A stretch of DNA of 64,000 nucleotides from Planctomycetaceae bacterium (GTDB lineage: Bacteria > Planctomycetota > Phycisphaerae > Phycisphaerales > UBA5793), in NCBI GenBank assembly GCA_040255465.1, contig JBDZVA010000001.1:130021-194020 (forward strand). The letters are read 5' to 3'. Under the pieces are notes generated by a model. The model was not told the DNA's origin. It ran no database searches and saw only the letters and a list, made by a program, of their open reading frames with translations. The position numbers and the translations under genes were made by a program. Below are positions 1 to 64,000 of the stretch, one piece after another; position 1 is the stretch's first letter; each line of letters opens with the position of its first letter.

Positions 1-1029
1 TCCATCGTCGTTCACGCGAATGCCCGTTTCCCAGGTGAACCCGCCGTCGGCGCTCCGTGCAAAGTAGAGGTCGGCTGTATCGCGCCGCTTGTCCGGCCAC
101 AACGCGTACACCCACCCGTGCCGCGGCCCCCCAGACGAATCCACGCCGAGAAACATCTGGTGGAATCCGGTCGGATTGACGTCCAGGAATCCCGGGTCGT
201 TGGCATCATCAATGCGCCGATCGATCCCGCCGCGACCGCCACTGCCGAACCCGTCGAATGTGGTCGGCACGTTCGGGTCCTTCGCATTGGTCGACTTGGT
301 GATAAAGATCGAGTTCTGGTTGTAGTTCTTCCACGCGGCATACACCTCGCCCTCGGGGCCCACCACCATGTGCATCATCCACTGCGTGCCGCCGGCATCG
401 GCAATGCGCACGCTTGGCGTCCAAGTGGTCCCGCCATCCGTCGACTCGACGTAGCAGTAGCCGCCGAGGTCGAAGTGATTCCATCCCCCATACAAGTGCC
501 CGTCTCCCATCCCGCCCGTGTTGTCGATCGCCAGCCACGGTTTGTCGCCATTGGTTGGGTCTTCAATGGCATCAGGAACCGACCACGTCTCACCACCATC
601 CATTGAGCGGTACATCCACTGCGCATAGTTGGGTCGAAAGACTTCGCTCCAGTAGTAGAACTCGCCGCGCGCGTTGACTTTGACCAGCGGATCAGATTGC
701 TGTGGGTTCTGATACCCCGGTGGGCCATTCTGCACCCCGCCATTGGTCCACGTCAGCCCGCCGTTTGACGAGTATGCATAGCCGGCATATCGCGCATCCG
801 AACTGATCGTCGGAAACTGTCTCCAGCCGACGACCAGCCGATTCGGATCGACCGGACTCACCGCAAAGGTCGGCTCATTCGCCGCATCGCCAATGATGTC
901 CCGCCCCTGGCTGTCTGTATTGATCTGCACGCCGCGCTGCGCCAGCGCCGTTGGCGCCAGACCCGCAAGGCAAACGACCGCAACGGACGCACAATGGCGC
1001 CGCCACGTCACACACATTGTCTCAACCAT
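1..1029 (-). CDS. BNR/Asp-box (sialidase-fold) secreted protein, N-terminal part only (3' end lies beyond window start)
   Basis: Absent from ORF track because it has no stop in the window. Manual translation from ATG (cat at 1027-1029) gives MVETMCVTWRRHCASVAVVCLAGLAPTALAQRGVQINTDSQGRDIIGDAANEPTFAV..WRQFPTISSDARYAG.., open to nt 1. Asp-boxes SMDGGETW, STDGGTTW, SADGGFTW. Clear paralog of 1058-2647. Confidence 0.75.
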   Translation of the reverse strand, partial: MVETMCVTWRRHCASVAVVCLAGLAPTALAQRGVQINTDSQGRDIIGDAANEPTFAVSPVDPNRLVVGWRQFPTISSDARYAGYAYSSNGGLTWTNGGVQNGPPGYQNPQQSDPLVKVNARGEFYYWSEVFRPNYAQWMYRSMDGGETWSVPDAIEDPTNGDKPWLAIDNTGGMGDGHLYGGWNHFDLGGYCYVESTDGGTTWTPSVRIADAGGTQWMMHMVVGPEGEVYAAWKNYNQNSIFITKSTNAKDPNVPTTFDGFGSGGRGGIDRRIDDANDPGFLDVNPTGFHQMFLGVDSSGGPRHGWVYALWPDKRRDTADLYFARSADGGFTWETGIRVNDDG

Positions 1030-1057
1030 GAGTAACCTTTTTCCCCTTCACCCGAAC

Positions 1058-2647
1058 TTATTGCACGTCGGCTTCAAACACGTTGCTCGCGTTCTGCCGC
1101 TGAATCGCCTGAAAGTAGATGTGCTGGCCGCGCGACTGCGGCGGCATCGTCACCGTCCACGACACGTTTCCCGAACCATCCGCGAAGCGAGGACCAACGC
1201 CCAGCCGCGGCTGCGCGAGATTCACCGGCACATCGAGCGGGCCGACATTGGTGTATCCATTGCCCCCCAGGCTGTACACAATCCACACGCGCTCGTTGGG
1301 CCGACATTCGCTGACATCAAACTGCCCCGGCCGCCCCGCCGTCAGCGGGGAGACGTCAAGCACCATCGGATGCAGACGCCGGAAGTACAGATCCTGCTCG
1401 CCGTTGTAGGTCGCGCTGTGCACAAAGCTCATCGAGCCGTTGTCCGACCGCGCGTGGAAGTAGTCGCCCATCTTGCGCTGCTGCGGCCAGCCGACCCTCG
1501 GATCAAACTGGTCGCCCACTGGCCGGCTTGGAGACCATGTCGCCCCGCCATCATATGAATGAGCGTAGTAGAGGCGAGACAGCAAGTGGCCTGGATCGTC
1601 GCGTGTATCGAACCACGCCGCGTCGAGTCGCCCGCCGGGCGCCATCGACATTGCGGCCATCCACTGGTAATCCCGACCCGGCGCATCATCATTCACGCGA
1701 ATCGGTGCGCTCCATGTCTGGCCGCCATCTGTGCTGCGTGAGAACATCACGTCCGCAGGATCATTGCCCGTCTGCGAGGAGCTGAGCACATAGACCCAGC
1801 CGCGCTGGGGGCCGTCATTCTGATTCGTCGCGATCCACACCTGGCTTGCCCCGCCATCCGGATTCATGGGCGGCTGCCAGACCATGTCACCAAAGGGAAT
1901 CGCAACTTCGGGCGTGAACGTCGGTGTCGCGTTTGGATCCTGCGCATTGTCCGACCGACGGATCTTCACTCCGCCGTTCTCCCACCAGCCGATGTACACT
2001 TCTGCATCCGGCCCAACATTCACATGCGCGAAGATGCTCGCGCCGACGCGCCATCGCGCCCATGTGCGTCCGCCATCCGTGCTCCGAGCAAACTCGCCGG
2101 GCAACTGCCAGATGCCATAGTGATTTCCTGTGATGTAATCGATCTCGTACCAGTTCTTGTCCGCAGACTGGTCGCGGCTGAACACCGGCTCCTCCCACGA
2201 GAACCCGCCGGTGTCGCTGCGATATGTGGCTACGCCAAGATGCGAGCCGCGGAAGATCAGGCTGTTGTAGAAGAACACGCCGTTCCAGTCCACCGCCAAC
2301 ACCGGGTCTGACTGCTGCGCATCGGGCGCATCAGGAGGTGGTGGAAGTGTCCCTTCATTGAACCAAGACAATCCACCATCCGTGCTCACCGCAACGCCGG
2401 CGTAGCGCGCATCAGAACTGATCGTCGGAAACTGCCGCCACCCCGCCACCATGTGCAGGGGGTTGGTCGGGTCGATGGCGAAACTCGGCTCGTTGGCGGC
2501 ATCGCCGGGAATGTTCTGGCCGTTGGCGTCATGGTTGATCTGCACGCCGCGCTGGGCCAGGGCACTTGCCGCCGAAAACGCAACTGCAGCCGCACCGCCG
2601 ACCGCAACCCACAGGCGCAGCGACGAACCCACATATCGATTGAACAT
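1058..2647 (-). CDS. BNR/Asp-box repeat (sialidase-fold) secreted protein
   Basis: ORF 1058..2707. Start moved to MFNRYVGSSLRLWVAVGGAAAVAFSAASALAQ (signal peptide, cat 2645-2647). Asp-boxes STDGGLSW, STDGGRTW, STDGGQTW, SYDGGATW. Carries the C-terminal ~100 aa module discussed in findings. Confidence 0.85.
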   Translation of the reverse strand: MFNRYVGSSLRLWVAVGGAAAVAFSAASALAQRGVQINHDANGQNIPGDAANEPSFAIDPTNPLHMVAGWRQFPTISSDARYAGVAVSTDGGLSWFNEGTLPPPPDAPDAQQSDPVLAVDWNGVFFYNSLIFRGSHLGVATYRSDTGGFSWEEPVFSRDQSADKNWYEIDYITGNHYGIWQLPGEFARSTDGGRTWARWRVGASIFAHVNVGPDAEVYIGWWENGGVKIRRSDNAQDPNATPTFTPEVAIPFGDMVWQPPMNPDGGASQVWIATNQNDGPQRGWVYVLSSSQTGNDPADVMFSRSTDGGQTWSAPIRVNDDAPGRDYQWMAAMSMAPGGRLDAAWFDTRDDPGHLLSRLYYAHSYDGGATWSPSRPVGDQFDPRVGWPQQRKMGDYFHARSDNGSMSFVHSATYNGEQDLYFRRLHPMVLDVSPLTAGRPGQFDVSECRPNERVWIVYSLGGNGYTNVGPLDVPVNLAQPRLGVGPRFADGSGNVSWTVTMPPQSRGQHIYFQAIQRQNASNVFEADVQ

Positions 2648-2822
2648 AGTCTTTCCCTCTCTTACCAACGCACATTCAAAACGCGCCGCCCGAACGGTCG
2701 AATCCACCTACAACGGCCGCCACACAGCATACCGCATCTGCGGCAGGGCATTGGCAAGAACCCCCCCGCAACCTGCTTTGTTCCCACAACCCCGCCACTC
2801 GCCCTGAAAGCCTCGCGGACCA

Positions 2823-3785
2823 TCAGCCGCGGCGCTTCACCAGCAGCCTGGCGCTCAGGACCGCCAGCTCCTCCGGGTCCATCGCGGCGAACCGCTCCAC
2901 CATCCGAGGTCTCAACGCCCTGACATGCGCTTCGTCGGCCCGCTCGATCACATCCACCCGCGCCACTTCAAACCCCTGGGCCGTGAACATCTGCGCCAGC
3001 TCGCCCACCCGGATCCGGTTACCCTCCCGGCCCTGCCGGCGCACTAGCAGTCGTTCGTACCGCCGATCGGGTATCGTCAGGAATTCCAGCGGCCGGTCCG
3101 CATCGCAGTGGTGCCGAAAGTCGACAAGATGCACACCGACTCCGCCGACGCGCGTGATCCGGGCCAGTTGCTTCACGGCTTGCGCCAGGTCAATGACATG
3201 CTCCAGTGTGGCGTTGGAGACTGTGGCGTCGAAGGAGGTGTCTTCCAACGCGCGCGGCCCGCCCTTGGCGATGTCGCCGGCCACGACCCGCACGATGGCC
3301 TCCGCTGCACCGCCGTTAGACGCCTCCATCTCCGCCGCCGCCGACCAGTTCTGCTCAGGCCAGCGCTGTTTTGCCAACGCCAGAAACGCCCGATAGAACG
3401 CCGGGTGATACGCGGCGTGCCACTCGACCGGGTATGCATCGATCGCTGCGACCTCCGCCGCCCCCGCCGCGCGACACACGAGCAGCGGTCCAAATGCCAG
3501 CCCTGGCCCGACTTCCAGCACGGTCAAACCGCTCAGGTCAGGAAAGGGGTCCACCTCCCGACTTTGCAGCGCCGCGATGTGTTGTGCGTACGCCAACCCA
3601 CCATCCAACGCGAGTTGGGCATCCGACTCGATCTGCGCCGGCGAGACGTCGTAATGCGGATAGTGAACGTGCAGACGCGTCCGTTCGCCCCGCCAAACCA
3701 TGGCGCGCAGCCTCGCTTCGCTCACCGCTCGACGAAGGGAGAGCGGCACGACCGCGCGATAGGTGCGTTTGGAGAAAGACCGCAT
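2823..3785 (-). CDS. class I SAM-dependent methyltransferase
   Basis: Motif I VLEVGPGLAFGP followed by acidic AAIDAYP. C-terminal half resembles Methyltransf_11-type proteins. Confidence 0.7.
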   Translation of the reverse strand: MRSFSKRTYRAVVPLSLRRAVSEARLRAMVWRGERTRLHVHYPHYDVSPAQIESDAQLALDGGLAYAQHIAALQSREVDPFPDLSGLTVLEVGPGLAFGPLLVCRAAGAAEVAAIDAYPVEWHAAYHPAFYRAFLALAKQRWPEQNWSAAAEMEASNGGAAEAIVRVVAGDIAKGGPRALEDTSFDATVSNATLEHVIDLAQAVKQLARITRVGGVGVHLVDFRHHCDADRPLEFLTIPDRRYERLLVRRQGREGNRIRVGELAQMFTAQGFEVARVDVIERADEAHVRALRPRMVERFAAMDPEELAVLSARLLVKRRG

Positions 3786-4120
3786 GCGAAGAGAGATGCC
3801 CGGACGCCGACGCCTCCAGACCGATCATTGTACCACCTCGCTTGTCAGTCCACGGCGCCCTGGCTCCTCGCAGGGTTTTGATGCCTGCGGCGTGCTCCCG
3901 GTCGCGTCGCACCAATATCATCCGTAGTCGGGCTGCCGCCTCACGACCATCCCCCAGGACAATGGGAACGCCGCTCGCAATGTCTTTTCTTTCACCCACA
4001 ATTCGCGATCACCGCCGACGGGCCACCACACTCGTGCGCCCGGATCGCCTGGCGCACCCAGCCCCGGGCCAGACGTCGCTGAACCCTCGACAGCGCGATG
4101 AAATCATCTCCCGCCTCAAG

Positions 4121-4465
4121 ATGGACCAGCCCGGCCCGCGCTTCTGGATCGCCGCTGCAATCGGCATGACCCTCTGGCTCACACTCGTGGTGCTGAGCAT
4201 CCTCATGATTCGGTGGGTCGGTCTGCCCGCCTGGCTCACCTGGTTGGCGGTCGCCGTCGCGCCTGTAGGTGTCCCACTGGTCTTCGCCCGCGCTGGCTAC
4301 TGGTACACGAGTCGCATCCGCCATCGGCAGATGATCCAGGCTTTGATTGACACGGGGCTGTGTGCCACCTGCGCCTACCGCATCGACAACCTTGTTGCCG
4401 GTCCGGACGGTTGCGTCGTTTGCCCGGAGTGTGGCGCCGCCTGGCGGACCGGGTCGTCGCCCTGA
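4121..4465 (+). CDS. small membrane protein with C-terminal CxxC..CPECG zinc-ribbon
   Basis: In-frame part of ORF 3371..4465. The upstream 250 aa are R/P-rich and overlap the methyltransferase antisense. Two TM helices (FWIAAAIGMTLWLTLVVLSILMI; AWLTWLAVAVAPVGVPLVFA), then CATCAYRIDNLVAGPDGCVVCPECGAAW. Alternative start at 3980. Confidence 0.6.
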   Translation: MDQPGPRFWIAAAIGMTLWLTLVVLSILMIRWVGLPAWLTWLAVAVAPVGVPLVFARAGYWYTSRIRHRQMIQALIDTGLCATCAYRIDNLVAGPDGCVVCPECGAAWRTGSSP

Positions 4466-4480
4466 CTCCTACGATCCCCT

Positions 4481-5995
4481 GTGCTCGCTCATATTGTTCT
4501 CTATGCCATTGCCGCTCTGCTCATCGTCGCCGGGATGATCGCGGTGCACTTCTCCGCCTTTGCCGACCGTTCCAAAGGGCGGCCGCGATGCCCGAAGTGC
4601 TGGTATGACATGACCGGGAGCCGCGGATTCGTCTGCCCCGAATGCGGACACGACGCGGCGAATCAGAAAAACCTCCACCGGACCCGCCGCTACCGCATGA
4701 AGGCACTACTCGGCGCCCTGCTGGTCTTCAGCGGCTGCTCTCTCGCCGCCCTCCCGACGGTTCAGGAGCAAGGCTGGACCGCTCTCATTCCCACCACCGG
4801 GCTCATGATCGTTCTCCCCTGGTCGGACAACGAGTGGGTGCTCAACGAGGTCGACGCCCGCGTCAACGCCACCAATCCTGAATGGTTCAGACGGCATGAT
4901 CGAGATATCTCCGACTACGGCAAGTTTTTTGCCCACCGATGCGCCGCCATCATCACCGCTGGACGCAGCCAGCCGCTGCGCCTCCGGGCCGTTCAACTCC
5001 TCTCAGACATGCGCTTGCGCGACGACATTGCTGAGCTGGCTCTCCTTCAAGCCACGAGCGACCCCGACCCAACGATCCGGATCGAAGCACTCAACGCGAT
5101 CGCCCAGGTTGCTGGCGCCCAGTCCATCATTGATCCCGGCCGCTGCGCCAAGCGAGTAGCGGAGTGCCTCAGTGACACACGCGTGGCGGTTCGGACCCGG
5201 GCGGCCCGCGTCTTCGACTTCCTCCAGCCACCCCATCCGGATGCCGTTCCCCCCCTCATCGAGGCTCTCTCAGATGAGCGAGCGGAAGTCCGTTCGGCGG
5301 TCTGCGACGTCCTCGTCGAATTCGGCTCCCTGGCTGAGCAAGCCGTCCCCGCGCTGACCCGACTCATTGACGACCCGTCTTCCGGCGTGAGCGCCAATGC
5401 AATCCGTGCGCTTGGGTCAATGGGAGTTACCGCCACGCCGACGGTGGACAAGATCATTCTCGCTCTTGATGCCCATGACCGAAGGACTGATGCCGCATTG
5501 AGAGCCTTGGCGAACCTCGGCCCGGTTGCTGTCCCAGCCATTCCCCGAGTGACGGCCATGCTCACGGATGAATCCTTTTCCCCCCAGCACCGGTTTTCGG
5601 CGGTCTTGACGCTGCTGGCGATCGATCCATACAACCCCGAGGTTTTGAACGCCTTGGAAATCGCGTCAAAAATTGGTGATCTCGAACTCGCACGACTGCG
5701 CATCGCCACTGAAATCGGCCGCTACCGCGCCGACGAACCCCAACAGGTTCGCATTCTGCTCAGCATGCTCCACGATCCGGCAAGATCGGTCCGCCAGGCG
5801 GCGGCACTCTCCCTTGGCCGGCTGGCGCCCCTCCGGCCCGATGAGATCGAACGGCTCCAGCAATTCGCCGGCGACCCTGATTTCATCGGCTGGGAGGAAG
5901 CCCAAAGCGCGCTGAGCCGTGCATTGGAGAAGCCGGAAGCGGATGCCCCCACCGGTGATGACCTCGAGAACCCGCCAAACGAATCACGCCGATAG
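4481..5995 (+). CDS. membrane-anchored zinc-ribbon / HEAT-repeat protein
   Basis: GTG start 16 nt after the preceding stop. N-terminal TM, CPKCWYDMTGSRGFVCPECGH, second TM, then about 8 PBS-lyase-type HEAT repeats (DPDPTIRIEALNAIAQV, SDERAEVRSAVCDVL, HDPARSVRQAAALSLGRL). Confidence 0.8.
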   Translation: MLAHIVLYAIAALLIVAGMIAVHFSAFADRSKGRPRCPKCWYDMTGSRGFVCPECGHDAANQKNLHRTRRYRMKALLGALLVFSGCSLAALPTVQEQGWTALIPTTGLMIVLPWSDNEWVLNEVDARVNATNPEWFRRHDRDISDYGKFFAHRCAAIITAGRSQPLRLRAVQLLSDMRLRDDIAELALLQATSDPDPTIRIEALNAIAQVAGAQSIIDPGRCAKRVAECLSDTRVAVRTRAARVFDFLQPPHPDAVPPLIEALSDERAEVRSAVCDVLVEFGSLAEQAVPALTRLIDDPSSGVSANAIRALGSMGVTATPTVDKIILALDAHDRRTDAALRALANLGPVAVPAIPRVTAMLTDESFSPQHRFSAVLTLLAIDPYNPEVLNALEIASKIGDLELARLRIATEIGRYRADEPQQVRILLSMLHDPARSVRQAAALSLGRLAPLRPDEIERLQQFAGDPDFIGWEEAQSALSRALEKPEADAPTGDDLENPPNESRR

Positions 5996-6014
5996 CCCCA
6001 GACCTCAGACCAGC

Positions 6015-6992
6015 ATGCCTGAACTGCCCGAAGTCGAACACCTGCGCCTGACACTCACGCCACGACTGGTCGGTCGAAACCTGGGTCGTGTCCGAGTGAT
6101 GCGCCGCGATGTGATCCGTGCGCTTCCCCCAAGGCGCGGTGCCGGTCGCGCCCCACTTGTCAACCTGCACGACGACCTTCTTGAGGGCTGCCGAATCCGT
6201 CAGCTGCGCCGTTGCGGCAAACAACTGGCCATCATCGCGGAAGGCGACGCTCCGGTTCTCCTTGTTCAGCTCGGAATGACGGGCCAGCTTCTCTTTCTGC
6301 CCGCCGGGCAACGGCCACACCGCACCGATCACATCCACATTCGCTGGTCTGTGGTCTCGGATCCACCGGGAGACCAGTTGATCTTCCGTGATCCTCGCCG
6401 CTTTGGTGGGGTGACTCCCTACGACTCGCTCGCCGATCTCGAGTCGGGCAACTGGGCCAATCTCGGGAGCGATGCGCTCACCATACGCCACCGCGACCTC
6501 CACGCTTCGCTGAGCAAGACCCGCCGCGCCGTCAAGGCAGCGCTGCTCGACCAGCAACTGATCGCGGGCGTAGGCAACATCTACGCCGACGAGTCGCTCT
6601 TCCGGGCTGGCATCCACCCGCTGCGGCTGGCTTGCACTCTGGACTCCAGGGAAACGCAGGACCTCGCTCGCGCCATCCGCTCCACTCTCAGGCGGGCGAT
6701 CAAGTCTGGGGGGACGACGTTGCGCGACTACGTAGACGGCAACGGCCAGAGCGGCCGCAATCGCGGTGATTTGCTTGCCTACTCACGCCAAGGCCAGCCC
6801 TGCCGGATCTGCGGATCTCTGCTGCAACATCTTGTGGTGGCCCAAAGAACGACAACCTTCTGTCCAAGTTGCCAGTCGCCACACCCATCCACCGTCTATC
6901 CACATGCCCGGGGCAATCGTCCATTGCAGCCACGCGGTGTCGCGAGAAGTACCACCGGTGTTCCGACGGGCACCCGGAGGCTGGGGCCTTAA
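6015..6992 (+). CDS. mutM: formamidopyrimidine-DNA glycosylase
   Basis: Canonical N-terminus MPELPEVE (ATG 6015, inside ORF 5919..6992). H2TH region. C-terminal zinc finger CRICGSLLQHLVVAQRTTTFCPSCQ followed by a ~40 aa tail. Confidence 0.9.
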   Translation: MPELPEVEHLRLTLTPRLVGRNLGRVRVMRRDVIRALPPRRGAGRAPLVNLHDDLLEGCRIRQLRRCGKQLAIIAEGDAPVLLVQLGMTGQLLFLPAGQRPHRTDHIHIRWSVVSDPPGDQLIFRDPRRFGGVTPYDSLADLESGNWANLGSDALTIRHRDLHASLSKTRRAVKAALLDQQLIAGVGNIYADESLFRAGIHPLRLACTLDSRETQDLARAIRSTLRRAIKSGGTTLRDYVDGNGQSGRNRGDLLAYSRQGQPCRICGSLLQHLVVAQRTTTFCPSCQSPHPSTVYPHARGNRPLQPRGVARSTTGVPTGTRRLGP

Positions 6993-7199
6993 GTTAGAAG
7001 AGGAGAAGAGAAAACATTCTTCATCTCCGTTAAAGCCTCTGTCGGTATGTGCACAGCACCACCAAGCCACACACAACCATCTGCTGGGTTTATGGTTACG
7101 AAAAACAAGGCCCGGTGGATATCCTGTCGCTTGGTTGGCGGCTGGTCCTCGTGGTCTGTCTCGCCAGATTGCACTGCCGCAAGCCACTGGTGGCTCCGC

Positions 7200-7208
7200 T
7201 GTGGATAA
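7200..7208 (-). promoter_or_regulatory. perfect DnaA box (TTATCCACA on minus strand)
   Basis: Plus strand reads TGTGGATAA. Lies in the 390-nt lower-GC non-coding gap 6993-7382. Confidence 0.5.
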
Positions 7209-7382
7209 TGCTGTGGGCACGGGGCGAGGCTGTCGGAGCAACACGGCGCAACAGGTCTTTCCCAACAAGTTGTGCACACAGATGGTCAGGACTCGATCGG
7301 CCGTCTGAGGAGTTGGTTGAGGTTGAATCCGGGTACCCCCTCTTCGTGTACCACCGAGCCGCGTTGATTACGGAGGAGATGC

Positions 7383-7880
7383 GTGCAAGTACCTGAGGCG
7401 AAGGCAGATACGGGAAGGTCAGAGGATCTCTCCAGAGCCATCGGTCAAGCGAGAATGATCCTCGCGACCCTAGCGACTGGTTCACTTGTGTTCGCTGCCA
7501 TTGTGCTGGGGCTGAACGCAACTCGAGGTCCAATACTTGGTGCCGGTCAGATTCTCCCCCAAATCCTTGCCGGACTCGCGCTGGTTCTGCTTACCGTCGG
7601 CGTGTGTATCGGCGTTGTTCTGACCCGACGTCTGGATGCGAGAGCGCGCAACCAGGAAGAAGTATCCATCGAACAGATTACCGGCTCGGTTGTCGTTTCT
7701 GCCGCGTTGGTGGAGGGGCCGTCGCTGCTTGCCACAGTTGCGGCGCTGCTCGGCGGAGTGCCATACCTACTCATCACTCTGGTTGGTGCAGCGGCGCTGC
7801 TTGTGCAGTGGTTACGCCTGCCGGATCGCATGCGCGACATGGCCGGCCTCACAGAGACCACCGCGTGGCACCATCGCTGA
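7383..7880 (+). CDS. hypothetical 4-TM membrane protein
   Basis: ORF with four hydrophobic helices and no recognisable motif. GTG start; alternative ATG at 7455. Confidence 0.55.
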   Translation: MQVPEAKADTGRSEDLSRAIGQARMILATLATGSLVFAAIVLGLNATRGPILGAGQILPQILAGLALVLLTVGVCIGVVLTRRLDARARNQEEVSIEQITGSVVVSAALVEGPSLLATVAALLGGVPYLLITLVGAAALLVQWLRLPDRMRDMAGLTETTAWHHR

Positions 7881-7903
7881 TCGATGCCGAGCCCCAACGC
7901 GAT

Positions 7904-9388
7904 TCACGACGAACGAATAGCCAGATCTCGCTCAATCATGTCCAGCCGACGGTCCATGCCCGCATCACCCGCGCGCAGGCGACCAATCTTGTCGACTGCG
8001 TGCATCACCGTGGTGTGATCGCGGCCGCCGAAGAAGCCGCCGATCTCCTGGAGACTGTGGCTCGTGTGGCAGCGGGCGAGATACATCGCCACCTGCCGCG
8101 GCAGCGTGATGGATTTCTGACGCCGCTTTGAGAAGAGGTCGGTCTGCTTCACTTCAAACTGTCGCGCCACGGTCGAGATGATCGCCTGAATATTCACGAT
8201 TGGTGTGAGCGGTGTCGGGGCGTCGCCCAGCGCTTCGCGCGCCAGTTCGAGATCGATGATGCGGTTCATCGCCATCGCCGTCGCTTGCAGTTGCGTGAGC
8301 GCCCCCTCGAGTTCGCGGATGTTCGAATCGGTGTGATGAGCGACGTAGCAGAGTACATCATCTGGTAGGACCAACCCGCGCAACCGCGACTTGATGCGTA
8401 GGATGGCCAGCCGTGTCTCGTAGCACGGCTTGTCCATTCGCGCGACCAGACCGGACTTGAACCGACTCAGCAAGCGATCTTCCAGTTTGGGAATTTCGTT
8501 GGGCGCCGCGTCAGAACTGAGCACGATCTGCTTGTGCGATTGCGACAAGCTGTTGAAGGTGTGAAAGAACTCTTCCTGAGTGCGCTCATGGGCCGCAAGG
8601 AAGTGGATGTCGTCGACCACCAGCACATCAATGTCGCGGAACTTGTGACGGAACTGCAGCATCTGCCCCGCCTGCACCGCCTCCATGAACTGGCTGACAA
8701 ACCCTTCGCAGGAAACGTAGTAGATGCGGCAATCCGGATTATTCGCGAGAATGGCCTGGCAGATTGCCTGGAGCAGGTGCGTCTTGCCTAGACCCACACC
8801 ACTGTGAATGAAGAACGGATTGTAAGAATTCCCTGGTTGCTGAGACACCGCAACCGCCGCGGCATGCGCAAGACGATTGTTGGGTCCGACGATGTAGGTC
8901 TCAAACGAGTAGTCCGGATTGATGACCATCTCGTCGTACAGGGTGCCCCAAACCGTACCACCCGGCGTGCGCCCGGCGTTGCCGTTGAGTGGTGGGACGG
9001 ACTTGTGCGCGTGGCCGTTGCCGTTGGTTGAGATAGGCGGTGACGCCGCAGCGGTCGGCGCCGGTTGCGACGGGACCGGTGGGCGCAGCGTGAACGGTTC
9101 AACGTGAATCTGCGGCTGGGGCGGTAATTGCTCCGCCTCCTCAGTCGAGACGAACACCACGCTAAGCAGACGGCCTGTAACGCTTTGCGCCGCTTCGCGG
9201 AAGATCTCAACACATTGGCGCTGCAGGTAACGCAACTGCACTGGCTGCGCGGCGCTCAGTGTGAGCACGCCTGACGCCAGATTGACGATCTCAATCTCTT
9301 CAAACCACTGGCGGCAGCGATCCGGATGATGCCGCCTCAAGTGCGCAAGAATCTCGTCCCAGATCATCGGATCGGGGTTAATTGGCAT
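7904..9388 (-). CDS. dnaA: chromosomal replication initiator protein DnaA
   Basis: ORF 7904..9499. Start placed at MPINPDPMIWDEILAHL (cat 9386-9388), typical of DnaA domain I. Pro-rich linker. Walker A GVGLGKTHLL, VLVVDDIHFL, and a C-terminal DNA-binding domain with DHTTVMHA. Confidence 0.93.
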   Translation of the reverse strand: MPINPDPMIWDEILAHLRRHHPDRCRQWFEEIEIVNLASGVLTLSAAQPVQLRYLQRQCVEIFREAAQSVTGRLLSVVFVSTEEAEQLPPQPQIHVEPFTLRPPVPSQPAPTAAASPPISTNGNGHAHKSVPPLNGNAGRTPGGTVWGTLYDEMVINPDYSFETYIVGPNNRLAHAAAVAVSQQPGNSYNPFFIHSGVGLGKTHLLQAICQAILANNPDCRIYYVSCEGFVSQFMEAVQAGQMLQFRHKFRDIDVLVVDDIHFLAAHERTQEEFFHTFNSLSQSHKQIVLSSDAAPNEIPKLEDRLLSRFKSGLVARMDKPCYETRLAILRIKSRLRGLVLPDDVLCYVAHHTDSNIRELEGALTQLQATAMAMNRIIDLELAREALGDAPTPLTPIVNIQAIISTVARQFEVKQTDLFSKRRQKSITLPRQVAMYLARCHTSHSLQEIGGFFGGRDHTTVMHAVDKIGRLRAGDAGMDRRLDMIERDLAIRSS

Positions 9389-9577
9389 TGGAAAACGCTT
9401 TCCTAAAACGGAAGCCTGCTGATTTGAAAACTCCACCACCGACCGCGCCAAACCACGAAGTTGATTCATCCCTTGGCCAGTGTCGGTCCAACCAGACAAA
9501 GGTAATTCTTCTTCGCGTGTTTGTCAACCCCTAATCCACCGAATCGACGCACTTCTGTGAGACATGCAAAAGTTTTT

Positions 9578-10495
9578 TCAGCGCGACTCGCTTGCCTCCG
9601 CCTCGGCGCACTGCTGCTCGTAGCGCGCGCGATTCTCAGCGTGATCCATCAAAAGGAACACACGCTTCGCCCCATCAGCGCCGAGCCGGTCGTGCAGCAC
9701 CTTCTTGGCCGCCACCAGATTTGTGCGCCTCGATATGTGCGTCAGCACCACAGCTTCCGCGTCGATGCGCTCAAGCAGTTCCGCGATGTCATCGACGTGA
9801 ACGTGTTTGCCGACAACCGCGCGCTCCTTGTGCTCCGGCTCGAAAAAGGTGCACTCGATCACCAGGATCTTCGCCTTGCGCACGACCTCCCCAAGCAGAT
9901 GTGGTCCAGGAAGTGTGTCCCCTACATACGCGACAAGCGGCACGCGCAGCTCGCGGGTGATCTCCGTGCCTTCCACCTTCAACTGCCGCAACTTGTCCTG
10001 CGGCATGCCGATGAATTCATCGCGCAACTTCGTCCTGCGTTCGACGACTCCCCAGCCCACACTGGGTACCGTGTGATCCACCTCGAAAGGGCCGAGGAAG
10101 AGGTTGTTCTTGATCTCCGTCGTTTCGCCTGGCGACAGGCCGATGATCTCGTGCGTCGTGCGCTGCTGCTCGAGATCGATCCACCCCTGCATCATCGCTC
10201 GCACAGCCGGCTCAATACGCTTGTCGCAGACACACGTTCCCATGCCCATTCCCTGGAACCAGCGCTGGCTGAAGTAGTACGGCAGGCCCGCGACATGGTC
10301 CATGTGGCCGTGCGTCAACGCAATGTACTTGGCCGACAGCATCGGCCGGCCACAAAGGCCGATGTCGAAGCAGATGTCGAACTCCGGCACCATGACCGCA
10401 GTTGCCTCGCCGGCAATCGAGTAGCCCTCGATGCGAAATGGTGGGAAGTAGAGGTAGCCAAGTTGGCCGAGCCGCGGCGGGGGCTTGGGAAGCAT
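9578..10495 (-). CDS. MBL-fold metallo-hydrolase (RNase Z/ElaC-like)
   Basis: HxHxDH motif LTHGHMDHVAGL. Start moved to MLPKPPPRLGQLGYLYF (cat 10493-10495) within ORF 9578..10738. Confidence 0.75.
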   Translation of the reverse strand: MLPKPPPRLGQLGYLYFPPFRIEGYSIAGEATAVMVPEFDICFDIGLCGRPMLSAKYIALTHGHMDHVAGLPYYFSQRWFQGMGMGTCVCDKRIEPAVRAMMQGWIDLEQQRTTHEIIGLSPGETTEIKNNLFLGPFEVDHTVPSVGWGVVERRTKLRDEFIGMPQDKLRQLKVEGTEITRELRVPLVAYVGDTLPGPHLLGEVVRKAKILVIECTFFEPEHKERAVVGKHVHVDDIAELLERIDAEAVVLTHISRRTNLVAAKKVLHDRLGADGAKRVFLLMDHAENRARYEQQCAEAEASESR

Positions 10496-10902
10496 CTGGG
10501 AATCTCCACACCCGGGCTTTCGCTCGGGCGGAATGCAAGTCGATGGTCCACGAGTCAATACGGCGCGACGGAGCCGCGCAGCGCATCGGCATTGTAGACG
10601 CTGCGGAATGAGGCATCGAGGCATGCGGGCATCGGGTCTGGTCGGGCCATGAAAAGCTGCGGCGAGAGCCCCATGCGAAGCCTGTGCTGACGAGGGGAGA
10701 TGATGAATGTGGAGTTCTACAAGGTGCGGCCTCATCAACGCGATGCGTGCCCATGATCAGCGAAGCGAATACGTGCACTCACTGCATGACGCATGGACCG
10801 TGATGTTCCGGTTGCGGAAGAGACGAACATGAGGTGAGATCAGCTGCCGCCCTCGGTTCATCGCGCCCGCAATACATCGCATCGACTCAATTCTTGTCAT
10901 GC

Positions 10903-10939
10903 CCAAAACGACACCCGGCCACGCATGTGCGTGGCCGGG
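10903..10939 (-). terminator. rho-independent terminator hairpin
   Basis: Arms CCCGGCCACGCA / TGCGTGGCCGGG (10914-10939). On the minus strand it is followed by TGTCGTTTTGGG. Located 28 nt downstream of the stop of 10967-14002. Confidence 0.6.
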
Positions 10940-10966
10940 CGGGTGAGTCAATTCACTGGACGCCGA

Positions 10967-13900
10967 TCAATTGATCGTTGCGCGAATCACGTTGGACGTG
11001 TTGCGATTCTCCGCGGACTGAATCCAAACGGAGATGTTGCTGGGCGCGCCGTTGGGGATGACCATGCTGAGTACGGCCGTGCCCGCGGCGTCGGCGATGG
11101 ATGAGCCGGCGAGCGTGGGTCGGGCGAGACTCAGTGTGGCATTGAGTGCGGGAACAAACGTTGAACCCAGGCCGCGCGTGCTGTAAACGACGTAGACTCG
11201 TCCACCCGGCAGGGCGGCGCGAGTTGTGAACGTCTCAAGGTTGCCGCGCCTCAGCACAGTCGGCGCTTCGAGGACAAGAGACTGGTCGGAATCGACACGG
11301 CCGACCCAGGTGCGCCAGTTGGTGCCGGTGCCTTCGTTGTACTCATGGTGTGACCAGAAGACGCCGGGCTCGGCCGGGTCTTCGTCGACGCCGGCGTAGT
11401 CCCCCCAGCGGCCGCCGGTGTGCGCGCCGTTGCTCTCAACCAGGCGCGATTCCGCGCGGAAGGTTCCGTTCGGATCACCGGCCTTGCGGACGAAGCGCGA
11501 GACGAAGGGATAGTCGTTGACAGATGAGCGATTGGCGCAAATGACCATGTCGCCTTCGGCGTCGACGCCGATGTCTTGGAACCAGGAGTGCTGGCCCGTA
11601 CCCGGATTGAGATTGCCGGACTGGGTGAGCGTCGGATTCTGGCCGGAGGTGGGCCAGCCGTTCATGGCGACCTGGTACCAGCGGACGCGTGCGGTGTTGT
11701 CTTCGCCGGTGGCGTGTCCGAGGTAGAGCGAGCCAGCGCGGTAGACGCCGTGCTTGATGCGGTAGTCAACGGTTGCCAGACGGTTGGATGAGCCGCGCTG
11801 CGGTACGCTGGGCGGGTTGGAGAATGACGGCACCGCGAGGTCGAACTGGCTGAGCGTGGGGTTGGTCAGCGCGTTGCGCAGGCCGTAGATACGGACCCGG
11901 GTGCTCGAGCCGCTGTAGGTGGTCGCGAAGTAATGTGCCGGGGCGTTGGTGTCAAAGTCGTCGGTGCCGCACAGTGAGATTTGGCCGTTGACGGTCCGGA
12001 CGTACGTCATGGTGACGGGGTTGCCCGAGAGCATGGGGGTCTTGTTGAAGATGTGAATGACATTGCCGCCACCGCCGAAGTAGTCGGCACAGATGAAGTA
12101 GGCGTCCTTGCCGATGCTCAGGTTTTCGAAGTCGACAAAGGAGCCGATCGAGTTGAGCGTGAAGCGGTACTTGTGCCAGCCATCAGTCGGGTCGGAGGTC
12201 TTGGAGACGGCCACATCGAGACGACTCTGACTTGAATTACCACCTTCATGTTCAGCTGCCACGACCACATAGCGGCCGGCATAGTGGTCATACTGTGCGA
12301 CCGGATCGAAGACGAAGTAGTTGGCGCCGAGATCGCCCCAGAAATCTTCGAGGTACTGTTCGGAGATCTGGTTGCCGGCCTTGTCGAGAACCATGATGCG
12401 CATGTTCACGACGGCGATCACGTGATTGGGACCGACGGCGAGATCCGGATCCGGCGGCTGCCACTCGGTGGTCGTGAACGCCTGGAACCCGAAGTCGGGG
12501 CCAGCCGTCGCGGGGAAGAGCTCACGCTCCTGCGGCTTCCAGTTCTCCGTGCGGATCGGCGGAGCCGTCAGGTCGGTGGCGACGAGATCCTGACCCGCGG
12601 CGAGGGCCTCAACGGCCGGCGGCGCAGGAAGCTCAAGGGATGGCGGTGCGGCGACGGTCAGACCAATGCCCGAGTCGTCCGTTCCCGCCTGGCCATTCCA
12701 CGCAATCGCGATCGTGCCCAGGCTCGAGAAGGCGAGACGCTGTGAGTTGGAGGCAGCGGCGAGGGTGTGCTGGCCTTCACTGCCCTGATTGATGGTGAAG
12801 GGATCGCTCACGCGCTGGCCATCAGCCGAAACAGTGCGGGCCAAGACGGTCGACGGAGTGATGGGTTCGATCTCTGGCGTCCACGCGGGGACGTTGCCAA
12901 ACACGTTGTACGCCACGATGAAGGAATCATCGGCGGCGACGGTGACGGCTGCGCCGGACTGCCACGGACCAGTAAACGTCGAGATCGTCTGCAGGCTGTC
13001 GACAGGCTGAAGGTCGGCATCAAACCGCTGCGCGACGATGTCGTAGCCGGTGGCGTCCTGTGGCAGACGCATCCAGGCCATGATCAGGTTGTCGTGGCTG
13101 TCGACGGCGAGGGACGGCTCGATGTGCGTCGAGTTGGTGTAGTCGACCGTGAGATGGCGAACAACGCCGAGCGGCGCTTCATCCGTGGCGGCCAGCGTGC
13201 GGGCAAAGAGACCGGCAGGCTCGCCGGTTGCACTCACGTGGTCCCACGCGATGACAAAACGGCCATCAGAGAGGGCCTTGGTAGTGGCGAGGCGGTCGTG
13301 TCCGTCGGCCGAGGAGCCAATCACAATCTCATCCGAGATGGGCTGGCCACTCACATCGAAGAGACGAGCAGTGGCGACGGCGTCGCGCGATTCGGCCGCA
13401 CTCGACCAGACAATGCAAATCTGCCCGGCTGCGTTGATCGCGAGGCTGGGGTCGGTCTGCGCGCCCTTGGTTGTTGAATTGACGAGAATCTCATCGCCCA
13501 TCGGGGCGTAGGAACCGTCCTTGGGGGTGAAGCCGCGGAGGTAGATGCCGCCTTCGTCGCCATCCTGGCCATCGGACTGCCATGCCACCCAGGCGCGGCC
13601 CTGCTTGTCGAACGCAACGGCGGCTTCGTGCTGCAGGCCAGGCGCGTACTGGTTGATGCGGAACTCAGTACCCAGCGGCCGGCCGAGCGGATCGAGGAAC
13701 TGACCAACCACGCCGTAGGACCCGAGCTCCTGTCGGCGGCTGTCCCAGGCGATCAGCACATTGCCCGCTGAGTCGACATCAAGACATGCGCGATCCTGCA
13801 GACTGCGCGTGAACGTGTTGGCCTGAGCCTCATAGAAGCGCAAAGAGGAGAGGTCCAGCGGGCGATCGCCCACAACCGCAAGGTTGGCGGCCTCACCGCA

Positions 13901-14002
13901 GCACTGGGCATTGGCCAGTGAGGCGCTGAGCGCAAAGGCGGAGATGGCGGCGGCATAGCCGAGCGGCCGCAGATGGCGGGAACGGTGTGACAGGTGGTTC
14001 AT
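10967..14002 (-). CDS. large secreted repeat protein, unknown function
   Basis: ORF 10967..14137. Start at MNHLSHRSRHLRPLGYAAAISAFALSASLANAQ (signal peptide). N-terminal half has about 7 repeats of the type A-[VI]-A-x-D..G....[VI]-[AV]-W......G-[IL]-[FY]-x-R. C-terminal ~100 aa module is shared with other secreted proteins. Confidence 0.8.
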   Translation of the reverse strand: MNHLSHRSRHLRPLGYAAAISAFALSASLANAQCCGEAANLAVVGDRPLDLSSLRFYEAQANTFTRSLQDRACLDVDSAGNVLIAWDSRRQELGSYGVVGQFLDPLGRPLGTEFRINQYAPGLQHEAAVAFDKQGRAWVAWQSDGQDGDEGGIYLRGFTPKDGSYAPMGDEILVNSTTKGAQTDPSLAINAAGQICIVWSSAAESRDAVATARLFDVSGQPISDEIVIGSSADGHDRLATTKALSDGRFVIAWDHVSATGEPAGLFARTLAATDEAPLGVVRHLTVDYTNSTHIEPSLAVDSHDNLIMAWMRLPQDATGYDIVAQRFDADLQPVDSLQTISTFTGPWQSGAAVTVAADDSFIVAYNVFGNVPAWTPEIEPITPSTVLARTVSADGQRVSDPFTINQGSEGQHTLAAASNSQRLAFSSLGTIAIAWNGQAGTDDSGIGLTVAAPPSLELPAPPAVEALAAGQDLVATDLTAPPIRTENWKPQERELFPATAGPDFGFQAFTTTEWQPPDPDLAVGPNHVIAVVNMRIMVLDKAGNQISEQYLEDFWGDLGANYFVFDPVAQYDHYAGRYVVVAAEHEGGNSSQSRLDVAVSKTSDPTDGWHKYRFTLNSIGSFVDFENLSIGKDAYFICADYFGGGGNVIHIFNKTPMLSGNPVTMTYVRTVNGQISLCGTDDFDTNAPAHYFATTYSGSSTRVRIYGLRNALTNPTLSQFDLAVPSFSNPPSVPQRGSSNRLATVDYRIKHGVYRAGSLYLGHATGEDNTARVRWYQVAMNGWPTSGQNPTLTQSGNLNPGTGQHSWFQDIGVDAEGDMVICANRSSVNDYPFVSRFVRKAGDPNGTFRAESRLVESNGAHTGGRWGDYAGVDEDPAEPGVFWSHHEYNEGTGTNWRTWVGRVDSDQSLVLEAPTVLRRGNLETFTTRAALPGGRVYVVYSTRGLGSTFVPALNATLSLARPTLAGSSIADAAGTAVLSMVIPNGAPSNISVWIQSAENRNTSNVIRATIN

Positions 14003-14218
14003 GTGGTCTGGGCTCCGGATTGGCGGCGTGTTTGACAGAAATGTCTGGAAGGTATTGCCGTGACAGAGGTTGTGGTTGCGGTCTGATAACCGCTTCCGGG
14101 GTTGCGTCTGGAGATGGTACCAGAAAGGTGCGCTCAAAATCCCTTACAGCAACGTTTTGCGCCGGTTTTTTGTTCCAGCGGAGGTGGTCGAGGTCAGGTT
14201 GTCCGCATCTGGTAGAGT

Positions 14219-15067
14219 ATGGGGGGCTTGCATCTCACCAACCCCCCGATTCCGGGGAGATGCCCCGGGGGATCCGCGAGCCGCGAAGGGAGTCCAGGCC
14301 GAGTGAATTCCACACACTCCAGGTCGTGGCGACACTCGGTGGCCACTGCGCTGTTGTACACCGGCGGGCTGCTGGCACTCACGAACCTGGCGTGGTCGGG
14401 TTGGTTCGCATGGCGTCTCGGTGACGCCTATGAGATCGCGCGGGGATCACGCGGAAACATCCCGGTTGGACTCTCGGCCAGCGCCATCGAGGGGCCTCAC
14501 CGTGTTGTCCTGAACGCATTACCATCCGTTGAACGACAGTTCCCCTGGCTGTCCCTGTCGTCCGGAACCATCGAGCTCGCTGACGCGGACAACGCCAGCG
14601 CGCCGCCCGGTGGTCCCGATCTGCTCGGTCGACAGTTTCCCGGCTGGGCGGCGGCGGGTGCAAGAAGGCACTCCCATGAAATCACGCCAACCGAGACTGG
14701 GTGGATGGAGATCGCCGGCGTCGGCTGGCCGCTGCGATTGCTCTGGTGCGGCTGGGATCGTGATGCTGAGGTGACCCACACCTGGATCACCACCGGTCTG
14801 GTTATACGTGAAGCGGAGAGCAGCGCTGAAACTCCGATTGTGCTTCCCTTTCGGCCCATCTGGTCCGGGCAGGCCGCTTATACGGGCTTCTGGCTCGCGC
14901 TGGTTTGTGGTCTGCGAATGATCCGCCGCTGCTGGCGCCGCCGGCGCGGCCGATGCGCGCAGTGCGGCTACGACCTGCGCGGCAACACCAGCGGCGTGTG
15001 CCCGGAGTGCGGGGCCGACATGGAGCAGCAGAAGCGCCGGACCCCGGAAGAGAATGCGGTGGCCTGA
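14219..15067 (+). CDS. membrane protein with C-terminal CxxCxY..CPECG zinc-ribbon
   Basis: N-terminal TM (VATALLYTGGLLALTNLAWSGWFAW), second TM, basic stretch RRCWRRRRGR, then CAQCGYDLRGNTSGVCPECGA. Confidence 0.7.
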   Translation: MGGLHLTNPPIPGRCPGGSASREGSPGRVNSTHSRSWRHSVATALLYTGGLLALTNLAWSGWFAWRLGDAYEIARGSRGNIPVGLSASAIEGPHRVVLNALPSVERQFPWLSLSSGTIELADADNASAPPGGPDLLGRQFPGWAAAGARRHSHEITPTETGWMEIAGVGWPLRLLWCGWDRDAEVTHTWITTGLVIREAESSAETPIVLPFRPIWSGQAAYTGFWLALVCGLRMIRRCWRRRRGRCAQCGYDLRGNTSGVCPECGADMEQQKRRTPEENAVA

Positions 15068-15825
15068 TGTACCGATTCATCAAACACGCGTTCTCCATCC
15101 CACGCCAGTCGTTTCGCCCCGTCCAGGACGAGCCGCTGGTCCAATGGTCGCAGTGGGATGAACTTGGCAAGACGCGCAAGCACACAGGATCACCCCTTCG
15201 CGTTCGCTGCGCATACTGCCAGGCAATGATCGACAACGTCGATCGCGACGCGATCTGTCCAAAGTGCCGGCTTCCAGTCGAACTCTCACTGAGTTTCGGC
15301 CGACCGCGGTTAAAGATGTACCGGATCGCCGTACTGGGCATGGGCGTGCTCGGCCTGTTTGCCGTGGTTGTGGCGCTGATGAGAGTTGGGGGATTCGGGA
15401 GCGTCTTTGGCGTCTTTGATCCGCTGCTCCTCCCGCTGTGTTTCGGCATCGGTTGTGTCGTTGGGCTGGGGAGCGCGCCAGTTGTATCAGTCATGCTCGA
15501 ACGTGCGGACTTCCGTTGCGCGCTGCCCCTTGTCTACGGCGGTTCGGCGATCGTAGTGGCGTTCTACCTCGCCAACACCTATTCATTCTGCTTCCCAATT
15601 GACTCCGCACTGCCGGCACTTCTCTCTGTATGTGGGCTAAGCGTTGTCGCGAGCTACACATGTCCGTCCATTCGCGCTCCACACCCAGACCACTGTGCCA
15701 AGTGCGATTACGATCTCTTCGGCAGCAGCGGAACAGTTTGTCCGGAGTGCGGAGCCGCGATCAGCCTGACGGGTGAGCGAGGCTTGAGTCCACAATGCCC
15801 AGATGATGGACCGGCGCAGGCTTGA
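15067..15825 (+). CDS. multi-TM protein with two zinc-ribbons
   Basis: ATG 15067 shares its A with the TGA of the upstream gene (TGATG). CAYCQAMIDNVDRDAICPKC near the N-terminus, 4 TM helices, C-terminal CAKCDYDLFGSSGTVCPECGA. ORF track lists the longer 14905..15825. Confidence 0.65.
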   Translation: MYRFIKHAFSIPRQSFRPVQDEPLVQWSQWDELGKTRKHTGSPLRVRCAYCQAMIDNVDRDAICPKCRLPVELSLSFGRPRLKMYRIAVLGMGVLGLFAVVVALMRVGGFGSVFGVFDPLLLPLCFGIGCVVGLGSAPVVSVMLERADFRCALPLVYGGSAIVVAFYLANTYSFCFPIDSALPALLSVCGLSVVASYTCPSIRAPHPDHCAKCDYDLFGSSGTVCPECGAAISLTGERGLSPQCPDDGPAQA

Positions 15826-15886
15826 TCCTCGTGCGCTGGAACCAACGGCCTCACTGGTGCGTTGGACCGATCGCGTCTACCGCTCT

Positions 15887-18034
15887 TCAGTCGGCTTCCT
15901 TCGACTCCACGTTCACCACCACACCCTCAGGCAGTGCGTTGAGGAACTTGCGGCCGTAGAACTTGGTCACGATGCGCGAGTCGAGGACGACAAAGCGGCC
16001 GGTATCGGTTGTTGAGCGAATCAACCGCCCGAACCCCTGCTTGAATCGAATCACCGCGCGCGGCAGTGAGTCTTCCATGAAGGGGTTGCCCCCCCGCTGC
16101 TTGATGCGCTCGAGTCGCGCTTCGATCAGCGGGCGGTCGGGCACGTCAAAGGGCAGGCGGGTGATGATGACGTTGCGCAGGTTGCGGCCGCGCACATCGA
16201 CACCCTGCCAGAAGCTCGCCGTCCCCAGCAGGACACTGCGTTCATCTTCGCGGAAACGTTTGAGCAGCAGGCCGCGCGGCCCGTCCTGGCCGTGAATGAG
16301 CAGTGGGAACTCCTCGACGCCCGTTTCGCGACACTCAACAAGCAGTCGATCCGCCACATGATTGAGCATCGCGAAACTCGTGAACAGCACAAACGCCCCG
16401 CCATCGGTCGCGCGGAGATGATGCAGCACGCGCGGCACAAGTCGATCAACGTACGACCCATCGCCGGGATCGGGCAGGTCGCGCTCGATGATCATCTTGA
16501 CCTGACGCGCGTAGTCGAACGGGCTGCCGAGTTGGAGTTCTTCGGCGTCGGTGCATCCGAGACGGGTGCGCAGGTGGTTGAAGTCGCCGCGCCCCGTCGT
16601 GAGCGTGGCGCTGGTCAGGATAATACTCGGACGTTTCAACATGTTGCTTGTGGTAGGCGCCGGCGCCGTCGAGGGCCGTGCCTGTTCCTCGTCCACGTCG
16701 GATTCATCCAACGTCTCATCGCTCATCTCAACCGCTTGCGCCTTCGCTTCCTTTTCAAACAGATGCTCGCGCAACACGGGTCCCACTTCGACGGGCGAAC
16801 ACGACAGACTCACGCGGCGCGATGCGCGATGCTCGCTGCGGGCCCCCACCTCCACCCAGTACACGCATCCGCCGAGAACCTGCTCCGTGAGCGCCGCGGC
16901 GTCGCCGGCGATGGCGGACGCCCGCTGCATATACGAATTCAACTCAAACTGATCCTCCTCGCGCTTAGCGCATTCTTTGAGCCGGCGCAGGCGCAGCGCC
17001 AGTTCCGTAGCGACAGGGCTAAGGGTATTCTCAACAAGATTGGGTTCATGGAGTCGCACCGTCTGCTGGCTGCCACGCTTTCGTTCGTAGTAAGCGATCC
17101 AGTTATCGAAGTAGGCCCGCATCGCGGCGCGGCAGCGGCTGACGGTGCTGAGCGTCTCGTTGATCGCTTCATCACCATCGTCCTGCACTTCAAGTGACGC
17201 CAGAAAGCCGCGGGGTCGGGTTTGGGCCTTGCTGCGTCGATCGGCGTAGAGGGCGTTGAGCAGATGCGCGACGCGCCCTTCAGTCAGTGACAGACCGAAG
17301 TGCTCGCACGCGACATCCTCGATGTTGTGCGCTTCATCGAAGATGACATGGTCATAGCGCGGCAGAAAACCGACCCCCTGACTGCGCAGCGCGAGGTCGG
17401 AAAAGAACAGGGCGTGGTTGCACACGAGAATGTTGGCCGCCTCCATGCGCCGCCGGGCGCTCTGGAAGAAACACTTGCGGTACGTCGGGCAGCGGCGGCC
17501 CATGCAGTTGTCAGCGTCGGACTGCACGCGATCCCAGATGTCCGGGCGGGCCAGTTGAGGCAGTGTGGCAAGGGTGCCATCGGTCGTCTCGTAGGCCCAG
17601 TCCTCGATCATGTGCAGGTCGTCAAGCTGGGCGCGGTCGGGGAACAGGACCTTCTGCCGCTCACTGGCGAGTTTGAGGCGCCTGATCGACATGTAGTTGC
17701 CGCGCCCTTTCACGAGCACGGCGGTGAACTCCTCAGGCAACGCGGCCTGGAGCAGCGGGATGTCCTTGTCCATCAACTGCTCCTGCAGGCTGATGGTGTT
17801 GGTCGCAATCACCACGCGTTCGCGAGCGTGAACCGCGCGCTGGATGGCGGGCAGCAGGTACGCAAAGCTCTTTCCGACCCCCGTGCCGGCCTCGACGAGC
17901 AGGTGCCCGCGATTGGCCAGCGCCTGTTCCACCGCCCGGGCCATCTCTGTCTGCTGCGGCCGGGCCTCGAAGCCGGCAATGCGGCGGGCGATCGGCCCGT
18001 CCGGCGACAGCAGATTGGTCATTGTCTCAGACAT
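15887..18034 (-). CDS. dinG: ATP-dependent DNA helicase, DinG/Rad3 (XPD-like Fe-S) family
   Basis: Walker A EAGTGVGKSFAYL, DEAH box VIFDEAHNIEDV, Cys cluster CMGRRCPTYRKC..VCNH. Start at MSETMTNLL (cat 18032-18034) inside ORF 15887..18442. Confidence 0.88.
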   Translation of the reverse strand: MSETMTNLLSPDGPIARRIAGFEARPQQTEMARAVEQALANRGHLLVEAGTGVGKSFAYLLPAIQRAVHARERVVIATNTISLQEQLMDKDIPLLQAALPEEFTAVLVKGRGNYMSIRRLKLASERQKVLFPDRAQLDDLHMIEDWAYETTDGTLATLPQLARPDIWDRVQSDADNCMGRRCPTYRKCFFQSARRRMEAANILVCNHALFFSDLALRSQGVGFLPRYDHVIFDEAHNIEDVACEHFGLSLTEGRVAHLLNALYADRRSKAQTRPRGFLASLEVQDDGDEAINETLSTVSRCRAAMRAYFDNWIAYYERKRGSQQTVRLHEPNLVENTLSPVATELALRLRRLKECAKREEDQFELNSYMQRASAIAGDAAALTEQVLGGCVYWVEVGARSEHRASRRVSLSCSPVEVGPVLREHLFEKEAKAQAVEMSDETLDESDVDEEQARPSTAPAPTTSNMLKRPSIILTSATLTTGRGDFNHLRTRLGCTDAEELQLGSPFDYARQVKMIIERDLPDPGDGSYVDRLVPRVLHHLRATDGGAFVLFTSFAMLNHVADRLLVECRETGVEEFPLLIHGQDGPRGLLLKRFREDERSVLLGTASFWQGVDVRGRNLRNVIITRLPFDVPDRPLIEARLERIKQRGGNPFMEDSLPRAVIRFKQGFGRLIRSTTDTGRFVVLDSRIVTKFYGRKFLNALPEGVVVNVESKEAD

Positions 18035-18161
18035 CCGGCGATTGTAAGGGGGGCGTAGAGTCGGAATGTCTGACGCCGTGGGTGCATCGGGCGAAAAACA
18101 GAAGTTCCGCTCCCAAAGACGAGAGCAGATTGTGTAAAATGAGCCCCCGAAGGAGAACGCC

Positions 18162-18569
18162 ATGACACAAAACAGATCGAGAGTGCTTCGTTGGACGACC
18201 CCGCTTCTTGGTGGCGCCATCGCGCTGACCATGGCCGGGTGCGCCTCAAAACCTTCGCCTTCGCACATTGCAGCGTTCTGGACACAGTGGGATGAAGATG
18301 TCGTGGTGCAGCTCCATGGGCAGAAGCCCACCATCGAGATCGCCAACCAGGGACCGGGATCCATCGGCCGGGTGGACATCATGAACGGTGATGAGACGAC
18401 CTCGCTCTCGGGTATCCCGCCCCACGGGGTGAGCATGTTCACGCTGCGGGAAGGGTCGCGCGTCCGTATCGCCGACTCATCCGGCGCGCAGGCCGCGATC
18501 CGAATCTGGTCGGCAGATACCTACGACCTGGTGGCCGAGGACCGGTCGGAATCCGCTTCGAAGAAGTAA
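18162..18569 (+). CDS. hypothetical lipoprotein
   Basis: Signal peptide with lipobox LTMAGC. No other motif. Confidence 0.55.
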   Translation: MTQNRSRVLRWTTPLLGGAIALTMAGCASKPSPSHIAAFWTQWDEDVVVQLHGQKPTIEIANQGPGSIGRVDIMNGDETTSLSGIPPHGVSMFTLREGSRVRIADSSGAQAAIRIWSADTYDLVAEDRSESASKK

Positions 18570-18750
18570 CGTATCTGCCACAACCTAACGCGGCCATCGA
18601 CGCGCCGCGCGTGCCGCCGATGCGTCGGCCAGCGCCGGATCGTTCCGGGCCTGATGGGAAACAGCCTTCGCTCGCGCCTTGCGCTGGCATCGAGTGGCAA
18701 TCGCGGGAGAGCTCCCCCACTTTCGCGGCCGATTCGGGTACACTGGTCGT

Positions 18751-20127
18751 ATGGGTGAAACGCTGGCAATCGTCTTTGTGGTGCTCTTTCTTCTGGCGTC
18801 AGCCGTCGCGGCGTGGTTGGCGGTCGGCAAGTCGCGGCTGGCGCTGAACGCAGCGCGAGTCAATGAAGAGTTGCGCCAGGGGCAGGTGACTCTGGGCCGC
18901 CTCGAGGAGGACAAGCGCACAGTAGAACAGCGCGCGGAGCGCCTCGCGGCAGATCTGGCTCAGGCGGGCGCACGGATCGCCTCGCTCGAATCCCGCCTCG
19001 AAGCCGATGAACGATCGCACCAGCAGCGCCTGGCTGACCTGCAGGCAGCGCGCCAGCAGATGACCGACCAGTTCAAAGCCATCTCCGGCGACATCCTCAA
19101 AGACAACAACGCCCGCGCGGCCGAGCACTTCGACCAGCGGCGCAAGGCCATCGAAGAGATGGTCAAACCCATGCGCGAATCGCTCGAGCGATACGAGAAG
19201 ACGCTTACAGCCATTGAAAAGGACCGCGCTACCTCGCACACGCGCCTGCACGAGCAGATCGAGTACATGAAACAAACCGGCGAGACGCTGCGGCGCGAAA
19301 CGAGCCAACTGACCCTGGCGCTCAAGGGCTCGGAAACGCGCGGCCGCTGGGGCGAGTTCCAACTGCGGCGGATCGTCGAACTGGCCGGCATGACCGAGCA
19401 CATCGACTACGTTGAGCAGCAGTCGATGAATACTGCGGCTGGTGCGAGACAGCGGCCGGACATGATCGTCCATCTGCCCGATGACCGCTGCATCGTCGTC
19501 GATGCCAAAGCCGTTATTGACGCGTATCAGGATGTCATCGCGGCGGATTCCGAGGAGGCGCGAAACGCCGCGCTCGTGCGGCACGCCCGGCACGTACGCG
19601 AGCAAGTCGTCTCACTCGGCGCCAAGGCCTACTGGGAGCAGTTCGAGCACACCCCGGATTTCGTTGTGATGTTCCTGCCAAGCGAAGCCCACCTGGCCGA
19701 AGCGGCGAAGATCGACTTCGCACTTTTTGAAGACGCCATCACGCGCAACGTGCTCCTCGCCACGCCGATGACGCTCATGGCGCTGCTCAAGAGCGTCGCG
19801 TATGGCTGGCGGCAGGAATCGCTGGCGGAGAATGCACGCGACATCATGAATCTCGGCCTGGAAATGCACAGCCGGCTTTGCGTTCTCGCCGACCATGCGA
19901 CAAAAGTCGGCGACGGGCTCGACAAAGCGATGCGGTCGTACAACCAGTTTGTTGGTTCGCTTGAGAGCCAGGCCGTCGTGCAGGCGAAGCGCTTCGAGAC
20001 GTTGGGCGTCAAGTCTTCAAAATCTGCACCGGACGTTCCGATCATCGATACGCAGGTTCGTGAGTTTCGTCGCCTGCTGACCGATTCCAAGGCCGGTGCA
20101 GAAAACGGCAACAGCGAATCGAAGTGA
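18751..20127 (+). CDS. rmuC: DNA recombination protein RmuC
   Basis: N-terminal TM (MGETLAIVFVVLFLLASAVAAWLAV), long coiled coil, and a C-terminal PD-(D/E)xK-like region DMIVHLPDDRCIVVDAKA typical of RmuC. Confidence 0.85.
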   Translation: MGETLAIVFVVLFLLASAVAAWLAVGKSRLALNAARVNEELRQGQVTLGRLEEDKRTVEQRAERLAADLAQAGARIASLESRLEADERSHQQRLADLQAARQQMTDQFKAISGDILKDNNARAAEHFDQRRKAIEEMVKPMRESLERYEKTLTAIEKDRATSHTRLHEQIEYMKQTGETLRRETSQLTLALKGSETRGRWGEFQLRRIVELAGMTEHIDYVEQQSMNTAAGARQRPDMIVHLPDDRCIVVDAKAVIDAYQDVIAADSEEARNAALVRHARHVREQVVSLGAKAYWEQFEHTPDFVVMFLPSEAHLAEAAKIDFALFEDAITRNVLLATPMTLMALLKSVAYGWRQESLAENARDIMNLGLEMHSRLCVLADHATKVGDGLDKAMRSYNQFVGSLESQAVVQAKRFETLGVKSSKSAPDVPIIDTQVREFRRLLTDSKAGAENGNSESK

Positions 20128-20166
20128 TTCGCTGCGCCGCCTGGAGTGGAGCTGATTCGACGAAGA

Positions 20167-20628
20167 TCAGGATGCAGTGTACTGGCCGCGCGAGATCTTC
20201 TTGAACATCTTGGGATTCTTGATGAGCGTCTGGTTCACGATGGTGCGGAAGTTCTCGGCGTTGGTCTTGTAGCCTGACTTCTGCACGGCGTTGGACACTT
20301 CCGTAACGCCCATGGTCTTGTTCTTGAGCACCTTTTTGAGCGCTTCGGTGAGCGTCATCGAATTTTCCGAACGGGTGACCGCGCCGCGGTTGGCCTTACG
20401 CGGCTTGCGGCCGCGCTTCGCGCTGCGCTTGGTGGCGCGTCCGGGCGGACGGCCGGGGCCGCGCTTCGTAACCGTTCCGCCGAAAGCGTCGAGTTCTGCG
20501 TCGATGTCGGCAAGTTCGCCGGCGAGTTTCTCACGACGCGCCATCAGGGCGCCCATCTGATTCTGTCGACGATCGAGTTCCTTGCGGAGATCAACGGTGG
20601 AAATTCTGCTGAGCTTTGCTTTAGCCAT
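20167..20628 (-). CDS. coiled-coil / AT-hook / winged-helix (HARE-HTH-like) DNA-binding protein
   Basis: N-terminal coiled coil. Basic segment KRGPGRPPGRATKRSAKRGRKPRK with GRP cores. C-terminal LTEALKKVL..MGVTEVSNAV..FKKISRGQYTAS resembles HARE-HTH. Confidence 0.7.
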   Translation of the reverse strand: MAKAKLSRISTVDLRKELDRRQNQMGALMARREKLAGELADIDAELDAFGGTVTKRGPGRPPGRATKRSAKRGRKPRKANRGAVTRSENSMTLTEALKKVLKNKTMGVTEVSNAVQKSGYKTNAENFRTIVNQTLIKNPKMFKKISRGQYTAS

Positions 20629-20918
20629 GGTTTACTTTCAGGGTTACCAGTAAGTGTTGCACTGCCGCTCGTAGCGGGACGACTCATCGACGCGCAGCGA
20701 TGCAATGAGAGAAACCGAACTGTCAGAAATGCGAGTTCGGGTGCAATGTTAGTGAATTATTTTTGTCCGGTCCACCACGGCGTTTACATTACACACGTGT
20801 GCGCGATGCGCGGCATCACAGCGCGGCACCGCGATGAACCGAACGAGTCACGAACAACACTATCACGACGCTTGTTCACTTCGCGATGCGGAACAAATCG
20901 GTCAGTATCCAGCGCGCT

Positions 20919-21899
20919 CTATCGTTCCGCGCGAGCCAGAAACGTTTCGAATTCTTCGAGTGTGCTGAAGGTGAAAATGATCTGGCCGCTGGTTCTCGAC
21001 TTGGACTGGCGGATTCTTGCCGGCAGTCGGAGCGATTTTGAAAGTCGCTCTTCAAGATCAGTGATGTGCTGCGCTTTGCGCGACTGCTGTGCCGCAGGCG
21101 GACGGCCCGACTGTGCGTTGGCGAAGGACTCGACCTCGCGCTCAAGGCGGCGCACCGTCCAATTGTGTCGCAACGTCGACTTGGCAAGAGTGCGGCGGAT
21201 GCGCGAGTCGGCGATCGCCAGCAGCGCCTTGGCATGGCCCTGGCTGAGACGCCCCGAGCGGACGTCGGCCTTGGTGTCATCATCTAAGTTATTGAGACGT
21301 ATGGTGTTAGCGACGCTTGAGCGATCAAGGCCCACCCGTTCGGCGATCTGGGACTGAGTCAGGCCGAACTGAGTGATGAGTGATTGGAACGATTCAGCCC
21401 GCTCGATGGGGTCGAGATCTTCGCGCTGGAGATTTTCGACGACGGCCCATTCGGCCGCCTGTGAGTCGTCGATGTCGCGGACAAGCGCTGGAAGTACTTG
21501 TATACCAGCGAGTTGCGCTGCTCGCCACCGCCGTTCGCCCGCGATGAGTTCATAGCCGCTGCCCCCCTTTCGTGCCCGGACGAGGATCGGCTGCATCACA
21601 CCCGACTGGCGGATGGATGCCGCGAGTGCTTCGAGTCGGGCCGGGTCGATCTGCTTGCGAGGCTGGAAGCGATTGGGCTGAATCTCCGCGGCAGGGATGT
21701 TGCGGAGATCCTGTGGGGCCCGGGCAACCGGTGCCGTGGAGCCGCTTTCAGCCGCTGGGGCCTCTCTTGAAGGCATTGGATGAGGGGCTGTTGGCTGCTC
21801 GCCAGGCTCCGCGGCGACCGCAACGGGCTGGCTCATGAGGCTCGCAAGCCCCCTGCCGAGACGCTTGCGGGTTCGCCCGCCGGTGTTTGCTTCGACCAT
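20919..21899 (-). CDS. parB: chromosome partitioning protein ParB
   Basis: RLGRGLASLM N-terminal box, GERRWRAAQLAG box II, HTH region. Start placed at MVEANTGG, because the ORF-track start 21977 would abut parS. Confidence 0.9.
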   Translation of the reverse strand: MVEANTGGRTRKRLGRGLASLMSQPVAVAAEPGEQPTAPHPMPSREAPAAESGSTAPVARAPQDLRNIPAAEIQPNRFQPRKQIDPARLEALAASIRQSGVMQPILVRARKGGSGYELIAGERRWRAAQLAGIQVLPALVRDIDDSQAAEWAVVENLQREDLDPIERAESFQSLITQFGLTQSQIAERVGLDRSSVANTIRLNNLDDDTKADVRSGRLSQGHAKALLAIADSRIRRTLAKSTLRHNWTVRRLEREVESFANAQSGRPPAAQQSRKAQHITDLEERLSKSLRLPARIRQSKSRTSGQIIFTFSTLEEFETFLARAER

Positions 21900-21979
21900 C
21901 CCTGGTCCTTTCGAAGTGAGTTCGAGTGAACTGGTAACCAGCTGGCCGAATGTAGCGCGTCCAGACGAGACAGGCAAGA

Positions 21980-21995
21980 TGTTCCACGTGGAACA
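21980..21995. promoter_or_regulatory. parS site
   Basis: Perfect 16-bp palindrome TGTTCCACGTGGAACA, matching the TGTTNCACGTGAAACA consensus class. Confidence 0.85.
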
Positions 21996-22018
21996 CCATC
22001 GAGATCGCCGTGTTCGAG

Positions 22019-22034
22019 TGTTCCACGTGGAACA
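22019..22034. promoter_or_regulatory. parS site (second copy)
   Basis: Identical TGTTCCACGTGGAACA, 23 nt after the first copy. Confidence 0.85.
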
Positions 22035-22132
22035 CTCAGCCGGAACGCGAACAAATCATCCCAACTTAAGCCCATCGGCTCAAACGCCGATTTCAGCTTG
22101 GAACGCAATCCCAGACTCGATCCGGTACCCCC

Positions 22133-22951
22133 ATGCCACACGACGCCAAACTTGACAACGACCGCGACGTGCTGCTCGGCCGGATTCGCGAGATGGAGTT
22201 ACAGATCCAGGGCCTCGAGGCTGACCTCGACCGCACCAGCCGACTGGCGACGCTGGGCATCCTGGCCGGGATGATCGCCCACGAGTTCAACAACCTCCTG
22301 ACGCCAGTCATGAGCTATTCCCAACTCGCGATCGCCTCGCCGGACGATCGCGAGCTCGTGTCCAAGGCCCTGACTCGCACAGTCGAAGGCGCGGAGCAGC
22401 TGTCGCGTATTGCCAGTGCGATCCTGGGGTTTCTGCGCGATGACGATCAACTGGCAGATGCGGACGTCAACCGGGTCGTCGATCTGACGCTCGAGTGCAT
22501 GGCCAAGGATCCGCAGAAAGCAGGGGTGCAGCTCGTTCGTCGCATTCCCAGCGGCCTGCGCGCGGGTATTCGACCCATCTGCCTGCAACAGGTCCTGCTC
22601 AATCTCTTCCTCAACGCCATCGACGCCATGCGCGGCAGCGGGGGAGAACTGCGAATCTCCTCGGAAATCGAGGCGCGAGGCGAGGTGCGCCTTACGGTTG
22701 CGGACACGGGATGCGGGATGTCACGTGAGATGGTCGCCCAGGCCTTCTCGCCCCTCAAGAGTCGGCCGCGCGGCGAGCACGAGACGAGCCGGTCGCCGCG
22801 GCGCGGCCACGGCCTCGGCCTCGCCATCTGCAAGCGACTCGTCGAAGAGGCGGGTGGGGGGATCGACCTGCAAAGCTCGCCCGGCCAGGGAACGACCTTC
22901 CACGTGCGGCTCCCGGCCCCGAAGCAGTCGCAGTCGCGCCGCTCGGCGTAA
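22133..22951 (+). CDS. cytoplasmic histidine kinase (HisKA + HATPase_c), no sensor domain
   Basis: H-box GMIAHEFNNLLTPV, N-box LLNLFLNAIDA, G-boxes DTGCGM / GHGLGLAICKRLV. No TM segment. Confidence 0.85.
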   Translation: MPHDAKLDNDRDVLLGRIREMELQIQGLEADLDRTSRLATLGILAGMIAHEFNNLLTPVMSYSQLAIASPDDRELVSKALTRTVEGAEQLSRIASAILGFLRDDDQLADADVNRVVDLTLECMAKDPQKAGVQLVRRIPSGLRAGIRPICLQQVLLNLFLNAIDAMRGSGGELRISSEIEARGEVRLTVADTGCGMSREMVAQAFSPLKSRPRGEHETSRSPRRGHGLGLAICKRLVEEAGGGIDLQSSPGQGTTFHVRLPAPKQSQSRRSA

Positions 22952-23226
22952 CCGCCCATCACGTCCTATAACATCATCAACGGAACTACGGCATCTTCGG
23001 ACCGCCCAGGCGATGCGCTTCCGAGTCGTCCGGTCGCACAACGTCAGTCAACCAAGAACTCTCTGAGACTCTCAAGGAGAATCAGGTTTTCCTGTGCGAT
23101 GGCGAGCTTTCCTGCCAACCCTCTCAATATCCTACATCTTGTCGGACATGCGGATGACGATTCCGCGCTTCATGCCATCACACACATTGGCGCCGGGGAT
23201 CCGGCTGTCCAGGGAGGGAGATTCAC

Positions 23227-24477
23227 GTGCATCATCAACATTCGATCGTCTGGGCGGAGGTTCTGGGAGTTCTCTTCGCCACTCAATGTGTTGCGTGTGC
23301 CGGACCGCCGGATGAACTGGTCGTCAGTGGCTTCACCTCAGACAGTCTGGTGGGGTTTGATGCATGGACGGGGGAATTGCGCGGCCAATACGCCGGATCA
23401 ACTGACTTGAACGGGACGCTCGGCGTCGTGCTCGGACCCGATGGGCTTCTCTACGTCGCCAGTGAAGATTCCAACATGGTGCTGCGATTTGATCCCGCGA
23501 TGCGCACTTTCGTCGATCGATTTGTGTGGGACGATCCCGCAACGCCGCAACTCGACGAGACTGGCGGACTGCTCGGCCCGGCGTCCGTGCTCTTTGGCGC
23601 TGACGGTAATCTATACGTCAGCAGTTTCGACGGCGATGCCGTGTTGCGCTACGACGGTCAGACAGGCGCATTCATCGATGTGTTCGTGACGCAAGGCAGC
23701 GGGGGACTCAATGGTCCTGATGCCGGCATGGCCTGGGGACCGGATGGCAACCTTTACATTCCTGCATACTACTCGAATGCAATCTACCGCTATGACGGCA
23801 CAACCGGCGCTTCGCTCGGCGCGCTGGTCTCTCCCTTGCAGAATGGCCTGCGACGGCCGCGACATCTCATCTTTCGCGATGGATTGGTGTACGTCTCGTG
23901 TGAAGCGACGCACAAAGTCATGCGATTCGATGCGACAAGCGGCGTCTACATCGACGACTTTGTCACCCCAGGAAGTGGCGGGCTTGTGGAACCGACCGGC
24001 ATCGGATTCGGTCCCGATGGCCACTTCTATGTCGGCAGCGTGGTCGACAACAAGGTGCGAAGATACGAGGGAGCAACTGGAGCATTCCTTGATGAGTTTG
24101 CCCTTGGCGGAAACGCCGGGCTGCAGGCAGTGACGTTTATCTACTTCCTGCCCAACAACACCTTTCGCCTCGGACCGCCTCGACCCGGACTCGCCGGACA
24201 GTCGAATGAACTGATCGCAACCAGCGCGCCGTTGGTCGAGCGCGTCGTGTTCGTCTACGGATGGCGCAGCGGGTCAACGGAGGCGCCGGGCTGTCCGGGC
24301 GTCTTGTTCGACATGGCCAGGCCGACGCTTGTCGGCACCGCCGAATCAGATGCACACGGCGTCGTGCGTCTCGTGCGTTCGGTTCCCGGGGCAGCGCGCG
24401 GTCGGCGCGTGTTGCTTCAGGCGTGGGCGCGGCGGTCATGCCTGATGAGCGAGGTGTTGCCGTTTACTTTTGAGTAG
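23227..24477 (+). CDS. NHL-repeat beta-propeller lipoprotein
   Basis: GTG start preceded by GGAGGGAG. Signal/lipobox ATQCVAC. 5-6 NHL-like blades (GPDGLLYVAS, GADGNLYVSS, GPDGNLYIPA, GPDGHFYVGS). Shared C-terminal module. Confidence 0.85.
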   Translation: MHHQHSIVWAEVLGVLFATQCVACAGPPDELVVSGFTSDSLVGFDAWTGELRGQYAGSTDLNGTLGVVLGPDGLLYVASEDSNMVLRFDPAMRTFVDRFVWDDPATPQLDETGGLLGPASVLFGADGNLYVSSFDGDAVLRYDGQTGAFIDVFVTQGSGGLNGPDAGMAWGPDGNLYIPAYYSNAIYRYDGTTGASLGALVSPLQNGLRRPRHLIFRDGLVYVSCEATHKVMRFDATSGVYIDDFVTPGSGGLVEPTGIGFGPDGHFYVGSVVDNKVRRYEGATGAFLDEFALGGNAGLQAVTFIYFLPNNTFRLGPPRPGLAGQSNELIATSAPLVERVVFVYGWRSGSTEAPGCPGVLFDMARPTLVGTAESDAHGVVRLVRSVPGAARGRRVLLQAWARRSCLMSEVLPFTFE

Positions 24478-25936
24478 CCTGGCCCTCGGCCGCTCGCGCC
24501 AGTCCTCTGAGCATGGCACGAAAGACGATGCCGTGCAGGGGCAGTACGCTGTACCAGTACACAAGCCCGAACAGACCGCGCGGGCGAAAACGCGCCGTAG
24601 CGATGATGGTGCTTTGGCTCCCATCATCGGATGTCGATTCGACGTCCAGGCCCAACGTGGCGGTGCCGGGCAGTTTCATCTCCGCGGTAAGGGTAAGTTG
24701 GTGCGGCGGGTCGATGGAGGTTACCCGCCAAAAGTCGAGTGCATCGCCAAGTCGGAGGGCATGGGGATCGCGGCGGCCACGGCGAAGTCCTGGGCCGCCA
24801 ACGATCCGATCAAGGGCCCCGCGCAGAACCCAGAGCCAGTCAGCGCCGAAGTAACCACGCTCGCCGCCAATTGAGCAGATCGCTCTCCACGCCGCATCGC
24901 CATCTGCGTGCACGACAACCTCGCGTCGATCAATGAACTCCGTTCCGCCGGCCCACGACGGGTCGCCGGGCATGACGCCGGCATCCGACCACGCCGTCTC
25001 AATCTGGGCGGCGTGCATGTTGGCGATCGCAGCGTCCATTGCTTCGCGAATGGTCAGACACTGATGGGGCATCAGTTCAGCAGCCCGGTCATCGCGACAC
25101 ACCACCCGGTTGCGCAGTCCCTCGGCAAGCGGACGCGCGATTGAGGCGTTCAGGGGCGTCACGAGGTGGATCCACAACGAACTGAGTCGAGGCGTGAGCA
25201 CAGGCACCGGAATCACCACGCGCCGGCGAAGGTGGAGGGCCGAAGCCATCTCGCGCATGATATCCGAATAACTGCGCACGTCCGGGCCGCCCACGTCGAT
25301 CGTTTTGCCGATGGTCTCCGGCGTTTCGAGCGCGGTAATGAGGTAGTAGAGCACGTCGCTCACCGCGATGGGTTGTGATTCCGTGCGCACCCAGCGCGGT
25401 GTGATCATGATGGGCAGGCGCTCGACGAGGTAGCGCAGGATCTCGAACGAAGCCGAGCCGGAGCCGATGATCATGGCGGCTCGCAGCACCGTGACCGATA
25501 CGCCGTGGCGACCTAACGCCAGCTCAACTTCGCGGCGCGAGGAGAGATGCTCGCTGAGCCCTTCGCCTGTTTCGCCCAGTCCCCCGAGGTAGATGATCCG
25601 CGGCAGCTGTGCCTCGCCGGCGGCGCGACCAAACGTTTCCGCGAGAGCCAGATCACGCGAGCGATACTCCGCGCCCGCCGCATCCATCGAGTGCACGAGG
25701 TAGTATGCCGCCGCGCAACCCTGCATCGCGCGCTGGAGGCAGGCTTCGTCGCCGGCGTCGCCTTCAATAACCTCGACACGTTCACTGGGCGCCCACGGTC
25801 GTGCGAGCAGCTTGCCGGCGCTGCGCGTGAGGCAGCGAAGGCGATAGCCGCGCTCGAGCAGTCGAGGGGCGAGTCGTCCTCCGATGTATCCAGTGGCGCC
25901 TGTAAGAAAGAGGGTGGCCGAAGCCGGCGTGTGCAT
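24464..25936 (-). CDS. NAD(P)-binding SDR/NmrA-like protein with C-terminal DUF2867-like domain
   Basis: Rossmann motif LFLTGATGYIGGRL at the N-terminus. Its 3' end overlaps the convergent NHL gene by 14 nt. Confidence 0.75.
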   Translation of the reverse strand: MHTPASATLFLTGATGYIGGRLAPRLLERGYRLRCLTRSAGKLLARPWAPSERVEVIEGDAGDEACLQRAMQGCAAAYYLVHSMDAAGAEYRSRDLALAETFGRAAGEAQLPRIIYLGGLGETGEGLSEHLSSRREVELALGRHGVSVTVLRAAMIIGSGSASFEILRYLVERLPIMITPRWVRTESQPIAVSDVLYYLITALETPETIGKTIDVGGPDVRSYSDIMREMASALHLRRRVVIPVPVLTPRLSSLWIHLVTPLNASIARPLAEGLRNRVVCRDDRAAELMPHQCLTIREAMDAAIANMHAAQIETAWSDAGVMPGDPSWAGGTEFIDRREVVVHADGDAAWRAICSIGGERGYFGADWLWVLRGALDRIVGGPGLRRGRRDPHALRLGDALDFWRVTSIDPPHQLTLTAEMKLPGTATLGLDVESTSDDGSQSTIIATARFRPRGLFGLVYWYSVLPLHGIVFRAMLRGLARAAEGQATQK

Positions 25937-25997
25937 GACGGAGGATCATAGCGATGCGAGACGGCACCCCGTGTGTCATGGGGCGGAACGGCGAGCT

Positions 25998-26684
25998 TCA
26001 TCCAACGATTGGTGCGGCAATCAGCCTTGGATCCACGCCGCACTGCAGGTTGAGCCAGTGTGCCAGTGCATCAGCGCGCGGATGATCGTACCAGCGAATG
26101 ATCGGATCGAGCCGTTCAAGCCCGTCACCATCACGCCAGAGCACGACGACTGCAAAGCAGGCGTTCTGACGCGAGCCGAAGTAACGCACAGGCTCATCGA
26201 GCGCGAGTTTGAGCGGCTTGTATTCTTTTGGACCGAGTGCCTCGTCGCGCAGGCCGGGGATTTCACCACGGGCGAACTCCTGGGCTGGGAGGATGGCCGT
26301 GAGTTGGGCCAATGGCAGCATCAGCGACTCCGCGCGGCCAAACGTACGAGGCAGCGTGACTTGGTTTGTGACTCGGTCGATGACCAAGTCCTGTGAGCCG
26401 CTTTCATTGATGAGCCGCCGGCGCATCGCCAGAGCGAGTGACGCCGCCACCACGGCTGCGGAGCCGGCAATCATCCACGGGACCGGCACCTGGTTGGAGT
26501 TTGCAAACACAGACGCGAACAAATACGCCACGCCGGCGATCAATCCCAGAACGATCAACGACGCAACGAACGTCATGAAGGGGCTGGAGCTGCTCAGGCG
26601 AATGGTCGTGCGCTCCGGTCCGACAAGAACCAGCACGCGGGCGCGGCGCAGCAGATCGGCCGGATCGTGGGTGGCAGTCGTCAC
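25998..26684 (-). CDS. hypothetical 2-TM membrane protein
   Basis: Two hydrophobic helices. No known motif. Confidence 0.5.
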   Translation of the reverse strand: MTTATHDPADLLRRARVLVLVGPERTTIRLSSSSPFMTFVASLIVLGLIAGVAYLFASVFANSNQVPVPWMIAGSAAVVAASLALAMRRRLINESGSQDLVIDRVTNQVTLPRTFGRAESLMLPLAQLTAILPAQEFARGEIPGLRDEALGPKEYKPLKLALDEPVRYFGSRQNACFAVVVLWRDGDGLERLDPIIRWYDHPRADALAHWLNLQCGVDPRLIAAPIVG

Positions 26685-26831
26685 AACGGGGCTCGGGTCG
26701 TTTCACTCACCGTGCATGATAGAGTGGCGTCGCTCTTCTGTGATGGGTGTTGAAAAGCCCCCAGCCAGCAGACTGGGGGCTTTGTTCGCGAAGTCGTCTT
26801 CATGTGACGCGCTTCCGCGCGATCGTGTGGC

Positions 26832-27749
26832 TCAGCGCATGCCGCCGTTGCGAATGTAGTTGAGGAACAACTGACGGTCGGCGTTGTTGATGACGTTATC
26901 GCCGTTCCAGTCGGCGGCGGGGTTGAAGCCTTGCTGGTTGCTGTTCTTGCCCAGTTGACGCGTAAACAGGACCGCATCCTGGCGAGTGATGCGCAGATCG
27001 CCGTTGAGGTCGCCGAGATTCACGGCGCCGAGTTCCCAGCCCGCCCTGACGCTGCGGTTGTTGGCGCGGTCGTGGAGGTAGACCGTCACGCCGAGTTCTT
27101 CCGGATTGTGGATCCATCGGTTCGCGGAGAGGTCGTAGTCCTTGATGAGCGTGTACTGCTCGCCCGCCTGCATCGTGGGAAGCGGTTCGTAAAACACCTG
27201 CTGCACGTGGTTGTTGTAGTGGGTCAGGCCATTGCTGCAGAAGACGTACCAGTTGGACTCATGGATGTTGACGCGCAATTCGTAGTTGCTGAGATTCTGA
27301 TCAGCCTGGATCTTGACGCCGACACGGACCACGCGATTGGGCTGCAGACTCCACCGGCCGATCACGCGGCTGTAGGGGACCTGGTTCTGACAGGCCTGCA
27401 CATAAGAGTCAATGGTCTGATCCGAAGGCGTGCCAACCGAGAAGTACGTGCCATGGAAGAGGAAAGAGGGAATGGCGTTAACGCCAACTTCGCTCTGGCG
27501 GCGCGAACCATCGGAGTTGGTGTAGTTGTCGGCAATGCTCCATGTGAGCAATGAGACGGCGTCGCCCCAGCGCCCCTGCATCCGCTCCATGGCGTAGAAG
27601 CCCCCGACACACGGGCCGCACCACTCGGCGGTGAACTCCTCAACGACAACCGTCTGTCGCGTCACGCCGTCGGCGGCGGCGAGGCTGATGGAGGCAAACG
27701 TGAACGTCGCCAGCGATCCTGCGAGAATCTGAGTGAGTTTTGCAGCCAT
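26832..27749 (-). CDS. secreted thioredoxin-fold protein with C-terminal dockerin-like module
   Basis: Signal peptide. Canonical WCGPC active site. C-terminal paired Ca-binding loops DLNGDLRITRQDAVLF and DWNGDNVINNADRQLF (dockerin type I pattern). Confidence 0.8.
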   Translation of the reverse strand: MAAKLTQILAGSLATFTFASISLAAADGVTRQTVVVEEFTAEWCGPCVGGFYAMERMQGRWGDAVSLLTWSIADNYTNSDGSRRQSEVGVNAIPSFLFHGTYFSVGTPSDQTIDSYVQACQNQVPYSRVIGRWSLQPNRVVRVGVKIQADQNLSNYELRVNIHESNWYVFCSNGLTHYNNHVQQVFYEPLPTMQAGEQYTLIKDYDLSANRWIHNPEELGVTVYLHDRANNRSVRAGWELGAVNLGDLNGDLRITRQDAVLFTRQLGKNSNQQGFNPAADWNGDNVINNADRQLFLNYIRNGGMR

Positions 27750-27862
27750 GTCCCATGTCTCCTTCGACTCTTGGAAGTGTTTTTTTGCCTCAGTCTGCCC
27801 CGCTATTCATGCCGGCGCCACGAAGCCGGTCGGGGATTGACTGCATCAGAGTGGCTCGCCGA

Positions 27863-28651
27863 TCAGAGTGGATCCTGGTCCGGCGGGTTCTTGGTAAAGC
27901 GGTCAATGAACTGCGTCTTGGTCATCGAACCCACGGCTGAATCCGGCGTGAGGACGTTGAGCGATTCGCCGCTGTGAATGAACGGCACCCACCAGCCGGA
28001 GAGTTGAGGCTCCGAGTTGAGATTCGAAGTGTCCGAGCCGTCCACGTACGCCAGGCCCCAGGTCATGTCCGAGGCGAGGAAGTGCCTGTTCTGCTGGACA
28101 TCGCGGCGGCGATCCTGGCTGGCCCAGTTCGCCAGACCATAGTCGATCGGGTAGTTGCACTTGCGCTTCGTGTCGTCGCCGCGCTCGATCTTGTTGCTCG
28201 GGCAGCGGAAGAAGGTCGTGATCTTGGCAGAGGGATCGCGGTTCGGCGCATCGCGGTCGTCAAACTGCTTCGCCAGGCCCTGGTAGTCAAAAGGATTCTT
28301 GACGTCGATGCCGAGATACGGCACAACCATCGAGGCGTAGCCCGACTGCCACCAGGTTGGGCACAGGTCTGACGGCCATGGCGTCTCCCATTCAAGAGGA
28401 TCGGCGGCATTGCCAGGGTCGACCAACGGAAGCGCGCGCGGATACAGGTCGTTGTAGTCGTTGGCGTACAACTCCATTGCCGTGCCGACCTGCTTGAGGT
28501 TGCTGGTGCAGGTCGAGTTGCGGCTGGCTTCCCGAGCTCTCGCTAAAGCAGGCAACAACAGACCAAGCAGCAGCGCGATGATTGAAATCACGACCAGCAA
28601 CTCAACGATCGTGAAAGCCCGTGCGGTTCGCGAATGAACGGATGTTTTCAT
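27863..28651 (-). CDS. prepilin-type N-terminal cleavage/methylation domain protein (DUF1559-like)
   Basis: [34 protein letters not shown]. Start at [10 protein letters not shown] (cat 28649-28651) inside ORF 27863..28741. Confidence 0.85.
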
Positions 28652-28878
28652 GACAATCCTCTTGCGGCCCAACGGTCCGCCAAAAAGAGTCCAGGATCCT
28701 GCGACGCCTGATCCGGCGCTGTGCGACGCCGGCGCGCGCAACCGCCTCCGTCGATCAGCAAAGCGGATACTTCAGAATACCCGGCCTTGCACCCCGTGCA
28801 AGGGGAAATCCGCCCAATCGGAGGTGAATTGTGCGGTTTTTTTGGTCGCATCGCTCCAGAACGGCGAAAACCGACGCA

Positions 28879-29547
28879 TCAGGCCGATGCCGCAGCAAGC
28901 GGGGCTGGCTGGTTCGATGCACGACGCGAACCACTCTCGCCCGAGTCGAAGCGCACCTCGACGTCGATATCGAAGAGTTGAAGCAGGCCGACGACCTGGC
29001 GAACGACCGCCTGGCGGGCCTCCTGTTCATAGCGGGAAGCGTGCGTCTCATAGAGGTGCTGGGCCTCATCCTGGGCCCGGACCATGAGTTCCTTCTGGGC
29101 CGGGGCGTCCATCCGGAAGACGTCCAGCAGTCCGAGCAGTTTGCCGGACTGAATGTCATACGGCGTGACGTCGATCAATCGCAACGAGCCGTCAATGGGG
29201 GGGAGGCTGAGTCGGTAGTTTCGCCCGCCAAGATGTTCGACGTGCTGCTCGCGCAAGCGTGAAAGGTCGACGAAATACTGCTTTTCAAAGCAGAAGATCA
29301 TGGCCAGACGGGCCTGGCTGAGCAGCAGGGGAGGCAGCCACGACAGGCCGCGCGTCTGCGTGACGATCTCCTTTGACATCACCTCAAGGCCGATGAGCTT
29401 CCCCACAGAGCGGACACGCTCGGCAATCACGTGCGTCGTGACCGTCGGCGTGGCGCTGCGACCAAGTTTCCGCAGCAGGGTCCACGCCAGCAGAGCGCCC
29501 AGCGCGATCGACAGGAGACTGATGACGATGGTGGTGAACATGTTCAT
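28879..29547 (-). CDS. membrane-anchored hypothetical protein (DUF4230-like)
   Basis: Single N-terminal TM. Size and layout are reminiscent of DUF4230. This is a weak call. Confidence 0.5.
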   Translation of the reverse strand: MNMFTTIVISLLSIALGALLAWTLLRKLGRSATPTVTTHVIAERVRSVGKLIGLEVMSKEIVTQTRGLSWLPPLLLSQARLAMIFCFEKQYFVDLSRLREQHVEHLGGRNYRLSLPPIDGSLRLIDVTPYDIQSGKLLGLLDVFRMDAPAQKELMVRAQDEAQHLYETHASRYEQEARQAVVRQVVGLLQLFDIDVEVRFDSGESGSRRASNQPAPLAAASA

Positions 29548-29668
29548 GGGATCTTAGTGCCGACCCAAGGCTTGTTTGGGAAGGAACTTGTCGAATTTCG
29601 GTCCTGAACTGGCGAGGCCCACACTCCTTGTGCATGGGCCTCGCCTGGTGATGGTCACAGGATCGGCC

Positions 29669-30070
29669 TCAAAGGTGGGTTTTGATCTTCTCAAGGATGG
29701 TTCGAGAAAGCTCCTCATTGCCGAAAACATCCACTCGGATGCGCACGCGCGTCGTTTCGTCCGTTTCCCGATTGAGCCGAATGTGGCTTTTCTTCTCCTG
29801 CGCGGTTTGTGAAACATGGTCCGCGCTGATCGAATCCTTCTTGGTTTCGATGACCGTGAATTGGAGGTCCTTGATCGCAGCTTCCGTCGCCAGCCACGCA
29901 TCGTCCATGCTGGCTTCGAGTACCGTCTCAATCTCGCCATTGACATAGGCGATCGTGCCGGCGCCGGCCGCAGCCCCGACAACCAGTGCCGCGCATCCCT
30001 GCAGAAGCGCGGCGCCTCCGAGGATCAGAACAAATGCGCAGAGACATGTGATAGTGCGGAACGCTTGCAT
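29669..30070 (-). CDS. DUF3568-like lipoprotein
   Basis: Lipobox LLQGC followed by a Gly/Ala stretch. C-terminal TRVRIRVDVFGNEELSRTILEKI is typical of that family. Confidence 0.6.
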   Translation of the reverse strand: MQAFRTITCLCAFVLILGGAALLQGCAALVVGAAAGAGTIAYVNGEIETVLEASMDDAWLATEAAIKDLQFTVIETKKDSISADHVSQTAQEKKSHIRLNRETDETTRVRIRVDVFGNEELSRTILEKIKTHL

Positions 30071-30213
30071 TCGCTCGTCCTTTCACGTTGGACTCGATGT
30101 CATTGAACAGCGCGCCGGGTGCGGTTGGCGGCCCTTGTGGATGGTACGCGCGCGATCGAGGCCCGCGCTTGGCGAAAGGGCGGCCCGATGGTTGTAGTTT
30201 GTAAGGAGGACCG

Positions 30214-30831
30214 TCAGTCGTAGCGGCGGATCACGCCGATCACCACTCCCTGGATCTGGCAATCGCTGACGATGATCGGCTCGAAGTCAGGATTCGACGG
30301 TTGCAGCCGGATCCGGCCGTGTTCCTTGTAGAACCGCTTGAGCGTGGTCTCGCCGTTGGGGAGCATGGCGACGACGCGCTCTCCGTTGCGAGCCGTTTCG
30401 CGCCGATGGATGAGGACATAGTCGCCGTCCCAGATGCCTTCATCCTGCATCGACTCGCCTTCCACCTGCAGCGCAAAGACCGCGCCGGACTGCCCGCGGC
30501 GCGGGCCGAAGAAATCCTCAAGATCGAGTTCGTCACGATTCTCGACCTTCTCGATCGGGTAACCGGCGGCGATGCGGCCGACGAGCGGGAAGCGCATCGG
30601 GCGGCCCTCATCAGGAACAATCGAATCGTTACGGATGGCCAAAGAGCGAGCCTTGTTCGCATCGCGCTCGAGTGCTCCCTTGCGGATGAGCGCCTCCACG
30701 TGCTCGAACACGGTGACTTTGCTGACGCCGATTTCGTCGGCCATTTCCTGCAGCGTCGGGGAATAGCCAAACCGGGTTCGCCAGTCGCGAATGATCTGAA
30801 GAATGCGGAGCTGTTTTGGGGTGAGGTTCAT
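30214..30831 (-). CDS. lexA: LexA repressor
   Basis: Start MNLTPKQLRILQIIRDW (cat 30829-30831) inside ORF 30214..31110. wHTH SPTLQEMADEIGVSKVTVFEHV. S24 peptidase motifs GESMQDEGI..GDYVLI and TLKRF. Confidence 0.9.
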   Translation of the reverse strand: MNLTPKQLRILQIIRDWRTRFGYSPTLQEMADEIGVSKVTVFEHVEALIRKGALERDANKARSLAIRNDSIVPDEGRPMRFPLVGRIAAGYPIEKVENRDELDLEDFFGPRRGQSGAVFALQVEGESMQDEGIWDGDYVLIHRRETARNGERVVAMLPNGETTLKRFYKEHGRIRLQPSNPDFEPIIVSDCQIQGVVIGVIRRYD

Positions 30832-31710
30832 TTCGAGTCCTTTCCGGTGCGCTGTGGGGGCGAGCACGCGCCGCATCGACGCCGAAAGTCGGCGGGGCGA
30901 CGGCTGATGTGTCGGAGTCGACCGCGCGAGTCGACAGTTGCGCAAGATGCCTCGTGAGGCGCTGACGCGAAGACACGATCCATCCAACAACACTGTTTGA
31001 AGGCGCCCAGTTGGGGCCCGTCTTGACGAGGCCATGGTCCCCGGGGTGGTACTCGCAGGTGAAGTCGCCGCCGGGACCGAGGATGAGCAGGGGTGTCGCC
31101 ATAGGTGCATCGCCTCTCAGTGGTCCGCTCCGGAGCGAAAGCCGAGGCAGGCCACACGCTCCGCGACTCGCTCACTCCAGCGCGGGTGAACAAGAGCCGT
31201 GGTGCGTGGCGCTGGCGATGATCGTGACGCATGCTCCCGCTCCTGCCGATCGGTCCGATCAGCGGGCTGGCCCGGGCGAGTCGCCTGGTGTGGACGACGA
31301 CTCCGGGACAGCATTGGCGTGTTGTGCGGGTTTTGGCCGACCATGGCCGCTCCGGCTCGAATCCGTTCGAGACCTGTGTTCCAACGCTTCGCCATGGTGG
31401 CCAAAGCGTCCGACGTCTCCACGCCGATGACCCGCGGACTCCGCCGCTCGCCGTGAATATACCCTATCAAAGTCCGCACTTCAAGACAAAAAGCCGAACT
31501 TTACCCAAAATTGTCACAAAAAGACGACCGCCGAAGCTCGCAATCAGGAGTTTTCCACAATCCACGCAGACGGGACTCGCCGGTGATGACCCGATCACGC
31601 GTTGCACTCCGAGTCGCTGCAAACTGCCTGTTTTACCTTAACCCGTTCAGTCCGGGAACCGATGCAATGCTGGAGTCTCTCTTTCAGGACGAAGACCTCG
31701 GAGCCCGGTC

Positions 31711-32745
31711 ATGGGAATGCTGAGTCGGATCAAAGCGGGAATTCGGAGAGCGGGGCGATCAAGCCGCGGCCCCGAAGTTCATGCTCCGGCACAATCGGCG
31801 GATGAACAGGCGGCCGCACGCCGGCCGTTTGAGCATTGCGAACGCCAGGCCCGGGCCATGCTCGCAGCCGGCGATATCGCCGGCGCCATGGACTTCGCCG
31901 AGCGGGAGATCGCGCCCACCTCTGCTTCACGACTGCTGCTCAACGTGTGTCGGAGCCTGGCCGGCCGGCGCGTCGAAGCCCAACTGGATCTCCTCGACTG
32001 GTCCAAGCGAGCCTGCAGCCCCATGGATGCGCGGCTCATGCTGGCGCTGCTTCAACTTGAAGAACAGGATCGCGCCCGCGCTATCGCATCGCTCAACCGC
32101 AATCTCGCCCAGATCGATGATCCGAAGACGATCCAGGCCATCATTCTGATCCAACTCGAGCGCGGCGACATTGCCGAGGCCCAGCGATGGGCCGAACGGT
32201 TGTGCAGCCTCGCGATCAACTGGACGGACCGGCCCGTCATCTCCGCCTGGCTGGGATCGCTCGGGCTCGAGACTGGCGACGCATCGGCCGAGCCACCCGA
32301 TGCGCTCGTCGAACAACTCGCGCTTGAACTGCTGGCCTGCGAATCGACGATCGTCTCCCTCGAAGCGGCCGCCCGCTACGACCACTCGCGACCCCGCGCA
32401 CTCCTGCTTCTGCGTGCACTCGAATCGGCTTTTGATCGACTCGAATCACCGGTGCCCGCCTGTGAGGCGATGGCGCGCCTCGCACTGACGCTCGACGACA
32501 CCGCGGCCGCGCGCCGCTGGATCGACACGGGATTGAAACTCAACCCGCTTTGCGCTCCGCTGGCCATCCTGCTGGCCGAGTTGCCCGCGGCCGAAGAGGC
32601 GACGCGACGCCGCCGCGATCTCAAAGCTGTGGTGCACGTCCTGCCGCGTCGAAGCGAACAGATCGAAGCGCTCGATGTCGTCATTCGCGCCCATCCCGAG
32701 TGGAACGATGTGCGGAACGCCAAACGGCGACTGGAGGCGGCATGA
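31711..32745 (+). CDS. helical-repeat (TPR-like) protein
   Basis: All-alpha, Ala/Leu/Arg-rich ORF. Its stop overlaps the next start (ATGA). Confidence 0.55.
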   Translation: MGMLSRIKAGIRRAGRSSRGPEVHAPAQSADEQAAARRPFEHCERQARAMLAAGDIAGAMDFAEREIAPTSASRLLLNVCRSLAGRRVEAQLDLLDWSKRACSPMDARLMLALLQLEEQDRARAIASLNRNLAQIDDPKTIQAIILIQLERGDIAEAQRWAERLCSLAINWTDRPVISAWLGSLGLETGDASAEPPDALVEQLALELLACESTIVSLEAAARYDHSRPRALLLLRALESAFDRLESPVPACEAMARLALTLDDTAAARRWIDTGLKLNPLCAPLAILLAELPAAEEATRRRRDLKAVVHVLPRRSEQIEALDVVIRAHPEWNDVRNAKRRLEAA

Positions 32746-34133
32746 GCACCCTTGAATGTCCAGCACGTCTTGCCGTCGCTCGGCTGCTTCGCGAGGCCCG
32801 GCTCAACTGGCGGTTGAGTCGACTCGATGAGACGCTCAAAACTCTCGAGCCGATCATTCGACTCGTTGAAGAAGGATGTGATCTGATCGCAGATCCCGGT
32901 GCGCCGAACGGCGTCGAGCGGGCCCGCGTGACGCGAGGCTGGGCCCGCGGCGCGATCCGTCTGGCCGCCGCCAGTGCGTACCTGATTGGGAGCAATAACC
33001 GACTCGAGGAAGTGATGAATCTCGCCCAGCGCGAGTGGGGCGACGACGCAACGCTGTTGCAGATCGCCGCCCGTGCCGCGATGGATGATGGTCAAATGGA
33101 TGCTTCGGTGGAATTGGCGCGACGGGCGTGTGCTCTGGCGCCGCGCCGGCCGCGCCTGCTTGAACTGCTCGGGCGCATCGAAGCCCGGGCTGGAAACATC
33201 GACCAGGCGCTCGCAGCCGTGCGCGTGGCCGCTCGACTCCGGCCGCGACGCGCCAGTCTGCGCATCGAACTGGCGGAACTGGCGCTGGCTGCGGGCCAGC
33301 ATGACCTTGGCCTCTCGGCGCTGGGTGCGCTCATCGATCCGCCGTGCCTCCTGCACGCCCGGCTGCTGGCCGGCGCCGGGCGGTGGCGCGAAGCCGTGGA
33401 GATGTACAACCGCGTCATCGAAGCGGGCCATGCCACCCCCACGTTTCAATCCATCTCACCAAATCACACCACCACAAAGGGTTTGCAAAGCCCGAATCGC
33501 GGCATCGTGGCCGATGAGGATCTGATCAACGCGTCGATCGAACGTCTTGACGTCCTCGAACGGCTCGGCGATCGCGCGGCGATCCAGGCGCTGGCGGATG
33601 CCGAGATTGATGATCCATTTCGCTGTCGCGCCGTCATGGTCCGCCTCGCCGAAGCGACGTTGAACATGGGCGATCCGCTGCGGTGCGCGCGCCTGGCGAG
33701 ACGTTGCCGACATGGTGGTGAATCCGCCTTTGCGTTGGCGCTGCTATCGGTTGCGGCAACGCTTCTTGGCCGACCGATGCTGGCGGAGCGATGTAGGGCG
33801 CGGCTGGGGTTGCGCGATCAGTCTCTGCTGGCGCGGGCCTGGCGAAGAGGAATGATGGCCGAGGTGATCGCAGCGCAGAGTTCGTGCGAACGCGCCGGCG
33901 CCGACCCGACGCAGAGCGTCCTCGAGCCGCTGTTGGAGCACGCAACAGATGTGCTGACGGAAGTCGCTCAGCAATCGCCTCACTTCGCGGATGTGCATTA
34001 CCATCGCGGCAATTGCCTGGCCGCATTGGGTCGCGAGCGCGAGGCCGTCGTGGCGCTGGATACAGCACTCTCGATCAATGCAACCTATGCCGACGCCCAG
34101 CGCCTCATGGATACGCTGAAGCGCGCGGCTTGA
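32742..34133 (+). CDS. TPR repeat protein
   Basis: Start MSTLECPARLAV at 32742 (ATGA overlap). TPR-like units, e.g. ADVHYHRGNCLAALGREREAVVALDTALSINATYADA. Confidence 0.65.
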   Translation: MSTLECPARLAVARLLREARLNWRLSRLDETLKTLEPIIRLVEEGCDLIADPGAPNGVERARVTRGWARGAIRLAAASAYLIGSNNRLEEVMNLAQREWGDDATLLQIAARAAMDDGQMDASVELARRACALAPRRPRLLELLGRIEARAGNIDQALAAVRVAARLRPRRASLRIELAELALAAGQHDLGLSALGALIDPPCLLHARLLAGAGRWREAVEMYNRVIEAGHATPTFQSISPNHTTTKGLQSPNRGIVADEDLINASIERLDVLERLGDRAAIQALADAEIDDPFRCRAVMVRLAEATLNMGDPLRCARLARRCRHGGESAFALALLSVAATLLGRPMLAERCRARLGLRDQSLLARAWRRGMMAEVIAAQSSCERAGADPTQSVLEPLLEHATDVLTEVAQQSPHFADVHYHRGNCLAALGREREAVVALDTALSINATYADAQRLMDTLKRAA

Positions 34134-34222
34134 TGTCATATCAACATCATCGAGCCTGATCTTCCGGGAGACACCGCAAGCGATGTCGCAGGATGGTTGC
34201 GCCTGGAATGATCGACGAACCG

Positions 34223-34828
34223 CTATGCGGCCTTGCTGACGCTGTCGGTGGTGACGACGTGGTAGCCGGGGAGGATGAGGCACAGATCGCTCTTGCTCCA
34301 CGTCTTGCCGCACTCCGGGCAGCGGACGCGCTGGGTGGCGTCGCTGGGGTCGAGTTGGCCGATGAGTTGATAGCCGCAGTGGCGACACCGAGTGGTGGGC
34401 TCAAGGACCGTCACTTCGAAGTTGAGCATGAGCGTCACGACGGCCCAGCACACTTCGATCCAGCCGATCGTCGTAAGGCTGCGCAGGCCGCCGTACCACG
34501 CCGCCCCGCCGATGACCGCCAGACCGAAAGCCAGTGACCACCAGAACGCGAAGTCGCTGAGGAGGCGCCGGATCCGCAACGAGTGCCGGTTGATCTCCAT
34601 CAGCTTGAGCTGCTCGTAGTGGCTCCCATATCGGCGGGCGGTGGCGCTGAGGTGCAGCCACAGGCTCGCGGTGTAGCCGGCGATCATGAAGGTCGCAACG
34701 CTCAGCTCGACGCTGTTCTGCCAGACGTACATCCCGCCGGCCGCGAGCGAACCCGACACGAGACCGATAAGTCCCGCTTTGGGCGAGGACCACGAGTCCG
34801 TTATGGGTGGGGTGTGATGCACTGCCAC
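34223..34828 (-). CDS. 4-TM membrane protein with C-terminal zinc-ribbon (CxxCxY..CPECG)
   Basis: CRHCGYQLIGQLDPSDATQRVRCPECGKTW after four TM helices. Lies 45 nt downstream of the histidine kinase. Confidence 0.7.
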   Translation of the reverse strand: MAVHHTPPITDSWSSPKAGLIGLVSGSLAAGGMYVWQNSVELSVATFMIAGYTASLWLHLSATARRYGSHYEQLKLMEINRHSLRIRRLLSDFAFWWSLAFGLAVIGGAAWYGGLRSLTTIGWIEVCWAVVTLMLNFEVTVLEPTTRCRHCGYQLIGQLDPSDATQRVRCPECGKTWSKSDLCLILPGYHVVTTDSVSKAA

Positions 34829-34873
34829 GGGTATCGGCCAATTGGGCCGTCGCCTGTGGCGCGGGGGGTGGAT

Positions 34874-35776
34874 TCACCGCGCGGCGGATGGGTCTGCGGA
34901 GTCTGCCGACGGCAATCGGATGACAAAGTCGGTGCCGCGGCCCGGCTCGGTATGGACTTCGATCCCGCCCTGGTGTTCTTCGATCAGACGCTTGGTCGTT
35001 GCCAGACCCAGCCCCGTCCCCCCCTTCTTGGTCGAGAAGTAGGGCTGAAAGACGCTCTTGAGATGTTCGGCCGAAATGCCCGGCCCGGTGTCGGTGACAT
35101 GGATGCAGTGCATCACTCTCTCGTCCCCTGATCGATCGGCAGACGAGGCGGGCTCGACGCGGATCATCAGTTCGCGCGTGCGATTGGCGTTGGTGGGCAT
35201 GGCTTCAAGCGCCTGCACGGCATTGATCAGCAGATTGAGAAGCGCCTGTTTGAACAGGGCGGAATCAACACGAGCAATCGCAGGCTGCCGCGCCAGAGTC
35301 GTGCGCAGCTGCACGCCCGCCGCGAGCGCCTGAGGCAGAAAGAAGTCAACCAGCTCATCGACGAGCACATTGAGATCGTGAGGCTCAGGGTCGATGCGAA
35401 TCTGCCCGGCAAATTGAAGGAAGTCCGTCAGGATGCCCTTGAGACGGTCCGACTCGCGCCGCAGCGATTCGGTGCGGCGGATGATCCGCTGCTGCTCATC
35501 CTCGGGGATGTCGAGGTCCGCGACCTCCTCCGCGAGCAATTGGGCATTCAGACTGAGTGTCGAAAGGGGATTCTTGATCTCATGCGCCAAGCCGCCGGTC
35601 ATCGTGCCCAGCTCCGCGAGGCGCTCGGCATCGTCCATGCGGCGCTTGGCGATGCGGGCCCGGCGCTCCTGCTCGCGGCGCATGACCACAAGCAGTGGGA
35701 ACACGAGAATCCCGCAGACAAGCATGCCGCCGAAGAAGATGAGGATATTGGTCCACATGGATCGTGATCCCGCCAC
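34874..35776 (-). CDS. membrane-anchored sensor histidine kinase
   Basis: One N-terminal TM. H-box GGLAHEIKNPLSTL, N-box LLNLLINAVQA, DTGPGI, GTGLGLATTKRLIE. Confidence 0.88.
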   Translation of the reverse strand: MAGSRSMWTNILIFFGGMLVCGILVFPLLVVMRREQERRARIAKRRMDDAERLAELGTMTGGLAHEIKNPLSTLSLNAQLLAEEVADLDIPEDEQQRIIRRTESLRRESDRLKGILTDFLQFAGQIRIDPEPHDLNVLVDELVDFFLPQALAAGVQLRTTLARQPAIARVDSALFKQALLNLLINAVQALEAMPTNANRTRELMIRVEPASSADRSGDERVMHCIHVTDTGPGISAEHLKSVFQPYFSTKKGGTGLGLATTKRLIEEHQGGIEVHTEPGRGTDFVIRLPSADSADPSAAR

Positions 35777-35820
35777 GCGCGGGTGGACCTTAGTTTAGCG
35801 TCTTCGCTCGCGACGACGCC

Positions 35821-36858
35821 CTAGCGCGACGTCAGCCGCATGATCAGCAGTGGCAGGCGGCTCTTTTGCCGCGAGAGATCCTCGACCAGCGGCGCATCGC
35901 GGGCAATCTCATCGGGTGTGGGGTCGCGGTGCAGCAGCAGTTGATACAGTCGCCCAACGCGCTGCGCGGGCGCCAGGTCGCGCAGGATCCTGCGGAACTC
36001 ATCGCTGTCGAGAAGGTCGCGCGCGATGGCCAGCAGGGGCAGGCCGTCAAGTCGCTGCTTCGCATAGGCGGCCCGACCGGGCTCGTCGGGTTGCCGCTCG
36101 AGGTACGTCTCATAGAGGGCGCCGATCCGCCCTCGGGCGGTCGCTTCGTCATCGGCCAGTGGACGGTGCCCCAGCCACATCGCCACACTGATTGGCGTGA
36201 CGAGCGCAAGCAGCCACAACCCGGTGAGTCGCCAGGGTACGCGGAGGCGACTGCGCAGGCTCGCAAGCGCGCCTGATGCGATCCACGGCTCGAGTGTCAC
36301 TCCCGTTGTGAACGTCACGATCCATCCCACCATGGCCCCGGCCAGCAGGTCGCTGGGAAAGTGGGCATACGTGTGCAGCCGAGCCCAGCAAACGAACAAC
36401 GCCGCAGCAACCCAGAGCGCCACCGAACGCGACTTCTGATACGCAAAGACGAACGCGATGGTCCACACCAGAGCGGCATGCCCCGAAGGAAACGACTCGT
36501 GTACCGACGAGAACGGCGAGAAGAGCATCGACGCGTCGCCATGCACCGGCCGTACGCGGCCGACGATCCACTTGATCGTGTGCACAAGCACCATCTGCAT
36601 TGGCAGCGCCACGATGAGTTGGCGCATCGCGCGTCGATTGAACATCAACGCGGCGAGCAGCGCCAGATAGGGGAGGATGCGATTGGCCCACGCGCTGCCG
36701 AGGTGCTCCAGGTCGCTCAGCCACCATGGCCAGTTCACCGAGGCGTGCCAGCGCACGGCCGCGCCATCGGTCAGCAGCAACACCGCCAGCGCGACGGTTG
36801 CAAAGAGCGGAGCGGCGAACGTCAGACAGGTGGAAGTTGGAGCGCGGTCATCGGTCAT
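35821..36858 (-). CDS. PAP2 family phosphatase fused to a DUF4214-like C-terminal domain
   Basis: PAP2 motifs KWIVGRVRP, PSGH, ARLHTYAHFPSDLLAG. The tail IGALYETYLERQPDEPGRAAYAKQRLDG..DLLDSDEF resembles DUF4214. Confidence 0.8.
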   Translation of the reverse strand: MTDDRAPTSTCLTFAAPLFATVALAVLLLTDGAAVRWHASVNWPWWLSDLEHLGSAWANRILPYLALLAALMFNRRAMRQLIVALPMQMVLVHTIKWIVGRVRPVHGDASMLFSPFSSVHESFPSGHAALVWTIAFVFAYQKSRSVALWVAAALFVCWARLHTYAHFPSDLLAGAMVGWIVTFTTGVTLEPWIASGALASLRSRLRVPWRLTGLWLLALVTPISVAMWLGHRPLADDEATARGRIGALYETYLERQPDEPGRAAYAKQRLDGLPLLAIARDLLDSDEFRRILRDLAPAQRVGRLYQLLLHRDPTPDEIARDAPLVEDLSRQKSRLPLLIMRLTSR

Positions 36859-37036
36859 CCAGAGTCGCGCGACACTAGGCAGGCAGTGGGGCGGAGTCGC
36901 TTGCGATGAGTTGGATCAAATGCTGTGCGCAAGGGACCGATCGCGTTTGCACATCATTGCGCGCCGTCGAATGCCGCCCGGAACGGCTCGCTGTGTGGCG
37001 CCCCGGTCCACCGCTCCCGACCTACACTGATCCACT

Positions 37037-37333
37037 ATGCCCGACGACCAGACCATCCGTGGCTTTCAGAACCTCATCCGCGATCGCTACTACGCGACGG
37101 ACAGCGCCCGCGGCAGCGCGGCCACCTTTCTCTGGTTCAGCGAAGAGGTCGGCGAACTCGCGCACGCGCTGGGTGAAAAGCACCGCGGACGAGAAGACCG
37201 GCCGAACCTCGAAGAGGAGTTCGCCGATGTCTTTGCATGGCTGTGTACATTGGCAAACATCAATGATGTGGATCTGGTTGACGCGCTGAACAAGTACACC
37301 GTTGGCGAAGGGCCACAGGGAACCAAATCGTGA
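37037..37333 (+). CDS. MazG-like nucleotide pyrophosphohydrolase
   Basis: EEVGELAHAL and EEFADVFAWLCTLAN metal-binding helices. 98 aa. Confidence 0.75.
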   Translation: MPDDQTIRGFQNLIRDRYYATDSARGSAATFLWFSEEVGELAHALGEKHRGREDRPNLEEEFADVFAWLCTLANINDVDLVDALNKYTVGEGPQGTKS

Positions 37334-38151
37334 CAGCCAATCGTATTGATGCACTGTTTGCCGAGAACCGGCGCGCGGGGCGCGGCATGCTCATGCCCTT
37401 CCTCACCGCGGGCTTTCCCGATCTCGACACCTCCGCGCAACTCATCCCGGCCATGGAGCGGGCCGGCGCGAGCATCTGCGAAATCGGCCTGCCGTTTTCC
37501 GATCCCATCGCCGATGGACCGGTGATCGCGGCCAGCATGCACGACGCGCTCGAGAGAGGTCTGCGACTGGCGGAAGTTCTCGAAATGGTCCGCGCCGTGC
37601 GATCGAAGACGAAGATGGGCCTGGTCGCGATGGTGAGCTGGTCGATCGTGCAGAGACGCGGTCCGCAGGCGTTCATCAGCGAGTGCGCAGCTGCCGGGTT
37701 CGACGGCTTCATCTTCCCCGATCTGCCGCTGGAGGAATCAGCCCAGGCGCGGGCGATGGCGAAAGCCGCGGGTCTGACGTGCTCCCTGCTCATCGCCCCG
37801 ACTACGCCGGCCGAGAGAGCCACGGCGATTGCCAAAGCATGCACCGGATTCGTCTACCTGCTCGCTCGAACAGGCATTACCGGCGTCCGCTCCGATACGC
37901 CGGAGATCGAATCGCGCGTGGACGCGCTGCGGGCCGTAACCGACCTGCCAATCGCTTGCGGATTTGGCATTGGTGCTGCGGACGCGGTCCGCGCCGTGAC
38001 GCAACACGCTGACGCGGCCATCGTCGGAAGCGCCATTGTCAAGCGATTGGCGGAAGTGAGTCATGCACCGATCAACGCGCGTGTTGAGACGATCGAATCA
38101 TTCGTGCGCGAACTGGCCGGTGGATTGGCGCTACGCGCGCCCACAGCTTAG
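37330..38151 (+). CDS. trpA: tryptophan synthase alpha chain
   Basis: GTGA overlap with the upstream gene. LMPFLTAGFPD, EIGLPFSDPIADGPVI, and a C-terminal GFGI..GSAIV. Confidence 0.9.
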   Translation: MTANRIDALFAENRRAGRGMLMPFLTAGFPDLDTSAQLIPAMERAGASICEIGLPFSDPIADGPVIAASMHDALERGLRLAEVLEMVRAVRSKTKMGLVAMVSWSIVQRRGPQAFISECAAAGFDGFIFPDLPLEESAQARAMAKAAGLTCSLLIAPTTPAERATAIAKACTGFVYLLARTGITGVRSDTPEIESRVDALRAVTDLPIACGFGIGAADAVRAVTQHADAAIVGSAIVKRLAEVSHAPINARVETIESFVRELAGGLALRAPTA

Positions 38152-38206
38152 CGGCCACGCATGCGTCGCTGCCAGACTGGCGATGTACGAAACGCCCTGC
38201 GGCGAT

Positions 38207-40657
38207 TCACTTCCCCGCTCGACGCTGCATGCCATACTCGATGAGGTTGCCCATCAGGTTTGTCGCGTCCGTGGTGGTGTAGCCGCTGACGCCCCAGCAG
38301 GACTGTCCCAGCAGCGCGTTGCTCAGATCCTCGCGGCTGACGAAAACGCGCAGATGCTCCGTGTCGCTGCCCTCGTGCAGCGCCCGCAAGCGCGGCCTCG
38401 GCTCGCGACCGCCAAAACGCTCCAGTGAATAGAGCCGATACGAGACGTTGGTGCAATCCACGCCGTGATCGAGCATCGCGCCGCTGATCACCGCGTGCCG
38501 CGTTGGCCGGCGGAAGCGCGAGCCCGGCATGAACGCTTCGACGAACTCTTCGGCACTTCGGCCAAAAGTCGAGACGCCGCCCACGTTCTCAAACAGCACC
38601 GTGCCGCCTCGCTCGATATAGGTCTTGACCGCTGCAGCCTCGCGTTCGCTGAACGTGTGTTCCGCCGTTCCGCGCACGATGAGCAGCGCGGCTTGCGCCG
38701 CCGGCGAATCATCAACCGATTCGAGCGGCACATCAACAATCGTCACATCCATGTCCCGACTCGTGCGCAACCGCAGCGCGAGCAGTTCGTCGGCTGCGGG
38801 CTCAGGATTCCAGTTGCCGCCGTACACGGCCCGGGCGATCTTCACTGCCGTGAACCCCGGCGCACCCGTCGGCAGCACGCCATCGATCACCTGTGTCTCA
38901 TCGAGCAGCAGCTTGCGATTGAGGCGCGGCGTCGTGAGGCCTCGCTCCGAGGCGTAGTAGTACACGTTGCTGAGCATGCTGAAATCATCGCGGCGGCGAT
39001 TGACGTCATTGAGCTGGAGGGCTTCGCCGAAGTCTGTCTTCGGGCAATGGATCATCAACTCTCGTACGCCATTGCTCAGGCCCATCAAGCCCGCCGGCTT
39101 CTCCACTGGCGCGGACAACGTGTACACGAAGTGATCATCCGCCAGTGGCCGCCACTCATACTGCGGATACATCTTGCGCCCCAGCGTCTGCACTGCGTCG
39201 GTGAAACGCGGGTTGCCCGCGTCGGCGTTACTGACCACCAGCCCGCCCAGATCGATGTATCGCTTGATCCGCTCGAGGGTGGTGAAACGCGGCTTGTCGC
39301 CCTTGGCCCGGCGCTGCAGCTCAGCGTCATATTCGCTCACATACGCAAAGGCCTCGTGACTGGCAATGTAGACCATCGGCCCGTCAAACCACTCTTCGAG
39401 CGGCGTGTTGATGTTGAGGATCTGCCAGCTCAAACGCTGCTCGGTCTCCTGCCCGATCCACGAGGCGAGGTGAGCCGCATCGCGCGGCCGATTGTTCCAC
39501 GCAAAAGACTGATCGCGCAGCTTGCTCACGATGATCGGTACGCGGCCGTGCGCGAGAAACATCAGTCCGAACGACATCTGCACCACCGGCGTCTCGACCA
39601 TGCCCGTCGAACCGATGTTTGCCTTGGCGGTGAAGCCGGCCAGTTGGCCCGTCTCGGGATCAACAATCGGATCACACAGCCGATTGATGATCTCGGCCGC
39701 AGAAGCGCGGAACCAGTCGTGCCGGCCGAAGCGCTTGTACCCGCTCGCCAGTCCGACACGCTCCATGCCGTAGAGGTAGTAGAACAGATACGTCTGGTCC
39801 GCTTCGAACACCAGACCAGGATGGCGCTGGGCCGTGAAATTCTGGTCCACCCAGTCCAGGCCGCGCTCAATGGCCTTCTGCTGATCCGTGTCCTTAAGGC
39901 CGGGCTTCACGAACTCACGGGCGTGCAGGAAATCCTGCGTGACGAACAGGCACGTCAGCCCCGCTGCGGTCATCGAACCGCGCGCTTCGCCGAACTGCGG
40001 CCGATAGTTCCACCCCCCGTCCGCCAGTTGCGTGCGAAGGTAATGGTCTTCGATGCGCTTCCAGATCGGCTTGGGAATCTCGTGGTTGCGCTTGGCCGCT
40101 TCCCACAGGCCCAGCAGGCCGTATTGCGTCAGCGAATTGTCATACCCCGACTCCATCGGGATCTCGGTGTACGCCCACGATCCGCTTTCATAGCCGTACG
40201 CACGCAGCAGCCAGTCGCGATCATCTTCGAGCAGTTTGCCGAACCGCTCGGGCAGCAGGGCCCAGATGTGCGCCCGCAGCGAGCGCACATACGTGTAGTC
40301 AGGCTTCTGGCTGCGCAGAAAGTCGATCGGGGCCTGAAGGCGCGGCTCCTGGTAACTCTGTCCCGACGCCAGCAGGGCGTACACGGCAATCGTCGTCTGC
40401 CCCGTGATGTGCGTGAGCAGGTGCATCAGCGCCGGATCGCCCGAGCCGAACTCCCACGTGCCCGCGTTGTTCTGCCGGGCGTACAGGCCGTCGCGGATGG
40501 CGTCGATGGCCCAGCCGATCTCGACGTCAGTCAGATCCTCAGGCGTAACGATGACCGGGTCCGGCGGTCGCTGGGCGATCACGCGCGGGGTCGCGGCCGA
40601 TGCAATGACCAGGGCGAGCAAGGCGAGCAGCAGGGTTGGGGTGGAGATTCGTGGCAT
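38207..40657 (-). CDS. large secreted protein: prenyltransferase/terpenoid-cyclase-like alpha-toroid repeats plus DUF4159-like C-terminal domain
   Basis: Start MPRISTPTLLLALLALVIASAATPRVIAQ (cat 40655-40657) inside ORF 38207..40921. Repeats with GTWEFGSG, SGSWAY, DGGWNY. Domain names are tentative. Confidence 0.7.
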   Translation of the reverse strand: MPRISTPTLLLALLALVIASAATPRVIAQRPPDPVIVTPEDLTDVEIGWAIDAIRDGLYARQNNAGTWEFGSGDPALMHLLTHITGQTTIAVYALLASGQSYQEPRLQAPIDFLRSQKPDYTYVRSLRAHIWALLPERFGKLLEDDRDWLLRAYGYESGSWAYTEIPMESGYDNSLTQYGLLGLWEAAKRNHEIPKPIWKRIEDHYLRTQLADGGWNYRPQFGEARGSMTAAGLTCLFVTQDFLHAREFVKPGLKDTDQQKAIERGLDWVDQNFTAQRHPGLVFEADQTYLFYYLYGMERVGLASGYKRFGRHDWFRASAAEIINRLCDPIVDPETGQLAGFTAKANIGSTGMVETPVVQMSFGLMFLAHGRVPIIVSKLRDQSFAWNNRPRDAAHLASWIGQETEQRLSWQILNINTPLEEWFDGPMVYIASHEAFAYVSEYDAELQRRAKGDKPRFTTLERIKRYIDLGGLVVSNADAGNPRFTDAVQTLGRKMYPQYEWRPLADDHFVYTLSAPVEKPAGLMGLSNGVRELMIHCPKTDFGEALQLNDVNRRRDDFSMLSNVYYYASERGLTTPRLNRKLLLDETQVIDGVLPTGAPGFTAVKIARAVYGGNWNPEPAADELLALRLRTSRDMDVTIVDVPLESVDDSPAAQAALLIVRGTAEHTFSEREAAAVKTYIERGGTVLFENVGGVSTFGRSAEEFVEAFMPGSRFRRPTRHAVISGAMLDHGVDCTNVSYRLYSLERFGGREPRPRLRALHEGSDTEHLRVFVSREDLSNALLGQSCWGVSGYTTTDATNLMGNLIEYGMQRRAGK

Positions 40658-40847
40658 GGCTCTATTGAAGGATGGTAACACACTCTGCCGCTGGCGGTTT
40701 TGATCGTAATTGACGGCCCCAGCCGGCCCGTGGCGTCGAGTTACGCCGGGTTCCGCCGCGCCGTGCGTCCTCAAAAACGGGTCGCCATCGCCACGAAGGC
40801 TCGGGTGGCCGGCGAGACACGGAACCCGACTTGCGAAGGACAAGACC

Positions 40848-41864
40848 ATGCACACGACGGGAAACAAGCGGCGAATCACCGCCGACAAGCCACTGGCGCT
40901 CGTGCTGATCGTCGTTGCCACTCAGCTGGCCACCGCCTGCGTCCGCGAACCCGTCGCTGTTTCAAGCGATGAGATCTCGCACAGCGAAGAGGTCTACTTC
41001 GGACCGCGCTTCCGCAAAGACCGCGTCACGGTCTATCGCTTCCGCGCCGACAATATGAGTGTGCAGACTCAGGCTGGCCAGAGCGTGGTTGACGCCAACT
41101 ACACTGAGTCGATCATGCGCTTCACGGTCAGCGATGTGCACGAAGACGGCTCAGCCGATCTGATGATGACCTACGACCGCCTGATCACCTCGGGGGAGTC
41201 CGCGTTCGGCGGCACATACGCCTTCGACTCCACGCAGGAATCAGCCGACCCGGAGACGGATGCAAAGATCGTCGATGTACTGCGCAAACTCACCAACTCG
41301 ACGGTGAAGTTCCGGGCTGACGCGTTGGGCAATGTCGACCCGGAAAGCGTGGTCGGTACGCAGGACGCGTGCGAGGTCATGCAGGAACTCATGGCATTGC
41401 AGGCTCGCGTCGCTGAGTTCAACAGTGCCGGTCTCGCCAAACTCTTCGAAAGCACCTGGCGCGTCGCCGATGAAACGTACACGCGCGACATCGGCAAGCC
41501 CTGGCAGGACGTGAAGACGACGCCAGTCGAAGGACTCGGCTACTGGACGTTTACGAGCAACTACCAGACGCTCGACCGTGATCCGCGCCACATCGTGCTC
41601 GGAGTGAAACTGGTCATGTCGCTTGAATTCCAGCCGCCCGAGGAGTTCATTCCCGGCATGCTCAAAGTGCTGGAAACCGAGTTCGAGATGATCAAGGGCG
41701 ACTTCCGCTACGTCTGGGACCGCGAGAACTTCGAACTCGTCGAGCGCACCGGCGAGCTTGAATTCAATTGGAGAATCATGCAGGAAGGGTTGTTCCAGGA
41801 CGAGGTCGTCCGAACCGATCAGCACCAGCATGTCACGACATCACTGCAGCGAATCGACGAGTAG
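40848..41864 (+). CDS. hypothetical lipoprotein
   Basis: Start MHTTGNKRRITADKPLALVLIVVATQLATAC (ATG 40848) inside ORF 40710..41864. Confidence 0.6.
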   Translation: MHTTGNKRRITADKPLALVLIVVATQLATACVREPVAVSSDEISHSEEVYFGPRFRKDRVTVYRFRADNMSVQTQAGQSVVDANYTESIMRFTVSDVHEDGSADLMMTYDRLITSGESAFGGTYAFDSTQESADPETDAKIVDVLRKLTNSTVKFRADALGNVDPESVVGTQDACEVMQELMALQARVAEFNSAGLAKLFESTWRVADETYTRDIGKPWQDVKTTPVEGLGYWTFTSNYQTLDRDPRHIVLGVKLVMSLEFQPPEEFIPGMLKVLETEFEMIKGDFRYVWDRENFELVERTGELEFNWRIMQEGLFQDEVVRTDQHQHVTTSLQRIDE

Positions 41865-41888
41865 TCGACAAGGTCGAAAGTGCGCGGC

Positions 41889-43058
41889 CTACAAACCGAC
41901 TGACTTGAGAATTGGCCCGAGCTCCACCGGCTGCCCCGCCGCCGCACTCCGCCGCACGGCTTCCATAAGGCAAAGCGTCTCGATGCCTTCCTCGAGATTG
42001 GGCGAATACGGCACGCCTTCGATCAGTGCCCGGCCGAAGTAATCGGCGTAATTGGCGAATTCGCCGTAGTGCATGCCGTGCACTTCGGAGTTGAAGTAGT
42101 ACTGCCGACCCGCGTAGAGGTAGTCCTCGACGACCTCACCCAGCGCGCCAGGATCAAATCCGCCGGCGCCCTTGTGTGGTTTCGTTTCCGGCGTCGTGTG
42201 GATGTAGCGCATGTCGTGATACTGCGCCAGGCTCGAGCCGGCCGTGCCGTAGAGCATGAGTTCGATGCAGTTGCGGGCCCGCGGCAGTTCATGGCAGCCG
42301 TAGTGCCCCATGGCCCGGCCGATCGCCCCATTCTCCGCCTCGACGTTCACGACGTACACATCGCGCCCCTTCACGCCGAATTCGCGGCCCATCTTCGAGC
42401 GCGAGCCGATCGCCTGCACGCTGCTGATCGGCCCGAGGTACCAGCGCAGCAGATCGAGCGGGTGCGACAGACCGAGAAACACCCAGTCGGTATCCGTCGC
42501 GGCCCACGGGCTCTTCTTGTAGTACCAGTCCATCCGGTGGATGTAGTGGGCGTCGGCCAGTTCAACGTCGCCGAACTCGCCGCGCTCGAACGCCGCGCGC
42601 TGGCGGCGGAAGGGTTCAAAGAACCGCGTGCTCTGCCCGACGATCAGTCTCCGCCCGCTGCGGCGTCCTGCTTCGAGCACCTGCCGCGCTGCATCGAGTG
42701 AGTTCACAATCGGCTTGGTGCAGATGACGTCCTTGCCGGCTTCGAACGCCTTGATGATGTGCCCGGCATGCTCGCTGTCGGGCGTGTAAATCGCCACGAT
42801 ACCGACCTCGGGTCGGGCCAGCATCGCTTCGTAGTCGTCCGTGTAGAAAAGCCCCGGCCACTCGCGCCGACTCGCCTCGATCTTCTCGCTACTCAGATCG
42901 CAGCCCGCCGCCGGATACAAATGCCCGCATCGCGTCGCCAGCGCCATGAGCAGCGTCCGACCTTCGTGCAACCCGAGCACGCCCACGCCAATCGCCTTCG
43001 GATGCCGCGGCGGCGTCACCACCGGTTGCGTCCCGGGAATGTGTTCGATGAAACCCAT
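41889..43058 (-). CDS. Gfo/Idh/MocA family oxidoreductase
   Basis: N-terminal Rossmann IGVGVLGLHEGR. Overall layout typical of the family. Confidence 0.75.
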   Translation of the reverse strand: MGFIEHIPGTQPVVTPPRHPKAIGVGVLGLHEGRTLLMALATRCGHLYPAAGCDLSSEKIEASRREWPGLFYTDDYEAMLARPEVGIVAIYTPDSEHAGHIIKAFEAGKDVICTKPIVNSLDAARQVLEAGRRSGRRLIVGQSTRFFEPFRRQRAAFERGEFGDVELADAHYIHRMDWYYKKSPWAATDTDWVFLGLSHPLDLLRWYLGPISSVQAIGSRSKMGREFGVKGRDVYVVNVEAENGAIGRAMGHYGCHELPRARNCIELMLYGTAGSSLAQYHDMRYIHTTPETKPHKGAGGFDPGALGEVVEDYLYAGRQYYFNSEVHGMHYGEFANYADYFGRALIEGVPYSPNLEEGIETLCLMEAVRRSAAAGQPVELGPILKSVGL

Positions 43059-43207
43059 GCGGGAAGTCTAAGCGTGCGCGGGTAGGTCGGGACCGCCGCT
43101 CTGGGCGCGGCCCGGCGGATTGGGTGCGAGTCGTGCAGTAGAGTTGGAGACTTTGGGGTGTGTACGCGCAGTCGCCGGGCCCGCGCAAAGCCTTGTCCCG
43201 GCCTACT

Positions 43208-43891
43208 TCAGTACTTCACCCGCGTGCCATACGGCTTGGTCTTCGGCGTCGACACATCCTCGTCGGCCCTGAGTTCGTCGTACGCCTGCTGGACGTAGTT
43301 CACATACTCGCCGCGCTGTTTGCCCTTGCCCAGCGGGTAAGACTCGTTGACCTTCCCAAGCGGCGCATTATCCAGGGCTCCGGCGTAGCGGAGCACGCCC
43401 TTGGCGTCGATGATGAACATCTGCGGCGTGAAGCGCGCATCAAGCAGGTGCCCGACGGTGCCGTCTTCATCGAGCAAAATGGGGAAGTGGATGCCGAAAC
43501 GTTCGCGCGCCTCTTCATTGGCTTCCTTGCCGGCGCCCTGGTTGCCCGGCGCAGCGGAGTTGATGGCGAGGTACACCACGCCCGCCTGCTGCATGTCGTT
43601 GCCGAAGGTCTTGAGCGTTCGCTTGGTGTACTGGTCAATGACGTAGGGGCACTGCGGGTTGAACCACTCGAGGATGACGATCCTGCCCTTGTAGCCGCTG
43701 AGTTTGCGTTCTTTGCCGTCGATACCGGTGAGTGTGAAGTCCGGCACCACATCGCCGACGGCAATAGGCTTGGCCTGCGCGGCCGCGCTTCGTGTACCGA
43801 CGCACCAGCCCGCGAGCAGCGCGAGGGTCAGCAGCGGCAGCGCGAAACGGGAAACGAGATGGTGGGCAGCGCCAGACATGGGTTTACTCAT
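43208..43891 (-). CDS. secreted thioredoxin-fold (redoxin/AhpC-TSA-like) protein
   Basis: Signal peptide. VILEWFNPQCPYV active-site region. Confidence 0.7.
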   Translation of the reverse strand: MSKPMSGAAHHLVSRFALPLLTLALLAGWCVGTRSAAAQAKPIAVGDVVPDFTLTGIDGKERKLSGYKGRIVILEWFNPQCPYVIDQYTKRTLKTFGNDMQQAGVVYLAINSAAPGNQGAGKEANEEARERFGIHFPILLDEDGTVGHLLDARFTPQMFIIDAKGVLRYAGALDNAPLGKVNESYPLGKGKQRGEYVNYVQQAYDELRADEDVSTPKTKPYGTRVKY

Positions 43892-44730
43892 TCAAAGGTG
43901 GGTACGAGGTCGTAGTACCGTTCCTCATCGCCATTCTTGACACGCAGCACCGCCAGCGAACGCGGCCCGGCGGGCCAGAGCCGACTCTCACTCACATCGA
44001 ACGATACCGACAACCGACTTGAACCGTCATCGAGTTGGATGATCTCCGGATCGTGGTGCTTCACGTCCTCGACGAGCAGGGGGAAGACGTCGAACTCCAC
44101 GTCCTTCGGGAAGCTGGCCACGAAGCGCGGGCTGGACTTGCTGCCGCGCCACCGCGGCTGGCCGACCTTCAATTCCTTCAGTTCGCGCGGCATTCGGGCC
44201 ATTGCGGCGGCGAACCGTTTGCCATTGGTCGACTCGCCTTCCTCAACGAGTGCAGCCGTCTTGAGCATCAGCGACTCGGCGGCCTTGCCCATGACACAGG
44301 CTTCCTTGCAGACCAGCCAGTCGGACTGAACCCCGATACGAATAGGGTCGCCCGGTTGCAACGTTGCGGGGGCCTTGATCTCGACGACGAGAGTCGCCTG
44401 ATGCTCGTAGCCGAAACTGACGAGTTCGCCGGGCTGCTCGAAGCGGTGGGGGCCGGGGTACTGCACCGGGCCGACGGTGAACCCCTCGGGCGCCTCAATC
44501 TCAAGGCTCGTGGCATACCCGGTGTCGCCGGGATTGACCCAGTAGATGTGCCAGTCGGGGATGATGTCGTACTGCACGGCCAGGTGGAACGTGGCGCCCG
44601 GGGCTACAGCCCGGACATCGGCATAGACCTCCACCTTGACCTTCTCAGGCTCGGGCTGCGCCGCTGCGACTGGCGCGATCGCGACCGCGAAGGCGAGTGC
44701 CGCTGGGAAAAACAGGTGCTGCGATGTCAT
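43888..44730 (-). CDS. DsbD N-terminal (DsbC/PF11412-like) domain protein
   Basis: Start MTSQHLFFPAALAFAVAIAPVAAAQ (cat 44728-44730). WHIYWVNPGDTGYA and DWLVCKEACV motifs. ATGA overlap with the downstream redoxin gene. Confidence 0.7.
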   Translation of the reverse strand: MTSQHLFFPAALAFAVAIAPVAAAQPEPEKVKVEVYADVRAVAPGATFHLAVQYDIIPDWHIYWVNPGDTGYATSLEIEAPEGFTVGPVQYPGPHRFEQPGELVSFGYEHQATLVVEIKAPATLQPGDPIRIGVQSDWLVCKEACVMGKAAESLMLKTAALVEEGESTNGKRFAAAMARMPRELKELKVGQPRWRGSKSSPRFVASFPKDVEFDVFPLLVEDVKHHDPEIIQLDDGSSRLSVSFDVSESRLWPAGPRSLAVLRVKNGDEERYYDLVPTFE

Positions 44731-44916
44731 CGTCAACGGTCCTTTCGGCTTCAATCCGCGCCGGCCGTGGAATGGTAGTGCTGCGGTGTGCGTCCGCAAT
44801 ACAGGCGCGTACCCCGATCCTCCGCTTGGATGACCGTTTCGCGCTTAGAGTACCCTGTCCCGTGGCCGCTCGGTCCCCGGATCGGCTGCCTCACCCTGAA
44901 AGACGCTCGCGAAAGG

Positions 44917-45396
44917 ATGGCCATTCCCATGATTCTGCTTCTCGTTCGTGCCGCCCGGCGCTTTGTGATGCCCGCCTTCGTACTGGGACTTTGCCTGCTC
45001 GCCGCCGGCTGCAACAGCCAGCCCAAGGTCAACGACGGCGATCTCGTCTACATCGAGGACAGCGCCCTCATGGAAGCCATCGCCAAGCGCGAGAAGAAGC
45101 CGCTCGTGATCGTCGACGCCCGCTCGGCCAAGCGATACGAAATGGCCCACATCCCCGGCGCCATCAGCATCCCTCTGCCCGACGTGGTGCGCGAAGACAA
45201 GCGCCTCAAGGACAAGGGAACCATCATCGTCTACGCCCTGGACTGGGAAGACCCCATCGCGATGGCGATGAGCAAGAAGCTGATGTTCTACGGCTACAAA
45301 GAAGTGCAGACGTATCGCGGCGGCCTGCGCGAGTGGGTCACCAAGGGACGCGAAACCGATCCCCCGATCGAAGAGAAGAAGGAAGACGCAAACTAG
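44917..45396 (+). CDS. rhodanese-like lipoprotein lacking the catalytic cysteine
   Basis: Lipobox LAAGC. VIVDARSAKRYEMAHIPGAISIPL. The active-site position reads IIVYALDWED, with no Cys. Confidence 0.7.
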   Translation: MAIPMILLLVRAARRFVMPAFVLGLCLLAAGCNSQPKVNDGDLVYIEDSALMEAIAKREKKPLVIVDARSAKRYEMAHIPGAISIPLPDVVREDKRLKDKGTIIVYALDWEDPIAMAMSKKLMFYGYKEVQTYRGGLREWVTKGRETDPPIEEKKEDAN

Positions 45397-45523
45397 CGCC
45401 GCCCAACACCGGACCGACGCGCGAGCGAGGAGTCTAATCGGAATTCGCCATAAACCAGTCCGACGCGCCAGCGAGGTTTGATCCAGGAGACCGACCGGCT
45501 GCAACGTGAATGGAGATGAACAC

Positions 45524-46252
45524 ATGGGCCAGCGCAACTTCGTCTTGATGCTCGCAAGTACCGGAGTCGTGTCGCTGACGTGTTGCACATCCGTGAAGTT
45601 CGCGGAGTACCCCCCCAGACCGCCCGGCTACGGACCGTACACGCTGCTCATCGAGAACACGCCTCACGATGTGTATTCGAGTAACGTTGTGCAATCCAAC
45701 CTCGTAGCTGCCATCTTGGGAAAGCCCGGCATATGGACATTGCTTACTCTGGAGCCACCAACACGCAAATCAGGCTGGCTTGCCGCCCAGGTCCGAAATC
45801 AGGAGTCGTGGCAGCATCTCTCGTCGTACGGCTACGGCGTCTCGGTGCTCCAGGTGGAGGCGACTGCGAGTATTCGATCGCATGAGATGCGCGGCGTCCC
45901 TGCATACACGCCGCAGCACTGGTGGCTTGTTGGCGTGAAACCACTGAGACTTGCCGCCTATCGCTATCAGCCAGGTGAGGAAGTCGATCTGTACGGTGAG
46001 GACGAGAATGGCCACATGATTTACGGCGCAAGGGGATTCACCTGCGCAGAGGTCTTTCTAGTCGGCGCCGATGACTGGGATCGCCCGGTTGAGGCTGTCG
46101 CCGTGTACACCGGCGAACTCAATACGGACGGGGTTGAGGTCAGTGGGGAGTTCCGCATCGAGCAGGACAAACTTGATGTCCGACTGAGGGATAACGAATT
46201 CACGATTCGCGAACTGATCGAGCAGTATTCGTCGCATAGCCAACGGCAGTAG
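45524..46252 (+). CDS. hypothetical lipoprotein
   Basis: MGQRNFVLMLASTGVVSLTCC signal/lipobox. No other motif. Confidence 0.5.
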   Translation: MGQRNFVLMLASTGVVSLTCCTSVKFAEYPPRPPGYGPYTLLIENTPHDVYSSNVVQSNLVAAILGKPGIWTLLTLEPPTRKSGWLAAQVRNQESWQHLSSYGYGVSVLQVEATASIRSHEMRGVPAYTPQHWWLVGVKPLRLAAYRYQPGEEVDLYGEDENGHMIYGARGFTCAEVFLVGADDWDRPVEAVAVYTGELNTDGVEVSGEFRIEQDKLDVRLRDNEFTIRELIEQYSSHSQRQ

Positions 46253-46288
46253 CGGTTACGGGTTGTCCTCGCTGGCGCGTCGGTCTGG

Positions 46289-46915
46289 TTACGGCCTCCG
46301 CAATACCATGTGAAACACATGCCAGTAGCGCGGCTTGCCCGTGGCCGTATGCCCGTCGCGCTCGACTTCCTCGAAGTGCAGTCGCTCGAGTCCGTCGATG
46401 AGCTGCTCGACCTCGTCCCGGCTCAGAAACACTTCGGCTTGATGCCCCGGTTCCGTCGCCCACTGGTCGTTGACGCCAAAGAACTGCCCCGCGAACACAC
46501 CTCCGGGCAACAAAGCACTGCGAATCCTCTGCCACAACCCAGGAAAATGCTCGAGTTCGCAGAACGGCAGGCAGAATTCCGCGTTGATCAGGTGATACGT
46601 CCCGAAATCCACCTGCTCGAATCGACGCGCGAACGTCTGCAACTTCTGATTGAGATTCAGATGCTGGGCTTGCCTGATCGTCCGCGCCGTTGCCTCTTCC
46701 GAAGCGTCGACGGCCGTCACGTGCAGCCCATGTTTGAGCATGGCGATCGTGTCATGCCCGACCCCGCAGCCGAGATCGATTGCGCGTCCTTCATGCGGCA
46801 CATATCCCAGCGCCTTGACCACCATCTCGCGCGGCGGGCGGGTTTCAGTCGCGGCGTAGTACTCGCGCCATCGCTGCTCCTCGCTTGTCAGTTCAGGCAC
46901 GGTTTCTCTCTCCAC
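46289..46915 (-). CDS. class I SAM-dependent methyltransferase
   Basis: Motif I AIDLGCGVGHDT, followed by VTAVDASEEA. Confidence 0.75.
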   Translation of the reverse strand: MERETVPELTSEEQRWREYYAATETRPPREMVVKALGYVPHEGRAIDLGCGVGHDTIAMLKHGLHVTAVDASEEATARTIRQAQHLNLNQKLQTFARRFEQVDFGTYHLINAEFCLPFCELEHFPGLWQRIRSALLPGGVFAGQFFGVNDQWATEPGHQAEVFLSRDEVEQLIDGLERLHFEEVERDGHTATGKPRYWHVFHMVLRRP

Positions 46916-47057
46916 GATGAGTCGTGTTGGTCAGATGATGCACGCAACAGCCCGACCGCTCCAGACCGGCGGCACAGAACACTATAGAATGGCCCTCCTT
47001 TGAGGTGCGGCCACGATCGTCCGCGCTGAGCCGCCTGTCCACGGACGGAAGCCACCT

Positions 47058-48959
47058 ATGAGCGAATCGCTGGTGTCCGATGACCCGCCCGTTTCATCGT
47101 CGCTTTCGCACTCGCTGGAAGCCGACCAGTTGCCGCCCGCCGCTCCGCGCGTCGATGGGCGCACCGTCTACATCTGCGCCCTGGCGGCGGTGCTCGGCCT
47201 CGCAGGTACCGTCTGTGCCCAGGCGCTCATCTGGCTGATCGACGCCGTGACCAATCTCAGTTTCTATGGGCGCTTCTCGGGCGAGTTTGTCTCGCCGGCG
47301 GACCATCATCTTGGAGTCTGGGTTATCTTCGTACCCATCGGCGGAGCGATCGTCGTTGGCCTCATGGCCCGCTACGGCTCGGCGGCAATTCGCGGGCACG
47401 GCATCCCCGAAGTCATGGAAGGTGTGCTCACCAGGCAAAGCGTCATCCCGGCGCGCGTCTCGCTGCTCAAACCTGTTTCGGCCGCCATCGCCATCGGCAC
47501 CGGCGGCCCCTTCGGCGCCGAAGGGCCGATCATTGCTTCGGGTGGCGCGCTGGGTTCGTTGTTCGGTCAGATCCTCAAGACGACCGATGCCGAACGCAAG
47601 ACGCTCCTCGCCGCCGGCGCTGCCGCAGGCATGTCCGCCACGTTCGGCTGCCCGCTCGCTTCGATCCTGCTCGCCGTTGAACTGCTGCTCTTCGAGTATC
47701 GCGTGCGCTCGCTCGTGCCCGTCGCGTTTGCCAGCGCCACGGCGGCGGGTCTGCGCGAGGTGATCGTTGGCTCTGATCCCATGTTCGCCATGCCGCTCAT
47801 CACGGCTCCGACGCTGCCGGGACAGGCGATGTACATACTCATCGGTTGCCTCATGGGCTTTGTCGCGCTGGTGCTGACGTGGAGCATCTACGCCGTCGAA
47901 GATGCGTTTCAGCGCACGCCGATCCACTGGATGTGGTGGCCCGCGATCGGCGCTGTCGCCGTGGGCGTCATCGGTTACTTCCAGCCGCACACATTCGGCG
48001 TTGGTTACGAGAACATCAGCAACGCGCTCTCGGCGAAGTTGGCGATGGGTCCCGTGCTCATTCTCTGCGTCGCCAAGTTTGTCTCATGGGCCATCTCGCT
48101 GGGCAGCGGTACCTCAGGTGGCACGCTGGCGCCGCTCTTTACCATCGGCGGCGGACTCGGCCTCGTGCTGGGCACCGTCATCGGCAACGCCTTTCCTGAT
48201 TCACAGGTGGACATCCACGTCGCTGCGCTCGTCGGCATGGCCGCCGTCTTTGCCGGCGCTTCACGCGCCCTGCTGGCCAGTGTGGTCTTCGCCGCCGAAA
48301 CGACGCACCAACCCATGAGCCTCCTGCCGCTGCTGGGCGGATGCGCTGCGGCGTACCTCGTCTGCGCCATCTTCTCGCGCGAGAGCATCATGACCGAACG
48401 CATGGCCCGGCGTGGCATTCGCGTGCCCACCGAGTATCTCCCAGATGCCCTTGACAGCATTTACGTCCGCGATATTGCCTCAAGAGACGTCATCACACTC
48501 AAGGCGGAGGACACGCTTCTCGAGGTTCGCGTCTGGCTCACGAGCGACGACCCGGCCGCCCGCCACCAGGGCTTTCCGCTCATCGACAAGAACGGCTCAA
48601 TCGTCGGCGTCCTCACGCGGCGCATCCTCATGGATCCCAGCATCTCCCCACTGAGCGTACTCGAAAAGCTCGTGAAGCGCCCGCCGTACGTCGTCTACGA
48701 AGACTGCACGGTGCGCGAAGCGCTCGAGCACATGCTCAACCACAAGATCGGCCGCCTGCCGGTGATCGCCCGCGACGGGTCGGCGCAACTCATCGGCATC
48801 GTCACGCGCCGCGACATCCTGGCGGCGTACAGCCGAGAACCGCGCGACGCGAACACGGCTCGCCGAATCATTCATCGCGACACGTTCAGGCAAAGCCTCT
48901 CCGCCGCCGGCCGTCGCAATCGCGCCACGGAACGGAAGACCGAGTCGGATGCGAGGTGA
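47058..48959 (+). CDS. ClC family chloride channel / H+-Cl- antiporter with C-terminal CBS pair
   Basis: GHGIPEV, GPFGAEGP, GGTLAPLF selectivity-filter motifs. Two CBS-like repeats at the C-terminus. Confidence 0.88.
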   Translation: MSESLVSDDPPVSSSLSHSLEADQLPPAAPRVDGRTVYICALAAVLGLAGTVCAQALIWLIDAVTNLSFYGRFSGEFVSPADHHLGVWVIFVPIGGAIVVGLMARYGSAAIRGHGIPEVMEGVLTRQSVIPARVSLLKPVSAAIAIGTGGPFGAEGPIIASGGALGSLFGQILKTTDAERKTLLAAGAAAGMSATFGCPLASILLAVELLLFEYRVRSLVPVAFASATAAGLREVIVGSDPMFAMPLITAPTLPGQAMYILIGCLMGFVALVLTWSIYAVEDAFQRTPIHWMWWPAIGAVAVGVIGYFQPHTFGVGYENISNALSAKLAMGPVLILCVAKFVSWAISLGSGTSGGTLAPLFTIGGGLGLVLGTVIGNAFPDSQVDIHVAALVGMAAVFAGASRALLASVVFAAETTHQPMSLLPLLGGCAAAYLVCAIFSRESIMTERMARRGIRVPTEYLPDALDSIYVRDIASRDVITLKAEDTLLEVRVWLTSDDPAARHQGFPLIDKNGSIVGVLTRRILMDPSISPLSVLEKLVKRPPYVVYEDCTVREALEHMLNHKIGRLPVIARDGSAQLIGIVTRRDILAAYSREPRDANTARRIIHRDTFRQSLSAAGRRNRATERKTESDAR

Positions 48960-49062
48960 CCTGCTCGGCTTGTTTGAACAAATCGTCCGTGACTTGACGA
49001 CATCACATACGTCCGTCCCCACGCCATTCATCGCGAGCCTATTCGTGATCGGGATCGCATTC

Positions 49063-49143
49063 GTCATCCCTGCGCAGGCAGGGATCCAGTCCGTTGGAGG
49101 TGGATGGGGTGATCGCTGGATTCCAGCCGGCGTTGCGATGGCG
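49063..49143. repeat. REP-like palindromic element of the VIPAxAGIQ / WIPAxAGMT class, plus a degenerate inverted second copy
   Basis: GTCATCCCTGCGCAGGCAGGGATCCAG (arms 49066-49073 / 49078-49085). The reverse frame reads WIPACAGMT. Second copy CTGGATTCCAGCCGGCGTTGCGATGGCG at 49116-49143. Confidence 0.6.
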
Positions 49144-49222
49144 AACAGAAGACTGGCCGACGCTTGGTTGACGAAGCGCGGAGTGACACGTGAGATGCCG
49201 CCGATCGCCCGCAACTATCAAG

Positions 49223-50740
49223 TCACCGCCGCTTGCCGCGTCCTTTGCCCTTCTTGCGCGCCTTGGCCTTCGGGCTTTCCGTGTGCGTCGAGCCTTTGGT
49301 CTTGAACATGCCGGCCAGTGCGCCCGCACCGCCGCGCCCCCCGCCTGCTCCAGCCGACTGCGCCGCGGCCATCTGTTTCATCGCGGCGAGTTTGCCCTTG
49401 CCGCCCGCGCCGCTCATGGTCTTGCTCATCTTGTTGACCATGTCGAACTGCTTGCTCAGTCGCGCGACATCCTGCAACGATGACCCGCTGCCTTTGGCCA
49501 CGCGCTGGCGCCGCGAGTTGTTGAGCACGCTCACATCGCGCCGCTCTTCCTTGGTCATCGAGTTGACGATGCCCTCGAGCCGGTTGAGCTGCTTGTCATC
49601 AACCTGCACTTCCTTGAGCATCGACCCCACGCCCGGCAGCATGCCCAGCAGTTGCTTGAGCGGACCCATCCGCCGCAACATGCGCAACTGGCCGAGGAAA
49701 TCGTCCATCGTCAGTTGGCCCTTGCTCATCTTCTCCTGCAGATCTTCAGCCTCCTCTTCGGAGACTTCCATCTGCGCCCGTTCGACGAGACTCAGCACAT
49801 CGCCCATGCCCAGGATCCGCCCGGCCATGCGCTCGGCGTGAAATTCTTCAAGCGCATCGAGATGCTCGCCAACGCCGATGAACTTGATCGGCGCCCCGGT
49901 GATCTGCTTGACGCTCAGTGCCGCGCCGCCGCGTGTGTCCGAGTCAAACTTGGTCAGGATCACGCCGTCGATGGCCAGCGCTTCGTTGAACGCCTTGGCG
50001 GAGTTCACCGCGTCCTGGCCCGTCATCGCATCGACGACGAGATAGATCTGGTGCGGTTGCACGGCGTTGTTCACCGCGCGCAACTCGCTCATGAGATCGT
50101 CGTTGATGTGCAGACGCCCCGCTGTGTCGAGAATGAGCACATCCACGCCGGTCTTCCGCGCCGCCTGCAGCGCCCGTTCGCACACGCCCACCGCCACGCC
50201 GACGGCCTTGCCGTACGCCGCACACTTGTCCGGTTCGGCGTAGAAGTGCACCGACCCTTCACCGCGCATCTTCTCCTGCACCTGTTTGGCGACAGTCTGC
50301 AACTGCTCCACCGCAGCGGGCCGCTGCAGGTCGGCGGCGGCGAGCATGACGCTCTTGCCCTTGCGACGCAGATGACCGGCGAGTTTGCCGCAGGTCGTCG
50401 TCTTTCCACTGCCCTGCAGGCCGCACATCATGATGATCGTCGGCGGCGGCGAGACGAGCATCACGCCCGGCTCGACGGGACCCATCAGATCGACCAGCCG
50501 CTTGTGGACGATGCCGATCATCTCCTGGCCCGGCTTGAGGCTCTTAGTGACCTCCGCGCCCAGGGCGTCCTCGAGCACGCCGTCGCAGAACGCCTTGACG
50601 ACGTCGTAATGCACGTCGGCTTCGAGCAGCGCCGTGCGGACCTCCCGCATCGATTCGGAGACGTTGGCCTCCGTGATGCGGCCGCGGCCGGAGAGTTTCT
50701 TGAACGTTTCGTTGAACCGTTCGCTCAGCGTTGCGAACAT
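49223..50740 (-). CDS. ffh: signal recognition particle protein Ffh
   Basis: Start MFATLSERFNETFKKL (cat 50738-50740) inside ORF 49223..51133. GLQGSGKTTTCGKLA, DTAGR, TKFD, Met-rich M domain, Gly/Lys/Arg-rich tail. Confidence 0.93.
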   Translation of the reverse strand: MFATLSERFNETFKKLSGRGRITEANVSESMREVRTALLEADVHYDVVKAFCDGVLEDALGAEVTKSLKPGQEMIGIVHKRLVDLMGPVEPGVMLVSPPPTIIMMCGLQGSGKTTTCGKLAGHLRRKGKSVMLAAADLQRPAAVEQLQTVAKQVQEKMRGEGSVHFYAEPDKCAAYGKAVGVAVGVCERALQAARKTGVDVLILDTAGRLHINDDLMSELRAVNNAVQPHQIYLVVDAMTGQDAVNSAKAFNEALAIDGVILTKFDSDTRGGAALSVKQITGAPIKFIGVGEHLDALEEFHAERMAGRILGMGDVLSLVERAQMEVSEEEAEDLQEKMSKGQLTMDDFLGQLRMLRRMGPLKQLLGMLPGVGSMLKEVQVDDKQLNRLEGIVNSMTKEERRDVSVLNNSRRQRVAKGSGSSLQDVARLSKQFDMVNKMSKTMSGAGGKGKLAAMKQMAAAQSAGAGGGRGGAGALAGMFKTKGSTHTESPKAKARKKGKGRGKRR

Positions 50741-51186
50741 AGTTGTGTAACTCCTACGGTCAGGAGGGCTTAGGGCGGTCGGCGCCGTTATCGGTCGGCC
50801 AGGATTCAGGGCCGCAAAGCTGCCTCGGGCTGGATGATAGGCCCACGGGCAGCCCTCACCGATCGTCAGACAATCAACACCGCTGCTCACGAGGCAGTGG
50901 TGACATCGGGTGGACCCTTGAAAGGGGGAACCCGCGCCTCGGATCCACACCGGGGCCCACCCAGTGCGTCCTGTAACAAGAGAGCGAATGCGGCCACCGA
51001 GACTGGTTCCCGCCAAAGCGGGCGGACCTGCACGGCTGTGCAGACGCCCAACGCACTCACGAGGATGTCTTTGCTGGACACTTGCACTGCCTGGTGTACA
51101 TTGAATAGGTAGGGCGTGCCGGAACCAACGCACAGGCTCCGGTAGCGCCGCTGGATTGAAAAATGGAAGAGTGAGGAGAAAGTGTC

Positions 51187-51927
51187 ATGAACACCAAAGG
51201 TATCACTGCGCTCATCGCGATCGGAACCATCGCCGCACTCGGCGCGCATGCGGCGACTGCAGATGTAATTCGGGACGGTGGTTTTGAACTGGGCACGGCT
51301 CCCGGCCTGCTCCTGCCCACCAGCATGGGACTCTGGTCGGGCGATATCACCGAAGTTGTCACCGCACAGGATGACATCATCCCCTTCGAAGGCGCCCAGA
51401 TGATTCATTTCATCTACTCGACGCCGCGCGGCCCCCACGGCGGCATCATCGGCTCCGAACTCTGGCAGATCATCGACATCAGCGGCTATCGCAGCATGAT
51501 CGATCGCGGCAACGCCGTTGCCACCGCCGAGGGCTGGTTCAACCGCATCGGCGGCGAAGATCCCAACATTGACACGCAATTCTCCATCGTCCTCTCCGCC
51601 TATTCCGGCTCCGCTTCCGACTTTCCCACGATGTGGAAGCACACCGAACTGGCGCTGAGCGAAGGCTTCGCGTACACCGACGGCGACACGCGATCGTGGG
51701 AGATGGCCACCACTTCGATGACCATCCCGATCGACGCCGACTTCATCGTCTATCGCATCACCGCAACCGAAGACGTCTTCGACGATGCGTTCGGAACCGA
51801 GTTCCACGGTCACTACGGCGATGCATTTACGTTGAGCATTACCGAAGTACCCGCCCCCGCCAGCCTCGCCATGATGCTCGGCGGCGCCCTGACCATCGGC
51901 GCCAGCCGCCGACGTCGGCACGCGTAG
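51187..51927 (+). CDS. secreted protein with PEP-CTERM-type C-terminal sorting tail
   Basis: Signal peptide MNTKGITALIAIGTIAALGAHAA. C-terminus VPAPASLAMMLGGALTIGASRRRRHA, i.e. Pro motif, TM helix and Arg cluster. Confidence 0.8.
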   Translation: MNTKGITALIAIGTIAALGAHAATADVIRDGGFELGTAPGLLLPTSMGLWSGDITEVVTAQDDIIPFEGAQMIHFIYSTPRGPHGGIIGSELWQIIDISGYRSMIDRGNAVATAEGWFNRIGGEDPNIDTQFSIVLSAYSGSASDFPTMWKHTELALSEGFAYTDGDTRSWEMATTSMTIPIDADFIVYRITATEDVFDDAFGTEFHGHYGDAFTLSITEVPAPASLAMMLGGALTIGASRRRRHA

Positions 51928-51961
51928 TCCTCGCGCACAACCAACAAACCTGCTCAAGCAA

Positions 51962-51991
51962 CAGCCCGCCCCTGCAAGCAGGGGCGGGCTG
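51962..51991. terminator. GC-rich hairpin between convergent genes
   Basis: CAGCCCGCCCCT / AGGGGCGGGCTG stem around GCAAGC. No clean T-run. Confidence 0.45.
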
Positions 51992-52025
51992 TCATATCGG
52001 ACAACAGAGTCGGGCCGATCCGCGC

Positions 52026-53591
52026 TTACGGATGTCGCACGACGTTGGTAAGATTGCAGCCGGGCAGATCATGCATCTGCATCCAGCCGAGACAGGCGCC
52101 GGACTGCGATTGTCCACTGCGCGAGCCGCTGCCGTTGGATCCTGAAGAGAAGGTGTTGACCAGCTGAATTGATCGACTGCCCAGGCCGAGCACGGTTCCC
52201 TGACATGGACCGAAGGGGATGACGAACGAACCGGTGTTCTTGGCGTAGATGAGCGCAACCGTCGAATTCGGCGTCGCGCCATCCCACGACACAGTGACGC
52301 GGCCGGGGCAGATGCCCGTGGCGGTCAGCGTAAACGTCGGCGGCGGGGGCGAAGCGTTCATCGCGTTCTTGAGGTTGACGCGCCCGTAGCCGAACACGTT
52401 ATCAACACCAGGGGCGCCGATATCAGTGCAGGTGCTCTTGATCAGATCTTCAACTTGGTCCGGAGTGATGCCGGGGTTGTTCGAGAAGATCATCGCGCCC
52501 ACGCCGGCCGCGATCGGGCAGGCCATGCTGGTGCCACTGAGAATCGCATAGCCGTTGTTGGCGTTGTTGTAGGTGGAGAGGATGTCCTGTCCCGGTGCGA
52601 AGAGATCGACGTAGTTTCCGTAGTTCGAGAACGAAGCGCGGCCGTCGGATGTCGTCGAGGCGCCGACGATGATCACGTCGTCCGCATCGCGATTGGGGCT
52701 GGAGAGGTTCAGGCCGCTGTTGCCGGCTGCCCAGAAGAGCAGGCCGCCGAGACTCTTGACAGTTGTCCCCGTTGTGCGAACAGAAGGACTGGTTGAACCC
52801 GAATAGCTGACACTTGAGCACTTGTCGCCGCTCTGAGCGGCCTTGATTGCCGCCTGCGTGAGCGTGTTGAAGTTGGCGCCGCCGTTGCTGGCCTCGCTCA
52901 CGCGGAGGATGCGGTTCCCAAGGCTCCAGCCCACACCGAGACCGCCGCGGGAGTTATTGCCATTGGCTGCGGCGCAGCCGCTGGTGTGCGTGCCGTGGCC
53001 ATTGATGTCCTGGACGTTTCCGCCTTGACTCTCCCACTGAAGTCGCACGGCGTTCCAGCCGTCGGCGCGGTATTGCTGGAACTCTTCATGAGCGGTGCGC
53101 AGGCCGGTGTCGCAGATGCCCACGCGGGTCGCGGGATTGCCGGTATGCACATCCCAGCCTTCGTAGCTCTGCATCTTCGCGTGCTGCCACTGGCTCGCAT
53201 GTGCCGGGTCGTTGGGCGTGAGTTGCGGATAGCAGATCCAATCAGGCTGAACATATTCGAAATGGCCTGACGCCATCAGGGCCTGCGCCGCTTCATTCTC
53301 CCCGAGTCCCTCGGGAAGCTGGAAGACGTACTCGTCGTTGGGATCGATGTACACATTGAGGACAAAATGATAGAGGATCAGGTCTCGACCAGCGGCATTC
53401 CTGAGTGCATCATGCTGCACGGGGCGGGCGATCATTGCACCGCTGAATTCGAGATAGCCGGGCTGCTCAAAGAACGGCTCGATCTGATTCCCATGGCCGG
53501 GATTCTGGGCGGCCGCCATCGGCGCCACCAACAGCGAGCCGGCCATGGCGAACATCGCTGCCGCTCCGGTGCGATTCATCTTCATAGACAT
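52026..53591 (-). CDS. secreted S8 (subtilisin-like) serine peptidase with novel C-terminal module
   Basis: Start MSMKMNRTGAAAMFAMAGSLLVAPMAAAQ. Catalytic triad GICDTG / HGTHTSG / GTSMACP. ORF track 52026..53687. Confidence 0.9.
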   Translation of the reverse strand: MSMKMNRTGAAAMFAMAGSLLVAPMAAAQNPGHGNQIEPFFEQPGYLEFSGAMIARPVQHDALRNAAGRDLILYHFVLNVYIDPNDEYVFQLPEGLGENEAAQALMASGHFEYVQPDWICYPQLTPNDPAHASQWQHAKMQSYEGWDVHTGNPATRVGICDTGLRTAHEEFQQYRADGWNAVRLQWESQGGNVQDINGHGTHTSGCAAANGNNSRGGLGVGWSLGNRILRVSEASNGGANFNTLTQAAIKAAQSGDKCSSVSYSGSTSPSVRTTGTTVKSLGGLLFWAAGNSGLNLSSPNRDADDVIIVGASTTSDGRASFSNYGNYVDLFAPGQDILSTYNNANNGYAILSGTSMACPIAAGVGAMIFSNNPGITPDQVEDLIKSTCTDIGAPGVDNVFGYGRVNLKNAMNASPPPPTFTLTATGICPGRVTVSWDGATPNSTVALIYAKNTGSFVIPFGPCQGTVLGLGSRSIQLVNTFSSGSNGSGSRSGQSQSGACLGWMQMHDLPGCNLTNVVRHP

Positions 53592-54039
53592 GCCTGTTTC
53601 CTTCTTTCTGGTTGCTGATCCGCCGCAACTCGCCACACGCGATTGAGCGGGACCAAGCGATCTCTCCAGACTCTCAGAGGACTCCATGTCCGCGCATGGA
53701 TCGCCCTCGCAGCCGTGTCGGGCCCGCCTCTCGAAGCATGAAAAGCGACGCGTTGATCAGCACGGCAACAGAACGCCGCACACTCACCCCACGATGTCCC
53801 GCCACGGACGCGGCTTTGATGCCGCGTGGGCGAGTATACTCGAAATCATTCGCGCCGCGGCTTGTTTTGTCATTAATTTGGGTGATTCTGGCGAACTTGG
53901 CAAGCGCGCCGCGCGATGCCTTGCCAAGCGGATCTTCCGATACCCTTAGCATGTGCGAGGCTGTTTCCTGCCGCGCCCGCGTCCGGGTTGACGCTGCCGA
54001 GGCTTCGAAACTCGCGATCAGCAGGGAGAAAAGAAACAA

Positions 54040-54073
54040 CCCACCCTCGCACTCGAGGGTGGGCTGTTTTTTC
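54040..54073. terminator. bidirectional rho-independent terminator
   Basis: CCCACCCTCG-CACT-CGAGGGTGGG, followed by CTGTTTTTT on the plus strand and TTGTTTCTTTTC on the minus strand. Located 23 nt downstream of the S8 gene stop. Confidence 0.75.
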
Positions 54074-54095
54074 AGCGCGTCGAACTGCTCCGTGA

Positions 54096-56702
54096 TTACG
54101 GATGCTGCGCGACGTTGGTCAGATTGCAGCCGGGCAGATCATGCATCTGCAACCAGCCGTGGCAGGCGCCGGACTGCGATTGTCCACTGCGCGAGCCGCT
54201 GCCGTTGGATCCCGACGGGAAGGTCGAGACGAGGCGAATCGCCTGGCTGCCCAGGCCAAGGACCGTTCCCTGGCACGGGCCGTACGGAATGACAAACGAG
54301 CCGGTGTTCCGCGCGTAGATGAGCGCGACCGTCGAACTCGGCGTCGCGTTCTCCCAGCGCACAGTGACCAGGCCGGGGCAGGTGCCCGTCACGGTCAGTG
54401 TGAAGGGCAGTGTGGTCGCGCGGTAGCCCAGGTCCATGCGCGTCGCGGTCGTGGGCGACGTCGTATTGCCGAAACGAGTCGAGTTGTAGGCGCGAGACGC
54501 CTGCGAGCTGCCTGCGGCGCGCGAGACGCTGACGTCGATTCCGGACGTGTTGACCGAGACGATCTCGACGAGCAGATTGCCCAGGTTCGGGTTGTAGGTA
54601 AACGTGTTGCGGCCAAAGTCAAAGAACATGCTGTGCTCAATTGAGCCATTGGTCATGTAGGTGCGCTTGGTGGCGCTGCCGGTGTACAGCGTCGTCATCG
54701 CGCCGTTCCGATTGTTGGCCAGATTCGAATCCAATCCGCCCTGGTTCGTGTCCACGCCGGGGATCTTGTTGGTGTATCCCATCCGAATGGTGATATTCGA
54801 TGTCGACGTGTCGCCGATGATGCCCGTGTTGGGCGCGAAGCCGATTGACTCCATCGTTACGGGACCGCTGAAGAGGTTCTTATTGAAGACCTGGTGCATC
54901 GTGCAGGTGTCGCCGTTGCCGAAGGGAACGAAGTTGTACGCCGCATGCGCGCTGGTGGGCAGAATGCCGCCCGGATTGACGCGATAGTGGACCGCACCAT
55001 TGAAGACGCGGTTGGTAAAGCCGCTGCCGAAGGGGTAGTTCAGTCCGAATCCGCGGTTTTCCCACCGAAGGTTGGCATCGGTATACGCCGAAAGCGGCCC
55101 GTTGGTGTAGCGAATCAGTCCGCCGTCCGTACGGGTGACGTAGATGCCGACCGTCTGGTTGGGCGCAATGGTCAGTCCGCCGATGTTAATCGGCGTGGGT
55201 TCGCCCTGCGGATTGGTTGGAGCCGCACTCTGAGATCCAAGCAGGGTCCACGCGCCGGCGTTGGCCTCCTTGCCGACGTACGAGGTCTTATTGGTGACGT
55301 AGTAGACCTCGAGATTGGCAGCGCCGCTGGTGAGATTATTGAAGTCGAAAGCCGTGATCGTCACGCCGACGGAATTCACGCAGGTGATGTCAAACATCGC
55401 GCCGGCCAGGCCGTTGCCGCCTTGCCACGTTGAACCGAGACTGCGCCGTGCGGTGCTCGCCAGCGCTTTGGCGGCGTTGACGCGCCCGTAGCCGAAGGTG
55501 TTGGAGTTGCCCACATTGTCGCACGTGCCCTTCATGAGGTCTTCGATGTCGTCAGGCGTGAACGAGGGATTCTGCGACCAGATCAGCGCCGCAAGTCCGG
55601 TAGCGCACGGAGCCGCCATGCTCGTACCGCTCATCAGGACATAGGCATCGTCACCCGAGTTGGACAGCGACAGGATGTTGCTGCCGGGAGCAAACAGGTC
55701 GACATACAGGCCGTAGTTGGAGAAGCTCGACTTGCCGTCCGTCTCGTTGGTGGATCCAACCACCATGACGTCGTCGGCATCGCGGTTCGAGCCGTTCATC
55801 GCCTGGTTGCTGTTGCCCGCCGCCCAGAAGACGAGAGAGCCGTTGTTCTTGATGACGGTGGCAGCCGCGCGAACCGCGGCATTGTCCACGCCGCTGTACG
55901 AGACGTTGATCGCCCGGTCACCCTGCTCCGAGGAAGTGATGGCCGCGTGATTCAGCACGTCGATCGACGAGTTTCCGTTCGAGAGGTTGCTGACCTTGAG
56001 AATGCGGTGCGCATAGTTCCAGCCGACGCCGGTGACGCCACGGGCGTTGTTGCCTCGGGCGGCGGCGATGCCGGTCGTGTGCGTGCCGTGGCCGTGGATG
56101 TCGTTGATATTTCCGCCGTTGGATTCCCACACCTCATCGACGGCGTTGTAGCCTTCCTTCCGGAGCACGGGAAGATCAAGGTGTGTCGTGCGCAGGCCGG
56201 TATCGCAGATGCCGACCGTGATGCCGTTGAATCCCGTGTTGTAGTTCCAGGCGGTAGTCGCCTGGATCTTGGTCATGTTCCACTGTTCGCCAAAGCGAGT
56301 GTCGTTGGGAGTGGCGACAGGATGGCAGATCCAGTTGGGCTCGACGAATTCAAAGAGCCCGGTGTTCATCAGCGTCTGGGCGACGGTGTTCTCCGTCTGG
56401 CCCTCGGGCACAGCGATGACATACCAGTCCACTGCGGGTCGGTACTTAAGGATGGTGTAGTTCGCTTCCAGGTGCGCCTTGGCCGCTTCGGACTTCATGA
56501 CCTGGCCTTGGACGGGCCGGGCGATCATCTGGCCGGAAAACTCGAGTTCGCCAGGCTGCTCGACGAAGACTCGGACCGCCTTGGTTTCGCCCGAGCCGTT
56601 ATCAGCCATCGCCCATGGCGACAACAACACGGTCGTGGCGAGCACCATTGCTGCGCCACTCAGTTTCAATTGCCTCAACATTTGCATCTCCTTGTTCTGC
56701 AA
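54096..56702 (-). CDS. secreted S8 serine peptidase with large inserted beta-rich region and the same C-terminal module
   Basis: Signal peptide. GICDTG / HGTHTTG / GTSMAAP. About 340 aa of extra sequence lie between the catalytic domain and the C-terminal module. Confidence 0.9.
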   Translation of the reverse strand: MQNKEMQMLRQLKLSGAAMVLATTVLLSPWAMADNGSGETKAVRVFVEQPGELEFSGQMIARPVQGQVMKSEAAKAHLEANYTILKYRPAVDWYVIAVPEGQTENTVAQTLMNTGLFEFVEPNWICHPVATPNDTRFGEQWNMTKIQATTAWNYNTGFNGITVGICDTGLRTTHLDLPVLRKEGYNAVDEVWESNGGNINDIHGHGTHTTGIAAARGNNARGVTGVGWNYAHRILKVSNLSNGNSSIDVLNHAAITSSEQGDRAINVSYSGVDNAAVRAAATVIKNNGSLVFWAAGNSNQAMNGSNRDADDVMVVGSTNETDGKSSFSNYGLYVDLFAPGSNILSLSNSGDDAYVLMSGTSMAAPCATGLAALIWSQNPSFTPDDIEDLMKGTCDNVGNSNTFGYGRVNAAKALASTARRSLGSTWQGGNGLAGAMFDITCVNSVGVTITAFDFNNLTSGAANLEVYYVTNKTSYVGKEANAGAWTLLGSQSAAPTNPQGEPTPINIGGLTIAPNQTVGIYVTRTDGGLIRYTNGPLSAYTDANLRWENRGFGLNYPFGSGFTNRVFNGAVHYRVNPGGILPTSAHAAYNFVPFGNGDTCTMHQVFNKNLFSGPVTMESIGFAPNTGIIGDTSTSNITIRMGYTNKIPGVDTNQGGLDSNLANNRNGAMTTLYTGSATKRTYMTNGSIEHSMFFDFGRNTFTYNPNLGNLLVEIVSVNTSGIDVSVSRAAGSSQASRAYNSTRFGNTTSPTTATRMDLGYRATTLPFTLTVTGTCPGLVTVRWENATPSSTVALIYARNTGSFVIPYGPCQGTVLGLGSQAIRLVSTFPSGSNGSGSRSGQSQSGACHGWLQMHDLPGCNLTNVAQHP

Positions 56703-57106
56703 TTACTAAAGACGCATCGCGGCACCACGCGCACCGCCGACGCGTCGATCATCCACAGCCACAGTGCAAGCGGGTCGAGCAAAACATCTCGCTCCGAGCG
56801 CGCAAAGACCGCGCACACGCGCCGAGAAAACTCAGAACAGCCGCTTCCGGCTCAATCTTGGAGCCGATGTCACTACATTGATGTTCGACCTGGAACCCCA
56901 GTCCCACCAACCGGGCACGATGATCATCCGGGGACGCAGATGAGCATCTGAGGCGACAGTATATCGCTCTCCCGCGAGCTGTTGATCGTTGTGCAATCGC
57001 AATTGGAGCAAATGAGGTCATTCCATGACTGGATTCGCGCCGCGATCACCCCGGTAGGGGATGAAATGACAATTGCCGCACCGGCCGCGACTTGGCCGCC
57101 ACTGGG

Positions 57107-57115
57107 TTATCCACA
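57107..57115 (+). promoter_or_regulatory. perfect DnaA box TTATCCACA
   Basis: Lies in the 1.15-kb gene-poor interval 56703-57849 with four further near-matches in the same orientation. Confidence 0.5.
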
Positions 57116-57849
57116 ATTTGGGCAGTTCGCGGTCTGCAGCGCCATCCACACCAGCGCCAAAGAGTTGTCTCGGCGTGCGCGAGGCTGACGCACCGACGCC
57201 GCAAGCGGCCGAACAAGCGAATCTCTACCGGCCCGCCCACGAGCGAGTCATTCTTGAGCGAGCCCAATCCGACGACTCAAGAAACTCCGGTGACCCGCCG
57301 GCTCGCCGGTGAGCTCGGCCCGTCCGCGAGTTCCCCACAACAGGATCTTCAGCCGCGCGCTCGGCCGTGTGACCGGCCGCTGACTCAGGCCGACCGGACT
57401 CCCGGATCAGCGCCCCAGTCCCGGTGCACCACGCCGTGTGAATGAGTGGGAAACCGTAGAAAAACGAATCATCAGCCAGTTCAGCGAACTCGGCTTGGAG
57501 GCAAAGCCGGCCGATTCCGTCGCGACGCAGCCCACGACCAGACTGATCCTCTGCGGTTCGAGCCGGAAGTCCCGTCCAGCACATCGCCCGGAAGACCCAT
57601 TTGACTCTGCCATTGCTGAGTTTGACTTCCCAGCCGGGGATGCGGTCAGCGAGCCGAGGGTCCGATCATCCGTGGACTTGTCCCCAGGTTGTCCACAGTA
57701 TTTCGGGGCTCCTTCCCTGCAAGGTTGCACCCCGGACCGGGCGAACGCCGATGACCTGCCAATTGCCGACTCGAGTGCAACCCGCGTCGCGCTGCTGCGA
57801 ATCGAGTACAATACCCTTCAATACCCCGATTTGGATTGAGAGAGCGTTG

Positions 57850-59805
57850 ATGAACTCCCCGATTCTGCCGACGATTCAGTCCCCCGCCGATCTGCGAAAA
57901 CTCAGCATCGAGCAGCTCGAAGCCCTCGCCGCCGAGGTTCGCAAGACCATCTACGACCAGGTCTCCAAGACCGGCGGGCACCTCGCGCCCAATCTCGGCG
58001 TCGTCGAGCTCACCATCGCGTTGCACTACGTCTTCGACTTCGGCTCCGACCGGCTGCTCTTTGACGTCGGCCACCAGTGCTATCCCCACAAACTCCTCAC
58101 CGGCCGCCTGCCCCTGCTGAGCAAACTTCGCACGCGCGAGGGCATGGCCGGCTTCCCCGAGCCGCGCGAAAGCGCCTACGACCTCTTCTCAGTTGGACAC
58201 GCCGGCACCGGCATCTCCACCGCCATCGGTATGGCGCGCGGCGACAGCATCAACGGCGAAGCCTTCGACCCCGAAACCAATCCCACCGGCCGCCGCGTCG
58301 TCACCATCATCGGCGATGCCTCCATCGTCAATGGCGTCGCGATGGAAGGCCTCAACAACGCCGGCACGCTCAAGCGCCAGTTCCTCGTCGTCCTCAACGA
58401 CAACGGCATGAGCATCGCCAAGCCCCAGGGCGCCATTGCGGCCTACTTCGACCGCGTTCGCACCAGTCGCACCTATCGCCAGATGAAGCGCGCCGCCAAG
58501 GACGTCGTCTCCTATCTGCCCGGCGGATCGATCATCGGAGAGATGTACCACCGCACCGGCGAGATGATGAAGGCCGCCATCGCCGAGGACGCCTGGTTCG
58601 AGAAATTCGGCCTGCTCACCGTCGGCCCCGTCGACGGCCACGACATGCGCTCGCTCATCGAGATGCTCATCGAAGTGCGCAACTTCGACCGCCCGATGGT
58701 GCTTCACGTCCACACTATTAAAGGTAAGGGCTACGAACACTGCGAGGGCGACGCGACGACCTTCCACTCGCCCAAACCATTCGTCGTGCAGGGCTGCCGC
58801 GTGGAACTCAAGTCCAGCGGCCGCTCCTTCACCAGCGCCTTCGGCGACGCGATGGTCGATCTCATGGAGCGCGATGACCAGGTCGTCTGCGCCACCGCGG
58901 CCATGCCCGACGGCACCGGTGTGGTCAAAGTGCTGCCCAAGTTCCCCACGCGCGCCTGGGACACCGGCATCTGCGAAAGCCACGCCATGGACATGATGGC
59001 GGGTCTGGCCAAGACGGGTCTCAAGCCCTTCTTCGCCGTCTACTCCACTTTCGTCCAGCGCGCCTTCGACCAGATCTTCCAGGAAGTATCGCTGCAGGGA
59101 CTGCCCGTGCGTGTATGCCTCGATCGCGCCGGCCTGGTGGGCGGCGACGGCGCCGTGCACCACGGCTTCTGCGACATCAGCATTCTCCGCGTCTTCCCCA
59201 AGGCGGCACTGCTCGCCGCCATCGACGAGCCCAGCCTCCGCGCCGGCCTCGAGTTCATGCGCAACTACGACGCCGGCCTCAGTGTCATCCGCTACCCGCG
59301 CGACAGCGTCAGCGATCGCTTTGCCAGTAAGGAATGTCCACCATTCGAACTTGGCAAAGCGCGTGCCCTCAAGACCGAGGAGAAACCCGACATCGCGCTG
59401 TTCGCCTACGGCGTCATGGCCATGAACGCGATGGAAGCCGCTGAGCAACTCAACGGCGACTATCGCGTCAACGTCTACGACGCCCGCTTCGCCAAGCCCG
59501 TCGACATCGAACTGCTCACCGACCTCATCCAGCGCGGCGTGCCGATTCTCACCCTCGAAGATCACGCCCTCACCGGCGGCTTTGGCGCCTGCGTGCTCGA
59601 CGCCTGCCACGCCGCCGGCCTGCCGACCAGCGGCATCAAGAGCCTCGGCATCCCCGAGCGCTGGATCTATCAGGACAGCCGCGCCAAGCAACTCGCCGAA
59701 GTCGGCCTCGACGCCCCATCCATCGCCCGCACCGTCCGCGAATGGCTCGACACCGCGCCGGTCGTGCCGCAGGTGGTGAAGGCGGGCGTAAAGACGAGCG
59801 TTTGA
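57850..59805 (+). CDS. dxs: 1-deoxy-D-xylulose-5-phosphate synthase
   Basis: Start MNSPILPTIQSPADLRKL (ATG 57850) inside ORF 57601..59805. GGHLAPNLGVVELTIALHYVF, and the TPP motif GDASIVNGVAMEGLNNAG. Confidence 0.93.
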   Translation: MNSPILPTIQSPADLRKLSIEQLEALAAEVRKTIYDQVSKTGGHLAPNLGVVELTIALHYVFDFGSDRLLFDVGHQCYPHKLLTGRLPLLSKLRTREGMAGFPEPRESAYDLFSVGHAGTGISTAIGMARGDSINGEAFDPETNPTGRRVVTIIGDASIVNGVAMEGLNNAGTLKRQFLVVLNDNGMSIAKPQGAIAAYFDRVRTSRTYRQMKRAAKDVVSYLPGGSIIGEMYHRTGEMMKAAIAEDAWFEKFGLLTVGPVDGHDMRSLIEMLIEVRNFDRPMVLHVHTIKGKGYEHCEGDATTFHSPKPFVVQGCRVELKSSGRSFTSAFGDAMVDLMERDDQVVCATAAMPDGTGVVKVLPKFPTRAWDTGICESHAMDMMAGLAKTGLKPFFAVYSTFVQRAFDQIFQEVSLQGLPVRVCLDRAGLVGGDGAVHHGFCDISILRVFPKAALLAAIDEPSLRAGLEFMRNYDAGLSVIRYPRDSVSDRFASKECPPFELGKARALKTEEKPDIALFAYGVMAMNAMEAAEQLNGDYRVNVYDARFAKPVDIELLTDLIQRGVPILTLEDHALTGGFGACVLDACHAAGLPTSGIKSLGIPERWIYQDSRAKQLAEVGLDAPSIARTVREWLDTAPVVPQVVKAGVKTSV

Positions 59806-59853
59806 GTTTCAAGCCGACACGAGTCGGTGCTCCAGAACAATGTAACCACTACG

Positions 59854-59881
59854 CCGCGGGTGAAAGCCCGCGGTTTTTGTT
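59854..59881 (+). terminator. rho-independent terminator of dxs
   Basis: CCGCGGG-TGAAAG-CCCGCGG followed by TTTTTGTT. Confidence 0.8.
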
Positions 59882-60116
59882 CATCCCAGACTGCGATGAA
59901 TCTCATGCGCGGCACGCAGACGGCCGAGTGAAGCCGCGAAATGGCGTCGCGTTCGTACGTTGCTGCCCGATTGAATCGTCCGGACAAGCATCCGACCCTG
60001 ATTCCTCAAGCCACCTCTCACCGCGTGCACCCTCTTCCCCCGGGGTTCCAGTAGAATGAAACTGACCGCCCTTCCCGGATGCAGGAAAGGAAGGCCGAAC
60101 AAGCAGGGAGGTTCCT

Positions 60117-62249
60117 ATGCGCACAGCGTGTGTGAGAATGCTCGCATTAGTGTTCGTTGCTGGCCTGCTGATGACAGCCACCAACTCAACGAACGCACAG
60201 GACAATTGCGCGCAGTGGTCGATGGTCAATGTGACCGGGCCTTGGGCGGAAACAGGAACCGCGATAGCCTACGACAGCGCTCGCGATGTCACTGTTCTCT
60301 TCGGCGGCTTCAGGTGGGTCGAGAACTCAGGTGAGACCTGGGAGTGGAACGGCTCAGCCTGGTCGCTCGTCTCGCAGACGGGTCCGAGCCCGCGCGGCCA
60401 TCACGCAATGGTGTATGACAGTAATCGCGGCGTTACAGTCTTGTTTGGCGGCTCCGACCAGCAGCAACGGATGGGTGATACGTGGGAATGGAATGGCGTC
60501 GAGTGGAGACTCGCGTCGCAATCGGGTCCGAGTCCGCGCTCCCTGCATGCGATGGCCTTCGACAGCAACCGCGGCGTGACCGTGCTCTTTGGCGGTTGGA
60601 ATGGCTCCCTTACTGACACGTGGGAGTGGGATGGAAACCAATGGACTCAAGTCGCCAACACGGGTCCGAGTTATCGGGAAGGTCATGCGATGGCGTTTGA
60701 CCAGGCGCGCGGCGTGACCGTGCTCTTTGGCGGCAAGAGCGTAGGATTCCAAGGCGATACGTGGGAATGGGATGGGCAGTCTTGGTCACTCGTTTCCGAG
60801 ACGGGTCCGGTTGGTCGTGAGCGCTCGGCCATGGCCTATGACTCTGTTCGCGGAGTGACCGTTCTCATGGGCGGCGCGCACGAAGAGTCTTGGGGATGGA
60901 CCGTAGGCACCGACACGTGGGAATGGGATGGCGAACAATGGAGCATGCGGAGTCTGAGTGGTGGTTTGGGCCCACGCTGGATTCACAGCATGGCGTTCGA
61001 CAGCGCCCGTGGCTTGGCAGTCGTATTCGGTGGAGAAGGGGAGTATTTCAACACCCACAATGACACCTGGGCTTGGGATGGCGAGCGATGGCGCGTTGCC
61101 AGTTTGGGGGGTCGCAGTGAACTCGCGATGGCGTTCGATTCACAGCGAGGCGTGAGCGTCTTGTTTGGAGGCTACACGACCGGTGGCCTTACGATGGGCG
61201 ATACATGGGAATGGAGTGGTTCCGGCTGGCGTCATCGCGCGACGTCCGGCCCGAATCGCCGATCCAGCCACGCGATGGCGTACGATTCGCGCCGAGGAGT
61301 CACCGTACTGTTCGGTGGAGGTGACAATTACGCGCAGAACGACACTTGGGAGTGGGACGGCCAGAGATGGTCGCTTGTTTCCGAGGAGGGTCCCCCGCCC
61401 CTCACTTGGCATTCCATGACCTATGACAGCGCCCGCGGTGTGGTGGTGCTCTTCGGTGGAGAAGTGGGCTATCACACGTACAGCGGCGATACATGGGAGT
61501 GGGATGGCGTTGCGTGGCGATTGGCCGCGACGACTGGACCCGAGCCGCGTGCACGATGTGGACTTGCCTACGACAGCGCACGCGAAGTCACGGTTATGTA
61601 TGGCGGCTATGGCAGCAGTCGGCTGGGCGATACTTGGGAATGGGATGGTGCGAATTGGACACTCGTGTCCCAGGCTGGCCCGGACTATCTCACCGGCTTC
61701 ACAATGGCGTATGACTCCGATCGCAATGTGACGGTGCTTGTGGGTAGCACGCGCGAGGTCGACGAGACGTGGCAATGGGATGGACATGCGTGGGAACTCG
61801 CTTCGGTCGGCGCGCCGACGAGTCGATGGGAAAGCGCGATGGCTTATGACAGCGTTCGTAAGGCAATGGTGATCTTCAGCGGCACAGAATACGGCTACCG
61901 CGGCGACACCTGGGAACTCGCATTCCCCGTTGCGCCGCAACTCCAAGCGGCCACCGGCTGTCCCTACAGCGGCAACTCGACCATCACTTGGTCCTGCACA
62001 TCGCCGAACGGCACGGTAGCCGTCGTCTACGCCGCCAACACGGGAAACATGGTCATCCCGTTCGGCCGCCCATGCGCTGGCACGCAACTCGGCCTCGGCA
62101 GCCGCGCCATCCAACTCGCATTCACGGCCCACTCGGACACGCTCGGCGCCGGCGTGCGCGAAGTGACCGCACCCCGTGCCGCCTGCGGCGGCAGGATCCA
62201 ACTCATCGATCTGCAGACCTGCAGCACAAGCCCCACCGTGACGTACTAG
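60117..62249 (+). CDS. secreted Kelch-repeat beta-propeller protein with the shared C-terminal module
   Basis: SD GGGAGG upstream. Signal peptide. 11 full repeats built on GDTWEWDG..W......GP..R..HAMA[YF]DS.RGVTVLFGG. C-terminal 104 aa are homologous to the S8 tails. Confidence 0.9.
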   Translation: MRTACVRMLALVFVAGLLMTATNSTNAQDNCAQWSMVNVTGPWAETGTAIAYDSARDVTVLFGGFRWVENSGETWEWNGSAWSLVSQTGPSPRGHHAMVYDSNRGVTVLFGGSDQQQRMGDTWEWNGVEWRLASQSGPSPRSLHAMAFDSNRGVTVLFGGWNGSLTDTWEWDGNQWTQVANTGPSYREGHAMAFDQARGVTVLFGGKSVGFQGDTWEWDGQSWSLVSETGPVGRERSAMAYDSVRGVTVLMGGAHEESWGWTVGTDTWEWDGEQWSMRSLSGGLGPRWIHSMAFDSARGLAVVFGGEGEYFNTHNDTWAWDGERWRVASLGGRSELAMAFDSQRGVSVLFGGYTTGGLTMGDTWEWSGSGWRHRATSGPNRRSSHAMAYDSRRGVTVLFGGGDNYAQNDTWEWDGQRWSLVSEEGPPPLTWHSMTYDSARGVVVLFGGEVGYHTYSGDTWEWDGVAWRLAATTGPEPRARCGLAYDSAREVTVMYGGYGSSRLGDTWEWDGANWTLVSQAGPDYLTGFTMAYDSDRNVTVLVGSTREVDETWQWDGHAWELASVGAPTSRWESAMAYDSVRKAMVIFSGTEYGYRGDTWELAFPVAPQLQAATGCPYSGNSTITWSCTSPNGTVAVVYAANTGNMVIPFGRPCAGTQLGLGSRAIQLAFTAHSDTLGAGVREVTAPRAACGGRIQLIDLQTCSTSPTVTY

Positions 62250-62375
62250 GTGGAGCATACATGCAGCGAGCAGCACTTCGCTGCAATGATGACTATCCTC
62301 TGACTTGCCCGCGTTCGTCGCGCCCTTTCGACGCGTCGAGGGCGCGGCGCAGTCAATACTCCGGAGGAGAATCAC

Positions 62376-63422
62376 ATGCCCACCAAAGCCTTCGCCGCCC
62401 AGTCCGAAACCTCGCCACTCGGTCCGTTCAGCATTGAACGACGCGAGCCGACACCAGTTGACGTCGAGATCGACATCCTCTTCTGCGGCGTGTGCCACAC
62501 CGACATCCACTTCGCCCGCAACGAGTGGGGGCTGAGCACCTATCCCATCGTGCCCGGCCACGAAATCCTCGGCCGCGTCACCCGCGTCGGCAGCGCCGTC
62601 ACGAAGTTCAAGCCCGGCGACCTGGCCGCAGTCGGCTGCCTTGTCGATTCCTGCCGCAACTGTTCGAGTTGCAAGCAGGGCCTCGAACAGTTCTGCCTCA
62701 ACGGCTCGACTTTCACCTACAACGGTGAAGACAAGCACTCGGGCGGCATGACCTTCGGCGGCTACTCCGAGAAGATCGTCGTCGACGAAGCGTTCACTCT
62801 CAAGGTGCCCAACAACCTCGACCCCGCCGCCGCCGCGCCGCTGCTCTGCGCCGGCATCACGACCTACTCGCCCCTGCGCAAGTGGGGCGCGGCCAAGGGA
62901 AAGAGGATCGGCATCGTCGGCCTTGGCGGACTGGGTCACATGGGCGTCAAGTTCGCACACGCCTTCGGCGCGCACACCGTCCTCTTCACCACATCCGAAA
63001 GCAAAGTCGCCGACGGCAAGCGCCTCGGCGCCGATGAAGTCGTCATCTCGAAGAATGAAGAAGCCATGGCCGCCCACGCCGGCAGCTTCGACATGATCCT
63101 CGACACCGTCTCGGCCGATCACGATGTCAACGCCTATCTCGCGCTGCTCAAACTCGACGGTTCGCTCGTGATGGTCGGCGCCCCGCCCGCCCCCCAGGGC
63201 GTCCACGTCTTCAGCCTGCTCCTGCCGCGCCGTCACCTGTCCGGCTCGCTCATCGGTGGACTCCCCGAAACCCAGGAAATGCTTGACTTCTGCGGCAAGC
63301 ACAACGTCGTCTGCGAGATCGAACTCATCCGCATGCAGCAGATCAACGAGGCCTACGAACGCATGCTCCGCCGCGACGTAAAATACCGCTTCGTCATCGA
63401 CATGGCTTCGCTGAAGGGTTAA
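62376..63422 (+). CDS. zinc-dependent NAD(P) alcohol dehydrogenase (CAD/YahK-like)
   Basis: CGVCHTDIH, GHEILGRV, structural-zinc CRNCSSCKQGLEQFC, GLGGLGHMG Rossmann. Confidence 0.88.
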   Translation: MPTKAFAAQSETSPLGPFSIERREPTPVDVEIDILFCGVCHTDIHFARNEWGLSTYPIVPGHEILGRVTRVGSAVTKFKPGDLAAVGCLVDSCRNCSSCKQGLEQFCLNGSTFTYNGEDKHSGGMTFGGYSEKIVVDEAFTLKVPNNLDPAAAAPLLCAGITTYSPLRKWGAAKGKRIGIVGLGGLGHMGVKFAHAFGAHTVLFTTSESKVADGKRLGADEVVISKNEEAMAAHAGSFDMILDTVSADHDVNAYLALLKLDGSLVMVGAPPAPQGVHVFSLLLPRRHLSGSLIGGLPETQEMLDFCGKHNVVCEIELIRMQQINEAYERMLRRDVKYRFVIDMASLKG

Positions 63423-63432
63423 CCGCTGCGAC

Positions 63433-64000
63433 TCACGGAATGCGGCGCTCGGCTGGCGTTTCGATGCTCAGCTCATACACCCGTGTCTCCGTCGGCCACA
63501 GTCGAATCCGCTCGTTCTGCTTGCCGAAGTCGAAGATCGGCTGCTCCATGACGTAGGCCGCGCCAGCGCCCTTCTCCCCGCCGCTCCGCCATCCGACGCT
63601 GCGCAGCGGGTAATTCACGGCGATCGACTTCACGCGCGCTCCCGTGTCGTCATAGAAAGACAGGCGATCCTTGCTGCCGCAGATGTAGTGCTGCCCGTCC
63701 CACGCCAGCCCGGTCAGCCAGGTATCCTGCGTTTTGAGCGTGCGCGTGATGACGCCGCTCTGCGGATCGACGGTGTGGATGATGCCGTTCATCCCTTCGA
63801 GCACGCACAGACTGCCGTTGATGAATTCGATGCCCTTGGCGCCGTAGCTCTTGTTGGCCTTGTTTGATTCCGTCACAATCGAGCGAAGCGTCTTGCCCGT
63901 TGCGGGGTCGATAACATAGATCGGCAGCCCCGCCGTCCACCCACTGGTCATCGCGTAAAGATTCGTTCCGTCCGTGCAGATATCCAGCACCGAGCCGTCG
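63433..64000 (-). CDS. beta-propeller-like protein, C-terminal part (5' end beyond window)
   Basis: The frame stays open to the window end, and the listed M at 63990 is a GTG. Repeats resemble glutamine-cyclotransferase/YVTN-type blades only loosely. Confidence 0.5.
   Translation of the reverse strand, partial: DGSVLDICTDGTNLYAMTSGWTAGLPIYVIDPATGKTLRSIVTESNKANKSYGAKGIEFINGSLCVLEGMNGIIHTVDPQSGVITRTLKTQDTWLTGLAWDGQHYICGSKDRLSFYDDTGARVKSIAVNYPLRSVGWRSGGEKGAGAAYVMEQPIFDFGKQNERIRLWPTETRVYELSIETPAERRIP

Follow-up and report, generated by a model that had tools for sequence, protein, structure and literature searches.

What do two secreted S8 peptidases and a Kelch propeller share that leaves them with the same last hundred residues? 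The question is raised by one end of a 64,000-nucleotide stretch of a Planctomycetaceae bacterium contig, hereafter the window, whose relevant features are listed in Table 1. The N-terminal parts of these proteins differ in fold by Pfam, with Peptidase_S8 in S8-1 (residues 187-435 match PF00082 at 2.5e-38 in the Pfam-A scan) and S8-2 versus Kelch in the third protein. The tails, as originally predicted, align end to end over the last 101-103 residues; module identity is 79-82 % between S8-1 and S8-2 and 46-48 % between S8-1 and Kelch. Sec-type N-termini can be read from the sequence of all three. S8-1 probably starts at M33 (53591) rather than at the ORF start, with the leader MSMKMNRTGAAAMFAMAGSLLVAPMAAAQ, and S8-2 probably starts at M8 (56681), the database protein P0010 being identical to S8-2 begun there. 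S8-2 further contains a segment shared with small module-bearing "array" proteins (45 % identity to L019 6893-7840, E 3e-47; P0141 and P0088 match too).

Table 1. Genes and C-terminal modules of the window
Feature	Coordinates	Strand	Basis
BNR/sialidase-like protein (gene 1058..2707), Cys-free grade at C-terminus	1061..1366	-	HMM, hhalign, AlphaFold
1011-aa protein (gene 10967..14002, -), Cys-free grade at C-terminus	10970..11281	-	HMM
NHL-repeat protein (gene 23227..24477), 2-Cys grade PGCPG...C.MSE...FTFE at C-terminus	24160..24474	+	HMM
Small secreted PEP-CTERM protein, ends VPAPASLAMMLGGALTIGASRRRRHA	51187..51927	+	TIGR02595
S8-1, secreted subtilase (S8 peptidase) with C-terminal module	52026..53687	-	ORF; PF00082
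S8-1 module, 4-Cys, 101 aa, TLTATGICPG...NLTNVVRHP	52029..52331	-	HMM, alignment, AlphaFold
S8-2, secreted subtilase, insert without family match, C-terminal module	54096..56702	-	ORF, Peptidase_S8
S8-2 module, 4-Cys, 101 aa	54099..54401	-	HMM, alignment
S8-2 segment homologous to entire passenger domain of small module-bearing "array" proteins	54429..54965	-	sequence match
Kelch beta-propeller protein, secreted, C-terminal module	60117..62249	+	PF24681 1.5e-37, Kelch_3, Kelch_4
Kelch module, 4-Cys plus one extra Cys, 103 aa	61938..62246	+	HMM, alignment

The six tails of the window are mutually homologous and form one superfamily of 0-, 2- and 4-Cys grades. A three-sequence HMM run on the six-frame window recovered its own three tails at 1e-55 to 1e-63, with the best other match at 0.2, and overlooked the BNR, NHL and 1011-aa tails; family-level profiles were needed to reach these. 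An HMM of the BNR and 1011-aa tails, searched against 13,135 ORFs, finds the NHL tail at 6e-5 and 4-Cys tails down to 2e-6, and hhalign comparisons among the separately aligned grades give 97.7-99.7 % probability. The Cys-free and 4-Cys grades also agree in predicted fold and PDB neighbours. The looser copies that the original prediction had placed at the ends of the BNR, NHL and 1011-aa proteins are thus borne out by the two-tail HMM and by hhalign.

The cysteines follow the same grades. Four are kept in the S8-1, S8-2 and Kelch modules (the fifth in Kelch is not conserved), and exactly four occur in 128 of 154 complete modules. The 2-Cys grade retains precisely C49 and C98, to which the 4-Cys grade adds C14 and C86. 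This pairwise co-variation backs the two disulfides suggested earlier, which in the main grade would be C14-C86 and C49-C98; together with the constancy of four cysteines, it points to an oxidising, extracytoplasmic location. Conservation otherwise peaks in the loop IP.G.PC.GT.LGLG and in the C-terminal segment Q..D...C.TSNV; Gln91 is invariant in the alignment, and Gly, Pro and Cys make up most of the conserved residues.

The module is confidently predicted to fold as an eight-stranded Ig-like beta-sandwich. The AlphaFold model of the S8-1 module is all-beta with eight strands (pLDDT 93.1), and the Cys-free BNR tail adopts the same eight-strand sandwich (pLDDT 89.8). Foldseek searches of the PDB return the same weak neighbours for both models (E >= 0.007), which suggests a generic sandwich of the Ig-like kind. 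The top compact neighbours of both are enediyne chromoprotein apoproteins (TM 0.47-0.61, E 0.01-0.05, identity 9-16 %). These proteins (C-1027, neocarzinostatin, macromomycin) share the Ig-like sandwich with the module, are about 110 residues long and contain two disulfides; they are, however, antibiotic carriers of Streptomyces, unlike the module in biology, and match it in sequence neither among PDB sequences nor through family models. The likeness is probably one of fold class only. Ester-bond adhesin repeats are weak fold matches as well (TM 0.38-0.48). A CPE0147-type ester-bond Ig-like repeat, whose bond joins a conserved Thr and Gln with the help of His/acid catalytic residues, was considered and rejected, since the module has an invariant Gln91 but no conserved His and no Thr kept across grades.

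The module belongs to an undescribed domain family, albeit one of a familiar kind. The tail had been called unassigned, and no Pfam-A (2025) or NCBIfam 20.0 model lies over it in the window proteins (E<=0.1) or in 112 full-length relatives (E<=1e-3), nor does any cover the module in 40 domain-only sequences (E<=10); a PDB sequence search gave no match and a full-text literature search no description. The models likewise agree that it is not a T9SS CTD, PEP-CTERM, LPXTG or dockerin, and PPC is also without a match. The family is large, with 2,353 representative clusters, but lineage-restricted: the core motif is confined to 17 MAG assemblies out of 185,579 species representatives, every host being an uncultured Phycisphaerales/Planctomycetota MAG. 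Each of the five best-sampled genomes has at least 19-42 copies within only ~200-280 kb of examined sequence.

The PEP-CTERM-type protein said to adjoin these genes is real by TIGR02595 (18.6 bits against a cut-off of 16), though PF07589 falls below its threshold (15.9 bits against 20.7). Its signal differs from the module and it lies outside the module family. PEP-CTERM/exosortase signals likewise mark the C-termini of many secreted proteins, and the same genome has both, but the PEP-CTERM signal is a ~25-aa motif with a TM helix and basic tail, whereas the module is a soluble fold of 100 residues. The module was rejected as a PEP-CTERM signal because its tails end in a beta-strand (TSNVxxxP/E), lack a hydrophobic helix and match neither TIGR02595 nor PF07589.

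The module comes last among the domains of 153 of 154 database proteins, and the locus matches give the same count, 153 of 154. The statement that it always forms the extreme C-terminus therefore holds in the window and for nearly all relatives, but not as an absolute rule: one protein has an N-terminal copy, and 7 of the 154 proteins carry two to three copies, in true tandem in P0021 and P0116. Three tandem genes encode only a signal peptide, a linker and the module. Passengers are diverse, the 294 carriers falling into 78 passenger clusters; binding folds are common among those of the relatives (FG-GAP, Kelch, C-type lectin, CBM96 and Ig by Pfam), and non-enzymatic propellers, lectin-like domains and unknown domains make up most of the total. 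Sec signal peptides are present in most carriers, with clear leaders among them, and by a crude test the N-terminus is hydrophobic in 105 of 139 proteins. A neighbour census of module loci yielded no recurrent adjacent gene.

Modules are also better conserved than the proteins that bear them. Between S8-1 and S8-2 the module is 82 % identical in amino acids and 84 % in nucleotides (pS 0.33, pN 0.10), whereas the pro- and catalytic parts reach 50 % and 64 %. Where the passengers of two proteins are homologous, the module is the better conserved part in 53 of 69 pairs. Within a genome, modules on passengers without detectable similarity are 83-91 % identical. Recent pairs reach 93.7 % nucleotide identity at pS ~0.1, with identity dropping to the background level immediately upstream of the module, a pattern that indicates recent DNA-level exchange of modules among genes of one genome. 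In older pairs pN/pS is ~0.16-0.3, which shows strong purifying selection. Conservation above that of catalytic domains and exchange at the DNA level argue for a selected function of the module itself, and homogenisation combined with purifying selection is the pattern expected if every copy must fit one partner. The homogenisation could also reflect tandem-array recombination without functional meaning.

We tentatively favour the reading that the module is an autonomous domain for docking or retention outside the cytoplasm, binding a shared, genome-specific putative partner. Sec would export the host proteins. In the main, two-disulfide grade, the second disulfide would tie the conserved loop to the C-terminal segment, and this patch would bind one partner common to the genome, for which an envelope or matrix component, or further module copies, are candidates. 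Passengers as unrelated as S8 peptidases, Kelch, FG-GAP, NHL and BNR propellers and lectin-like heads would thereby be kept at one extracellular site. The original prediction had left the choice between a sorting/anchoring tag and a surface-binding module; the pair of options was right, but the evidence does not separate them decisively. Module-only secreted proteins, tandem copies and the N-terminal copy lean toward autonomous binding, and within-genome homogenisation under strong purifying selection is what points to a shared partner specific to each genome. There are precedents in SLH domains, dockerin and cell-wall-binding repeats, where one unit likewise sits on many unrelated exoproteins of one organism; like such anchoring modules, the present one is better conserved than its passengers and occurs alone or repeated, which suggests a common partner. 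It is nevertheless unrelated to all three in fold and sequence, lacking Ca-binding dockerin repeats, SLH motifs and matches to their models, and its host has a Gram-negative-type envelope.

On the weak side of the docking reading, the module consensus shows neither a conserved aromatic platform nor an obvious binding site, no adjacent gene recurs in the neighbour census, and C-terminal position, many cargoes and conservation of a loop and strand would equally fit a signal of the T9SS CTD type. This main rival, which we consider unlikely, holds that the module is an analogous export or sorting domain: after Sec export, lineage-specific outer-membrane machinery would recognise the folded module via its loop and C-terminal strand and translocate or attach the cargo, possibly cleaving the module off. 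The T9SS CTD (Por_Secre_tail, types A/B) is a compact Ig-like beta-sandwich of ~70-100 aa at the extreme C-terminus of Sec-exported proteins (PMC11285876), and the module is alike in size, fold and last position. Each genome has dozens of cargoes that combine unrelated passengers with Sec leaders, and their genes are dispersed without a local partner, like those of T9SS cargo. Conservation centres on a loop with an invariant Gly and on the C-terminal segment, elements reported to matter in T9SS CTDs, and homogenisation fits co-evolution with one machinery, CTD incompatibility between species having been reported for T9SS. Against this, the type A models PF18962 and TIGR04183 and the type B model TIGR04131 have no match in the 40 domain-only sequences even at E<=10, T9SS CTD structures are absent from the top 50 Foldseek matches of either model, and no conserved cleavage motif was found ahead of the module. 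The module has eight strands, two predicted disulfides and no known PorU/PorV-type partner, and its hosts are Phycisphaerales, whereas T9SS is described in the literature as confined to Bacteroidota. A T9SS CTD would be single and C-terminal only; module-only genes in triplicate, tandem modules and an N-terminal copy would be unexpected for a pure export tag.

Two further readings were considered. Improbably, in our view, a CBM-like or PPC/PKD-like module could bind an environmental polymer (algal or EPS glycan, insoluble protein) and concentrate enzymes on their substrate. Secreted enzymes often bear accessory beta-sandwich modules at the C-terminus, and hydrolases are among the carriers (two S8 peptidases, the BNR sialidase-like protein and, in the Pfam scan of the window, a weak GH43-like match); CBMs and lectins, too, typically occur as tandem or standalone copies, and the weak fold matches include CBM56 and beta-glucan-recognition domains. 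Those matches are non-significant, however, non-enzymatic passengers preponderate, a conserved aromatic platform is not evident in the module consensus, and a widespread substrate would predict neither homogenisation nor so narrow a lineage range. Least probable of all is a passive role as a stabilising cap, spacer or PPC-like folding or latency domain without a specific partner. A generic sandwich whose conserved Gly, Pro and Cys may be purely structural would suit it, as would the first sighting of the module on proteases, where PPC-type domains occur; PPC and PKD are, like the module, small beta-sandwiches at the C-terminus of secreted S8-type peptidases, sometimes in tandem. The module, by contrast, sits mostly on non-protease passengers, of at least 78 types, and occurs alone as a secreted protein, and its conservation and DNA-level exchange point to a selected function of its own. 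PF04151 (PPC), PF00801 (PKD) and dockerin gave no match, except PKD at E 0.12 in one of the 40 domain-only sequences.

Most likely, then, this is a shared docking or targeting module on unrelated secreted proteins, with docking to a common partner as our preferred, tentative form. A bolder version of the export reading, to which we give slightly less credence than to the general one, is that the module serves for cargo recognition in an undescribed outer-membrane pathway of export or surface attachment, specific to a Phycisphaerales lineage and arisen independently of T9SS. The 0-, 2- and 4-Cys grades would then represent classes of cargo, all tags being kept matched to one machinery by gene conversion. 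If true, a phylum without T9SS would have its own functional counterpart of the T9SS CTD system.

The final 101-103 residues of two S8 peptidases (S8-1 and S8-2) and a Kelch protein of the window align end to end, as the original prediction held, and the four cysteines that it described as conserved are kept in all three tails, with one additional Cys in the Kelch copy. Identity over this module is 79-82% between S8-1 and S8-2 and 46-48% between S8-1 and the Kelch protein, and the N-termini of all three carry Sec-type leader sequences. Pfam and NCBIfam leave the C-terminal ~100 residues of each protein without a domain; in S8-1 the module takes up residues 453-553 of the 553-aa ORF. A profile HMM built from these three tails scored 1e-55 to 1e-63 on its own tails in a six-frame translation of the window, reached a best E of only 0.2 in the rest of that translation, and left the looser tails of the BNR, NHL and 1011-aa proteins undetected; these were recovered by family-level profiles alone. 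The coordinates of all features are collected in the table.

Features of the window and of related loci (L-numbers denote related genomic loci, P-numbers database proteins)
Feature	Sequence	Coordinates	Strand	Remarks
BNR protein	window	1058..2707	-	looser tail, 102-105-aa class, 0-2 Cys
dnaA	window	7904..9499	-	
1011-aa protein	window	10967..14002	-	looser tail, 102-105-aa class, 0-2 Cys
parB	window	20919..21977	-	
NHL protein	window	23227..24477	+	looser tail, 102-105-aa class, 0-2 Cys
904-aa protein	window	38207..40921	-	C-terminal DUF4159 (1.9e-19); long N-terminal part without assignment
PEP-CTERM protein	window	51187..51927	+	
S8-1	window	52026..53687	-	ORF present; Peptidase_S8 by Pfam
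S8-2	window	54096..56702	-	ORF present; Peptidase_S8 by Pfam
S8-2 insert matching complete array passenger	window	54429..54965	-	relatives: ~310-aa tandem-array proteins L019, P0141, P0088
Kelch protein	window	60117..62249	+	ORF present; Kelch repeats by Pfam
Protein with N-terminal module	L076	9956..10894	+	
Three tandem module-only genes (147, 134, 156 aa)	L082 (ENA ERZ15185977)	2457..3947	+	also L083, L084
Recent-exchange module pairs	L007/L009 and L012/L028			PDA_C_MAG.101, four different contigs; passengers unrelated

The looser copies are real homologues, as two-way HMM matches, profile-profile alignment and a shared AlphaFold fold agree. Modules fall into grades with zero, two or four conserved cysteines. 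Among 13,135 ORFs of the window and of related loci, an HMM built from only the two Cys-free window tails matched Cys-free tails at E 1e-49 to 1e-14, 2-Cys tails at 1e-12 to 1e-8 (the window NHL tail at 6e-5) and 4-Cys tails at 2e-6 to 1e-4; in reverse, the 4-Cys HMM matched 2-Cys tails at 1e-5 to 3e-9. Separately aligned grades, whose members had all been collected with one iterated profile, gave hhalign probabilities of 99.7% (0 vs 2 Cys), 99.3% (2 vs 4 Cys) and 97.7% (0 vs 4 Cys). The six window tails are members of one superfamily.

AlphaFold predicts an eight-stranded, all-beta domain both for a 4-Cys module (pLDDT 93.1) and for the Cys-free BNR tail (pLDDT 89.8), and Foldseek searches of the PDB return the same neighbors for each, with best E-values of 0.016 and 0.007 and generic Ig/FN3-like matches only. 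The closest compact matches are the apoproteins of the enediyne chromoproteins C-1027, neocarzinostatin and macromomycin (TM 0.47-0.61), alongside assorted Ig/FN3 domains. The predicted fold class is therefore an Ig-like sandwich without a close solved relative. In the alignment of the whole superfamily, the two cysteines of the 2-Cys grade are precisely the equivalents of C49 and C98 (numbering of the S8-1 module) and the 4-Cys grade adds C14 and C86; from this gain of cysteines in pairs we infer the disulfides C49-C98 and C14-C86. Weak matches to CPE0147-type repeats raised the idea of a Thr-Gln intramolecular ester bond, which we rejected because neither a His nor an acid is conserved and the Thr varies between grades.

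That the module had no assigned family also held up: Pfam-A (2025) and NCBIfam 20.0 gave no match to it in window proteins or relatives. Assignment to a known family was rejected on scans of the window proteins, 112 full-length relatives and 40 domain-only sequences, the last drawn from all three grades and scanned at E<=10. A profile search of all PDB sequences returned only a chance match (PsaK, E 0.8), and no structure of the C-terminal sorting domain of the Bacteroidota secretion system (T9SS CTD) stood within the Foldseek top 50 of either model. Module proteins are named "hypothetical protein" at most in the sequence sources, and we found no description of the module in the full-text literature. 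The family is undescribed but of a familiar kind: beta-sandwich domains that secreted proteins carry at the C-terminus in an accessory or targeting role.

When 1.84 billion representative proteins were searched exhaustively with a profile, 2,353 clusters reached E<=1e-3, and 1,410 of these reached E<=1e-10. Word-indexed searches have little sensitivity for the family and yielded 8 and 3 matches. The core motif PC[AQ]GT[VQ]LGL[GD] occurs at 83 sites in 17 assemblies among 185,579 species-representative genomes. All 17 are MAGs, whose labels in nearly every case read Phycisphaerales, Phycisphaerae or Planctomycetota, the exceptions being one Vicinamibacteraceae ("PLA1") and one Alphaproteobacteria. 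The label of Vicinamibacteraceae bacterium PLA1 (assembly WYBR01) is probably wrong, because its loci closely resemble those found in a Phycisphaerae MAG. This assembly, labelled Acidobacteriota, holds at least 25 modules (loci L006, L014, L027, L038, L042, L043, L048-L050, L056 and L060), and its loci are near-duplicates of those of Phycisphaerae Bin_17 (e.g., L005 vs L006). The window is close to UBA5793 and KLAP200, with modules 86-88% identical. Distinct modules number at least 42, 34, 29, 25 and 19 in the five best-sampled genomes, counts drawn from loci that total only ~200-280 kb per genome, and module genes often lie in tandem arrays of up to seven in 20 kb.

The placement of the module at the extreme C-terminus holds for the window and for nearly all relatives. 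In 80 loci, 153 of 154 matches end 0-7 residues before the stop codon; among 154 database proteins (best representatives and earlier matches), the last module lies within 7 residues of the C-terminus in 153 and within 2 in 145. In a protein of L076, by contrast, the module directly follows the signal peptide and precedes ~199 residues of another domain. Its MAG is labelled Alphaproteobacteria HK-STAS-MYXO-39; this is the sole N-terminal case found and, besides PLA1, the only match beyond Planctomycetota-type labels. Of 154 complete modules, 128 have exactly four cysteines. By a crude test the N-terminus is hydrophobic in 105 of 139 proteins, and every carrier inspected has a textbook Sec leader.

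The passengers, i.e., the parts of carriers that precede the module, are very diverse: 294 carriers form 78 passenger clusters, 39 of them singletons. Recognizable passengers comprise FG-GAP, Kelch, SBBP and other propellers, Ig domains, C-type lectin, CBM96, S8 peptidases and BNR; the majority have no Pfam domain. Two or three module copies occur in 7 of 154 proteins, with true tandems in P0021 and P0116. The rest (P0009, P0038, P0105, P0138 and P0153) repeat passenger plus module twice, as if adjacent array genes had been joined, and could be real fusions or stop-codon or assembly errors. Other proteins consist of a signal peptide, a Pro-rich linker and the module alone; the three in tandem at L082 carry 4-Cys modules and all end in TSNVxQIL. 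These genes adjoin a divergent passenger-plus-module gene, with a DUF444 gene downstream. S8-2, which is identical to database protein P0010 and is present in run SRR30217688, is itself a fusion. Its residues ~580-760 are homologous to the whole passenger of small array proteins (45% identity, E 3e-47), so that an S8 peptidase has been joined to an entire unit of array passenger and module. The array passenger domain (…NF/YxPFGxGxxCTMHQVF…) has no Pfam assignment.

Between S8-1 and S8-2, module identity is 82% at the amino-acid level and 84% at the DNA level, against 50% and 64% over the pro- and catalytic parts. The nearest relative of 105 of 174 modules sits on a passenger without detectable homology over the preceding 300 residues, a few of these cases reflecting different domain order and not unrelated proteins; among 69 pairs with homologous passengers, conservation is higher in the module in 53. 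Explicit alignments pair modules 83-91% identical with 200-270-aa passengers of 18-25% global identity (BLAST E>=0.3). For pairs on different contigs of one MAG, PDA_C_MAG.101, module DNA is 93.7% identical (pS 0.09-0.10, pN 0.05) and the 150 nt immediately upstream fall to background identity (31-41%), which indicates a recent gene conversion or cassette exchange with a sharp boundary at the module start. Older pairs are under purifying selection (L019, pS 0.60 and pN 0.10; window S8 pair, pS 0.33 and pN 0.10; the L011 pair was left out because of indel misalignment). By these comparisons, the module is the constrained part of carrier proteins.

The genes around the module genes of the window are housekeeping genes (DnaA, ParB, DinG-like helicase, RmuC, Ffh, Dxs, ClC channel and ADH), among which the six module-bearing exoprotein genes are scattered. 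Clustering of 850 non-module ORFs from 81 loci found no family in more than seven loci and no recurrent neighbor, and no dedicated partner or machinery is encoded locally in the window or these loci. The sequence that precedes the module shows neither a conserved linker nor a conserved cleavage motif. The dnaA and parB genes lie within 13 kb of each other, with the DinG-like helicase and rmuC between them, and the origin of chromosome replication may be near the window. A 737-aa ORF that overlaps the DUF4159 gene on the opposite strand is probably a high-GC shadow ORF. The neighbor of S8-1 that had been read as a PEP-CTERM protein does exceed the TIGR02595 cut-off; it carries a VPAP variant of the motif (…EVPAPASLAMMLGGALTIGASRRRRHA) and falls below the Pfam PF07589 threshold. 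Its signal is short and of transmembrane type, unlike the module, and two C-terminal devices therefore stand side by side in genes for secreted proteins.

It is established that the module represents a superfamily of extracytoplasmic Ig-like domains that is new, large and restricted in lineage, that it almost always forms the final domain of Sec-exported proteins with very diverse passengers, and that it is strongly constrained and homogenized within genomes. Constraint and homogenization argue for one shared, genome-specific partner. We tentatively favor a docking or retention module, a reading that we hold possible rather than probable. Through its conserved loop and C-terminal segment, which the inferred disulfide would join, the module would bind to a component of the envelope or matrix or to other module copies. 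The module-only, tandem and N-terminal copies argue that the domain acts by itself after export and is not a mere cargo tag.

The chief rival is an export or sorting signal comparable to the T9SS CTD, which the module resembles in size, fold class, position, range of cargoes and the concentration of conservation in one Gly-containing loop and the C-terminal strand. However, membership in the T9SS CTD family fails by sequence models and copy-number rules, the hosts lie outside the known T9SS range, and there is no known machinery; we consider this reading rather unlikely. Substrate binding in the manner of a CBM and a passive structural role both fit the passenger spectrum and evolutionary pattern less well than docking or retention does, and we judge the former quite improbable and the latter more so still.

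Planctomycetota, and Phycisphaerae in particular, are abundant polymer degraders in marine and engineered systems, and to our knowledge it is largely unknown how they place secreted proteins on or beyond their unusual cell envelope. The module marks a large, formerly unannotated set of exoproteins (at least 2,353 clusters, with tens of genes per genome), for which the HMM, a confident model and the inferred disulfide map provide a single handle. With this handle, one can predict which proteins make up the surface proteome of these uncultured bacteria and, through phyletic profiling, seek the partner or machinery that recognizes the module. A secretion or attachment machine as partner would mean a new system of protein sorting, and an envelope ligand would make the module the lineage's natural tag for display or anchoring. 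At minimum, the module merits a Pfam/NCBIfam entry, and it is a good lead on the organization of the surface and exoproteome in uncultured Phycisphaerales.
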